Source: Torpedo marmorata
Lineage: Eukaryota
Length of the DNA: 64,000 bases
Reading direction: 5' to 3'
Assembly: GCA_977017645.1 (NCBI GenBank)
Contig: OZ360220.1
Coordinates: 87,978,001-88,042,000, forward strand
Shown: positions 1-64,000 of the stretch, one piece after another
Position numbering within the stretch: the first letter of the stretch is position 1
How the letters are laid out: every line of letters starts with the position of its first letter
The notes under the pieces: model-generated
Seen by the model: the letters and a program-made list of their open reading frames with translations, nothing else
What the model was told of the DNA's origin: nothing
Database searches by the model: none
Position numbers and translations under genes: made by a program

Positions 1-399
1 TTCCTGGTTAGCCTCCCCCATTCTAGTTTCAATGCTTACCATCATCCAAAACTGTCTTCTCAGCATATTAACCTAATGCATAAAACATATATCTGTGAAA
101 AAGCTTCTGATTAAATGCTCCTGATGCAGCTTGGTAGTTTTGTTTTAAGACACTCATGAAGCACCTTAGGGATTTTTTGCTTATTTCACGATGCCATTAT
201 ACAATATTTTTTCTTTGTTGTTCGAATTTGTTATGATAAATTAGAACATTTATCTTTAATATACTGATTTGGCAATATAAATTTGTTGTATTAACTGCGT
301 TGTTAGAAGCTCAAAGTATGGCTCTAGTATTCCTGCAGACTTTCGTACATCTAATTTTAAATCATGGGGTAGATTTCCACTCATTGGGCAATCGAGTTC

Positions 400-478
400 A
401 ACACTGTTTGACCTGCTGAGTTCTCCAGCTTTTGTGTTTTTTACTTCTACCACGGTGTCTACAGATTTTCGTGTTTAC
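400..478 (+). repeat. Penelope pseudo-LTR 3' tail fragment
   Basis: acactgtttgacctgctgagttctccagc...cacggtgtctacagattttcgtgttt is nearly identical to 20355-20432. Confidence 0.75.
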
Positions 479-3400
479 AGTTGAAGACAAAGGTGGGAGT
501 GGTCATCGTCGGAGTGGGCTGAGTCAGAGTGGTAAGGCTTTGGCTCAACAGGCTTCGGAAAGAACAGGTAAGAGTCGAGGAATAGTCGGAGTTGAAGTCA
601 GAAAGGGCCACCCTATTCGAGGAACAAAAAGGATTCAGCAGGTAGGCACAGGTAAGGACAGATTTTTCAGATATCATATATTTTGTTCATCTAGTCATAG
701 ACAGTGGGAACGGCAGCCAAGGCAGGGGAATGCTCCTCTTGCAAAATATGGGTCGTCAGGGAAGCCAGTAGTATCCCTGACGACTTCATCTGCAATGAGT
801 GCATCCAGCTGCAGCTCCTGACAAGACGAGTTAAGGAATTGGAGCTGGAGTTGGATGAACTCTGGATCATTTGGGAGGCAGAGGGGGTGATAGACAGGAG
901 TTACAGGGACACTATCACACCTAGGAGGCAGGAGGAGGGTAGATGGGTGACAGTCAGGAGAGGGAAAGGGAACAGGCAGGCAGTGCAGGGCACCCCTGTG
1001 GACATTCCCCTCAATAACAAGTATACCATTTTGAATACTGTTGAGGTGGGGGGGGGGACCTACCAGGGACAAGCCATGAAGATCAGATCTCTGGCACGGA
1101 GTCTGCTCCTGTGGCTAAGAATGGAAGGGAGGAGAAGAGGAGAGCTGTAGTGATAGGGGATTCCATAGTTAGGGGGACAGATAAGAGATTCTGTGGAAGA
1201 GATCAAGTATCCTGGAGGGTATGTTTACTCCCCGGTGCCAGGGTCCGAGATACCTCAGATCGAGTTCACGGCATTCTCAGGAGGGAGGGTGAGCAGCCAG
1301 ATGTCGTGGTCATGTAGGGACCAATGACGTGGGTAGGAAGGGTGAGGAGGTCCTGCAAGGAGAGTTCAGGGAGTTAGGAGCTAGGTTGAAGGACAGGACC
1401 TCCAGGGTAGTGATCTTAGGATTGCTACCCATGCTACGTGCTGGTGAGGTTCGAAATAGGAGGATAATGCAGCTTAACACGTGGCTAAAGACATGGTGTA
1501 GGAGGGAGGGCTTCAAGTTTCTGGATCATTGGGCTCTCGTCCAGGGAAGGTGGGACCTGTTCCGACGGGACGGTTTGCATCTGAACTGGAAGGGGACAAA
1601 TATCCTTGCGGGAAGGTTTGCTAGTGCTGCTCCGGTGCGTTTCAACTAGTTTTTCAGGGGGAGGGGAACCACAGTGCCAGAGCAGATAGAGGAGTGGAGG
1701 AGGGAAAATATGATGTTAAAATTGCATGCACCATTAGAAGTCAACGGGTTGAATGTGGTGGAAATGTTCTCAGGTGCATCTATTTCAATACAAGGAGTAT
1801 TGTAAGAAAGGTAGACGAGAGCGTGGATTGGCACGTGGAATTATGACATTGTGGCCATTAGTGAAACTTAGTTGCAGGAGGGGCAGGACTGGCAGCTCAA
1901 TGTCTGTGCTTCCGTTGCTTTAGACATGATAGAATAGGGGGGATGAAAGGGGGAGGAGTGGCATTGCTCTTTAGGGAAAATATCCCAGCTGTGCTCAGGC
2001 AGGACAGACCAGAGGGCTCATCTACTGAGGCTATTTGGGTGGAGCTGAGGAACGGGAAAGGTATGACGACACTCATGGTGTTATATTATAGACCGCCCAA
2101 TAGTCAGCGAGAATTAGAGGAGCAAATCTGTAGATAGATAGCAGTCAGCTGCAGGAAACATAAGGTTGTGATAGGAGGAGATTTTAACTTTCTACATATT
2201 GACTGGGACTCCCATACTATAAAAGGGCTGGATGGCTTGGAGTTTGTCAAATGTGTTCAGGAAACTTTCTAACTCAATATATAGAGGTACCAACTAGAGA
2301 GAGTTCAATACTGGATCTCCTATTAGGGAACGAGACAGGACAGGTGACAGAAGTATGTGGAGGGGAACATTTTGGGTCCAGCGATCATAATGCCATTAGT
2401 TTCAAGTTAATTATGGAGAAGGATAGGTCTGGGCCTCGGGTTGAGATTCTAAATTGGAGAAAGGCCAATTTTGAGGAAATGAGAAAGGATCTAGAATGCG
2501 TGGACTGGGATAAATTGTTTTCGGGCAAGGATGTGCAAGGTAAGTGGAGAACCTTCAAAGGTGAAATTTTTGAGAGTACAGAGTTTGTATGTTCCTGTCA
2601 GGATCAAAGTCAAGGTTAGAAGGCATAGGGAACCTTGGTTTTCGAGGGATATTGGGGATCTGGTTCGGAAGAAGAGAGAGGTGTGCAACATGGAGCAAAT
2701 GAGGTACTTGAGGAGTATGAAAAATTCAAGAAAAACCTCAAGAAAGAAATCAGGAAGGCGAAAAAAGACATGAGATTACTTTGCAGACAATGTGAAGGAA
2801 AATCCTAAGGGTTTCTACAGGTATATTAAGAGCAAAAGGATAGTAAGAGACAAAATTGATCCCCTTGAAGATCAGAGTGGTCGACTTTGTATGGTGCCAA
2901 AAGAGATGGGGGAGATCTTAAATTTTTTTTTTCATCAGTATTCACTCAGCAAAAGGGCACAGAGTCGTGGGAAGTAAGGGAAACAAGCAGTGAGGTCATG
3001 GAAACTATACAGATTAAAGAAAAAGTTGAAGGTAAAGGTTCCATTATTGTCATGTAATACTACATTTAGAATGTAACATCCATGAAATTCTTTAATTTTT
3101 TGTCTACCGTAAGGCAGACAGAGAGTCGCTATTTTGTCCAGCATCCCTCACAGAAACCTACAGCACCTGGTGTTCCTAGGCAGTCTCCCCTCCAAGTACT
3201 GATTAGTCCTGTGCCTGCTTAGCCTCCGAGATCAGAAAATCTCAGTCGTATTCAGGCTATTGGTGCTGTAGGCCTGACAAGATATTCCCTCGGACCTTAA
3301 GGGAGGCTAGTGTAGAAATTGCAGGGGCTCTGGCAGAAATATTTAAAATGTCCCTAGCCACAGGTGTGGTGCCAGAGGATTGGAGGTTAGTTCATGTTGA

Positions 3401-4835
3401 ACTGTTGTTTAAAAAAGGCTCCAAAAGTAACCACGAAAATTATAGGCCAGTGAGCCTGACGTCAGTAGTAGGTAAATTATTGGAAGGTGTTCTCAGAGAT
3501 CGGATATACAAGTATTTGGATAGCCATGGACAGATTAGGCATAGTCAACATGGCTTTGTGAGTGATAAGTCGAGTTTAACCAATCTTATAGAGTTTTTCG
3601 AGGAGGTTACCAGGAAAGTTGATGAAGGAAAGGCTGTGGATGTTGTCTACATGGACTTTACTAAGGCTTTTAACAAGGTCCCGCATGGGAGGTTAGTCAG
3701 GAAGGTTCAGACGCTCGGTATTCATGGTGAAGTAGTGAACTGGATTCGACAATGGCTGGACGGGAGAAGCCAGCGAGTAGTTGTGGATGATTGCTTCTCA
3801 GTCTGGAGGCCTGTGACGAGTGGTGTGCCTCAGGGATCAGTGCTGGGACCTTTGTTGTTTGTCATCTATATCAATGATCTGGATGATAATGTGGTAAATT
3901 GGATCAGCAAGCTTGCAGATGATACTAAGATTGGAGGTGTTGTGGACAGCGAAGAATGTTTTCACAGCTTGCAGAGGGATCTGGACCAGCTGGAAAAATG
4001 GGCTGAAAAATGGCAGATGGGATTTAATGCAGACAAGTGTGAGGTGTTGCATTTTGGAAGGACAAACCAAGAAAGGACATACACGGTAAATGGTAGGGCA
4101 CTGAGGAGTGCGGTAGAACAGAGGGACCTGGGAATACAGATACATAATTCCCTGAAAGTGGCATCACAGGTGGATAGGGTTTAAAGAGAGCTTTTGGCAT
4201 ATTGGCCTTCAGAAATCAAAGTATTGAGTATAGGAGTTGGGATGTTATGTTAAAGTTGTATAAGACATTGGTGAGGCCACATTTGGAGTATTGTGTGCAG
4301 TTTTGGTCACCTAACTACAGGAAAGATATCAATAAGATAGAAAGAGTGCAGAGAAGATTTACTAGGATGTTGCCCGGACTTCAGGAACTGAGTTACTGGG
4401 AAAGGTTAAACAGGTTAGGACTTTATTCCCTGGAGCGTAGAAGAATGAGGGGAGATTTGATAGAGGTATTTAAAATTATGAGGGGGGTAGAGAGAGTAAA
4501 TGTAGATAGGCTTTTTCCACTGAGGGTAGGTGTGATACAAACCAGAGGTCAAGGGTTAAGAGTGAAGGGGAAAATTTTAGGGGGAACATGAGGGGGACCT
4601 TCATCACACAGAGAGTGGTCGGGGTGTGGAACAAGCTTCCAGCTGAAGTGGTAAATGCGGGCTCAATTTTAACATTTAAGAGGAATTTGGACAGGTACAT
4701 GGATGGGAGAGGCATGGAGGGCTATGGACTGGGTGCAGGTCAGTGGGACTAGGCAAAAAAAAATGGTTAACTCAGATTAAAGGGCCGAAGAGGCCTGATT
4801 CTGTGCTGTAATTCTCTCTGGTTCTGTGGTTCTAT
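479..4835 (+). mobile_element. Near full-length CR1 (HER1-like) LINE, degenerate
   Basis: ORF1 pieces have Cys motifs and a leucine zipper (CSSC...FICNEC..L..L) and an SGNH esterase motif (VIGDS, DGLH). ORF2 pieces include APE (YYRPPN, SDH) and RT ([22 protein letters not shown] at 3348-4184). The 3' tail has (tctatggt)-type repeats at about 4815-4835. Several frameshifts and stops are present. Confidence 0.93.
3025..3273 (-). mobile_element. 5S rRNA-derived SINE (SINE3-type), copy 1, inserted in CR1
   Basis: The reverse complement starts gcctacagc..., contains 5S box A/C-like gatctcggaggctaagcagg and gtacttggaggggagac, and ends its 5S part with ggtgctgtaggt. A roughly 130-bp body and tail follows, shared with 37391-37642. 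Confidence 0.85.
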
Positions 4836-5345
4836 GAGGAGCTAATGCAAGTTGAAGAATTTGAAGTTTTATGTAGAGCAAGGGAAGAGATTGCTGTGAC
4901 CCTGATGAATAAATGTAAATCTTTCCTGGCCATAGGTGAGGGGCCAGATGACTTGGTAGATAACAAATGTGGTGCCTTTATTCGTGAAGGTTAGATGTGA
5001 TAAACCAAGTAATTACAGGCCAGTTAGTATTACATAAGAGGGAACTTATTGGAATAAATTCTGAAACACAGGATTAATATACATTTGGAAAGACAGAGAT
5101 TGATCACAGACTTGTGGTGGGAGATTTCATCTAACTAATTGAGTGTTTTTGAAAAGGTAAATATTCATTGCTGTGCAGTAGATGTGATTTTCGTGGACTT
5201 CTGTTCGGCCTTTGAGAAGGTCCCACATGGATGGCTGATCCAAGGCTAGACAAAATTGGCAAATTATATCCAAAATTGGATTTATACAAGGAGATATACT
5301 GTAGTATGTTGGTGGAGGAGTGCTTTTGTGATTGGAAATTTGTAC
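4836..5345 (+). mobile_element. Old CR1 RT fragment (continues about 6610-7180)
   Basis: Degenerate matches to the CR1 RT motifs NYRPVS and VDF..AFEKVPHG. Confidence 0.65.
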
Positions 5346-5394
5346 GAATAGAAGGGATTGAAGCTGGGATTCTTACTGTTTATTGTATGTGCAA

Positions 5395-6170
5395 TGCACA
5401 AAAGTGCTGGAGAAACTCAGCAGGTCACGTAGCATCCAGAGAAAGTACAAGGCAGTCGACGTTTCAGGCCTGAGCCTTTCTTCAGGAGTGCCAAAAATCA
5501 GGTAATGCCTGAATAAAATGGTATGGTGAGGAGAAGGGGGTTTCCCCTCTACTGCCATTAACTCAGCCTTTACCAGCATCTCCTCTATTTCCTCCACACC
5601 CACCATGGCCCATACCACATCTCTGCAATTTCTGGCATCTACAATGGGATCCCACTACCAGACATAGTGTCCCCTCCCAAGCCCTCTCCACTTTCTGGAG
5701 GGAACGTTACCTCTAGGACTCCCTCACCAACTCATCCCTTCCTTCCAATCACCCCCATGTACTGCCAAGTTGAGGCCACCTGGATATTGGAGGAATACCA
5801 CCTTATATTCTGTCTTGGGAGTCTCCAACCAAATGGCATCAATAACAACCTCCAATTTCCATTAAACCCTTCCACAGTCTGTCTCTTTCCCTTACCCTAT
5901 TGTTTCCCTTCCTCCAGCTCCCTACCCCTTTCCTTCCTTCTCCTATCACAGTGCTGTCTTTTTAGCCCTCTGCCTTCTCCTCTTTCACTTCTCAGCTTCT
6001 AACCTCCTACCTGTTACCTCTTATCTGTTAACCCGTGCTCCTCCCCCTTCCCCCACCACCCCATCTTTTTATTGATGCCTCTGCCTCTGCCTGATTTTTG
6101 ACATCTTTGAAGTAGGGCACAGGCTCAAAACGTCGACCGTCTTTTCCTTCCTGTGGTTGCTGTGTGACCT
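5395..6170 (+). mobile_element. Internally deleted Penelope-like element with inverted 5' pseudo-LTR
   Basis: An inverted pLTR at about 5395-5530 is followed by plus-strand remnants of the GIY-YIG region (LEEYHLIFCLGSLQPNGIN) and a 3' pLTR at about 5880-6170. Confidence 0.75.
5451..5492 (-). ncRNA. Minimal type I hammerhead ribozyme motif in a Penelope pLTR
   Basis: Minus strand reads ggcactc-CTGAAGA-a-aggc(tcag)gcct-GAAA-c-GTC-gactgcc. The CUGANGA/GAAA/GUC core is intact, stem II has 4 bp, and stem I pairs at 6 of 7 positions. Confidence 0.7.
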
Positions 6171-6174
6171 TTAC

Positions 6175-6605
6175 AACATCTACTCACTTGTCAGGAAGGT
6201 GCAACAGCGACTGCATTTCCTGAGAAGACTGAACCAGGCAAGGCTACCAGCACCACCCTGTCAACCTTCTACAGGAGCTCTATCGAGAGCATCCTGGCCG
6301 GATGTTTTACAGTGTGGTACGGTTGCTGCAGAGAAATGGATCGGAGGTCAATCCACAGGACCATAATCTTGGCAGAGGGGATCATTGGAGTCTCCTCCCC
6401 ACCCCCCACCCCCCCCTCCCCACCATCGACGTGGTCTACCGGGATCGTTGTCTGAAGAGGGTGTGCAAAATCATTAAGGATCCCTTCCACCCTGCACACA
6501 GCATCTTTCAGCTGCTCCCATCGGGAAAGAGATACAGGAGTATCAGAGCCAGCACCACTCGGCTGAGGAAGAGCTTCTTCCCACGGGAAGTGAGAATGCT
6601 GAACC
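6175..6605 (+). mobile_element. Rex1/Babar-type LINE 3' fragment
   Basis: Peptide remnants QQRLHFLRRL, FYRSSIESIL and IIKDPFHPAHSIFQLLPSGKRYRSI are typical of the Rex1 ORF C-terminus. Confidence 0.85.
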
Positions 6606-6826
6606 ACCAAATGATTTTGGGATGTCAAGTAAGTGTAGAACAGAAACCATGAATGATAAGGTCCTAGGGAATATTGAGGATCAAAGGGACATTGGTCTGC
6701 AAGTCTAAAGATCGGTGAGGGTGGCAGCACAGGTAGCAAGGTTGATGATCAAGGCATGTGAGATGCTTGCCTTCATTGGCTGGGGCACAGAGCATAAGAG
6801 CAAGGAGAACTTAGTATAACCTTACA

Positions 6827-7035
6827 CAGGTATACCCCGCTTTACGAATACTCGCTTTATGCAAATTCGCTTTTACGAAGAAACCTGTGTTCGCTATCTG
6901 AAAGAAATTTGAATGGGTTTTTGCTTTTACGAAAATAGCCTTCAATAGTAGTGAATGGGTCTTCACTTCACGGCATTTTGGCTTACGGAAGGTTTCATAG
7001 GATTGCTCTACTTTCGTAAAGCGGGGTATACCACT
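6827..7035. mobile_element. Tc1/mariner-pogo (Tigger-like) MITE
   Basis: Perfect 20-bp inverted repeat ggtataccccgctttacgaa (6829-6848 / 7013-7032). The extreme termini are degenerate. Confidence 0.7.
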
Positions 7036-7184
7036 TTACAATGTAAAGCATTGATGGAATATCATGTTCAGTTTTGGTCACCCTGCTAAAGGCACAAGAA
7101 AGGATGCAGAGGAGAGAATGGAATGTTTCAGTTTTGAGGAGAGACAGGGTTGGTTTTCCTCAGAGAAGAGGAGCTGAGTGAGCC

Positions 7185-7560
7185 TATCAATGTGATTTAC
7201 TGGGATCACTGTTTAAAGAGGGCTTGCAAAATCAAGGAGGACCCCTACCACCCCGCATACAGCATCTTCCAGCTACTCCCGTCGGGATAAAGATACAGAT
7301 GTATCAGAGCAGGAACCACCAGGCTGAGGAACAGCTTCTTCCCACTGGCAGTGAGACTGCTGAATGACTGCTAAAACAATTTTCTGTGACTCTACTATTT
7401 ATTAATAATATTTATTTTAATATATGTACACATGTACTGTATATGTGTGTCGTTTGTGTCTGTACGTGTGTTTTGCACTGTTCTGCACCGTGGACTGGAA
7501 AACGCTGTTTTATTGGGTTGCACTGGTACAATTGGATGACAAATAAACTTGAACTTGGAA
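7185..7560 (+). mobile_element. Rex1/Babar LINE 3' end
   Basis: Homologous to 6420-6600 and ends gacaaataaacttgaactt. Confidence 0.8.
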
Positions 7561-9434
7561 CTATTGCTTTCCATGGATGCTGCGTTGTCCTGCTAAGTCC
7601 CTCCAGTACTTTTGTGTATTCTCCTCATTCTCTAACATCTGCGGACTCCTTGTTCACCACCAGTGAAAACATATAGGTGTTTCTCACTTTCATCCTTTGT
7701 AGATACAAGAATGGGATTAGTTATAATCCATTATCTGTCAATCAATGTGAAACATATTTTGTGAAGTGTAGATGTTTCAAAGTTTTATTGTTAATCTGAA
7801 GAACATACAAGCTTGTACTGATTTTGCATTAACCATCAGATTTGGAGCCTATACAAAAACAAGAGTATTATCACACAGTTTCTAAGGTTGCAGTGGTTAT
7901 TTCATCCCTATAACATAATATATGCATTTTAACTTACTGACTGATCTTAAGTCACATTTCTTAGATGTAATTGCCTTTCATACAATAATAAAACAAGCTG
8001 ATCAACTTCTTGAAGTTGAAGTCTTACTTCAGATTTTACTATATTGTCCTTAAAGGGAAAGTCAACCTGCTGCGAAGATACAGTATATCTTAACTGAGTT
8101 ACATTTAAACACAAGCATTAGTATCTCCCAATTAATAAATTACAGAACACCAATACAGCTTTATTTATCTTGCACAAATTATTTGTTCATGTTGGCAACA
8201 ACTTTAGCAATTATTATTATTTTAGCTTTTCTTCCAAGTATTCTATATCTAGAGTTGGGGAATTCATAATTATCCTGAAACAATTCACAAGAGATTTTTG
8301 TCTATATATGCATATATTCTGTTTTGACTCTGCATAGTGCTCGACAAGAGGTTTTTCAACATTTTCAAGAAAAAGATGAAGGGTCTTCAACCTGACACAT
8401 TAATTCTGTTTCTCTCTTCGAGCTTCCTAGCCTGCTGAGCGCTTCCAGCTTTTACTGTTGTATTTCAGATTCCTAGCATCTGCAGTTTTTTTATTCTTAC
8501 TTTAAGAGGTTTGATTGCAGTTGCATAAATTTCCTGAAATGATTCAATGCGAATGCAGTCTGTCAGTGATTTTCATCAAAATTCTGCCAATAATCCAGAG
8601 CAACTTCAGTGAGAGTTCAATGAAAGACTGATGTCATCAAAATCATTGAGGCTTCCACAGATTTTCCAACAAAATTGCAGTTTAAAATGAAGGAATCTTG
8701 AAAATTCATCCCTGTGTAAGCAATTCTAGGTTTTCTAATGTAGCTGTGCTTGCTCAATAATTTAATGATCTTACACTTTGTCTCAGCAAAAGCTGCAAAT
8801 TTATGATTTGTTTTGTGTGAATAAACCAGTTCCACCAGCCAGTATGTCAAAAATCAGAGGGCAGAGATGTAAGGTGCAATTGAGGAGAACAGTGTGAGGC
8901 CAAGTTTAAGTTTATTGTCACATGTACTGAGGTACAGTGAAAAGGTTTGTTTTGTGTGCTATTCATAATTACAGCAGAATAAAGCACAGCACAGAGAGTA
9001 GTGTTACAGTGCGATATCAGTAAATGTACTAGCAAGTGAATCAATTACGATGAAATATTTCTCAATAGAACCACAGAGAGACGAACATCCCTGCAGTAAG
9101 TTGTTGTGATGTGGAATGAATTACCTGTACCTTTCAAAAAGGAGTTGACATATACTTTAAGGCAAAACAAATATTCTGGGCTGCGGGGAATGATTGGGTG
9201 ACTAGTGCTAATTAGACTGCTCATTCCAAGTGCAGCACAGACATAATGGGCCAATGGCCTGTGCTGTAAGAGTCTGAAGTTAAAACACAATTCTGGAGAA
9301 ACTCAGCAAGTCAAACAATGTACTTCATATGGCAAAGATAAAGATACATAACCAACATTTCGGGCTTGAGCCTGTAAGAGTCTGAACTTGGTATCCTTTC
9401 TTGCTCTGTGGCTGTGTATTTGATGTGGAACATA

Positions 9435-10970
9435 CCGTATTTGACGGCATATAAGACCCACTTTTTCCCCAAAAATTGGCTCAAAAATATCCCCCGGGTC
9501 TTATATGCGAAGTTGAAATTGAGCAGGTCGCCGGCTACTTGCCCAGCTTCAAGAAACCCGTGGAGGCGCTGCGGCTGTCCAGGAAGCGGGCCCGCAGCTT
9601 CGCGGGCCACCGTCCCTTAGGTGGCCCGTGCTTTCCAGAGCCGTCACTGCCTCTCACTCCCCCCGGTGAGAAGGCCGACCACAGCAGCCCCTGCCAGCAG
9701 CGCAACAACCGTGTTTATAGTACACGCCGATGGTACAATCGATCGTTTGCTTTGGGTCTCGGTGATCAGGCTCCAAACTAAGCCTTTGTTCGACAGGCCG
9801 CTCGCTCACTGCCACCCGCCCCCATGCCTCATTCAATTTTCTCAGGGGGCCATGCTCGTCGAACAAAGGCTCAGTGTGGAGCCTGATCACCGAGGACCAG
9901 CACTCCCCTCAAAGCAAGCGATTGATCATCTGCTCCCTGTGACGGTGGGCCCTGCCGTTGCCCTGGTGACCAGCTTCTCCTCTCCCACCTCGCGCGCCCC
10001 TGGGTCCCGGTGCGCCTGTCAGTCAATCGCCATTTGCACGGTGGGGGGGGGGAAGTGGCCTGAGCCTCGGCGTGCAGCGGGCAAGAGGACATGTTGCTGC
10101 TGTTGCTCATGTGCAAGGAGGCCAGCGGTGGGCCACAAGCATGGGTGCCAATGGACCCTATGTTATTTTTATTTGGAGGTATTAAAAAACTTAGTATTAA
10201 GATGAAATTAAATATGTATCAAATAGAATTTTTGCGAATTGCTTTAGCTGTTTCAAAAAAATGTATTGCTATTACTTGGAAATCTGATGTAGATTTAGGG
10301 TTAGAAAGATGGCATGCAGAACTTCGTTCATGTATATCACTTGAAAAAATTATTACAATTTACGTAATAAGTATTATTTCTTTTTAAAAATTTGGAGCCC
10401 ATATACGAAAGTTGTTGGTTTAAGAATTTTAAAATCTCTGGACATTGGATCTACTGGCGAACCTAACCTCCATAATAGAATTAGTTTATAGATGTATATT
10501 TAGATTGACATTCTCCTTATTCTATCTTTTTCTTTTTTTAATTTTATTTTATTAGATTAGTAGGGTTGGGAGGGTTAGGGAGGTGGGGGTGGGAGGGGGG
10601 GGGGTGAAAATATATCACAAGTATTTTGATAATTTTATAATTTTATCTTATGTATTTTGTGATTTAAAATTTTAAATAAAATATTTAAAAATAAAAAAAA
10701 AGCATGGGTGCCAATCTGTCTCAGCCAAACACGGTGAAGTGCTCCAGTGAGCGGTGTACCGACAAATTCGGCTTCGGCCATGCAAGGCTGGAGGGTTTCC
10801 ATTGAGGTGAGTGAAGGCACATACACATGCGTTATCTACAAGGGGCCTTGCAGGAGGAATCTGTTCGCCAACTTACCCGTAAATACACTAAAAAAAAATC
10901 TTAATATTCCCTTCTGAAATGGGGGGGGGGGTCTTATATGCCCGTGGGTCTTATATGCCGTCAAATACGG
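9435..10970. mobile_element. Non-autonomous pogo/Passer-like DNA transposon with nested L1 fragment
   Basis: Perfect 27-bp TIRs ccgtatttgacggcatataagacccac (9435-9461 / 10944-10970) flanked by TA on both sides. The interior is GC-rich and non-coding. Confidence 0.9.
10153..10699 (+). mobile_element. 5'-truncated L1 (same family as 23023-26662)
   Basis: Encodes IALAVSKKCIAITWKSDVDLGLERW and has an A-rich tail. The 16-bp TSD aagcatgggtgccaat lies at 10137-10152 and 10700-10715. Confidence 0.9.
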
Positions 10971-12296
10971 TACTTGTTTCCTACTATTCAGAGGAAAAAA
11001 TATTTTTAGGCTATAAAATGCAGATAGTTATGCATTTCTTACTGTGATATCATTTTAAAAATTCTACTTGCTCCTTTCAAAGCATTGTTAAAAATATCCT
11101 TCTTCATTAAAACCAATCTCCAAACAATCTGTATAAGGCTCCGGCATTAAATCTGTCTCTTGATATATTTTTTAGAACTTTGTTAACATATGTCCAGCAG
11201 TTTGATTCTGATGAATAATGTGTGAGAGAAATTGGATTTTCTCAGTTCCTCAAAGGATGTTCCTTCATGTCTCCTTTGATGATTCCACCTGCAGTTTTTT
11301 AAAGTGGGGGCCCGACTATAATATGGATATGCAGAAGCATCACTTTTGAATAAGTACCTATTCACAGCCTTGTTGTATAAATCAAGAAAAGCTGACCTCC
11401 CTGTTCTGTCATTTGCTGATGCACATAGTCTTGCATATGGGTTTAACAGATAATTTCCCACATGGAGCAGCACAAATGTCAATACTACCCACAAAAAAGA
11501 AAAACAAGCTGGAGATATAATTTTCTGACATATTCTGGAAGGCAGAGAAAAGGGATCATGAAAAATTCTGCATGGGATCCAGGTGGGAGACAAGATGTGG
11601 CTGAGAAATGCAAATTTATCATCAATTATGTGCACTATGCTGCTGCTCAATAGATTCCTTTTGGAAATTTGACTTCACTTCAAAATGGTTTTTACTCAAC
11701 TAGTAGCAGTAAAAACATCAGGAAAATGCATCTGCACACCTGAAGCAAAATGTAATAATGGATTGAAATGAGCATTGTACCTGCCATATTAATTGGGAAA
11801 CAAATTTTAACAATTGATATGTGCAAGACAACATTAAGCTATTTCATTATGAATGCATATACTGTGAAATGTTCCCCTCAAGCAATTACCAAAATTGATT
11901 TCAATGAAATGAATTTCCGAGACAATGCACCAAGAGGGCAACATAGTGCACTACTGGATGGGGATGTACTTCCATGGACCAATATCCATTATCATTTTAA
12001 TGGTTGACTTTCCCTTTAATTTCACCACAAACTAATACATTCTTAAGTCACTCAGTGCATACAGGGTTTAGGAATGCTGCACAATCACAGACATGCTATC
12101 AGTCTAATGATTTGAATAGCTTGTAGTAAGATTGGTTTCTCCATTATTTCTTTACAGCCCCACAATGTTACAACAAACCTTCTGTTGTCCTTCACAGAGC
12201 CAATTTTAAAATTAGCCACATAATTGAAAAAATTGAAAGATGCAACTTCCCGTGTAAAATTAGATTGTGTGAACCTCCTCCTACTCACCACAAGTT

Positions 12297-12540
12297 TTTA
12301 ATTTTATTTATAGCACGGTAGAAGCAGATTCCGGCCATTTAAAATTTGTGCCACACAATTACACCCAAATTAACTTACAACCCTGTACATTTTGGAGGGT
12401 GGGAAGAAACCGGAGCACCTGGGGATAACCCATGCAGATCCAGGGAGTACGTACAAACTCCTTACAGACAGCGCCGGATTCGAACTCGGGTTGCTGGCGC
12501 TGTAATAGCGTCGCTTTAACTGCTACGCTAACCATGCCGT
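12297..12540 (-). mobile_element. tRNA-derived V-SINE (HE1-like)
   Basis: B box gagttcgaatcc, V-core gtaaggagtttgtacgt...ggtgctccggtttcttcccac, and a CR1-like tail. Confidence 0.85.
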
Positions 12541-13199
12541 AAAAATGTGTAATATGTAGCTCTATAAATGCTAGACTACTTGTTGGTATTTGAGTTCTTG
12601 AGTCCGAATCAATACTGTGTAAGGTATTTTGTGAAATTTTTTGTCAAGATTACCTTAAAAGCACTGAAACAGGTTCACAGATGTATTTGTCATGCAGCAT
12701 CCTAAGTAATTCTAAATAGCAGACACCAATTATCCACACTGAATTTGATCCATTAGAACCCAGATATTGGATAAAAATAATATTTTCAACATCAAGCAAA
12801 CAGCCTTTGGAGGCACAATAAAAACAAAATCTACAGTTCTGGAGGGACCCATGAAAGTAGAAAATAACTGTAGTAATTTGTACTAGCTCTTGTGAAAGAT
12901 ATGTGATTTGTAAAGCTGCAATGGTTAAGTCTAAAAATTGGTAACATTACAAGATATATGGCAGTGAAGATGAAACTTGTAACACTTTTTCTCTTTTAAA
13001 TTCTAAAACAGTATGATTAACAATCTGCATCATAGTTTCATACTGACATGGCATAGTAATGACTAGTCAACATATATGTATAGGTGTGTTACAGCAGGTC
13101 AACAATCTTCATTTTCCAATTAAAGATAAAAAGAATTGATTAGTTTTAGGGTTGTAAGTTTGTGGTTCAGTTTGCTGGCTACTGACTCTCAATATTACT

Positions 13200-14923
13200 C
13201 AAGCTTTGGAGCTTCTCCATTTTATTCAGGAACAATGTGAAAATTATTATTGCAGGACACATAAAATGATAAAACTGGCTGAAACTTCCAATCTGATATT
13301 TTTGTAAGCTTTGTTACAGTTCCATGCACATACAGTATGGAAGCAATAAAAGACAGCATCACATGTGAAAACCTTTCTTCACAGACAGAGGCAACGACTA
13401 ACAAAACTGCCCAACACATGGTTTACATCAGCTTACAACAAATTATGCACATTTAAAATGTTCAGCAGGCTACATAATATAAACACAAGTGAATAATTTA
13501 GGGATCTCAAAGAATAAGGATTATTCTTTTCCTCTTTCAGTACACAATACCATCCATTTGCCTCCAAAACCTTCGGCTTCATTAAATTTGGTGAGAAATA
13601 AAAAATCTTTAATATAAATATGCAAAGCCAGGGATTACCTGTGAAGAGACAATGCTGGATTTAAAATATCAGCAGGTCAATTCTGACAGCGAAATACAAC
13701 TGCAACTGAATCACTGTTAAATTACATAGATGTGAATTTTGTACGACTTTTGCTGCATAGTTAATGTAAGCATTGAGGCAAAATTGACAGAACCATTTGT
13801 GCACATCAAGTCACCAAAGGACAAATGACTTAAAATGGGTGACTTACAATGACATCCTATGATGTAAATATTGATATACATAGGTCACTTTACATTTATC
13901 TGAATCATAATGAAAGTAAATGGATCAGAACAGAGCAAACAGCTTGTGTCTAACAAAAATCCACATTTAGTATTAATCACAACAGCATTAATTTTCCCCC
14001 TATTTCTTTGCTACGATAGCATTTGTTTTCTTTATTTAAAAATAAAATTTGCAACAGAATAATTTTGGTTGGAAATGTAAACATGTTGTACAAGACTGAT
14101 AAAATTTGGAATCATTGAGTGTGCTTCAAAAAAATAGTTGACGTGTACTTAAACATTAACTTTCATTATATTTTGTATGTTCAGGAATTTATTGTCTTGT
14201 ATATTCAGGGATCATTTATTGCCTAATTGTTTTGATATATTGCAGTAACCTAATTTGACTTTCTGGGTTTCTTCATCAGCATTTGTAGCATGAGTCCTGT
14301 ATATAGAATTACATATCCACTGTTTTTAAGTATGAAAGGTCTATAAGTATACTTCAAAGCTCAAAGGGAAAAAAGATGCCTCAGAGGAAATCTTCAGTGT
14401 CTGATAACAATGTGAGACAGGTACACTTTGTAGAATGAAAGCTTTACCAGTGCTCAGTTGTTTTAGTGCTCGACTGTAATGACAAAGTGAAACTGAAACT
14501 AAATTATTGAAAAGCTTTTCATTCTTAGGAGCCAAAGCAAATAAAAGAAACATTTAAAAGTTTACAATAAATAAGATACAATACTGGCACCTTGAACAAT
14601 AATTAGAAATATTAGTTTGAAGCATATGAATCAAACTTGGGTGGGTGGGGGGAAGAGGGACAAAAAGTTTGCAATTGTACAAGTTTATTTCATTATGTAC
14701 AAATGAACAAAACACAAGAAAATAAAACTTCTGACGAAGAAATCTCACTGTTTGAAAGTCTGACAAAGGGCAGGCTGAGACCACCTAACTTGATTCATGC
14801 CTATCACAAACTGAACGCTTGTTCATGAAAACCCTTCAAAATCTTACAGGTTTGTGCAGTTTTTGTTGAGATATACCGTAGATGGACAGTGATATTTTCT
14901 TGTCAGTTAACCACCATTCATTA
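13200..14923 (-). other. EDIL3: Probable EDIL3 3' UTR with several candidate AATAAA signals
   Basis: Repeat-free AT-rich sequence directly after the stop. Minus-strand AATAAA occurs at 14684-89, 14215-20, 14188-93, 14031-36 and 13221-26. The true 3' end cannot be determined from sequence. Confidence 0.5.
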
Positions 14924-15070
14924 TCACTCTTCTGTGCATCCCAGTAACTCCGTCCGCAGAGTGATCCGGCCATACCACGACCAGGGCAAGATTCTAATAT
15001 ATTGTGCGTAAATGGGAGGATCTAGTACATTTTTCCTGTGTGTATCATTATCAAAATTACCTTGGAAAAC
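14924..15070 (-). CDS. EDIL3: EDIL3 terminal coding exon (end of second discoidin/F5-8 type C domain)
   Basis: Hand translation of the reverse complement gives [48 protein letters not shown], near-identical to the vertebrate EDIL3 C-terminus. It is preceded by a polypyrimidine tract and CAG acceptor (15073-15071), is phase 0, and is 147 nt including the TGA. Confidence 0.96.
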
Positions 15071-15464
15071 CTGCCAAAAGAAAAAAAAAGTACATTGTTA
15101 TTGAATGGATTATAATATGATCCTCGTCCACCCAAACTTGTGCCAAATGTGATAATTTACAGTCATTTGATAGAGGCTGCAAAAAAGCAGGGAGTAAAGA
15201 TTCTTGGAGACTTGATAGACGTCTTTAAAATTATGAATGGTTTCTACAGGGTCGTTCCAGAGAAAATGTTTCCACTTATTGAGGAACCCATGCAACATCA
15301 CTACAAAATAATTATTACTTGGGAAGTAATGACATCTATTATTTCTCCAGTGCTGTTAACATTTTAATGCATATCTAGTGACCTAATTGGAATGTTACAC
15401 AAACAAAATCTGACTGACCCACATAGAGAGATCACAGAGGACAGACGACAAAATTACAGGAGCA

Positions 15465-16180
15465 GTATTGAGTGTCCTGTCTGTCTGCATCATTGTTTGA
15501 TATGGTAGCTGCAACGCATTGGACCAGAAGTTAATACAGAGGATCATCAAAATGGATGAGAAGATCACTAGGGTCTCCCTTTCCTCGACTTCTGACCGTA
15601 ATTGGGACCGAAGGATTGGTCGTAACTCGGATTGGTTGTAAGTCAGATTCACCCTACCGCACATGTCTTAACGAGGTCTTAAAGCAATTTTTCAAAAACA
15701 TTTTCAACAAATGAACCTTTAATGCGCAGACGCATATATTTAAAAAAAAAATTTGATCGTATGTGCGGGTGGACGTAACTCGCGTAGGTCGGAAGTTGAG
15801 GATTACCTGTATTGACATTCACTGTGAGCATTGCTTAAATTGGGCTCAAAGAATTATTGAGGACCCTTTCCATCCAGCACACAGTATCTTTGATCTACTA
15901 CCATCAAGAAGGAGATATAGGAACAACAAAATCAGGACGGCCAGACTAGGAAATAGCTTCTTTCTGCAGCCTGTGAGATGTATCCTGTAACTGAGTAATT
16001 CATTCCAAAATATTTATAACTGTATATTTATTTTAAATTACACCTTAATGTATATATGTCATTAGTATGTGCTGTGTATTGTTTGTGTATGTGTGTGCAC
16101 CGTGTTCCGGAGAAATGGTGTTTCATCTGGTTGCATATGTACAGTCAGATGATAATAAACTTGAACTTGAACTTGAACTG
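15465..16180 (+). mobile_element. Rex1/Babar LINE 3' fragment with nested MITE
   Basis: Encodes IIEDPFHPAHSIFDLLPSRRRYR and ends aataa(acttga)n. Confidence 0.8.
15582..15809. mobile_element. Tigger-like MITE, same family as 59473-59778
   Basis: The right end is ggtcggaagttgaggattacctg followed by TA, and the left TIR is partly lost. The interior is the reverse complement of about 59640-59778. Confidence 0.75.
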
Positions 16181-16199
16181 ATAAATGCAGACCTTAGGG

Positions 16200-16720
16200 A
16201 GTGCCTGGAGTGCCTTCAAGAAGGAAAGAGAGGCATAGATCTTTGAAAATAAATTGTAGAAGATACGTAGCTGAAAGCGTAATTGCCAAGAGTGGAGCAA
16301 TTAAAATCAGAGATCTCTAAGAGGCCAATTTGAGAGGAGTGATGATTCCTTGGTGGGTTATCAGGCTAGATGAGATTACACAACAGGTAACAGTGAAGCC
16401 TTGAGGGATTTGCTGATGATTTAATAAATCAGGTCTTACTCAGCCAAGAGCTAATGAAGGTCAGCAAACACAGTGGTTATGTGTGAACATAAATAGATGC
16501 AACTTGTGCAGCAGAGGTTTGGGTAAGCGTAAATTTATGAGGGTGGATTCTTCAGGCAAGCATTGTAATCACCAAGTCTCAAGATAACAAAGGCATCGGT
16601 AAGGATTGTAGCAGCAGATGAGTTGAGGTAAAGATGGAATAAAATTGTACAGTAGGTGGTTTAATGATGGGATGGATATAAAATTGGAAGCTCAACTTTG
16701 TTCATCCATAGGAAGCAGGC
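16200..16720 (-). mobile_element. Degenerate L2-like LINE fragment
   Basis: Pattern resemblance to L2 3' regions only; no intact ORF. Confidence 0.4.
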
Positions 16721-16814
16721 ATCCTGACAAGGTGATGCCCATCCCTTGCAGTGTTTGAGAAGGTGGTTGTAAAGGTACCTTCTTGACCTGCTGAAGATTG
16801 AATGGTGATGACAT

Positions 16815-17820
16815 GAGAGTTTATTGTGATGTACGTAAGTACAATGCACAGATGCACTGACATTCTTGCTTTCCACAGCGACACAGGTACGCAAAATACA
16901 CTAACAAACAATAAGTATAAAATTAAATTACCACAATGTCCACAAGAAAAAACGAATAAATATAAAAGCTTAGATAAAAATTCACAATTGCAATTAGTGC
17001 AAAAAATGTGATGTTACAATAGTGCAGATATATCTTTGGTAGCCCTGGACAAGTCTCATGATTCAGGCATCTGACAGCTGTTGGCAAAGACTCCAGAGAA
17101 GCTAGACTTCAGTCTTTTGTACCTTCTGCCTGAAGGTAGCAGCAAGAAGCGATCATAAGCAGGGTGACGGGGATCCTTCATCATGCTGGCTGCCTTTTTG
17201 AGGAAGCACTTCGCGTAGCTGTCTTCAATGGATGGGTGGCCGGTTGTCGTGATGAACTTGGTTAAGTTTGCCTCTTACTGCATCCTTCTGTGTTGCTGGC
17301 ATTTGAGTTTCCAAACCAAATGCTGATACAAGCAGACAATGTACTTTCCACAATACACCCGTGGATGTTCGATACTCAATGATATACCAAATCTTCTCAA
17401 TCTCCTTATAAAGTAGAGGCATTGGTGTGCCTTATTCACAGATGCCTCGATGTGCTGGCTCCAGGAGACTTCTTGCTACATGTGGACACCAAGGAACTTG
17501 TGGGTAGTAACCCTCTCCACCCCCATCCTAATTAAGACAGGTGCGTGGTTCCTTGCCCTTCCCTTCTTAAAATGCTCAATAAGTTCCTTGTTCTTGCTTA
17601 TTATAGACAGCAAGATTGTTGCTCTGGAACCACAGAATAAGATTCTCAATCTCCATCCTATGTTCTATATCATTACCTGCCATTTGGCCAATTTATAAAT
17701 TGTGCTGGAGCTGAACTTTGCTACGCAACCATGGGTAGAGAGGGAATAGAGTAGTGAACCAAGCACACATCCTTGAGGTGACTCTTTATTGATGGTCAGC
17801 AAGGAGGAGCTGATATTGTC
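16815..17820 (-). mobile_element. Degenerate Rex1/Babar LINE 3' portion
   Basis: Reverse-strand remnants of the DP.HP...LP.GRRY region and an aataaa-type tail. Confidence 0.65.
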
Positions 17821-17823
17821 GAT

Positions 17824-18095
17824 TTCATAAGATCACAAGATATAGGAGCGGAAGTAAGCCCATTGGCCCATCGAGTCTGCTCCGCCATTCTAATTATTAG
17901 CTGATCCATCCTCCCACTCGGCCCCAATCCTGGCTTTCTCCCTGTTACCCTTGATGCCCTGACTAATCAAATACCTGTCAATCTCTTCCTTAAATACACC
18001 CAACAACCTCGCTTCCACAGCTGCCTGAGGCAACAAGTTCTACAGACTCACGACTCTCTGACTAAAGAATTTTTTCTGCGTCTCTGTTTTAAATT
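17824..18095 (-). mobile_element. CR1 3' end fragment
   Basis: Reverse-complement CR1 3' UTR (cataagatcacaagatataggagc...). Confidence 0.75.
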
Positions 18096-19210
18096 ACCAT
18101 AGAACCATAGAACGCTACAGCACAGAAAAACAGGCTATTCGGTCCTTCTAGTCTGTGCCGACCATTATTCTAGTCCCATTGACCTGCTGCCATTCCATAA
18201 CCCTCTAGACCTCTCCCATCCATGTATCTATCCAATTTATTCTTAAAACTCAAGATCGAGCCTGCATTCACCACACCAGATGGCAGCTCATTCCACACTC
18301 TCACCACTCTCTGAGTGAAGAACTTTCCCCTAACGTTCCCCCTGAACCTTTCACGTTTCAGCTTACAACTATGACCTCTCGTATTTATCTCCCCCAATCT
18401 AACTGGAAAAAGCCTACTCGCATCCACTGTCTATACCTCTCATAGTCTTGTAAACCTCTATCAAATCTCCACTCTTTTCTTCTTCGCTCCAAGGAATAAA
18501 GTCATAACCTCTTTCATCTTTCCCTGTAACTCATCTCCTGAAGACCCGGCAACATCCTAGTAAATCTTCTCTGCACTCTTTCAATCTTATTGATATCCTT
18601 CCTGTAGTTTGGCGACCAGAACTGCACACAATATTCCAAATTTGGCCTCACCAATGTCTTATACAACTTCAACATAACATCCCAACTCCTCTTTCCATTA
18701 TTTTTATTGAGTTTTATATATATATATATGCTCATACATAGGTAATAGCAAGAATATATATCCAACGAAGTAAACGCATGTTAACAAATAGCTGTAAACA
18801 ACCTATGAAAGAGACAAAAAAAAACAAAATGCATAAAAAACAAAAACTACTCTAATAATCTAACCCCTCCATTGTGAGGTTATGATTAAATTCCATTAAT
18901 GCATGAAAGAAAGGAGAACCAAACCATAAAATGGGATCCAATAATCTTATAAATTCTGAAAATAATTAAGGAAAGGACCCCATAAGTTAAGGTTCATTTC
19001 ATTAGTTGAGCATCTGATTTTTTCCAGAGTCAAGCATGCCATCACATCAGATAACCATCAGATAGGAGGGACCGTATCCTTCCATCTCATAAATATAGCT
19101 CTTCTGGCAATAAGGAGAGCAAAGGCAACTACATGGGATTGTAAATAACACAAATGCTGGAGAAACTCAGCAGGTCAAACAGTGTATTTTATGTAGCAAA
19201 GGTAGAAATA

Positions 19211-19251
19211 CATAACCGGCGTTTCAGGCTTGAGCCCTTCATCAAAGTATG
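19211..19251 (-). ncRNA. Hammerhead motif copy with mutated cleavage triplet (GCC)
   Basis: Minus strand reads catactttgatgaagggctcaagcctgaaacGCCggttatg. Confidence 0.5.
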
Positions 19252-20288
19252 AGAAAGTGCCTGCAGGCGTCTGAACAAAAGAGTGAGGGGGGAAGTGGCA
19301 AAGGCAGGAGATGATAGGTGGAGAAAGGAGGGAGGGGACAGCAGCAAAGAGGGGGAGGAGGGATGGCTATCTGGTGGAAAAAACAGGTATGACAGGTGAG
19401 GGGGGAGGGGAAGGAAACGACAAGCAGGTTTAGTGGAAAGCAGAAAAGTCAATGTTAATGTCACCTGGCTGGAGAGTGCCCAGACGGAAAATGAGATGTT
19501 GTTCCTCCAATTTGCGGGTAGTCTGGGTGGGATAGTACATAAGGCCATGGACAGACATGTGAGTGTGGGAGTGTGACCCGGAATTGAAATGGTTGGCTAC
19601 TGGGAGGTCGCTGTTGTTGCGGACGGAGAGGAGGTGCTCAGCAAAGCGGTCTCCCAATCTGCGACCGGTCTCTCCGATGTAGAGAAAGCCACAAAGGGAG
19701 CACCGGATGCAGTAAATAAGTTCTCTGGATGTACAAGTGAAGTGTAGTTTCACTTGGAAGGCCTGTTTGGGGCCCTGGACCGTGGTGAGGGGGGAGGTGT
19801 GGGCGCAGGTGTTGCACCTCCTGCGGACACAGGGGAAGGTGCTGGGGGTGTGATTGGTGGGGAGGGATGAGTGCACGAGGGAATCGCGGAGGAAGCGGTC
19901 CCTACGGAAGGCCGAGAGGGGAGGAGAAGGAAAAATGTGTCTGGTGGTGGGATCCTGTAGTAAGTGCCGGAAATTCCGGCGGATAACGTGTTGGATGCGA
20001 AGGCTGGTGGGGTGGTAGGTGAGGATGAGGGGGATTCTATATTTGTTGCGTCTGGGGGCAGAGGGGGCCAAGGCAGATGAACGGGAAATGGAGGAGATGC
20101 GGGTGAGGGCTGAGTTGATGGTGGTGGAGGGGACGCCACGTTTGTGGAAAAAGGCAGACGTTTCAAAAGATCTGGACTGGAAGACCTCATCTTGGGAACA
20201 GATGCGGCGGAGACGGAGAAATTATGGCAAAGTGGCCTTTGCCACTTCCCCACTCACTCTTTTGTTCGGACGCCTGCCGGCATTTTCT

Positions 20289-20329
20289 CATACTTTGATG
20301 AAGGGCTCAAGCCCGAAACGTCGGTTATG
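20289..20329 (+). ncRNA. Minimal hammerhead ribozyme motif (C3U variant) in Penelope pLTR
   Basis: catact-TTGATGA-a-gggc(tcaa)gccc-GAAA-c-GTC-ggttatg. Stem II is a perfect 4 bp and stem I is 6 bp with one bulge. Confidence 0.65.
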
Positions 20330-20697
20330 TATTTCTACCTTTGCTACATAAAAGACACTGTTTGTCCTGCTGAGTTTCTCCAGCATTTGTGTTTTTTACT
20401 TCAACCACGGTGTCTACAGATTTTCGTGTTTTACTACATGGGATTGTAGCCTAGATAAATTTAAATCAGCTGACTTACTTATTCCAAAAAGGGCAAGAAA
20501 AGGATTAGGAGACAAATTAATATTAAGAGCTAAAGACAAGGTACGGAAGATACTTTACCAATAATTGGAAAGCACGGAACATGACCAAAACATATGAAAT
20601 AATATACCTTCTTCAGTCTTACATCTATCACATTTTGATGAGAAATTAGAATAAAATTTAGCCAATTGAAGTTTGGAAAAGTAAGCTCGATGTACTA

Positions 20698-21321
20698 CAG
20701 GTGCCTAACCTTTTATCCGGAATTCCGAAAACCGAACTTTTTTTCATGGATGTCATGTGCTCACCAAACATGACCCGACGCGACCTACACTTAACTCACG
20801 CTTGAAAATCCCGTGTCGGTCCGCGTCAATAGTTAGTGGAACGTCGGGGACGTCGGCCTCCCGGCAGCAGCAGAGACATCGTACAGGTATGGACGCCGCT
20901 GCAACCCCCCCCCCTGTCCAGCACCGCCACAAGCCCCCCCACTTTGTCCAGCACCTCCAATTGGGAACGCATGTGCAGATTGCTGTCGCTGGGAGGGAGA
21001 GAGATTGAAGAGGGAGAGAGCGACAGAAATCTGCGCATGCGTTCAAAATTACAAAACAGGAGCGGGACCAGCATCGGCCTCCCGGCAGGTCAGAAGCGGG
21101 TCCGGCGTCGGCCACCCGGCAGGTCAGGAGCTGGTCCGGCGTCGGCCTCCCGGCAGGTAAATTACTTGATCAGCATTCGAAATCACAACGGAGCCGGTGA
21201 CGTCGGCCTCCCGGGTCGGCAGCAACAGGGACGTCGGCCTCTATAATTCTATAATCCGAAAAAATCCGAATTCCGAAAAGTGTCCGGTCCCAAGGTTTTT
21301 GGATAAAAGGTTAGGCACCTG
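20698..21321. mobile_element. Tc1/mariner-pogo type MITE (624 bp)
   Basis: Perfect 21-bp TIRs caggtgcctaaccttttatcc with a TA TSD. Removing it restores the L1 reading frame FKV|VHRAY. Confidence 0.92.
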
Positions 21322-23022
21322 TACTTTAAATTGCAATAATGAATGTCGGGCGCATAGAGAAGATGAATTAACCAATTTCAAGATAGAATCCAATGTAGCA
21401 TCAGAAAATTCTTGTTGAAAATCTTGCTCCCATCGTTTCTTAGTCTTGTCCAGGGAATTATCAATAGACATCAATAATAACTCATAGAGAACTGATATCA
21501 ACTTTTTAGTATTCAGTTTAAGATTATAAATTTTCTCTATCATCTTTAATTCCAAATCTTGAGGGAGTTTTAATACCAAGGAATTTAAAAAGATCCTAAT
21601 CTGTAAATATCTAAAAAAAAATGATGTTTTAGTTAATTTAAATTTAGAAGATAATTGTTCAAAAGAGGCCAAAGTTTGGTCAATAAAGAGATCTTGGAAA
21701 GATTGGATACCAAACTCTGACCATTGACAAAAACCAAAATCTTGTACCGAATGTAAAAAAAAAGGAATTAGCTAAAAGGGGACTGATTAATAAAAATCTA
21801 TGGCATCCAATTTTTTTTCTAAATTGAAACCAAATCCTCAATGTATGTTTAACAACAAAATTATCAGTTAATTTTGAAGCAGAAAAGCGTAATGGGGCTC
21901 CAACTATCGAAATGAGGGAATACTTCTTGGTAGAATCAATTTCCAAATTTATCCAACTAGCAACATTCTGTCTGTCCTTCTGATGAATCCAAAAATTAAT
22001 ATATCTAATATTAGCTGCCCAATAATATAATCTACAATTAGGCAACACCAATCCTCCTTTCTTTTTAGGATTTTGAAGGAAAGTTTTATTAAGACGGGGG
22101 CATTTATTTCTCCAGACAAAGGAAGAGATAATAGAATCGAGCGAATCAAAAAAGGTTTTGGGAACAAAGACAGGTACAGCTTGAAAAATATATAGGAACT
22201 TAGGCAGGATATTCATCTTAATAACATTAATACGTCCAATTAGGGACATTGAAAGAGGAGATCACTGAACTAAGGATTTCTTAACATGGTTCATTAAAGT
22301 AAGAAACAAATTGTTGAAATTCTTAGTAATAGTAACACCTAAATAATTAAATTGATTCTTAACAATTTTATAAGGAATGGCAAAATCTAGAGAGCTAGAG
22401 GAATTTAAGACAAACAACTCACTTTTTTGGAGATTTAATTTATACCCAGAAAATTGACCAAATTGATGAAGGAATGATAAAATAGCTGGAATCGAATGAT
22501 CAGGGTCAGATATATACAATAAAAGGTCATCTGCATAGAGCGAAATCTTATGAACAGTCCCACCCCTTGTAATACCAGAAATGTCATCAGATTGCCGAAA
22601 GGTCACTGCTAATTATTCTAATGCTAAATTAAACAATAATGGGCTTAAAGGGCAACCTTGCCTAATTCCACGGTGGATGTTAAATGGTTTGGATTTCATT
22701 GAGTTGGTAAAAATTGAAGCAGTAGGAGACAAATATATTAATTTAATCCAATTAATAAATTTGGGGCCAAAATTAAAATTCTCTAATACATTAAATAAAT
22801 AGTTCCATTCTACTCTATCAAAAGCTTTCTCAGCATCTAAGGAAATAATACATTCAGAAGGTGGGATAGTAAAGGATATTTAATAAATGACAGATATTAA
22901 ATTGTGAATAACGACCCTTTACAATCCCAGTTTGATCTTCAGAGATGATAAGAGGCATAATATATTCGAGTCTACAGGCCAAAACCTTAGACAATATCTT
23001 AGCATCAATATTCAAAAGAGAA

Positions 23023-26000
23023 GCTAATGATAATATTTTAATTGGTGGGGATTTTAATTGTTGTTTAGATCCAATAATGGATAAAACATTGAAATCAACT
23101 ATCAGAACTAAAACTGCTAAAAGAATTCTTACTTTGATGAAAGATTTGAATTTAATAGATATTTGGAGGAAGTTGAGTCCAAGAGAAAAAGATTATTCCT
23201 TTTATTCTTTTAAACATGATTCTTATTCTAGAATAGACATGTTTTTATTGTCATCACAATTAGAAGATAGGGTGACTCAAGCACAATATAAAGCAAGAAT
23301 AATTTCTGATCATTCGCCTCTATTAATATCATGTATAATTCCAGAAAAATAAAAAAAAATATATAGATGGAGATTTAATTCTTCTTTATTGAAAAGAACG
23401 GATTTCTGTAATTATATAAGAAGAGAATTTCAAGAATTTTTACAGATTAATTCTAATTCGATTGACAATAAATTTATTATTTGGGAAGCTCTAAAGGCTT
23501 ATTTAAGAGGTCAAATAATAAGTTATTCAGCAAAAGTTAAGAAAGAATATATTCATGAATTGGATAATTTGGAGAAGGAGATTGAGTTTTTGGAGAAGGA
23601 TTTGCAAAAAAAGAGATCAGAAGAAAAGAGGAAAAATTTAATCAAAAAAAAATTATATTATAATACGTTACAAACATATAAAATGGAAAAATTAATTGAA
23701 AGAACTAAACAAAGATATTATGAATTGGGAGAAAGAGCGCATAAAGTGTTGGCGTGGCAATTAAAGAAAGAACAAACTTCTAGAACTATAAATGCCATAA
23801 AAAAGAATTCAAAGAAAATAACATATAAACCTCGAGAAATAAATTATTCTTTTAAGGAATTTTATCTAAATTTATATAAATCCCAAATTGATAAAGATGA
23901 TTCTAAAATTAATGCATTTTTATCTAAAATTAAGTTACCTAGATTAAATATTCAAAATAAAGAACTTTTAGATTCATCGTTCACGATGAGAGAAGTTAAT
24001 GATATTCTTAGTTCTTTAACAAGTGGAAAATCTCTGGGGGAGGATGGTTTCCCACCAGAATTTTATAAGGAATTTAAGGATTTATTGATACCTCCATACA
24101 TGGAGGTGTTAAAATAAATAACGGAAACTCATTCTCTACCGGAAACATTTTCAAATGCAATAATAACAGTTATACCTAAAAAAGATAGAGATTTGTTGAA
24201 AACAGAATCATATAGACCAATTTCATTGATAATGGTGAAAATTTTAGTAAATAGAGTGGCTAAATATTTACCAGATCTAATTCATGTAGATCAAGCAGGT
24301 TTTATTAAGAATAGATATTCAAAAGATGATATAGCAAGGTTAATCAGTTTAATAAATGTGGCACAAAAGAAAGAGGAATTAGCATTAGTATTAACATTAG
24401 ATGCCGAAAAGTCTTTTGATAGATTAGAGTGGAATTATTTATTTAAAGTATTGGAAAAAATTGGTTTTGGAACTACATTTATTAATTGGATTAAAACTAT
24501 ATATAAAGAACCCTCTGCAAGAGTGGTGACAAATGGACAAATTTCTTCAAAATTTTTGTTGACTAGGTCGACTAGGCAAGGATGTCCTTTGTCACCAGCA
24601 TTGCTTATTTTAGCAATAGAACCTTTAGCAGAATTAATTAGACAAGATATTGAAATTGTAGGTATTAAAGTTGGAAAAGAAGAACATAAAATTAGTTTGT
24701 TTGCAGATAATGTATTGATTTATATGACAAAACCTATTGATTCTTTAATGCAACTGACTGTTTTATTGAGAGAATATGGGGAAATATCTTGTTATAAGAT
24801 TAATTCTGATAAAAGTGAAATTATGGCATTGACACAAGGAGATTATAATAAATGTAAAGAAACTACTCGGTTTAAATAGTCAAATAATGGAATTAAATAT
24901 TTGGGAATAAAAATAGATACAAAATTAGGTAATTTATATAAATTAAATTATTTACCATTATTTACTAATATTAAAAAAGGTTTAGAGATTTGGAAAGATT
25001 TACCTATAACTTTAATGGGAATGGTAAATTGTATCAAAATGAATGTTTTTCCAAGAATTCAATATCTTTTTCAATCAATCCCTTATGAAATTCCTCAAAA
25101 ATCTTTTAAGGATTTAAATCCAATTATTAGGAAATTTTTGTGGAAAGGAAAGTTGGCTAGAGTAGGTATGGAGAAATTAACCTGGGATTACAAAATGGGT
25201 GGTTTACAACTTCCTAATTTTCAAAATTATTATAAAGCAGCTCAATTAAAATTTATTAACAAAATGTTTGATTTAGGAAAATCTTCTGCTTGGATTAGAA
25301 TAGAACTAAATAATATAGGAGATTTGAAAGAAGAGGTTATTTCTAAATGAGATTCTAAATTATTATTAAGAGGAGGTAAAAACTCCCCTATTTTAAGGCA
25401 TTTGTTAGAAATATGGAATAAACTGGATAAGGAGATAGGAGGGAAAGAGTTAATTTCTTTTAAAATGCCTTTGTATCAAAATAAACTTATCCCATTTACT
25501 ATTGATAATCAATTGTTTAAAATTTGGTTTCAAAAAGGGATTAAAAAAGTAAATGACTGTTTTGAAGCTGGTAAATTTATCACTTTTCAAAGAATGAAAG
25601 AGAAGTTTAATGTATTAAATAATACACTCTTTGCTTATTATCAAATAAGAGCATTTTTGGTTGAAAAGTTAGGGCATAGTTTAATCTTACCATGACAAAG
25701 TGAATTGGAGTATAAATACATTTATTTCTCAAATGTATAGATTGTTACAGAAAAAAAAGCTTAAACCAGGAATTCATAAATCAAGATTAAAATGGGAATT
25801 CATAAATCAAGATTAAAATGGGAATGAGATCTGAATGTAACACTAGATGAGGAACATTGGAAAGAAATATGTAAATAAAGTATGACGAAGATTATTAACG
25901 TTAGATATAAGTTAGTGCAATATAATTTTTTGCATCAGTTATATTTAACTCCGAAGAAACTAAAAAAAATAATTCGACATTATCAGGTTTATGTTTTAGA

Positions 26001-26662
26001 TGTAATAAAGAGGAGGGTTCTTTTGTACATTCTACATGGTTTTGTTCAAAGATATATGATTTTTGGTTGAAAGTTAAAAAGTTTTTAGATACAGTATTGA
26101 GAATTATATTCCCAATGGATCCTATGATATTTTTGTTTGGAGATATTAAAATAATTAGTATTAAAATGAGATTAAATATGTACCAAATATAATTTTTGCA
26201 AATTGCTTTAGCTGTTTCAAAGAAATGCATTGCTATTACATGGAAATCTGATGTAGATTTAGGGTTAGAAAGGTGGCATGCAGATCTTCGTTTATGCATA
26301 CCACTTGAAAAAATTACATATAATTTACGTAATAAATATCATTTATTTTTGAAGGTATGGAGCCCATATACAAAAACTGTGGGTTTAAGGATTTGAAGAT
26401 CTCTTGATATCGGGTCTGACTGGCGAACCTGTGTTCCACAATAAAATTAATTTATAGTTGTTTCTTTTAGAATGACATTCTCCACACTCTATTCTTTTTT
26501 CTTTCTTTTCTTTTTTTTTAGTAGAGGGGGTGGGTGGGTTAGGGAGGGGGAAGGGAGGGAGGGGAGGGTGAAAATATATCACATGTATTTTGATAATTTT
26601 GTATTTTATAAACATGTATTATCGTGTGATTTAAAATTTTAAATAAAATATTTTTTTTTAAA
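23023..26662 (+). mobile_element. L1-clade LINE B, 5'-truncated within the APE domain
   Basis: Motifs [32 protein letters not shown] and FADN, plus AATAAA and an A tail. The 16-bp TSD aatattcaaaagagaa lies at 23007-23022 and 26663-26678. Confidence 0.92.
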
Positions 26663-29600
26663 AATATTCAAAAGAGAAATTGGCCTGTAGGAAGAACAAT
26701 CAGAAAGGTCTTTATTCTTTTAAGGAATAAGAGATTGAGGCTTCATAAAAGGTATCCGGTCGTCTCCCAGCAGTCAAAGATTCAGAAAGTACCGAATCTA
26801 AATAAGGTGTCAATAAATAAGAAAAAGTCTTATAAAATTCTGCTGGGAAACCATCGGGACCGGAAACTTTACCGAGCTGCAAAGAGTTAATTGCTGCGAC
26901 TATCTCTTCAGAAGAAATAGGTTTCTCCAACAGTGACTGCTTCTCTGAAGACAATGAAGGAATATTTAATTTGTCCAAAAATTGTACTATCGAATCTGAA
27001 TCTTTAATCGATTCAGTACTATATAGTTTAGAATATTATTGACAAAAGACTTCATTTATCTCACCATGGTCAGTAGTAATCACTCCGTCATCTTTACGAA
27101 TTTCTATAATGAGCCGTTTAGCTGTGTAGTTTCTAATTTGGCTAGCTAAGAGTTTCCCATCCTTATCCCCATGTATTTAAAAATTAGATTTACTTTTTAA
27201 AAGTTGGGTCTGAATAGGATAAGTAAGAAGTAAATCATGTCTAGTTTTAAGTTCAACCCTTTTTTTAAACAACTCAGGTTTAGGAGTTAAGGCATATTGT
27301 TGGTCAATAGATTTCAATTGGTTAGCCAGTTCATCTCTCTTTAAGTTAGCACTCTTTTTTACTTTAGCCATGAAATAAATTATTTGGCCTCTAATGTATG
27401 CTTTAAAGGAATCCCAGATAACCAAATCAGAGACCTCAGAAGAGGAATTTACATTAAAAAAAGGCAATTTGATCTTTCATAAATTTCAAAAAGTCAGGGT
27501 CAGACAACAAGATAGGATTCAAACACCATTGTTTCGTGGTTCAGGGTAAATCTGGGATATTAATAGATAAAACCACCGGGGAATGATCTGAAATTATTAC
27601 ACTCTCATATTTACAAGAATCAACAAGTGGAATTAATTGTTGGTCTGCGAGAAAATAGTCAATCTGTGAATAAGTATGATGTACATTAGAGAAAAAAGAA
27701 AATTCCTTATCATTAGGATGGAGAAATCTCCAAACGTCTATAATACCTAATTTTAGCATAAATGAGTTGATAAGTACAGCAGACTTATTTAAAGTAACAA
27801 TTTTGGGAGATGAACGATCAAGCACAGGATCTAGCCAACAATTTAAATTGCCTCCTACAATCAAAGAATATAAATTTAAGTCCGGTAAAAGAGAGAAAAG
27901 ACGTTCAAAAAAGTTTGGATCTTCAATATTGCAGCCATAAACATTAACAAAAACAAACAATTTATTGTAAAGTTTGCCGGACAAAATTAAAAAACATCCA
28001 TTAGTGTCAGCGATAATGTTATGTTTAATGAATGGAACAGATTGATCAATCAAAATTGATACACTGCTAGACTTAGCCATAAATGATGAGTGGAAGTGCT
28101 GTCCCTCCAAAAAATTAAAAAACGAGAGGTATCAGATAAACGCAGATGGGTTTCTTGTAAGAAAATTATCCCAGGTTGAAACTTTTTAACATGTGAAAAA
28201 TCTTTACGACGTTTAACCGGATGATTCAAACCCGAGATATTCCAAGAGATTACCTTAAGACCTATAGCCATCTAATCAATTCAAAATCAATAATATAATG
28301 AAAAAAATCAAAATCAATAAGATATTAATTAATAAGCTGATAGAACTCTCAAAGTATTATGGCATACCCACTCAAAAACAATCAACATAACTTCACCTAC
28401 CAAACCCAAGCTAACCTTATAAATCACTCCCCCCTCCCAATTCACCCAAACTGTCCTTGACAGTATGCTAATAAACAAAATAATTACCCCCCAAATCTCA
28501 CTGTTGGCAGCACTCCCAGAAAAAGAAGTTAAAGAATAAGCCAGATTCCCACAATTGTTAGGCATGTTATGACCAGAAAAGACAAGTAGACCCGAAATGA
28601 AGGACAATAAAGGAACAGATGTTATGTTATAGTTAGAAAGAAATCCAGAAACCAAACTTAAGATGATTAATTAATTCAAAAAGAGAGAATATTACTTTAA
28701 TAATCCTATAAAGGAAAGAAAGAATTAAACAAAGGAATTTTAAAAAAAACAGACTCCACTCCCTTTATAGAAAGAGACACAAGAAAGGAAAAGGCTAAGC
28801 AGAACCCACATTAAGCTGAAAAGAAGTAATTAACACCACGGCACAATTAAAAAATACAAATAAATGTTAAAGAGAACTTAACTGAAACAAACACCGCGGT
28901 AAATAGAATGCCCAGATAATAAATAACCCACAACTTTCATAACAAAACAAGGAGAAAAATATTACATCCCAACTCCTATACTCAATACTTTGATTTATAA
29001 AGGCTAAGTTGCCAAAAGCTTTCTTTACAACCCTATCCACCTGTGACGCCACCTTCAGGGAACAATGTATCTGTATTCCCAGACCTCTCTGCTCCTCCCC
29101 ACTCCTCAGTGCATTTACTGTATACGTCCTACCTTGGTTTGCCCTTCCAAAATGCATCACCTCACACTTGTCTGCATTAAACTCCATCTGCCATTTTTTG
29201 GCCCATTCTCCCAGCTGGTCCAGATCCCTCTGCATGCTTTGAAAATCTTCCTCGCTGTCCACAACACCTCCTATCTTTGTGTCATCAGCAAACTTGCTGA
29301 TCCAATTTACCACATTATCATCCAGATCATTGCTATAGGCAACAAACAACAATGGTCTCAACACAGATCCCTAAGGCACACCACTAGTCACAGGCCTCCA
29401 GTCTGAGAAGCAACCATCCACTACCACTCTCTGTTTTCTCCCACACAGCCAATTACTAATCCAGTTTACAACCTCTCCATGGATACCTAGTGTCATAACC
29501 TTCTGAACTAATCCCCCATGTGGGACCTTGTCAAAGGCTTTACTAAAGTCCATGTAGACAACATCCACAGCCTTTCCTACATCTACCTTCTTGGTAACCT

Positions 29601-30115
29601 CCTTGAAAAACTATACAAGATTTGTTAAACACAACCTACCACGCACAAAGTCATGCTGACTGTTCTTAATCAGCCCATGACTGTCCAAATACCTATATAT
29701 CCTATCTCTCAGAACTCCTTCCAATAATTTACCTACTACTGACGTCAGGCTCACAGGCCATAATTACCTGGTTTATTTTTGGAGCCTTTTTTAAACAACG
29801 AGACAACATGAGCTACCCTCCAATCCTTTGGCACCTCACCTGTGGCTAAGGACATTTTGAATATATCAGCCAGGTCCTCTGCAATTTCTACACTAGTCTC
29901 CCTCAAGGTCCAAAGGAGTATCATATCCAGCCCGGGTGTTTTATCTACCTTTATTTCCTGTAAGGCAGCAAGCACTTCTTCCTCCTTAATCTCCATATGT
30001 TCCATGACACTTCTGTTTGTTTCCCTTCCTTCCATATGAACTATGCCAGATTCCTGAGTAAATACTGATGCAAAAAAACTGTTTAAAACCTCCCCCATTA
30101 CGTGAGGCTCCACAC

Positions 30116-31030
30116 ATAGACACTTTTATCTTGAAGTTATGCCCCCTTGCCCTAGAATCCCCTACCATGGGAAACATCCTTGCCGCACCTACTCTGTCCA
30201 GACCTTTCAGCATTCGAAATGCCTCTGAGGTCCCCCCTCATCCTTCTGTACTCAAACGAGTACGGTTCAAGAGCTGACAATCGTTCCTCATATGCTAACC
30301 CTTTCATTCCTGCTATCATTCCAGTAAATCTTCTTTGAACCCTCTCCAATGCCAGCACGTCTTTTCTCAAATAAGGCACCCAAAACTGTACACAGTACAC
30401 CAAGTGAGGTCTCACCAGTGCTTTAGAGAGTCTCAATATTACACCCCTGCTCTTGTATGCTATTCCTCTAGAAATGAATGCCAACATTGCATTCACCTTC
30501 TTCACCACCAACTCAACCTGGAGCTTGACCTTTAGGGTATCCTGCACGAGGACACCCAAGTCCTTTTGAACCTCGGATTTTTGAATTTTCTCCCCACCCA
30601 AATAATAGTCTGCTCGTCTATTTCTTCTACCAAAGTGCATGACTGTACACTTTCCAACATTGTATTTCATCTGCTACCTCTTTGCCCATTCTCCTAATCT
30701 ATCCAGGTCTCTCCACAGCCTTTCGGTATCCTCAGCACCACCCGCCCTATCACCTATTTTGGTATCATCTGCAAATTTAGCCACAAAGCATAATCCAAAT
30801 CATTTATATACAACTTAAAAAGAAGTGGACCCAACACTGACCAATGCAGAACACCACTGGTAACCGGTAGCCAACCAGAGTAGGATCCCTTTATTCCTAC
30901 TCTCTGTTTCCTGCCGATCAGCCAATGCTCTACCCATGCTAATATCCTTCCTGTAATTCCATGGGCTCTCATCGTGTTTAGCAGCCTTATGTGTGGCACC
31001 TTGTTGAAGGCCTTTTGAAAGTCCATGAAA
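30116..31030 (-). mobile_element. CR1 RT fragment (second subfamily)
   Basis: ORFs 30152-30670 and 30754-31110 carry CR1 RT and C-terminal motifs. Confidence 0.85.
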
Positions 31031-31230
31031 ACATTGGCCAGTTGGTTAGCACAGGTTTTCAGTACTTGGCCGGGTACTCCATCTGGACAAGATGCTTTTC
31101 TCAGATTCACTCTCCTGAAGGTAGCCCAAACATCATCTTTGGATACTTACAGAAGAGAATCATCAGGTGACAAGGGGGTGTGCAGTGGTTCTTCCTTGTT
31201 GTGGTGGTCAAATTGGGAGTAGAAGGCATT
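31031..31230 (-). mobile_element. Rex1/Babar ORF fragment
   Basis: Encodes NLRKASCPDGVPGQVLKTCANQLANVF. Confidence 0.7.
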
Positions 31231-31594
31231 GCAAGAGTGTTTCAGCAACAACATGAGAACAGCTGCTGCAGATATATAGGACCTTGTGCAGATAACATCT
31301 GGACTTCGGGAATTATGGTCTCCTTAAGTGAGAAAGGTTCTTCTTGCCATGGAGGGAGTACAAGAAAAATGTATTGGATTGATATCTGTGACATTAGACT
31401 GACGTCTAAGGAGATCAGTTAGATGGGGCCAAATTCACTGGAGTATAGATACTCCCTTAGACACGTATAAAACAGTGACAAGACTGGACAGACAAGATAT
31501 AGGAAGGATGTCTTTGATAGTCAAAGAACACAATCTCAGTATATAGTATATACTGAGATTCAGGAGAAATTTCTTCACCCATTCGATTTCTAAG

Positions 31595-33473
31595 AGATCG
31601 GATATACAATTATTTGGATAGTCAGGAACTGTTTAGGGATAGTCAACATGGCTTTATGCGTGGTAGGTCGTGTTTAACCAATCTTATAGAGTTTTTTCGA
31701 GGAGGTTACTAGGAAAGCTGACGAAGAAAAGGCTGTGGATGTTGCCTACATGGACTTTAGTAAGGCCTTTGACAAGGTCCCGCATGGGAGGTTAGTCAGG
31801 AATGTTCAGACGCTAGGTATTCATGGTGAAGTAGTGAACTGGATTCGACAATGGCTGGACGGGAGAAGCCAGAGAGTAATGGTAGACTGGAGGCCTGTGA
31901 CTAGTGGTGTACCTCAGGGATCAGTGCTGGGACCATTGTTGTTTGTCATCTATATCAATGATTTGGATGATAATGTGGTAAATTGGATCAGCAAGTTTGC
32001 AGTTGACACAACATTGGAGGAGTTATGGACAGCGAAGAAGGTTTTCAAAGCTTGCATAAGGATCTGGACCAGCTGGAAAATGGGCTGAAAAATGGCAGAT
32101 GGAACTTAATGCAGACAAGTGTGACGTGTTGCATTTTGGAAGGACAAACCAAGAAAGGACATTCACGGTAAATGGTAGGGCACAGAGGAGTGTGGTAGAA
32201 CAGAGGGACCTGGGAATACAGATACATAATTCCACTCATGATCAATGGTTGCGTGACATCATGTCTTGTTTGAATATGGAAAAGATTTGTTATTCAGTTA
32301 ATAATTCAGCCACGCTGTGGGGTCATTCATGACTCAATTTCTTATTTTATAATTTTACTTCAATGTAATTGAATTGTCTGATTTGTGTCTTTTCCATGTT
32401 CTTTTTTATATTTTTTACTTCCTTCATTTTTCTTTTAATGTAATCATATATAGCACCTGGCAACGCTGTTAGGGAGGGGTACTGAGTTTTCTCTCTTTTT
32501 GTTTTGTTTTTTCTTTTTTTAAACTTTTTTTTTCTTTTTTTCTTCTATCTTTTCCTTTTTTCTCTTTCTCTCTCTCTTTTTTTTCTTTTTTTCACTATTA
32601 CCGGTAGTTCCTTTTTTTAATAAAAATATTATCTGGATTACGAATTATGAATATGTTTTACAATTTACATTTGTTTTTGACATACTGATTGTTTTATTAA
32701 TTATGTGTAAATATTCATATCATCTTATTGTATTTTATTATTATTATGTTCTTTATTAAAATCAATAAAAATATTTTAAAAAGAAAGAAAAAAGCAAATG
32801 ACATCACAGGTGGATAGGGTTGTAAAGAGAGCTTTTAGCATATTGACCTTCATAAATCAAAGTATTGAGGACAGGAGTTGGGATGTTATGGTCAAGTTGT
32901 ATAAGACATTGGTGAGGCCAAATTTGGAGTATTGTGTGCAGTTTTGGTCACTTAACTACAGGAAAGATATCAATAAGATAGAAAGAGTGCAGAGAAGATT
33001 TACTTGGATGTTGCCCGGACTTCAAGAACTGAGTTACAGGGAAAGATTAAACAGGTTAGGACTTTATTCCCTGGAGCGTAGAAGAATCAGGGGAGATTTA
33101 ACAGATATATTTAAAATTATGAGGTGGATAGACAGAGTAAATGTAGATAGGATTTTTCCACTGAGGGTAGGTGAGATACAAACCAGAGGACATGGGTTAA
33201 GGGTGAAAGGGGAAAAGTTTAGGGGGAATATGAGGGGGAACTTCTTCACACAGAGAGTGGTGGGAGTGTGGAACGAGCTGCCATCTGAAGTGGTGAATGC
33301 GGGCTCAATTTTAACATTTGAGAAGAATTTGGACAGGTACATGGATGGGAGAGATATGGAGGGCTCTGGACTGGGTGCAGGTCAGTGTGACGATGCAAAA
33401 AAACAAAAACGGTTGGGCACAGACTAGAAGGGCCAAAGGGGCCTGTTTCTGTGCTGTAAGGTTCTATGGTTCT
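31595..33473 (+). mobile_element. 5'-truncated CR1 (same family as 479-4835), interrupted by an L1 3' end
   Basis: High identity to 3500-4835, with a break at 32235/32796. Confidence 0.9.
32236..32795 (+). mobile_element. L1 3' end fragment
   Basis: Encodes THDQWLRDIMSCLNMEKI, followed by a T-rich 3' UTR, AATAAA at about 32764, and an A-rich tail. Confidence 0.75.
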
Positions 33474-33824
33474 GAAAGTGATGATCTTGTGGAGTTCACT
33501 ACCACAGAAGGCAGTAGAGGCCGTTGTTAAATATTCCACAAATATTTTGTAATTCCAAAGGGAACAAGGGTTATGAGAAGAGAGCAGGAACAGAGTACAG
33601 TAATGGATGATTTAGCACAATCAAACTGAATGATGGGATAGACCCAAATGGCCAACTGCTTTGCACCTATTTTCTCCCCATTTTTCTATGTTTAGGGAAA
33701 ATGGGCAGGACAGTTGCTACAGATTATCTAACCTCTGATCAACTCTTGTAGCCACAGTATGTATGTGAGCAGCTCACACTGATTTCTGGTCATTAGTGAC
33801 CTCAGGATGCTGATGGTGAGGATT

Positions 33825-34170
33825 CAGATTTCAGATTTATTTCTAGTCAGAGTACATAAATGACATCACATACAACCCTGAGATTCCTTTTTCCTGTGGG
33901 CGCGGCAGAATTACCATTAATTGGTAGTGCAAAAAATAAACTGTACATAGTGTAAAACATGTAAACAACCAAAGAACTGTAAACAAACACTGTGCAATAC
34001 AGAGAGAACAAAAAGAAAATCTATGTGCACAAGTAAGAGTCCTTAAATGAGTCTCTGATTGAGTTTGTCGTTGAGGAGTCTGATGGTGGAGGGGTAGCAG
34101 CTGTTCCTGAACCTGGTGGTATGAGTCTTATGGCATCTATACCTCTTTCCTGATGGCAGCAGCCATCAAT
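33825..34170 (-). mobile_element. Rex1/Babar LINE 3' end
   Basis: Reverse of ...LPSGKRYR...NSCYPSTIRLLN plus the tail. Confidence 0.7.
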
Positions 34171-34254
34171 ATTGGTAATGCTGCTGAATGTCTCGAGGGA
34201 TTCTCTCTGGCTGGAGGTGATCAGTGCTTTGAATTGATGGGGCAAAAGGTCAGA

Positions 34255-36230
34255 CCATAAATCCATAAGACCATAAGATATAGGAACAGAAAGAGGCCAA
34301 TGAACTCCACTCTGCCATTCCATCATGAGCTGATCTATTCTCCCACTCATCTCCTGCCTTCTCCCCATAATCTTTGATACCCTGGAGATTCAGATACCTA
34401 TCAATCTCTGCCTTTAATATTCCCATCTACTTGACCTCCATAGCCACCCATGGTAGCAACTTGCAGAGGTTCACCATTTTTTGGTTCTGTTGTAAATGGG
34501 CACCCTTCAATCCTGAAGTTGTGTCCTCTTGTCCTGTTCTTCCTTATCATGGGAGACAACTTTGCCACATTTACTCTATCCAGGCCTTTCAACATTTGAA
34601 ATGCTTCTATGAAGTCCCCCCTCATTTTACTGAACTCCAAGGAGTACAGTACAAGAGCCATCAAACATTCCTCATATGCTAATCCCTTCATTAAAGGATT
34701 CATTCTTGTGAATCTTTTCTGAACCCTCTCTAATGTCAGCACATAATTTCTTAAATAAGGATCCCAAAACTGTACTCCGTATTCCGTGCTGCCTCACCAG
34801 TGTCTTATAAAGCCTCAAAATCACATCCCTGATCTTATATCCTATTCTTCTAGATATGAATGCCAACAATGCATTCACCTTCTTCACCACTGACTCAACC
34901 TGGAGGTTAACCTTTAGGGTATCCTGCACGAGGACGCTGAAATTTTGAATTTTCTCCCCATCCAAATAATAGTCTGCCCTTTTATTCCTTCTACCAAAGT
35001 GCATGACCATACACTTTACAACTTTATATTTCATTTGCCACTTCATTGTCAATTCTTCTAATCTACCTAAGACTCTCTGCAGCCTCTCCATTTCCTCCCC
35101 ACTACCTGCCCCATCCACCTATCTTTTTATCATCTGCAAACTTAGCCACAAAGACATTTACTCCACAATCCAAATAATTAACATGCAATGTAAAAAGAAG
35201 TGGCCCCAACAGTGAACCCTGTGGAACACCACGGGTAAGCTGTAGCCAACCACAATAAGATCTCTTTATTCCAACTTTCTGTTTCCTGCGATCAGTCAAT
35301 GCTCTACCCATGCTAGTATCTTTCCTGTAATTCCATGGGCTGTCATCTTGTGAAGCACCCTCATGAGCAGCACATTGTTAAGTACTTTTGAAAATCCAAA
35401 TATACAACATCCACTGCATGTCCTTTGTCTAGCCTGCTTGTGGTTTCCTCAAAAAATTGCAGTAGGCTTGTCAGTCAAGATTTTTCCTTAAGGAAACCAT
35501 GCTGACTTTGGCCTATCTTGTCATGCACCCCATAACCTCATCCTTGACAATCGACTTCAACAACTTCCCAACCACCGATGTTAGGCTAACAGGTCTATAA
35601 TTTCCTTTATGCTGCCTACCTCCCTTTTAAATAGCGAAGTGACCTTGGCAATTTTCCAGTCCTCCCGAACCATGCAAGAATCTATTAATTCTTGGAAGAT
35701 CATTAGCAATGCCTCTACAATGTCTATATCTACTTCTTTCAGAACCCAAGGGTGCATTCCATATGGTCCGGGAAACTTATCTTCCCTTAGACCATTCAGC
35801 TTCCCAAGCACCCTCTTCTCTGGTGATCGTGACTGTACTTACCTCTCTTTCCTGGCTCCCTTGAAAGTCTGGTATACTGCTAATGTCTTCCACAGTGAAG
35901 AATGATGCAAAATACTCATTCAGTTCCTCTGCCATCTCCCTGTCTCCCATTACAATTTCTCCAGCATCATTTGCTATCGGTTCAATATCTACTCTCGCCT
36001 CTTTTTTTACTCTTAATATACTTAAAACACTTTTAGTATCCTTTTTGATATTATTTGCTAGCTTCCTTTCAAAGCTTATCTTTTCCTTCCTAATGACCTT
36101 CTTAGTTGCCTTTTGTATGCTTTAAAAAGCTTCCCAGTCCTTTAACTTCCCACTAAGTTTTGCTTCCATGTATGCCCTTTCTTTTGCTTTTAATTTGGCT
36201 TTGACTTCTCTTGTTATCCCACAGTTGTGT
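34255..36230 (-). mobile_element. Degenerate CR1 LINE
   Basis: Minus-strand ORFs 34401-35811 carry CR1 RT motifs (GVPQGS, FADD). Confidence 0.85.
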
Positions 36231-36357
36231 CCAGTATGGCATTAAGGCTTCAAACAGTTTGGTTCCACCTCCTGCAGTTGCCAAGGCATGAAATGTAGCC
36301 AATGATTAAGGAACGGTTCTGGCAAAGCGTTTCGACCTGTAATGGTTTCCCAGTTAC

Positions 36358-37070
36358 TGGATAAGTGTGAAGTGATGGATTTTGGAAGGTCAAACGTGAG
36401 GGTGGAATACATGGTTAATGGCAGGTTTCTTAACAATTTGAAAGAACAGAGGGACCTCAGGGTCGAAAACCATAAATCTCTCAAGGTGGCCGTGCAGGCT
36501 TATAGGGTAGTTAAGAAGGCTTATGGAATGCTGGTCTTTATAAGTCAGGGGTTTGAGTTCAAGAGTCATGAGGTAATGTTGCAGCTCTATAAAACTCTGG
36601 TTAGGAGAGGGTGCAGAAGAGATTTACCTCGATGTTGCCTGGATTGGAGAACGTGTCTTATGAGTCAAGGTTAACAGAGCTAGGGCTTTTCTCTTTGGAG
36701 TAAAGAAGGATATGAGGTTTCTTAATAGAGGTCTACAAAATTATGGACGCATAGATAGACAGCATGCACCTTTTTCCCAGGGTGACAGTAGCAAATACCA
36801 GAGGACATCTGTACAAGGTGAGGGGAAGAAAGTTTAGGGGAGACATCAAAGGTTTGGTTTTTTACACAGAGCCTGGAATGCATTGCCAGGTGTTGTGGTG
36901 GAGGCTGGTACAATAGGGACATTTAAAACCCTCTAGACAGGCACATGGATGCAAGAAAATAGAGGGTTATGGGTGTGAGGTGGGGAAGGCTTCAATTGTT
37001 GAGTAGGTTGATGGAGGTACAACATCATGGGCCAAAGGGCCTGTACTGTGATGTAATGTTCTATGTTCTC
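36358..37070 (+). mobile_element. CR1 3' fragment
   Basis: Encodes KCEVMDFGRSN...LYKTLVR and has the tail aatgttctatgttct. Confidence 0.8.
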
Positions 37071-37390
37071 TTTCTACAGTTGCTGTTTACTCTGCTGAGT
37101 GTTTCCAGCATTTTTTAATTTAATTTAATTTTTTTTGGCTAAGGAAGAGTTTGTGGCAATTGCAAAAAAGGAGAAATCTCTTCATTCATAGCTGTTAGAA
37201 TATGGAAGTGGTTATAGTAAAAATTGCCATTAGATGTGTTCAGAAGGAAGCCAGTAAGTGCAGGAGAGAAATAGGTCAGGAAAATACCCTGGAAGGTATG
37301 GTGGAGATGTATGTGTTGAATCAATGCTAAAAAGGGTATTTGGGTCAAATGGCGCATTTCTGTCATGCCATTTCATTTAACATTCATCTC

Positions 37391-37642
37391 TTTACAGCAC
37401 CAATAGCCTGAATACGACTGGGATTGGCTGATCTTGGAAGCTAAGCAGGCACAGGACTGGTCAGTACTTGGAGGGGAGACCGCCTAGGAACACCAGGTGC
37501 TGTAGGTTTCTGTGAGGGGCGCTGGACAAAGTAGCGACTCTCTGTCTGCCTTACTGTAGACAAAAATGAAAGAATTTCATGTATGTTACATTCTAAATGT
37601 ATTATTACGTGACAATAATGGAACCTTTACCTTTTACCTTTT
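37391..37642 (+). mobile_element. 5S rRNA-derived SINE, copy 2
   Basis: ctgatcttggaagctaagcagg...gtacttggaggggagaccgcctaggaacaccaggtgctgtaggttt matches vertebrate 5S rRNA. The body and (tttacc)n tail are shared with 3025-3273. Confidence 0.85.
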
Positions 37643-37680
37643 CTTCCAACAGCTGATCAGAAAAGCCGAGTAACCCATGG

Positions 37681-38172
37681 CAGGGGTGCAGTGCTGCCGG
37701 AGCTCGCCAGAGCTGCACTCCGGCACCTCACAGGCCTGCTCAGGGCGGCGGAGGTGACACAATGCGGGATCAATGGCCGTCTTAACTACCCATAATCCCC
37801 CACGCAGCTGGAATCTCTCTGCCAGCGCCAGCTCCTGGGAAATGCGAATGCCTGTCGCCGAGGTCGCCCCCCTCCCCCCCTCAGCCTCCCCTCGCCCCCT
37901 CTCGCCCCTCGCACCCCCTCACCCCTCGCCCCCCCTCGCCTCGCCCCCCCCTCGCCTCGACCCCCTCGCCCCCCCTCCCCCGCTGAGCGCTATTTTCTAT
38001 TCTGGTCATGTTTCGTCCACGACCGGTCGTCCTACTTCGGAATCCTACAGTTCGCTGTCAATTATACAGCGCCAAATACATCATGGCGGCCACCAAGGCC
38101 AGGTCTCGCGAGACCTCCTTGTCGTCATTTTTGGTGAGCTCCGGCACCTAAAAATTTAGCACTGCACCCCTG
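37681..38172. mobile_element. hAT-superfamily MITE (492 bp)
   Basis: 15-bp TIRs caggggtgcagtgct and an 8-bp TSD acccatgg (37673-80 / 38173-80). Confidence 0.92.
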
Positions 38173-39202
38173 ACCCATGGTAAGCTGATTCAATTTAATT
38201 ATCCCAAAATATCAGCAATTTGACAATATTCTGTTCTTATTTATTCTATAACCTTCTTCATAGTGAAATAATTGTTCATTTTTCCAAATTTATATGCAGC
38301 TAGAATAAAAAATAGGAAATAAAAATGTCTTACTCCAGACACTGAACTGAGCCACTCATTTGGTAACATTAAAAAAAAAGGCTATTGCATTTTTGTGGTC
38401 ACTAATTCAAAACCTCTCCTCAGGGAGTACTGAGACTGTCCTCAATGCCTCATGATTTGGTGTGTAAATGTATAAGGTTTTAAAGCCCTTACAGATCATC
38501 TCTCCAGAAGGATGCAGAGAAATGCTTCGAAGTGCTGAATCATACCTTTTGTGCTTGGCTTCCTGAGCTCTTCAATCAAACAACAATGGAGCAGATCTTC
38601 CCCTTGGAAATATCGGTTTCTAGCACTGGCATTGATGTAAACATTGCTGCTTTCCCTGTGCTTCTCTTCATTTACTCCAAAAGGGCAGCATGAACATCCC
38701 GTGGCCTCCTAGCAATCAGGCTGGGAAATTCACCTCTGAGCTTGTGTCAGGTGAAATATGGGACATGTCCATTCAAATGAATGGGTGACAGTAGCTTCCT
38801 GAAGAAAAAGCAACTTCTGCTATTTGATTATTTATTTATTTACACAAGTTTGACTGATTTTAATGTTAATTGTGTGGGTGTTAGTTTTAGCTTTATAAAT
38901 ATAAAGATTTAAAAAAAATAAAGTATTTTTCACAATGTTTACATTTTTTAAAAATATACTGAGTAATACAGAATATCTGTGAGTGTCTCAAACATTCAAT
39001 AGCACCCAATCACATTGAACGCTTTGCCATCCTGTGAATCTAGGGTTGGAGCCTAATTGGCTGATATCAGATCCTGCTTATACTGCAGGGGAAACAAGCA
39101 CATGGGCAGATGGCTAACAATCTATGAGATAACAAAAGATTTGTGTCCATGGGACTGGAGCTGATGTCCGAATATTGACATGCTGATTTATTTTTTGTGT
39201 TT

Positions 39203-39334
39203 CAGTGGTATTCAAACTTTTTCTTTCCACTCACATTCCACCTTAAGCAATCCCTATGCCATAGGTGCTCTGTGATTAGTAAGGGATTACTTAAGGTGGT
39301 ATGTGAGTGGAAAGAAAAAGTTTGAAAACCACTG
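39203..39334. mobile_element. hAT-Charlie-like palindromic MITE (132 bp)
   Basis: Near-perfect inverted arms of about 53 bp starting cagtgg and ending ccactg. The right flank gtctagat fits the Charlie NTCTAGAN target consensus; the left TSD is not retained. Confidence 0.8.
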
Positions 39335-39691
39335 GTCTAGATAAATGCGTAGTTGCCCAGTTGTCAATACCAATCGGCTTAATCACTAAGAAGATCTCCA
39401 TCTATACAGAAAATAGATTTCTTTTTGTTTTGTTGATCGCCTTATGCAGAGAATTCTAAAGGAATATGGCAGTGATGCGCCAAATTTTAATTCCAAGGTG
39501 TTAACATGAAAATAGTTTTCCAAATATTTCATCTAACTTGACACCAGCAAAACCCTTTAATGATTTCCTTATTGAATAAAACACAAAATGAAGAGAAAAT
39601 TTCATCTTCAAACATGAAGAAATACTGGATAAGTTTCACTATTGAATCATACCAATTTAGTAACTGGATATCTTGTGGTTGGTAAACCCAC

Positions 39692-39847
39692 CTTATCTTT
39701 TTGTTGTTTGTCATCTTTGTAAATAGACCAATTATTTCCATCGTTACTGTAGGCGACCTTGTATGAACCTACAAACTGTATGTGACCAAAATCTTTAGCA
39801 CCTTGGGTGATTATACCAGTCACTTTAGTTGGAACAAGTAGATCAAT
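39692..39847 (-). CDS. EDIL3: EDIL3 penultimate coding exon (discoidin C2 domain)
   Basis: Encodes [52 protein letters not shown]. The acceptor is tttcctctttcag (ending 39848) and the donor is AAG/gtgggt. It is 156 nt, phase 0/0, and joins in frame to the exon at 15070. Confidence 0.96.
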
Positions 39848-41159
39848 CTGAAAGAGGAAAATACATAAGATATAAAACATTTCTAGGGTTAAAAATATTG
39901 CATTCTTTGGAGTTTTTGAGAAAAAGAAATGTACAAAATATTTCAATGATATGATTCATGTAAAATGGAAGTAAATTTTCTGTTAATCTTTTGCAAAATG
40001 TTTTGCTTATCAAGGTAGCTTCTGTATACATTTGGCCCCACATCATTTGCACCTTTTCAAAAATAGCATCTCGTAACTCATGTTACAAATATTTCTGTTG
40101 TACTGTAAAGCTACAAAATAGAAATAAAGAGAGGTGAGATGAATCACCAAGATTCTCAATTTTTTTCTCCTTAAAAATATTATGTTGTTTGTTTTGGTGC
40201 AGAGTTGATTTCATAAGTGTAAGGTATTGTGCACATCAGGAAACATTTATACAACCTTGCTTTCACCTTGATTTATTTAAGTCAAATTCCAAAGAATGAA
40301 GCTGATAACTCAACATTCCTCAATGCAGTTACTTATTTTCAAACCAGGCAGCCATTTAAAAACAATGAGTAAATATGTAATATTTTGCTCATAATGGAGG
40401 TTGTAAAGAATATTTACACGCAATATAGAAAATTACAGAATATTTTAATCTAATTATCACTTAAATATATTGTTGTTCTTTTATAAGTAAATAACAATCT
40501 TTATCATTTTACAGAGATTCCAGTGGCTAGAAATGCCATTGCATGCAAAGTCATATTCACATGTGAAACTCATCTCCTGTCGAAGTGCACAATGTAGTAA
40601 TATTCGGCCATTTGATTCTGTACTTCTGTTGACTTTAATGGAATGAATTTCAGAGGCAGAGTATAATGCATCAAAACTGTTGACTAGGAATGAGTTTCAC
40701 CATGATCTTGACCTTCACCATCAGGCGATACAAAACTATACTAGGAATTTCTAGGCGTGAGCACTTATATGTCCAGTTACAAACAATAGTTAAGGATAAA
40801 GTGCAAAGTATCATGGTGTATACAGAGTGCTTTGTCACTGATACAAATAGCTACTATTCAATTGTTTCTGCAACTCATTTCCATGGCCACTGGAACATTC
40901 CGCAGAATAATGGTGAAACCTACAACCTTCAGTGTTATTCATAAAGAAAACAAGGCATAAGCTCTTTAGCAGATCATCAAAGAAACTTGAATTAAAAGAG
41001 GCCTAGGGTTTGCTCACAACACTTGCAGATTCAATTTTCTGTGCTCCCCTGATGAACACAGCTCTGTTATCACTGCAAAACTGATCAGCCCACATCTTGC
41101 AGTGGCTTGGACCCTTGCAGTACAGGAAGCAATGAGAGTAGGTGACAGATGAAAGGGCA

Positions 41160-41640
41160 CACTAGGATTGCCATATCTTTCCACACAACATTTTATACCC
41201 GCAAATTAGGAACAACACCTAATATTCCGTCTGGACACTCCAACTAGATGGCATTAAGATCAACTTCTCCAGTTTCTGTTAAAACCCTCCCCCAATTCTC
41301 TATCATTCCCTATCCCTCTGTCTTCTTTCGTCCAGCCCCCACCACCCCCCTTCCCTCTCCATTCAGAGAGATACTCCCTCCTCTTATCACTTAGCTTTCT
41401 CTTCTACCCTCCCACCTATATCCACCTATGACCTCTTAACTGTTACCTCTGCTCCTCTCCCGTGTCTTCCTCCTTCCTCTCCTCTCCTCTCCCACTCCTG
41501 CCACCTTTTTATTCAGATGCCTGCCTATAGTTTGCTCATACATTAATGAAGGGCTCAGGCCTGAAACGTTGATTATCCTTTACTTCCTATTGATGCTGCG
41601 TGGCCTGCTGAGTTTCTCCAACACTTTTGTTTATTGTATT
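41160..41640 (+). mobile_element. Penelope 3' fragment with degenerate pLTR/hammerhead
   Basis: Encodes RKLGTTPNIPSGH-like (frameshifted EQHLIFRLG) remnants and contains aatgaagggctcaggcctgaaacgtt at about 41545-41570. Confidence 0.75.
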
Positions 41641-41699
41641 TTATACCAATTCCATGGTAGCCTTTTATGCTGCTATGGAGAGAAGTTCACAGAGTCCAA

Positions 41700-42015
41700 G
41701 AGTCGTAGAGTCACCACCCACATAGCATTAAGACAGGATGTTTGAGCCACTAAGGTCATGCCAACCATCGAGCACCCCTTTTCACTACCAGTTTATTCAC
41801 TCCACATTCTCATCAATTTCCCTCAGATTCTAACACTCACCTACAATCTAGGGGCAACTTAAAGTAACCAATTAACTTATCAACTTGCATGTCTTGGGGA
41901 CATGGAAGGAAACCACAGAATCCAGGAGAAATCCTTGCAATCGCAGGGAGAACAGGATGGCATTACGATTGAACCCAGGTTGCTGGATCTGTGAAGCAGC
42001 AGCTCTACTATCTGT
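41700..42015 (-). mobile_element. Degenerate V-SINE
   Basis: Diverged V-core and B box on the minus strand. Confidence 0.55.
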
Positions 42016-42599
42016 ATAACATGCCATACTCTTTTTAAGTCTGAGGCCCTTCCTATAGCTCAGCAGCCAACAATGCAATTTCTTCATGCGGTTGCTGTCA
42101 GAAACTGTGCAGATAAAATTGTAATGCAATGAGATGGTTGTAAAACATGCCAATGGGGGTTTAACCATATTTCCACTCCAAATTTCTGATTTCTTTTGTG
42201 GGTCAGGATTAATGCTTTATGGCATCAGGCACTTGTATTTAGCACTCTGGAGGGAGGTGAATTCCAACTTTTCAGACCCGAAAGAATGATTGCTTATCCT
42301 ACCACAGATGCTTTTGAGTTTTTACAGCATTTTCTGTTTTTGTCTCTGCTGCATTACCTTTCTACTGTATGGTGTCCTGACATTGTAAGCAGTTCTCTCT
42401 TCTTACACTCCTCACGACGTAAAGACTCAGCCACTCAAGAGTGCCATTTCCTCTATTTCCTTTCCCATGAAAACGCAATGAACAATCCATGCCATTTTTC
42501 TTGTCACAGTTTTCAAATAAATCTCCACCTTATCTCATCTTTCCATACTCCATGGAATGGAGACCCAAACTCTCTAGTCTCTCTTGAAAGGACAAGCTT

Positions 42600-43170
42600 A
42601 TTCATGTCGATGCTATCGTGAAGAAGGCTCGCCAGTGGCTATACTTTGTGAGGTGTTTGAGGAGATTCAGTATGTCACCGAAGACACTCAAAAAATTCCA
42701 TAGGTGTACCGTGGAGAGCATTCTGGCTGGTTGTATCACTGCCTGGTACGGAGGTGCCAACACTCAGGACAGGAAAAAACTCCAGAGGGTTGTTAACTCG
42801 GCCTGTGACATCACGGGCACCAGACTTCACTCCATCGACGACACCTACAAGAAGCGGTGTCTTAAAAAAGCAGCCTCTGTCCTCAAAGACCCCCACCACC
42901 CAGGTCATGCCCTCTTCACTCTTCTACCATCAAGGAAAAAGGTACAGGAGCCTAAAGACGAGCACTCAACAACACAACGACAGGTTCTTCCCCGCTGCCA
43001 TCAGATTCCTGAATGATCAATGAACCAAAGACACTGCCTTACTTTCACTTTTTGTGCACTATTTTTATTTATTTTTGTAAGGTAGTTTATATGAATGTTT
43101 GCACTGTGATGCTGCCACAAAACAACAAATTTTGTGACTTGTTCATGACAATAAATTCTGATTCTTATTC
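42600..43170 (+). mobile_element. Rex1/Babar LINE 3' fragment
   Basis: Encodes KKARQWLYFVRCLRRF...VESILAGCITAWYG...KDPHHPGHALF and ends gacaataaattctgattc. Confidence 0.88.
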
Positions 43171-43884
43171 AATGCAATCATGTCTGATAATCCAATACAG
43201 TACCCTAATTTTACCTTCTTCCCATCTCCCTTGACCACTTTGGCATTAAAACATATCAATATTTTGAATATATTTAATGATGACCACGACTATCTTCTGC
43301 TTCAGAGGATTCCACAGGTTCACCACCATCTGGCTGAAGAAAGTTTGGTTCTAAATCCTGAGGTTGTGACCTTTGATACTGGACTATCCATGGCACATAA
43401 GGCATTGTGTACACAGGACATGTAATTGTCACCTCAATTGCATTGTCACCTCAATATCTGCAAGGCTCAAACTGCAGCACTGGTAGTTGAATGTGAGTAA
43501 TGTTTTTTGATTCAGGAAATCCCTGGCCACCCACTGAAAGGCACGCTTTCCTTGTGGTCTATTTACAGCAACTGTCCTAATTAAACACCACACATCCACT
43601 TGTTATTTTTACAATCTGCTGCAGAGTACACTGATGGCTGCCTGGTGATACGGGAACTGCTGGGGATCACATTGTGATGTCGACTGGCTTTTGTGCTCTG
43701 TGTGCACCTGCTATAAATCAGACAGGCATCAGAAACAGCCCAAGGCATGAATGTAGGCTTGTTGTAGCGCCATAATGCCAGGTCTGGAGGTGATCACAAT
43801 GACATTTCCTGCCACTGGCTCTTTATTTTGACTCTACTCCCTTCCTCACAGTCAATATGCCTCCTGCACTTCTCATCCATCAAG

Positions 43885-44250
43885 ATAGAGTCACACAGTC
43901 ATACAGCACAGAAATAAGCCCCAACCCCCACAGGGCTGTGTTGATCATCAAATACCCATTTACATTCATCCCATTTTAATCCCCCACATTCCTAATGACT
44001 CCCCCCCCCACACTTTCTCCCCCCACGGATGCTACCACTCATCAACACACTAAGGGAAATCTACTGAGGAAATTTAAAAACAAACCTGCATAACTTTGGG
44101 ACATGGGAGGGAACTGGAGCACCTGGAGGAAGCCCTTAGGTCAAAGGGATAATATACAAAGTCCATACAGACAGCACCAGAAGACAGGATAGCTCACGGG
44201 TCACGGGTGCTGTGAGACGGTCGCTCTACCAGTGGCATTACTGTGCTGCT
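43885..44250 (-). mobile_element. Degenerate V-SINE
   Basis: Diverged V-core (gggagggaactggagcacctggaggaagccc). Confidence 0.55.
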
Positions 44251-44591
44251 GAGATGTTGCGATGGGGAGAGCAGAAGGGCAGCTCCCTCTCCTTTACAGC
44301 CTCCCATACAACTGTAGCAACACTGACACCACATATGCAGCAATGTGGGCTGAATTGAGAGTGATCTTTAAGGGTTGGTTCCTGCTGTCAGAGGAGGCAG
44401 GTGTGTAGTTCTGGCCACTAAACTTTAGAACTTGCATATTAATAGCATAACTGCAGTGTCATGGAATTAAAACAAGCTTAGGAGGTAAACAAGAAAATCT
44501 GCAGATGATGGGGTCTACTGCAGTAGATAAAAGAGTAGATATCTAAGCTTAAAACAAGCTAAGAATTGGTCTTAATCAGGATTGTGATCTT

Positions 44592-44830
44592 GGCGGTACG
44601 GTTAACGTAGCGCTGTTCCATCGCAAGGGATCAGGACCAGGGTTCGAATCCCGCGCTGTGTGTAAGGAGTTTGTACGTTCTCCCTGTGTCTGCGTGGGTT
44701 TTCCCCGGGGGCTCTTGTTTCCTCCCACCCTTCAAAACGTACCGGGGTTGTAGGTCAATTTGGTATAATTGGGCGGCACGGGATCGTGGGCCGAAAGGGC
44801 ATGTTACCGTGCTGTATGTCAAAAAAAAAT
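44592..44830 (+). mobile_element. tRNA-derived V-SINE (HE1-like)
   Basis: B box ggttcgaatccc at 44641-52, V-core, CR1-like tail and an A run. Confidence 0.88.
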
Positions 44831-45370
44831 GTGTTCAAGTCCTGTGAAATCTCATTTGAAAGTAGTACTTTCTTTAAAACATTTATTTTTTCTTATGTTT
44901 TCCTCTACTGGATATGTAAAGGTGAAACCTCTACACCGTACAATTTATGGGGTTGCACCAAATTGCTGAGGGTGAAAAGGAAGACACAATCTAAAATACT
45001 GTCCTAAAATCCAGCCAGAGCAGTTAAGTGTTTGATCGCTTGGTTGACATGTCAATTAGTCTAAGTATAAATCTGAAATATATGATCCTTTGGCGGCCCG
45101 ACACCGCGGAGATCGAGCCGGCGCGGAGCGCACGGTAGTAAACAGCAGCATAACACACTGTAACGCGACCCTTAGCATAGCAAACCGGCGCGGTTGAAGG
45201 CTGAAGTACAAGACCAGCAGCCCTAAAGTGGTGCTGGCCAAGCTGCCCAGCTAACAGATCAATACCAGGTTGGGGAAGAAGGGTATTCATATGCAAGAAC
45301 GTTACCGCCCGCTATTGTTATTCATGTGGCTGATGTCAACCAATCAACCAAACGGTGGAAACTCCAACTG

Positions 45371-45400
45371 TATAAAAGAAGCGCTTCCAGCCTCAATAAA
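45371..45400 (+). promoter_or_regulatory. LTR TATA box and polyadenylation signal
   Basis: tataaaa at 45371-77 and aataaa at 45395-400, conserved in all three LTR copies. Confidence 0.6.
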
Positions 45401-45460
45401 GCAGAAAGCTTAACCTTCCACACTGCGTGTGTGTGTTTCTTCGTAGCAGTCGGCAACAAT

Positions 45461-45474
45461 TGGTGACCCCGACG
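45461..45474 (+). promoter_or_regulatory. Primer binding site complementary to the tRNA-Trp 3' end
   Basis: TGGTGACCCCGACG is the complement of ...CGUCGGGGUCACCA. It lies 2 nt after the LTR and recurs at 61785-61798. Confidence 0.85.
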
Positions 45475-46139
45475 GTTTAGACGGCATCTAAACCCAGCGA
45501 TGGATAGCGAAGCAGTATCAGCGCAGTCGGCCTCAAGCTCCTGACCTTCTGGACAGTTCGACCCGGCGTGTGGTTCGACCAGGCTGAGGCTCAGTTCCAA
45601 ATTCGGGACATCACAGCTGAGACCACATGGTACTACCATGTGGTCAGCGCCCTGGATCCAGAGACTGCAGACAGGTTGGCCAACTTCATCCAGAGGCCAC
45701 CATCGGAAGGCACTTACACTGCCTTCAAAGAGCTATTGACTGAGAAGTTCGGGCTCTCATGGCGAGAGAGAGGGGCACAGCTGCTCCACCTGGATGGGCT
45801 AGGGAACGAGATGCTAGCCCTCCTGGGAGACCATGAGCCCCGTGTCATGTTCGAGCAGGCGTTCTTGGAGCAGCTGCCCGAGGACATCCAACTGCTCCTG
45901 GCTGACGCAGATTTCAGAGACCCCCGGAAAGTCGCAGCACGGGCAGATATTCTGTGGAAGCAGAAACAGAAGTGCTCGGCTACCGTGGGGCTCGTCACAA
46001 AGTCTCGCAACCAGACCAAGGCAGGCCCTGGAAAGGAGCGGCAGGCAAGAGGCAGGAACGCATCCAAGGAGAGATGGTGCTTCTACCACCAAAGATGGGG
46101 CTCCGAGGTCCGCCGATGCCGGTCGCCGTGCGAGTTCCA

Positions 46140-46185
46140 GGGAAACAACAAGGCCAGCCGTCGCTGATGGCCACGGTGGCTGGCC
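46140..46185 (+). promoter_or_regulatory. Putative -1 ribosomal frameshift signal (gag-pol)
   Basis: G GGA AAC in the gag frame, a 5-nt spacer, and a 12-bp stem (46152-63 / 46174-85). The -1 frame is the pol ORF. Confidence 0.72.
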
Positions 46186-49100
46186 ATCGAGAGAGCCTCC
46201 TGTACGTATGGGATTGCCTTTCTGGCAGACGATTCTTGGTGAATACAGGAGCGGGGGTCAGCGTGATGCCCCCGACAGGTTTGGACACTAGATGCAGGCA
46301 AGCGGGCCCCACGTTGAGGGCTGCCAACAACAGCAGCATACGGACCTATGGCAAGCGTAGGTCCGAGCTGCATTTCGGAGGCAGTCACTTCTCGTGGGAG
46401 TTCACGCTGGCCGCAGTGCAACAGCCACTCCTGGGAGCGGACTTCCTGCGGGCCCACAGCCTCCTAGTGGACCTCAAGGGCAAGAGACTCGTGCACGCGG
46501 AAACATTCCAAACCTTCGCACTGAGAGGCGCCGGGCTCCTGGCACTGCACCTGGAGTCTGTCCACAGCTTGGACGATGAGTTCTCCAAAGTGCTGGCCAA
46601 GTTCCCGGCATTCCTTTCCCCTCAGTTCATGGTGGAGGTGCCCCGACACAGCGTCAGGCATCACATCCTTACCAAGGGTCCACCTCTCCACGCAAGGGTG
46701 AGACGACTTCCCCCGGAGAAGCTTCAACTGGCCAAGGAGGAGTTCTGCAAGCTCGAGGAGTTAGGCATCGTTCGGCGGTCGGACAGTCGATGGGCTTCTA
46801 CCCTGCACATGGTGCCCAAAGCATCTGGGGACTGGAGACCGTGCGGCGACTACCGCCGGCTTAACGAGGCCACCACTCCAGATCGTTACCCCGTGCCGCA
46901 TATCCAGGACTTTGCGGCAAACCTGCACGGAGCGACGATCTTCTCCAAAGTGGACGGTGCGAAAGTACCACCAAATCGTGGTGCACCTTAACGTCATTCC
47001 CAAGACGGCCATTATCACTCCATTCGGGCTGTTCGAGTTCCTGAGGATGCCATTTGGGCTCAAGAATGCGGCACAGACCTTCCAGCGACTGAAGGACGTG
47101 GTGGGCCGAGACCTGTATGGCACCTTAGTCTACTTAGACGATATCCTGGTGGCGAGCAGAACCCGGTAGGAACATCTACAACACCTCTGAAGCCTCTACA
47201 GTCGCCTACGTGAGTTCGGCCTTACTATCAACCTGCCTAAATGCCAGTTCAGTCTGAGCACGATTGACTTCCTGGGCCACAGGATTAGCAAATGCGGGGC
47301 CATGCCACTACCCAAGCAAGGTGGAGGCTATCCGCAACTTCCCAAGGCCCAGTATGACCAAAGGACTGCAGGAGTTCATGCGGATGGTCAACTTTTATCG
47401 CAGATTCATCCCCGCAGCTTCTCGAACCATGCGCCCACTCTTCACCCTGATGACTGGCAAGGCGAAGGACTTGACCTGGGACGATGACTCCGCACGAGTG
47501 TTCGTGGAAGCGAAGGAAGCCCTGGCTAATGCCGCACTCCTGGCCCACCCCAGGTCAGACGCACCCACAGCCCTCACGGTCGATGCCTCAGGAACAGCGA
47601 ATGGGGAGTTCTGGAGCAGCAGATAGAAGGAAGTTGGCGTCCACTAGCTTTCTTCAGCAAACATCTGCGGCCCCCGAGCTAAAGTACAGTGCTTTCGACA
47701 GAGACCTACTGGCTCTGTACTTAGCCATCCGCCACTTCCAAGAGGGAAGGGCATTCACGGCTTTCACGGACCACAAGCCACTGACGTTCGCCCTGGCCAA
47801 GATCTCCGATCCCTGGTCAGCCTGCCAGCAGAGACACTTGTCTTACGTCTTGGAGTACACCACCGACGTAAGGCACATCTCGGGAAAAGACAACGTGGTC
47901 GCGGACACCTTGTCGAGACAGAGCATCCACTCTCTGGCTAACGGACTGGATTTCATGGCACTGGCGGAGGCACAGCAGCAGGACGACGAGATGCCTCAGT
48001 ACAGGACCGCTGTCACGGGGCTGCAGCTTCAGGACATCCCAGTCGGCACAGGTAACACTACCCTCCTGTGCGACATGGCCACCGGGCAGGTTCGACCTAT
48101 CGTCCCAACGGCATAGAGGCGACGAGTTTTCGACTCCATCCACGGACTGGCACATCCATCAATCAGGACCACGGTCCGATTGGTGGCCAGTAAGTACGCA
48201 TGGCATGGATTGCGGAAACAAGTCAGCGGGTGGGCCAAGACATGCACACAGTGCCAAACAGCCAAGGTACAGCGGTACGTCAAGGACCCCCGCAGCCTTT
48301 CGAGCCAACGGAGCGAATATTTGACCACATTCACGTGGACATAGTGGGACCCTTACCAGTCTCACAGGGTTTCCGCCACCTGTTCACGGTGGTCGACCAT
48401 TTCACCCGGTGGCCAGAAACAATCCCCCTGGCTGACACATCCACCAGGTCCTGCGCCAATGCACTCATCTCGTCCCGGTTAGCAAGGTTCGGGCTACCAC
48501 GCCACATAACCTCCGACAGAGGCGCACAATTTACCTCCAGCCTGTGAACCGACGTTGCCAACCTGTGGGGCGCTCAGCTACACCACACGACAGCATACCA
48601 CCTGCAGTCTAATGGGCTGGTTGAGTGCTTCCACAGGCACCTCAAGGCCGCCCTTATGACCAGACTCAAGGGCCCCAACTGGGTTGACGAACTGCCATGG
48701 GCACTGCTGGGGAATCTTACAGCCCCGAAGGAAGACCTCCACATATCCTCCGGCGAACTCGTCTACGGAGCTCCACTCATGGTCCCTGGGGATTTCGTCC
48801 CACCGGCCAGAGGTCAACAGGAGGATACAACCACTTTCCTGGACAGGTTGCGGGAAAAGGTCGGTAACCTGGCTCCGATCCCACCCTCCAGACACAGGCA
48901 AGCAAGTTCAACATCCCGAAAGAACTCCAAGACTGTGAGTATGTGTTCGTACGCAGAGGGCCAAACCATCCACTGCTACAGAAGCCCTACGAAGGCCCCT
49001 TCTGAGTCATCTGGATCAACGGGGCCACCTTCGAACTGGACATCAGTGGCAAACCAGAAGTCTTCACCGCAGACAGGCTCAAGCCGGCACAGACGGACTC

Positions 49101-49759
49101 GACACAACCCGTGGACACGCCAGCACCTTGGTGCAGAGGCAGACCACCAAAGTCATTGGGGACTGCATCCACGGACACTATGAACTGTAGCGCCGGTTCT
49201 GGGGGGGTGTCCTGTGGCGGCCCACCACTGCGGAGATCAAGCCGGCACATCGCACGGCGCGCGCGGTAGTAAACAGCGGCATAACACACTGTAACGCGAT
49301 CCTTAGCATAGCGAACCGGCACGGTTGAAAGCTGGAGCAGTACAAGACCAGCAGTCCTAAAATGGCGCTGGCCAAGCTGCCCAGCTAACAGATCAATACC
49401 AGGCTGGGGAAGAAGGGTATTCATATGCAAGAACGTTCCCACCTACTATTATTATTCATGTAGCTGATGTCAACCACTCAACCAAATGGCGGGAACTCCA
49501 ACTGTATAAAAGAAGCATTTCCAGCCTCAATAAACCAGAGAGCTTAACCTTCCACACTGCGTGTGTGTGTTTCTTTGTAGCAGTCGGCTACAATCCCTTA
49601 ATTAATACGGTGAGGTAATAAATTGTTTTCAAATCAAATATGTTCAGCCTTCTTTGACAAATAGTTTCCATGAGTGAGATTAGAGCAGTTATTATAAATG
49701 TGTGTTTGTTACGTGGAGCCAGGATAACATGATTGTGATGACCTATTTAAGACTGTTAA

Positions 49760-49950
49760 ACCAACTCTCTGTGACTCTACTATTAATTAATAATATTTAT
49801 TTTAATATATGTACATATGTAATGTGTATATGTGTCTGTCTGTATGTGTGTTACGTCTATACGCGTGTTTTGCACTGTTCTGCACTGTGGACTGGAGAAT
49901 GTTGTTTCATCAGGTTGTACTGGTACAATCGGTTGACAAATAAACTTGAA
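49760..49950 (+). mobile_element. Rex1/Babar 3' UTR tail
   Basis: Near-identical to 7380-7555. Confidence 0.7.
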
Positions 49951-52900
49951 AATTTTCCAAAATAAATTTAACTAGATGAAGAGTGTATTAATTGTTGGGT
50001 ACCATAAAATCAGAAAAAATTGTAATCATTGTACACTTATGATAATTTCTTGCTCAATCTTATTGTTATGGTCAACTATCAGTGGGGTTCATTTATTTGC
50101 GCTGCATCATGTATTTTTCAGCTTAAATAGAATGATAACTGATTAAAATAAAAGTAAAACTCACTGGCTGTCCAAAGATATCCACTTGTTTTCCAACCCA
50201 AAATATCTTGACACTTGAGTTTTATCTGGGACACTGTAAAGTAATAGTTTTGCACTGTTTGTGAGGCACAGTAAAGTTTACAGAGCAGCTGAAGGATGGG
50301 TCCTTAAAGGGTAGCTGTGCCCTTCACCAAAATACCACTTCATTATTTATCTCAATGAACATGAATGCTCCTAGCTATGCTAATTTCCCCCCGCTACTAC
50401 GAGCTTCTCCATCTTCGCTCTTCCCTCTGCCACTCTTGAATCCCTCTTCAATCATCCACTCTTAGCATTCACTCAGACTAAAGAATTATTTCAGGCAAAG
50501 GAATCACATGATTTCCAAACCACATCAATGAAAATAATTTGTGCCTCCAGCAAGCATCAGTGAACAGGTGCTGCAACAAATTTTGAAATCAAAAATCACA
50601 TCTCCCCCTCACCTGTGCCCCCAAGTCTCAACACCATTGGTATCATCAACTGTCTAAAATATGCAATAGATATTTTTCCTTCCCTCAGTTTCCAAGTACA
50701 AACTTGAGGAAAGGAAGGCGTGTGACAAGGTCCTTGGCCCAGGTGTCCATTCTCTTCACGTTGGCCAGGTATTTTTTTCAAACAAGTGATTATATTGGGT
50801 GAAGGAAGTGAGGCTGATTGAGACTGGATACTGATTATCATGATGAGGCAGGAGAGTGACCTTCCTGGCTCATGTTTTATCTCCATTACCAGATGGGAGC
50901 ATGGCCTCAGGACCTTAGCCTGGTATTTTTCAGAGACTCCTAAAGCATAGCAAGAAGATGAAATGCATTATCAGTGACCAGCCTGGTGCTTGGGGCGTTC
51001 TCAACACGACTCACAGGGAACAGCAGGAATGCTCTCAGAACCAGGTCTTCTAAAATCTACAAAGCTCCACTGTATTTTGGGAAATTATATACTTTATTTT
51101 TTTGTAGGTTTATTTGGTTATACACAATATTCTATTTACTTGAATAACACAAGTGGTATTAAAATAAAGAAGGGCTGCTAATATTGCTAAAATAGCTAAA
51201 TTTTACCCTTTTCAGTTTGGAAAGAGATTGCATTTGGTCCACTCATGGAGCTGTTCACTTCTAGATGTTATAACAATCTGAATATTTATGTTCAATCAAC
51301 CATGATGAGGTTGAAATTGCCCTCAGTGTATTAAATGGTTTACAAGGATTCGTTTCAGGTTAGTTCTGGCTGGCACCAGAAGCAAGTCAATCAAATCATT
51401 TAATGTACACAGAGGCACATTGCCACAGATAGTACCTGTGGTGCAGCAACATATTCATTGCCCTGTAAACATCAATCTTCCATCAGTAGTAAAATAAATC
51501 TGCTCTATTTATAGCTGTTTCAACTGACATGACATTTATTGACTTTTTACATTTCCATTTCCCAAATATTTGACTGATGTTAAACAGCAGGAAAGTGTTT
51601 ATTCCCAATAAGTAAAATTGCTTAAACTAACTTTGACTCGGACTTGAATAAGCATTTACTTCACTTAACAATAAAAAATCTTCCATGGCCAAGACTGCAG
51701 AGCATATCATAAATTAAGGGTTAATGTTGCATGTACTGAAGTTGTTGAAATGCCAGCATATTTTGCACTAGTTTTGTGCCGAGGTTAAGAGAAATAACTA
51801 ATCTTTGTTCTCTTAAGATAATGATCATAATTACAAATTGTTCCTTGCTGTTAGCAATTATTTAGCTTTAAAAATCTAGATGCAAGAAATAGGCCAACAA
51901 ATCCTGTGAAGAACAAATCTTAGCATTTAAAGAAATTAGTGCTTTGAAGTATTTGAGGAAATCATTAGCTTCAGCCTTAAGAACAACTGTTTTTCATTAA
52001 AATAACTGTATTGCAGAAGGGTGTTGTGAATAGAACTATACAATTCAAAAGACAAAGCTTAGTCAATGCCTGCCAAATAAGGTCACTTTAAATAAAGCTT
52101 CACAGTATAAGAATATTGTAACATCTTAAAATGCTCTTGGGCGGGCATAATTGGAAAGCTGCATCTCATAATTCAGCAAAACAATTCAAGCTCCAACACA
52201 TTTATTTCTCATACTTTCTTTGGTGGCTCTCAGTGCCATCCTATCAATCCCCTCCCCCATTTATTTTTCTGTCATCTACTCTCTGTCAGATGTTCATCAG
52301 CTTCCTCTAATTCATCCTGCCCACCCACAATCTGAACAATTTAAGTAGCCAACAACTTCACAGGATATCTTTGGACATGCGAGGAAACTGGAGCACCGAT
52401 GGAAAACTCACAGTCACAGGGAGAAGGTGCAAATTCTGTGCAAAAAACTCCGTCAAACAATATTTGTGTAAGCAGGGGTGCAGATCAACAACTGGAGTTG
52501 TTAGAGATTGAGATGTGGGTCTCCACCGATCTGAATGATTGTAGGGCTGCGGGCCCCAGCTGAATGGTGGTTTGGCTGAAAGCTTGGGAGAGTAAAAATG
52601 AGGTTGGGAAACAGGTATCAGGTGTCTGGGTTAGGCAGGTCTGCGGAATGAAAGGTAAGCCTCAATCCAGGTCTGCACTCTGACAGTGAACAAAGAGGGA
52701 CTCAAGTGGGTCATGCAGCATCCAGGGATAGAAATGGTCAGTCAACGTTTCAGGTCGGGACCCTTTACCGAGATCCTCTTCACCAGTCTGCTGCATTTTG
52801 ACAGTCTAATTATCTCTTGACTGCCTAATGAAGGCTGCTCCCAGGGAAATTTGGTGTAATTTTCTTCACAAAGCTTCAAATGGGGAGGCATCACCTCGTG

Positions 52901-53291
52901 GTGACTCCTTAAATTTCTCAATTGGCAAAATTCTGCCTAAAAGTGGTCAGGTTTGGTAAGAAATCATTTCTCAGACATATAGTACTGAGTATCTTTTGCT
53001 CTTTTATTTCACATCTCTCCTCAGAAAATGCCCAAAATTCACATTCTATTTATTCATCCTACTGATTTTCCGAAATCATTGATTCAATGAACAATATCAA
53101 ATAATGCCAATTTTCAAATTTCCAATTTAAACTTCACCAACTTTGCTGTTGATAGTTTTATTTATTTTTTATCATTTGTTGTGCAATAGAGATTCTTCTG
53201 CTCTTTTCCTTGCACAATTCATCACCCTTCCCTGAAAATTAAAATAAATCTTACTCTTCAATTGGATGATTTCCATGTACATTTCTAACTA

Positions 53292-55244
53292 CCGTATATT
53301 TCGGCGTATAAGTCGAGTCTTGAAACCCTCAAAAATCTCTCAAAAAACGGGGGTCAACTTATACGCCGGATATACTTTTGAGACCTTAAAATTCAGCTCA
53401 AAAACCACTCCACGCCGATTCGGCATATGTCGACCCTTGAAAACCCGATTCGGCGTATAAGTCGACCCTTGAAAACACGATTCGGCATATAAGTCAACCC
53501 TTGAAAACACGATTCGGCGTATAAGTCGACCCTTGAAAAACCAAAAAAAAACCCGACTGCAACAAATTTTCATTGACATTTTTATTGAAAACAACAAGAC
53601 ATTTAGAACCCTTCAAAATCACTTTCGCTATCATCGTCTGAGGCAAAGATCTCGGCAAGCACATCTGGGGTCTCACTGTTTAAACAGTCATCGTACGGGT
53701 CCCAGTCTGTATCTGATGAGGCGGCTTCAGCTTCGTCGTCAGTGTCCCACAATAAATCATCTTCCGTACCATCAATTGCACAAGAGATACCGCACTTTTT
53801 AAACGATTTTATTACAGTCTCTACTTTCACTTTGTCCCATGCCTTGAGCACGAAGTCACACAGCACATCAAGCGATGCAGCACGCATTGCCCCGCCTTTT
53901 GTAAATGATTTTTCTGCACTCGACATCCATGTATTCCACTCTTCACGCACATGGTCTTTGAATGGCTTGTTCAAGCAGACATCGAGAGGTTGCAATATAG
54001 ACGTCAAACCACCCGGGATAACCGCCATGTAAGTATTATGTTGTGCTAATCTACTTTTAGTCTTCTCAGTTAAGTGGCTACGAAACATATCCCAGACCAG
54101 CAAACTCCGTTCCTTGCATAAACCACCTGGCAGCCTGTTCCACACATTGTTCATCCATAGTTTTACACCATTTTCATCCATCCATCCTTTTTCATGAAAA
54201 TGTACAAAAATACCCGCAGGGAATTTTATTTTAGGTTTAAATTTGCGTTTGAAGATTACCATGGGTCTTAACTTTGTCCCGTCGGCCATGCACGATAACA
54301 CCACAGTAAACCTGGTCCTTTCATGGTCGGTACTCCTGGTTTGCACAGTTTTCACACCTTTCCATTCCACTGTTCTATTGCCTATCATGTCAACATTCAT
54401 GGGGGTTTCGTCCATGTTTCCAATATTTGCCAATGCAAACTTGTGTTTCTGCCGGTTACGTAAAATAAACTGGTGAAAACTTATAACTTTATTATCAAGA
54501 TCTTTTGGTAGTTTCTGAGCAATTTTTGTTTTTTGTCGTAATACCAGATTTTTCCTGTTCATGAAACGGTTGCACCAGCCTACTGTAGCTTCAAAATCAT
54601 TACTGAGTTCTGGGTGCGACTTTGCCCACTTCAGTGCAAATGTTCTTATTTTATTTCGGGTGACTATGTAGCAATCTTGCCTCTGTTCACGTACCCATGC
54701 TGCGACGTGATTTTCCAACTCTGGCCAATGAGTGATTCCTCTTCTCATCGAACATTGCCTTTTTGGTATTTTTCTTAAAGTATCTTCTTTCTTCCTCCAA
54801 TCTCTTACCAACTTCTCATATATATCAAATTTTCTTGCAGCAGCACAGTTGTTGGTTTTCTTGGCCATTTCTATCACTTTTAATTTAAAACTCGCCTCAT
54901 ACTTTCGTCGTTTCAATTAAGCCTCCATGATAACAATCACCTCCAGCCAACGCCCAGCAGCTCAATCAGCGCGATCGTTGTGGGTCGACCTATACGCCGG
55001 TCAACGACAAGCAGCTCAATCTTCGCGATTTTTGGGGGTCGACCTATACGCCGGTCAACGCCCAGCAGCTCAATCATCGCAATTTTTTGGGGTCGACTTA
55101 TACGCCGGTCAACGCTCAGCATCTCAGGCATTGCGATTTTTGGGGGTCGACTTATATGCCGGATATACAATAAAACCATTAAAATGAGGCTGAAAAAGTG
55201 GGGTCGACTTATCCGCGAGTCGACTTATACGCCGAAATATACTG
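53292..55244 (-). mobile_element. pogo-superfamily DNA transposon (DD35D, Passer/POGK-like), full length, 1953 bp
   Basis: 25-bp TIRs ccgtatatttcggcgtataagtcga (1 mismatch), a TA TSD, subterminal tandem repeats, and a transposase ORF. Confidence 0.93.
53603..54928 (-). pseudogene. Passer-type transposase (Brinker-like DBD, CENP-B HTH, DDE_1) with stop at codon 4
   Basis: ATG GAG GCT TAA is followed by 437 open codons. The catalytic residues are in NMDET, VWDMF and QPLDV, with 35 residues between D2 and D3. Confidence 0.88.
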
Positions 55245-55514
55245 TAATTTTACGCTGTCTTTAATCATGTGGAAACCAGCCATTTTGCTTGGCTGTAGTT
55301 CCCAATATTCAGAATTTCATGGCCCCAATAACTATGGAGCATATATTGTTCAAGCCCATGGACAATATATGCTACTAATATACAGAAGAATGAATTATCA
55401 AAAGGCCACTTACTTCTGTTATGTTATAATTAGAAAAACACTGGAATTTTCTCGATACACAATAAAGTTGGACATTAAAGTTAATAGATCACTTTAAAAG
55501 AAAAACAGTATCCT

Positions 55515-55730
55515 TAAATTTAAATTTTTAATTTTTAAATTAAATTTAGACATACAGCACGGTAACAGGCCATTTCGGCCCACAAGTCCGTGCCACCCAA
55601 TTTACACCCCATTAACCTACACCCCCGGTACGTTTTGAACGGTGGGAGGAAACCGGAGCCCCCAGGGAAAACCCACGTAGACACGGGCAGAACGTACAAA
55701 CTGCTTATAGACAGCACGGGATTCGAACCC
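55515..55730 (-). mobile_element. 5'-truncated V-SINE
   Basis: Reverse complement of about 44640-44820 with a (taaatt)n tail. Confidence 0.85.
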
Positions 55731-56664
55731 AGAAAAAAATATTTTGTTCTGGCTGTGAGTCATTACAAATCTGGACAGATATGTAACCAAGCAGCAAAAA
55801 CAAATTAATATAATAAGAAGGGTTGTCATTATGTTACATGTTGTTTTTGTGCTGTCCTATGGTAAGCACAGACAAGATGGGCCGAAGGACCTGTTTCTGT
55901 GCTGTAGTGTTCTATAGTTCTATGGAATGTCAAAAGATCAAAGAAAAACTCAAATGGTGCACAAATGTTGAGCATGGAAGGAAAGCTGATGTCCTCAAAC
56001 AATCAGGGCTATGTGTATCTCAAGTTCTGTACCCCTCTGTACTGGGTAAACAACCAATTCTGTTACACAGATGTTGATGAATCAAGAAGATAACTCCATT
56101 TCTACCATGGGTTCCCAAGCTCTCTGACTGCCCTCAGAGGCAACCTCAAATTGTATTCAAATGCTCAGAATTGATCCTCTGCTATAGTTACCGGTACTTA
56201 TAAATTCTGCCAAATCTTCCTCCTGTTTTACCTGCTACCCCTGGCACCGTTGCCCAGGAAGCAAAAACTCATTCAATATCTTTATTCCACATAAAATATT
56301 TAGTATTTATGTTATATGCCTTGCAGTTGTACTGCTTTCTTTTCCCTTGAGTGTGCATATAAAAGTCCCTAGGTTTAATTTATATTGGGATGATTTATGT
56401 GAGGAAATGCCAGCAATTCCCCACATAACTGTGGACACTTCCTATGTAACTCACTGAGATTTCAGTACAATTGCTGAAGTCTCAATGTTGCTGTCAGCTA
56501 TACATCAGTGTGCATGATTGAGCTCTGATACTGGGCTCCATATGAAATCCGGTGAGAGAACAGCACTTGGGACATTTGCACCACATGCCGTCATGAAAAT
56601 CTTTGCCATCTGTGATGTCCCACGGCTGGGATAATTTGCCACCTCTAAACTCATCATACAGAAA

Positions 56665-58750
56665 GTTGGAACCAGACTAGACCCCTATGGAGATGTGGTC
56701 GATGTTTAGGGATCTCTTGCAGGATGTTAGGGATAAATTTGTCCCGGTGAGGCAGAGAAAGAATAGTAGGGTGAAGGAACCATGGTTGACAAGAGAGGTG
56801 GAAAATCTAGTCAGGTGGAAGAAGGCAGCATACATGAGGTTTAGGCAGCAAGGATCAGATAGGTCTCTTGAGGAATATCGGGTAGCAAGAAAGGAGCTTA
56901 AGAGGGGGTTGAAGAGAGCAAGAAGGGGACATGAGATGGCCTTGGCGAGTATGGTTAAGGAAATCCCCAAGGCATTCTTCACATGTGAAGAACAGAAGGA
57001 TGACAGGAGTGAAGGTAGGATCGATTAGAGATAAAGGTGGGAAGATGTGCCTGGAGGCTGTGGAAGTGGGTGAGGTCATCAATGAATACTTCTCTTCAGT
57101 ATTCACCAAAGAGAGGGACCTTGATGACGGTGAGGACAATATGGGTGGGGTAAATGTTCTAGAGCATATTGATATTAAGAGAGAGAATGTGTTGGAGCAG
57201 TTAAAATGCATTAGGACAGATAAGTCCCCGGGGCCAGACGGAAAATTCCCCAGGCTGCTCCAGGAGGCGAGGGAGGAGATTGCTGAGCCTCTGGCTAGGA
57301 TCTTTGTGTCCTCCTTATCCACAGGAATGGTACTGGAGGATTGGAGGGTGGCAAATGTTGTCCCCTTGTTCAAAAAAGGTAGTAGGGAAAGTCCAGGTAA
57401 TTACAGACCAGTGAGCCTTACGTCTGTGGTGGGCAAGCTGAGGATTCTTAGAGATAGGATCTATGGGCATTTAGAGAATCATGGTCTGATCAGGGACAGT
57501 CAGCATGGCTTTATGAAGGGCAGATTATGTCTCACAAGCCTGATAGAGTTCTTTGAGGAGGTGACCAGACATATTTATGAGGGTAGTGCAGTGGATGTGG
57601 TCTACATGGATTTTATTAAGGCATTTGACAAGGTTCCACATGGTAGGCTTATTCAGAAAGTGAGAAGGCATGGGATACAGGGAAGCTTGGCCATGTGGAT
57701 TCAGAATTGGTTTGCCTGTAGAAAGCAGAGGTTTGTGGTGGAGGGAGTACATTCAGATTGGAGGGATGTGTCTAGTGGAGTCCCTCAAGAATTGGTTCTG
57801 GAACCTCTGCTTTTCGTGATTTTTATTAACAACTTGGATGAGGGAGTATAAGGGTGGGTTGGCAAGTTTGCAGACGACACAAAGGTTGGTGGTGTTGTGG
57901 ATAGTGTAGAGGAGTGTAGAAGATTGCAGAGGGACATTGATAGGATGCAGAGCTGGGCTGAGAAGTGGCAGATGGAGTTCAATCCGGAGAAGTGTGAGGT
58001 GGTACACTTTGGAAGGACAAACTCCAAGGCAGAGTACAAAGTTATTGGCAGGATTCTTGGTAGTGTGGAAGAGCAGAGGGATCTGGGGGTCCATGTCCAC
58101 AGATCCCTGAAAGTTGCCTCACAGGTAGACAGGGTAGTTCAGAAAGCTTATGGGGTGTTAGCTTTCATAAGTCGAGGGATTGAGTTTAAGAGCCGCGAGG
58201 TAATGATGCAGCTCTACAAAACTCTGGTTAGACCACACTTGGAGAACTGTGTCCAGTTCTGGTCGTCTCATTATAGGAAAGACGTGGAAGTGTTGGAAAG
58301 GGTGCAGAGGAGATTTACCAGGATGATACCCGGTTTAGAGAGTATGCATTATGAGCAGAGACAAAGGCTTTACTCTTTGGAGAGAAGAAGGATGAGAGGA
58401 GACATGATAGAGGTATACAAGATATTAAGAGGAATAGATAGAGTGGACAGCCAGCGCCTCCTTCCCAGGGCACCACTGCTCAATACAAGAGGGCATGGCT
58501 TTAAGATAATGGGTGGAAAGTTCAAGGGAGATATTAGAGGAAGGCTTTTTACCCAGAGAGTGGTTGGTGCATGGAATGCACTACCTGGGTCAGTGGTGGA
58601 GGCAGGTACATTGGTGAATTTCAAGAGACTACTAGACAAGCATATGGAGGAATTTAAAATGGAGGGTTACGTGGGAGGCAGGGTCTAAAGGTCAGCACAA
58701 CATTGTGGGCCAAAGGGCCTGTACTATGCTGTATTGTTCTATGTTCTATG
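56665..58750 (+). mobile_element. 5'-truncated CR1 LINE
   Basis: ORFs 56931-57851 and 57897-58688 carry CR1 RT motifs, and the tail is (gttctat)n. Confidence 0.92.
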
Positions 58751-59472
58751 TATGTTAAAGCCTGCTTCAGAACTCAACAAGGTCACAGGTGATTTTTCAA
58801 CTCAACTCCACTTTCCCAGAAATATATTGGTCTCAGTTCTGAAGCAATTAATGATTGTGCTCACCGAGCCTTCCATTGTACATGATTCCTCGGATTCATA
58901 TCCCTCTCTGAGAAAGAGTTTCTCCTCATTTCAGTCCAATGTGATACTGTTATATTTTATTTTGAAACCCTGAACCTCCAGTTTTAGACTCCTCAGCCAG
59001 GGAACAATATCCTTCTCACATCTACCCTTAATACTGTTGCCCTACTCAGTGAGATCACTTCTCGTTGTTGTCTATTCTTCTACTCTCTAGGAAATAGAAA
59101 CCAAGCCACTTAATCCCTCCTCACATGACATAATTCCCACACTACAAATATATAGGAGTATTTTAACAGCACACCTTAGCAAGTGCATCCTTTTTTTGGG
59201 TAAAGAGACTAAAATTCCCTGTGTTGTATCATCAATGTCATGTATAATTATGGTAAGATATTGTCATATTCAAATCTTCTAGCAATTAAGGCCAAAATAC
59301 AATATGATTTCCTTTCTGCCTGCTGCACCTGCTTATAACTTCAAGGACATTAAACCTTTCAATATAGTCTGAACATCAACATTCCCAATTTCTTAGCATT
59401 TAGATAGGAGAAACATTCCTGGTTTTCTCATTTTTCCTGTCTAAATGGATAATCTTATGTTTCAATATTGTA

Positions 59473-59778
59473 CAGGAAGTACACCCGCACATACGGCCAA
59501 ATTTTTTTTTGTATTAAAAGTACTGTATATACTGTATGTTAAAGATTCTTTATTACAGTATTTACTTGAAGTTCATATGTTGAGTATCTTTATTAAATGT
59601 ACTGTACAGTACATATGTTGAGATTCTTCATTAAAGGTTTATTTGTTGAAAATGTTTTTGAAAAATTGCTTTCAGACCTCGTTAAGATATGCGAGGTACG
59701 GTAAATCCGACTTACGACCAATCCGATTTACGACCAATCCTTTGGCCACAATTACGGTCATAAGTTGAGGACTACCTG
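59473..59778. mobile_element. Tigger-like MITE
   Basis: TA-cagg ... agttgaggactacctg-TA; homologous (inverted) to 15582-15809. Confidence 0.75.
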
Positions 59779-60025
59779 TATTCTATATGCTATGTTAATG
59801 CTGATTCAGTCAGCTTGTCTGTTTCCCTTGATGCCTCTTCACTACTCAAATTTCCACTTCCATGTCATTAGCAAATCTTGAAATATTATATTTGGTTCCT
59901 CACCCAAATGATTGACATAGACTGAATATCTGGGGCCCAAGCACATTTCCCTGAGAAAAATAAATTTATCCTACTCATTGTTGTGTAACAAGTTCACATT
60001 TCATATAGTAACCACACTTTAAGGG

Positions 60026-60651
60026 CAGGGATGCAGTGCTAAATTTTTAGGTGCCGGAGCTCACCACAAATGGCGCCAAGGAGATCTCGCGAGACCTGGC
60101 CTAGGTGGCCGCCATGTTGTATTTGGCGCTGTATAATTGACAGCGAACTGTAGGACTCCGAAGTAGGATGACCGGTCGTGGAAGAAACAGGTATGTCCAG
60201 AATAGAAAATAGCGCTCAGCGGAGTGGGGGGGGGGGTGGTGGTGTGAGGGTGGCAAGGTGGGGGGGCGGGGGGTGAGGCAGAGGGGAGGGGCGAGCGAGG
60301 GGTGTGCGAGGGGGGGTGACCTCGGAGACAGCCATTCGCGTTTCCCACGCGTAGGCGCTGGCAGAGTGGTTCCAGCTGTGTGGGGGATTATGGGTAGCGA
60401 AGACGGCCATTGATCCCGCATTCAGCCGCTGCCGCCACCCTGAGCACGCCTGTGAGGTGCCGGAGTCGTCCCGAAGTAGCCCCGAAGCGGTCCCGAAGTG
60501 GCTCCGAAGCAGCCCGATGAGGTGCCGGAGTAGTCCGATGAGGTGCTGGAGCGGCCCGCTGAGGTGCCGGAGTAGCCCGATGAGGTGCTGGAGTGGCCTG
60601 ATAAGGTGCCGGAACGCCGCTCCGGCGAGCTCCGGCAGCACTGCACCCCTG
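60026..60651. mobile_element. hAT MITE, same family as 37681-38172, inverted
   Basis: TIRs caggg(a/g)tgcagtgct and an 8-bp TSD tttaaggg (60018-25 / 60652-59). It contains an internal 21-bp tandem array. Confidence 0.92.
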
Positions 60652-61422
60652 TTTAAGGGTAAAAACAGGCTGCAAACCTTTAACAGCAAAACCTTTTACA
60701 GCTTGTGGTCAGACAGAAGGCACCATCAAGTAGGAACATTACTCAAAGTTGATACTTTGGGAGAAGAAAAGAACAATGGTGTTTATTCAAGGAAAACAGA
60801 TGGGACACTTTAAGAGAGTGGTGAGTGAGACATGTGATTGGAAGTCATGTGATTGTGACACTTGAAGAAGCAGGATTGATTAATGAGAAACCAGAGATCT
60901 GCAAGACAAAGGTGGGGTGGCTTTGTGTGAGATGGACAGTTTTGCTGGTTCTCCTTGTCAGGAGGATTGTTGAACCACCATGACCATTGTAATGGTCATT
61001 TTGATTGACCCATGTCTGGGTAAAGGAAGCAGGAGGATTCCTGCATTTGATGGTCATTTAATTTGACCCATGCCTTGGTTTTTGGAAGCATTGTGGAAGT
61101 CACACATTTCGTTTCCCCTACGCAAGGAAGAGGGGAGTTGTGACAACCATTCGTATGAAAAGACATTTCTCTGGAAGCAACTCGTCAAGGATTCGTGAGT
61201 TTCGACGGTCTGATCACACAGTCTCACCTCCTTCGTGATTATTTCTGTACAACAGTTTAAAAGTCTGAGTTTCAATGCAAGATTTCTAAGTCTGAACTCT
61301 GAATTGACTCTGCAGAATTGTGCCTAAGCTGTAATGGTTTGGATATTCCACACACACACATGCACACATAAGTATATTCGCGCATAGTTGGGGGTTAAGT
61401 TTAGATAAGTTAATTAAGGTGT

Positions 61423-64000
61423 TGTGGCGGCCCGCCACCGTGGAGATCGAGCCGGCGCATCGCGCGCGGTAGTAAACAGCGGCATAACACACCGTAACGT
61501 GACCCTTAGCATAGCGAACCGGCACAGTTGAAAGCTGGAGCAGTACAAGACCAGCAGCCCTAAAATGGTGCTGGCCAAGCTGCCCATACCAGGCTGGGGA
61601 AGAAGGGTATTCATATGTAAGAACGTTCCCACCCCCTATTGTTATTCATGTGGCTGATGTCAACCAATCAACCAAACGGCGGGAACTCCAACTGTATAAA
61701 ATAAGCATTTCCAGCCTCAATAAAGCAGAGAGCTTAACCTTCCACTCTGCGTGTGTGTGCTTCTTCGTAGCAGTCGGCTACAATTGGTGACCCCGACGGT
61801 TTAGACGGCATCTAAACCCAGCGATGGATAGCGAAGCAGCGATCAGCGCAGTCGGCCTCAAGCCCCCGACCATCTGGACAGTTCGACCCGGCGTGTGGTT
61901 CGACCAGGCTGAGGCTCAGTTCCAGATTAGGAGCATCACAGCTGAGACCACAAGGTACTACCATGTGGTCAGCGCCCTGGATCCAGTGACTGCAGACAGG
62001 GTGGCCAACTTCATCCAGAGGCCACCATCGGAAGGCACTTACACTGCCTTCAAATAGCTATTGACTGACACCTTCGGGCTCTCGTGGCGAGAGAGAGGGG
62101 CACGGCTGCTCCACCTGGATGGACTAGGGGACAGACCCCTGTCAGCGCTCATGAACAAGATGCTAGCCCTCCCGGCAGACCACGAGCCCTGCGTCATGTT
62201 CGAGCAGGCGTTCTTGGAGTAGCTGCCCGAGGACATCCAACCGCTCCTGGCTGACGCGGATTTCAGCGACCCCCAGAAAGTCGCAGCACGGGCAGATATT
62301 CTGTGGAAGCAGAAACAGAAGTGCTCGGCTACCGTGGGGCTCGTCACGAAGTCTCGCAACCAGACCAAAGCAGGCCCTGGAAAGGAGCGGCAGGCAAGAG
62401 GCAGGGACGAGTCCAAGGAGAGATGTTGCTTCTACCACCAAAGATGGGGCTCCGAGGCCCGCCGATGCCGGTCGCCTTGCGAGTTCCATTGAAACGACAA
62501 GGCCAGCTGACGCTGATGGCCACGGCGGCTGGCCATCGAGAGAGCCTCCTGTACGTATGGGATCGCCTTTCCAGCAGACGATTCTTGGTGGATACAGGAG
62601 CGCAGGTCAGCGTGATGCCCCCGACAGGTTTGGACACTAGATGCAGGCAAGCGGGCCCCACGTTGAGGGCTGCCAACAACAGCAGCATACGGACCTATGG
62701 CAAGCGTAGGTCCGAGCTGCAGTTCGGAGGCAGTCACTTCTCGTGGGAGTTCACGCTGGCCGCAGTGGAACAGCCACTCCTCGGAGCGGACTTCCTGCGG
62801 GCCCACAGCCTCTTAGTGAACCTCAAGGGCAAGAGACTCATGAACGCAGAAATGTTCCAAACCTTCGCACTGAGGGGCGCCGGGCTCCCGGCACTGCACC
62901 TGGACTCCGTCCACAGCTTGGACGATGAGTTCTCCAAAGTGCTGGCCGAGTTCCCGGCAATCCTTTCCCCTCAGTTCATGGAGAGGTGCCCTGACACGGC
63001 GTCAGGCATCACATCATTACCAAGGGTCCACCTCTCCACGCAAGGGCGAGACGACTTCTCCCGGAGAAGCTTCAACTGGCCAAGGAGGAGTTCCGCAAGC
63101 TCAAGGAGTTAGGCATCGTTCGGCGGTCGGACAATCCATGGGCTTCTCCCCTGCACATGGTGCCCAAAGCATCTGGGGGCTGGAGACCGTGCAGCGACTA
63201 CCACCGGCTTAACGAGGCCACCACTCCAGATCGTTACCCCGTGCCGCATATCCAGGACTTTGCGGCAAACCTGCACGGAGTGATAATCTTCTCCAAAGTG
63301 GATGGTGCGAGGGTACCACCAAATCGCGGTGCACCCTGACGACATCCCCAAGACGGCCATCCATTCGGGCTGTTGGAGTTCCTGAGGATGCCATTCAGGC
63401 TCAAGAGAGCGGCACAGACATTCCAGCGACTGATGGACGTGGTGGCCGAGACCTGGACGGCACCTTCTCCTACTTAAGATGATATCCTGGTGGTGAGCAG
63501 AAACCGGCAGGAACATCTACATCACCTCTGAAGCCTCTACAGTCGCCTAGTGAGATCGGCCTTACTATCAACCTGGCTAAATGCCAGTTCAGGCTGACAC
63601 GATTGACTTCCTGGGTCACAGGATTACCAAATGCGGGGCCACGCCACTACCCAGCAAGGTGGAGGCTATCCGCAACTTCCCGAGGCCCAGTACGACCAAA
63701 GGACTGCAGGAGTTAATGGGGATGGTCAACTTTTATCGCAGATTCATCCCCGCAGCTGCTCGAACCATGCGCCCACTCTTCACCCTGATGACTGGCAAGG
63801 CGAAGGACTTGACCTGGGACGATGACTCCGCACGAGCATTCGCGGAAGCGAAGGAAGCCCTGGCTAATGCCGCACTCCGGGCCCACCCCAGGTCAGATGC
63901 ACCCACAGCCCTCACGGTCGATGCCTCAGGAACGGTGATTGGTGGAGTTCTGCAGCAGCAGATAGAAGGAAGTTGGCTTCCACTAGCTTTCTTCAGCAAA
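61423..64000 (+). mobile_element. Second CsRN1-type Gypsy copy (runs off the window end)
   Basis: 5' LTR at 61423-61782 (TG...CA), Trp PBS, gag ATG at 61824, PR FLVDTGA, and RT. Highly similar to 45089-47660. Confidence 0.95.

Follow-up and report, generated by a model that had tools for sequence, protein, structure and literature searches.

A decayed Penelope-like insertion of Torpedo marmorata carries a minimal type I hammerhead motif in its inverted pseudo-LTR

A stretch of 64,000 nucleotides of Torpedo marmorata DNA (assembly GCA_977017645.1, contig OZ360220.1, positions 87,978,001 to 88,042,000), hereafter the window, carries at 5451-5492 on its minus strand a short segment with the core of a hammerhead ribozyme. 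The segment raises two questions, whether it is a true hammerhead and whether the copy itself, or only the family from which it descends, is expected to cut RNA. It is a real member of the already published Penelope minimal hammerheads, and its recognition in the first-pass annotation was correct. We estimate at about 85% the probability that this published type of motif persists here, within an inverted pseudo-LTR left by an old and truncated insertion, as a likely passive relic that would not cut alone, with dimer-type cutting taking place from the transcripts of source elements. The motif and the insertion that hosts it, element A, consist of the following features.

5451..5492, minus strand: minimal type I hammerhead, with a C3 core, A7, a 4-bp stem II and a predicted cut at 5458^5457
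5392..5540, minus strand: element A's 5' inverted pseudo-LTR, a member of the older subfamily 'F' that agrees with the subfamily majority at 117 of 131 columns
5541..5870, plus strand: C-terminal fragment of a Penelope-like ORF, decayed and internally deleted (thumb/linker and endonuclease end; frameshifts, stops)
6043..6170, plus strand: 3' pseudo-LTR of element A, its hammerhead at 6107-6134 broken (A9 and G12 changed) and its right end cut short

On the minus strand the motif begins with a stem I arm (5492-5486), followed by CUGAAGA (5485-5479), an extra A (5478), a 4-bp stem II with a 4-nt loop (5477-5466), GAAA-CG-UC (5465-5458) and the second stem I arm (5457-5451). The core, the 4-bp stem II and the ACGU palindrome were all read correctly in the first-pass annotation, as was the pairing of stem I at six of seven positions, interrupted by a C.C mismatch; this 6/7 pairing holds for the focal copy but is specific to its subfamily. 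Stem II is closed by A10.1-U11.1. A15.1 and U16.1 are separated by 2 nt and the four bases make up the palindrome ACGU; with this gap a lone motif cannot close stem III. The minimum-energy fold of the focal RNA consists of stem I (2 bp, the C.C mismatch, 4 bp) around an open core plus the 4-bp stem II, and its energy is unremarkable (z -0.94; 27 of 200 shuffles fold equally well). The proposed comparison with the Rfam hammerhead models gave no match up to E = 10, either for the whole window or for the narrow region, and the motif, with its 2-nt loop and this lack of an Rfam match, falls outside the canonical monomeric hammerheads of the Rfam families. The core pattern, allowing at most one mismatch, occurs four times in the window against 0.10 expected, and none of 100 shuffles reaches four.

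The minimal hammerhead is defined as lacking loop III, with an extra base after position 9, a G10.1-C11.1 pair and palindromic 15.2-16.2 as recurrent features (Cervera and de la Pena 2014, PMC4209133). The focal motif carries the CUGANGA and GAAA boxes, U16.1 and H17; the unpaired base between 9 and 10.1 is the A at 5478, a base shared by 28 of the 30 subfamily copies, and CG at 15.2-16.2, extended to ACGU, provides the palindrome without loop III. Our search patterns fixed CG at these two positions, so that the palindrome survey covers the CG form. At 10.1-11.1 the focal copy has A-U, while in the subfamily 27 of 30 copies have G at 10.1, and position 11.1 is either C or T, the latter arising from it by CpG decay; as judged from these copies, the conserved G10.1-C11.1 pair is present in the source element and altered in the focal copy. 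Anatomy and element layout thus agree on a minimal type I hammerhead inside a Penelope pseudo-LTR, as had been suggested. The short stem III and the extra A, which had been called unusual, are both listed features of the published minimal hammerhead, in which GAAA-C-G-U-C/U is described as the commonest form (PMC4209133).

By its sequence, element A is a decayed, 5'-truncated Penelope-like retrotransposon insertion. Its repeat is about 150 nt long, its body begins at 5541 on the plus strand, and the inverted 5' copy is 70.5% identical over 129 nt to the partner at 6043-6170, in agreement with the inverted pseudo-LTR layout known for Penelope-like insertions (PMC8557442, PMC3846280). No target duplication of element A was found at the locus. 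A younger insertion in the same window, element B, spans 19141-20432 with the same layout, and the 3' repeat of a third element is also present.

20235..20432, plus strand: 5' inverted pseudo-LTR and tail of element B, young subfamily 'Y', with a hammerhead at 20289-20329 carrying U3.G8
19430..20221, minus strand: C-terminal ORF fragment of element B, stop-free, 263 aa, with a C-x4-C-xx-C linker and a GIY-YIG match (Pfam E 0.0023, below the curated cut-off)
19141..19305, minus strand: 3' pseudo-LTR of element B, sharing 94.5% identity with the inverted partner, with a hammerhead at 19218-19245 in which U16.1 is changed to C
19128..19143, plus strand: target-site duplication of element B, left copy, 16 bp
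20433..20448, plus strand: target-site duplication of element B, right copy, 16 bp
41468..41636, plus strand: 3' pseudo-LTR of a third element, with a hammerhead at 41543-41570 in which G5 is changed to A

The copy at 20289-20329, cited in the first-pass annotation as a second hammerhead with a different but paired stem I, is real and its stem I pairs, but a U.G wobble and a one-base bulge are needed and core position 3 is U, not C. Further pseudo-LTR stubs of several subfamilies, with the core partial or absent, lie at 400-476, 7560-7620, 9275-9373 and 52695-52765 of the window. A longer copy elsewhere in the genome (L191) encodes 751 aa with RT and GIY-YIG matches, both slightly below the Pfam cut-offs. 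The C-x4-C-xx-C linker is found in the 19430-20221 ORF and in L191 and is deleted in element A; it is typical of Neptune and Nematis elements (PMC8557442, PMC3846280), and a Neptune-type assignment made from sequence on this linker does not separate the two. Among named proteins the best relatives come from rays and sharks, with 66-77% identity, making the repeat probably an elasmobranch one, as had been stated.

Unrelated features were also observed in the window. Two 5S rRNA-like heads, at 3155-3273 (minus) and 37390-37508 (plus), score 44.9 and 44.8 bits in Rfam and are each followed by the same 150-nt tail; we take them to be likely members of a 5S-derived SINE family rather than 5S genes. 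A stop-free frame of 437 aa at 53603-54916 (minus) contains BrkDBD, HTH_Tnp_Tc5 and DDE_1 domains and is an apparently intact transposase of the pogo/Tigger type. Two related regions resembling the gag/pol of LTR retroelements, both with frameshifts, lie at 45508-49183 and 62167-63112 (plus).

The description of the repeat as very abundant is well founded: the exact core with a 13-nt spacer is found 143,926 times in 6.2 Gb, whereas the reversed control gives 183 matches, and with a 14-nt spacer 1,145 matches against 213. Forty blind 10-kb stretches contained 14 exact cores, against 9.3 expected. A relaxed core scan was dropped for its many false matches, and the exact-core and flank-anchored sets were used instead. 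For comparison within the family, six subfamilies were collected by anchors downstream of the core, at 30 loci each (the first 30 of 157,386, 653, 3,140, 10,317, 2,367 and 321 anchor matches); of the 30 loci from the one shared anchor, 22 were retained as the young subfamily. CpG decay was reversed by a fixed rule in the subfamily majority sequences. The six majorities agree at 13-17 of the 17 core and closing positions, and their flanks are 39-89% alike. Pairing with changes on both sides is seen at 2.1-1.1 in six of six majorities (U.G once, C-G four times, U-A once), at 2.2-1.2 in six of six (C-G and U-A three times each), at 2.3-1.3 in five of six (A-U three times, G-C twice, and C.C in the focal subfamily) and at 10.4-11.4 in six of six (C-G four times, U.G and U-A once each).

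The covariation check proposed in the first-pass annotation was run on 84 clusters built from 216 of the 225 distinct exact-core copies, the other nine being without the downstream box. Watson-Crick pairs at 2.1-1.1 numbered 60 versus 36.5 in shuffled alignments (rank 1 of 333 column pairs) and at 10.4-11.4 numbered 50 versus 36.1, while 2.2-1.2 gave 48 versus 39.3, yet ranked only 92; rank 2 was taken by a column pair that is not paired. Among these clusters, covariation of the distal pairs in stem I mostly fell short of significance. In a second test of 40 rows (the focal copy and 39 copies hand-picked from the 84 clusters; 10.4-11.4 left out for a gap), the covariation score was 0.320 versus 0.240, was reached by none of 500 shuffles and lay above all six slid controls; the count of pairs changed on both sides was not above the shuffles, 376 of 500 of which reached it. 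On these alignments the inner stem is supported, via few inherited events. The proposal that structure is kept across subfamilies accordingly holds for the core and for the inner stem I pairs, which compensate. Within subfamilies the core was less diverged than the flank in four cases and more diverged in two, with significance in a single case, and this inconsistent divergence was not taken as selection on the copies.

Inserted copies, as read from their sequences, decay by CpG loss inside the core. The motif is spanned by 22 of the 30 copies of the focal subfamily; CpG positions are changed in 39% of cells versus 7% for other core bases, and the exact core is kept by one of the 22 spanning copies. 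The corresponding number for the young subfamily is 14 of 19, and two young copies show clean internal deletions at the hammerhead (L215 and L229; the whole core in one and the 3' arm region in the other). The intact focal core is therefore a lucky survivor, as is expected when the best-looking copy is picked from a large family. A10.1 occurs in two of 30 sister copies, and U11.1 is a common CpG decay (15 of 30), so that the focal A10.1-U11.1 pair would most simply represent two neutral changes replacing the conserved G-C. The intact core had been taken as informative on this copy; given the decay of inserted copies and the private change at conserved 10.1, this is not supported, and the focal copy is probably inert. 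One observation runs against the view of a relic: the two repeats of element A are unequally decayed, with the subfamily majority at 117 of 131 versus 89 of 125 columns, a difference that neutral drift need not predict.

Two other explanations bear on the focal copy and its core. It is very improbable that the host has recruited the copy as an active ribozyme and that selection now maintains it. Its exact core where one of 22 sisters keeps one, its closer approach to the subfamily majority than that of the partner repeat, and the double change to A10.1-U11.1 might suggest selection; the A-U pair is nevertheless expected by chance in a few percent of copies from the sister frequencies at the two positions, the copy was chosen for its intact look from a very large family, its stem III cannot close alone while the nearest copies are broken or on the opposite strand, and a survey of the 30 long frames in the window brought up no recognisable host gene. 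Still less credible is a chance resemblance in the repeat tail, whose conservation would then reflect a role at the DNA level, for instance as promoter or endonuclease site. The modest fold z-score and the lack of recognition by Rfam are compatible with it, but the same core in the same place has been published in elements from cnidarians to reptiles (PMC4209133), compensatory pairs occur between subfamilies, and in a related vertebrate element cutting is reported to be abolished by catalytic mutants (PMC11167929). This explanation is already largely refuted.

For the family as a whole, we favor dimer-type cutting from source-element transcripts. Head-to-tail elements that could supply such transcripts are present: one locus (L231-L232; G000:C2:199270001-199290000) contains four head-to-tail motifs at spacings of 3,841, 3,803 and 3,837 nt, belonging to three near-full-length young-subfamily elements and a partial one, with a period of 3.8 kb and each broken by frameshifts or stops. 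Each cut site there follows the ORF stop by 221-222 nt, and three of them precede the next start codon by 151 nt. Shorter arrangements were also observed. Two of 68 young copies (L241 and L255, both minus) have the hammerhead duplicated head to tail at spacings of 54 and 49 nt, forming ready-made close dimers that apparently arose from template jumps at short matches, and four matches to the sequence just past the cut site lie 30 nt apart at G000:C11:71430838-71430952, a short tandem array derived from a pseudo-LTR.

If transcription reads through such an array, neighbouring motifs on the RNA would pair in twos via the ACGU palindrome (ACGU:ACGU as stem III) and exchange their stem I arms, giving a double hammerhead that is probably assisted by the protein of the element; a slow cut after position 17 would then release unit-length RNA. 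Selection on the source elements would preserve the core and inner stems, leaving the inserted copies free to decay, and most insertions would derive from RNA templates that had either stayed uncut or been re-joined at the motif. A nested, clash-free drawing of the dimer is possible, but this structure is not favored in nearest-neighbour energies (-24.5 versus -25.8 kcal/mol for two monomers), and a different, inactive duplex reaches -33.1 kcal/mol. Dimers of minimal hammerheads are reported to have low activity (PMC4209133), and the hammerhead of an Anolis element cut only with protein present and was dispensable for insertion in vitro (PMC11167929); the closeness of the dimer energy to that of two monomers is in agreement with both. 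Dimer cutting in this genome is what we infer from these models and reports.

Cutting of the templates might be expected to leave its mark at the ends of copies, and the ends were therefore mapped. Among 738 matches, 68 copies have the repeat running into the ORF start; 50 of these extend upstream through the cut site (in one the core is deleted, and in one the alignment is short of the anchor), 18 begin 4-102 nt downstream of it, and none of the 68 starts within -4 to +3 of it. In the young subfamily, 191 matches begin exactly at the cut site (23 of 30 checked were true ends), versus 103 at a control position 5 nt downstream (29 of 30 checked). After correction for the junction filter, the counts are 330 versus 279, a ratio of 1.19 for this subfamily and this one control position, indicating no pile-up of 5' ends at the cut site. 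Most templates, on this result, were either uncut or re-joined, and a circular form of template may be compatible with footprint-free ends. The lack of a pile-up is no positive sign of cutting in vivo and counts against the explanation that we favor. Boundary mapping in the old subfamilies was dropped, since local alignment biases it upstream. At 10 of the 30 cut-site-end loci (L452, L455, L458, L460-L462, L466, L476, L477 and L479), the insertion is short and has a sense pseudo-LTR piece fused straight to an inverted one, forming small palindromes. In another set of loci (L192, L193, L201-L230), the first ORF codons hold a stretch, CUGAAGAA, that resembles the first of the hammerhead boxes but has no GAAA box to go with it; this is probably a coincidence.

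The identity of core position 3 leads to the remaining alternative. C3 is found in 5,332 of the 143,926 exact cores, and about 96% have U3 opposite G8; the focal copy, with C3, thus belongs to the minority form. Of the sampled subfamilies, the two with the most copies have U3 predominantly (20 of 22 and 21 of 30). Contigs from sequencing runs of four organisms carry the repeat with no listed variant at the U3 position, and these contigs are uninformative on RNA ends and hence on expression or cutting. A natural U3-A8 covariation has been described (PMC3088659), U3.G8 is present in one published row (Saccoglossus 1; PMC4209133, Fig. S3), and our literature search found nothing usable on the kinetics of U3.G8 hammerheads. 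The hammerhead fold could be kept for a job other than cutting, such as RNA dimerisation or binding of the RT-endonuclease; in the dominant subfamilies U3.G8, together with a competing hairpin in which the core is hidden, would have weakened catalysis. We consider this unlikely, though it has several points in its favor: the prevalence of U3 with G8 in the genome and in the most abundant subfamilies, the best fold of the young subfamily, in which the core pairs with itself (-12.5 versus -8.4 kcal/mol for the open form), the lack of excess 5' ends at the cut site, and the report that insertion of the Anolis element in vitro is unaffected by hammerhead mutants (PMC11167929). Against it, the remaining catalytic positions are fixed in the majorities of the U3 subfamilies, which would not be required without catalysis, the Saccoglossus 1 example shows that U3.G8 occurs among published hammerheads, and re-joined circular templates would be likewise footprint-free.

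Dimer-type cutting from source transcripts remains our preferred reading, and the C3 versus U3.G8 contrast at the family level is the part that deserves attention; the focal copy at 5451-5492 is itself unlikely to matter. An unlikely extension is that the most successful Penelope subfamilies spread with C3-G8 replaced by a U.G wobble and with a self-folding core, the rest of the core and the stems being fixed, in which case the motif would be a deliberately damped or protein-switched ribozyme, or one kept mainly for RNA dimerisation or protein binding. If so, six dated subfamilies with and without the U3 change would form a natural series on why elements keep hammerheads. On the role of the Penelope hammerhead in the transposition cycle (PMC8557442, PMC11167929), this genome offers material: subfamilies with C3 and with U3 that differ in age, tandem arrays that are intact, and copies numerous enough for template ends to be mapped.

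Among known systems, the non-LTR retrozymes (bioRxiv 10.64898/2026.07.22.740005) also have type I hammerheads from Penelope pseudo-LTRs, and one chondrichthyan genome is included there. They are described as non-coding tandem repeats, whereas the focal copy is the end of a fragment of a coding element; a retrozyme identity was rejected for this single motif beside an ORF fragment. The Poseidon element PAc of Anolis carolinensis (Frangieh et al. 2024, PMC11167929) is likewise a vertebrate Penelope-like element with a stem I/II hammerhead, and its insertion uses unprocessed RNA, as the copy ends suggest here. PAc differs in belonging to another clade, in having C3-G8 and in an ORF that starts inside stem II, whereas in the present family 151 nt lie between the cut site and the start codon that follows it. 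With the Neptune-type EN+ elements (PMC8557442, PMC3846280) the present family shares the RT, the C-x4-C-xx-C linker and the C-terminal GIY-YIG, together with 5' truncation, the inverted pseudo-LTR, a tail at one end and partial tandems.

The closest likeness is to the minimal hammerheads of 2014 (PMC4209133), which are of type I with CUGANGA and GAAA boxes, an extra base between 9 and 10.1, palindromic 15.2/16.2 and a short stem I, and which lie in both terminal repeats with neighbouring copies on opposite strands. Three differences stand out: the dominant form here is U3.G8, which occupies one published row; the focal copy has A10.1-U11.1 instead of the published G-C; and the copy number is about 144,000, versus the 4,000-9,000 quoted for coelacanth and Xenopus. 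Cartilaginous fish are absent from Table S1 and Fig. S3 of that paper, and no published Penelope hammerhead of a shark or ray was found among the best-ranked literature matches. The Acropora digitifera Neptune example in the same source is nearly identical to the focal motif, sharing its CG palindrome and having a GGGC stem II of 4 bp with a 4-nt loop, and the present finding extends this motif to a cartilaginous-fish genome, at very high copy number.
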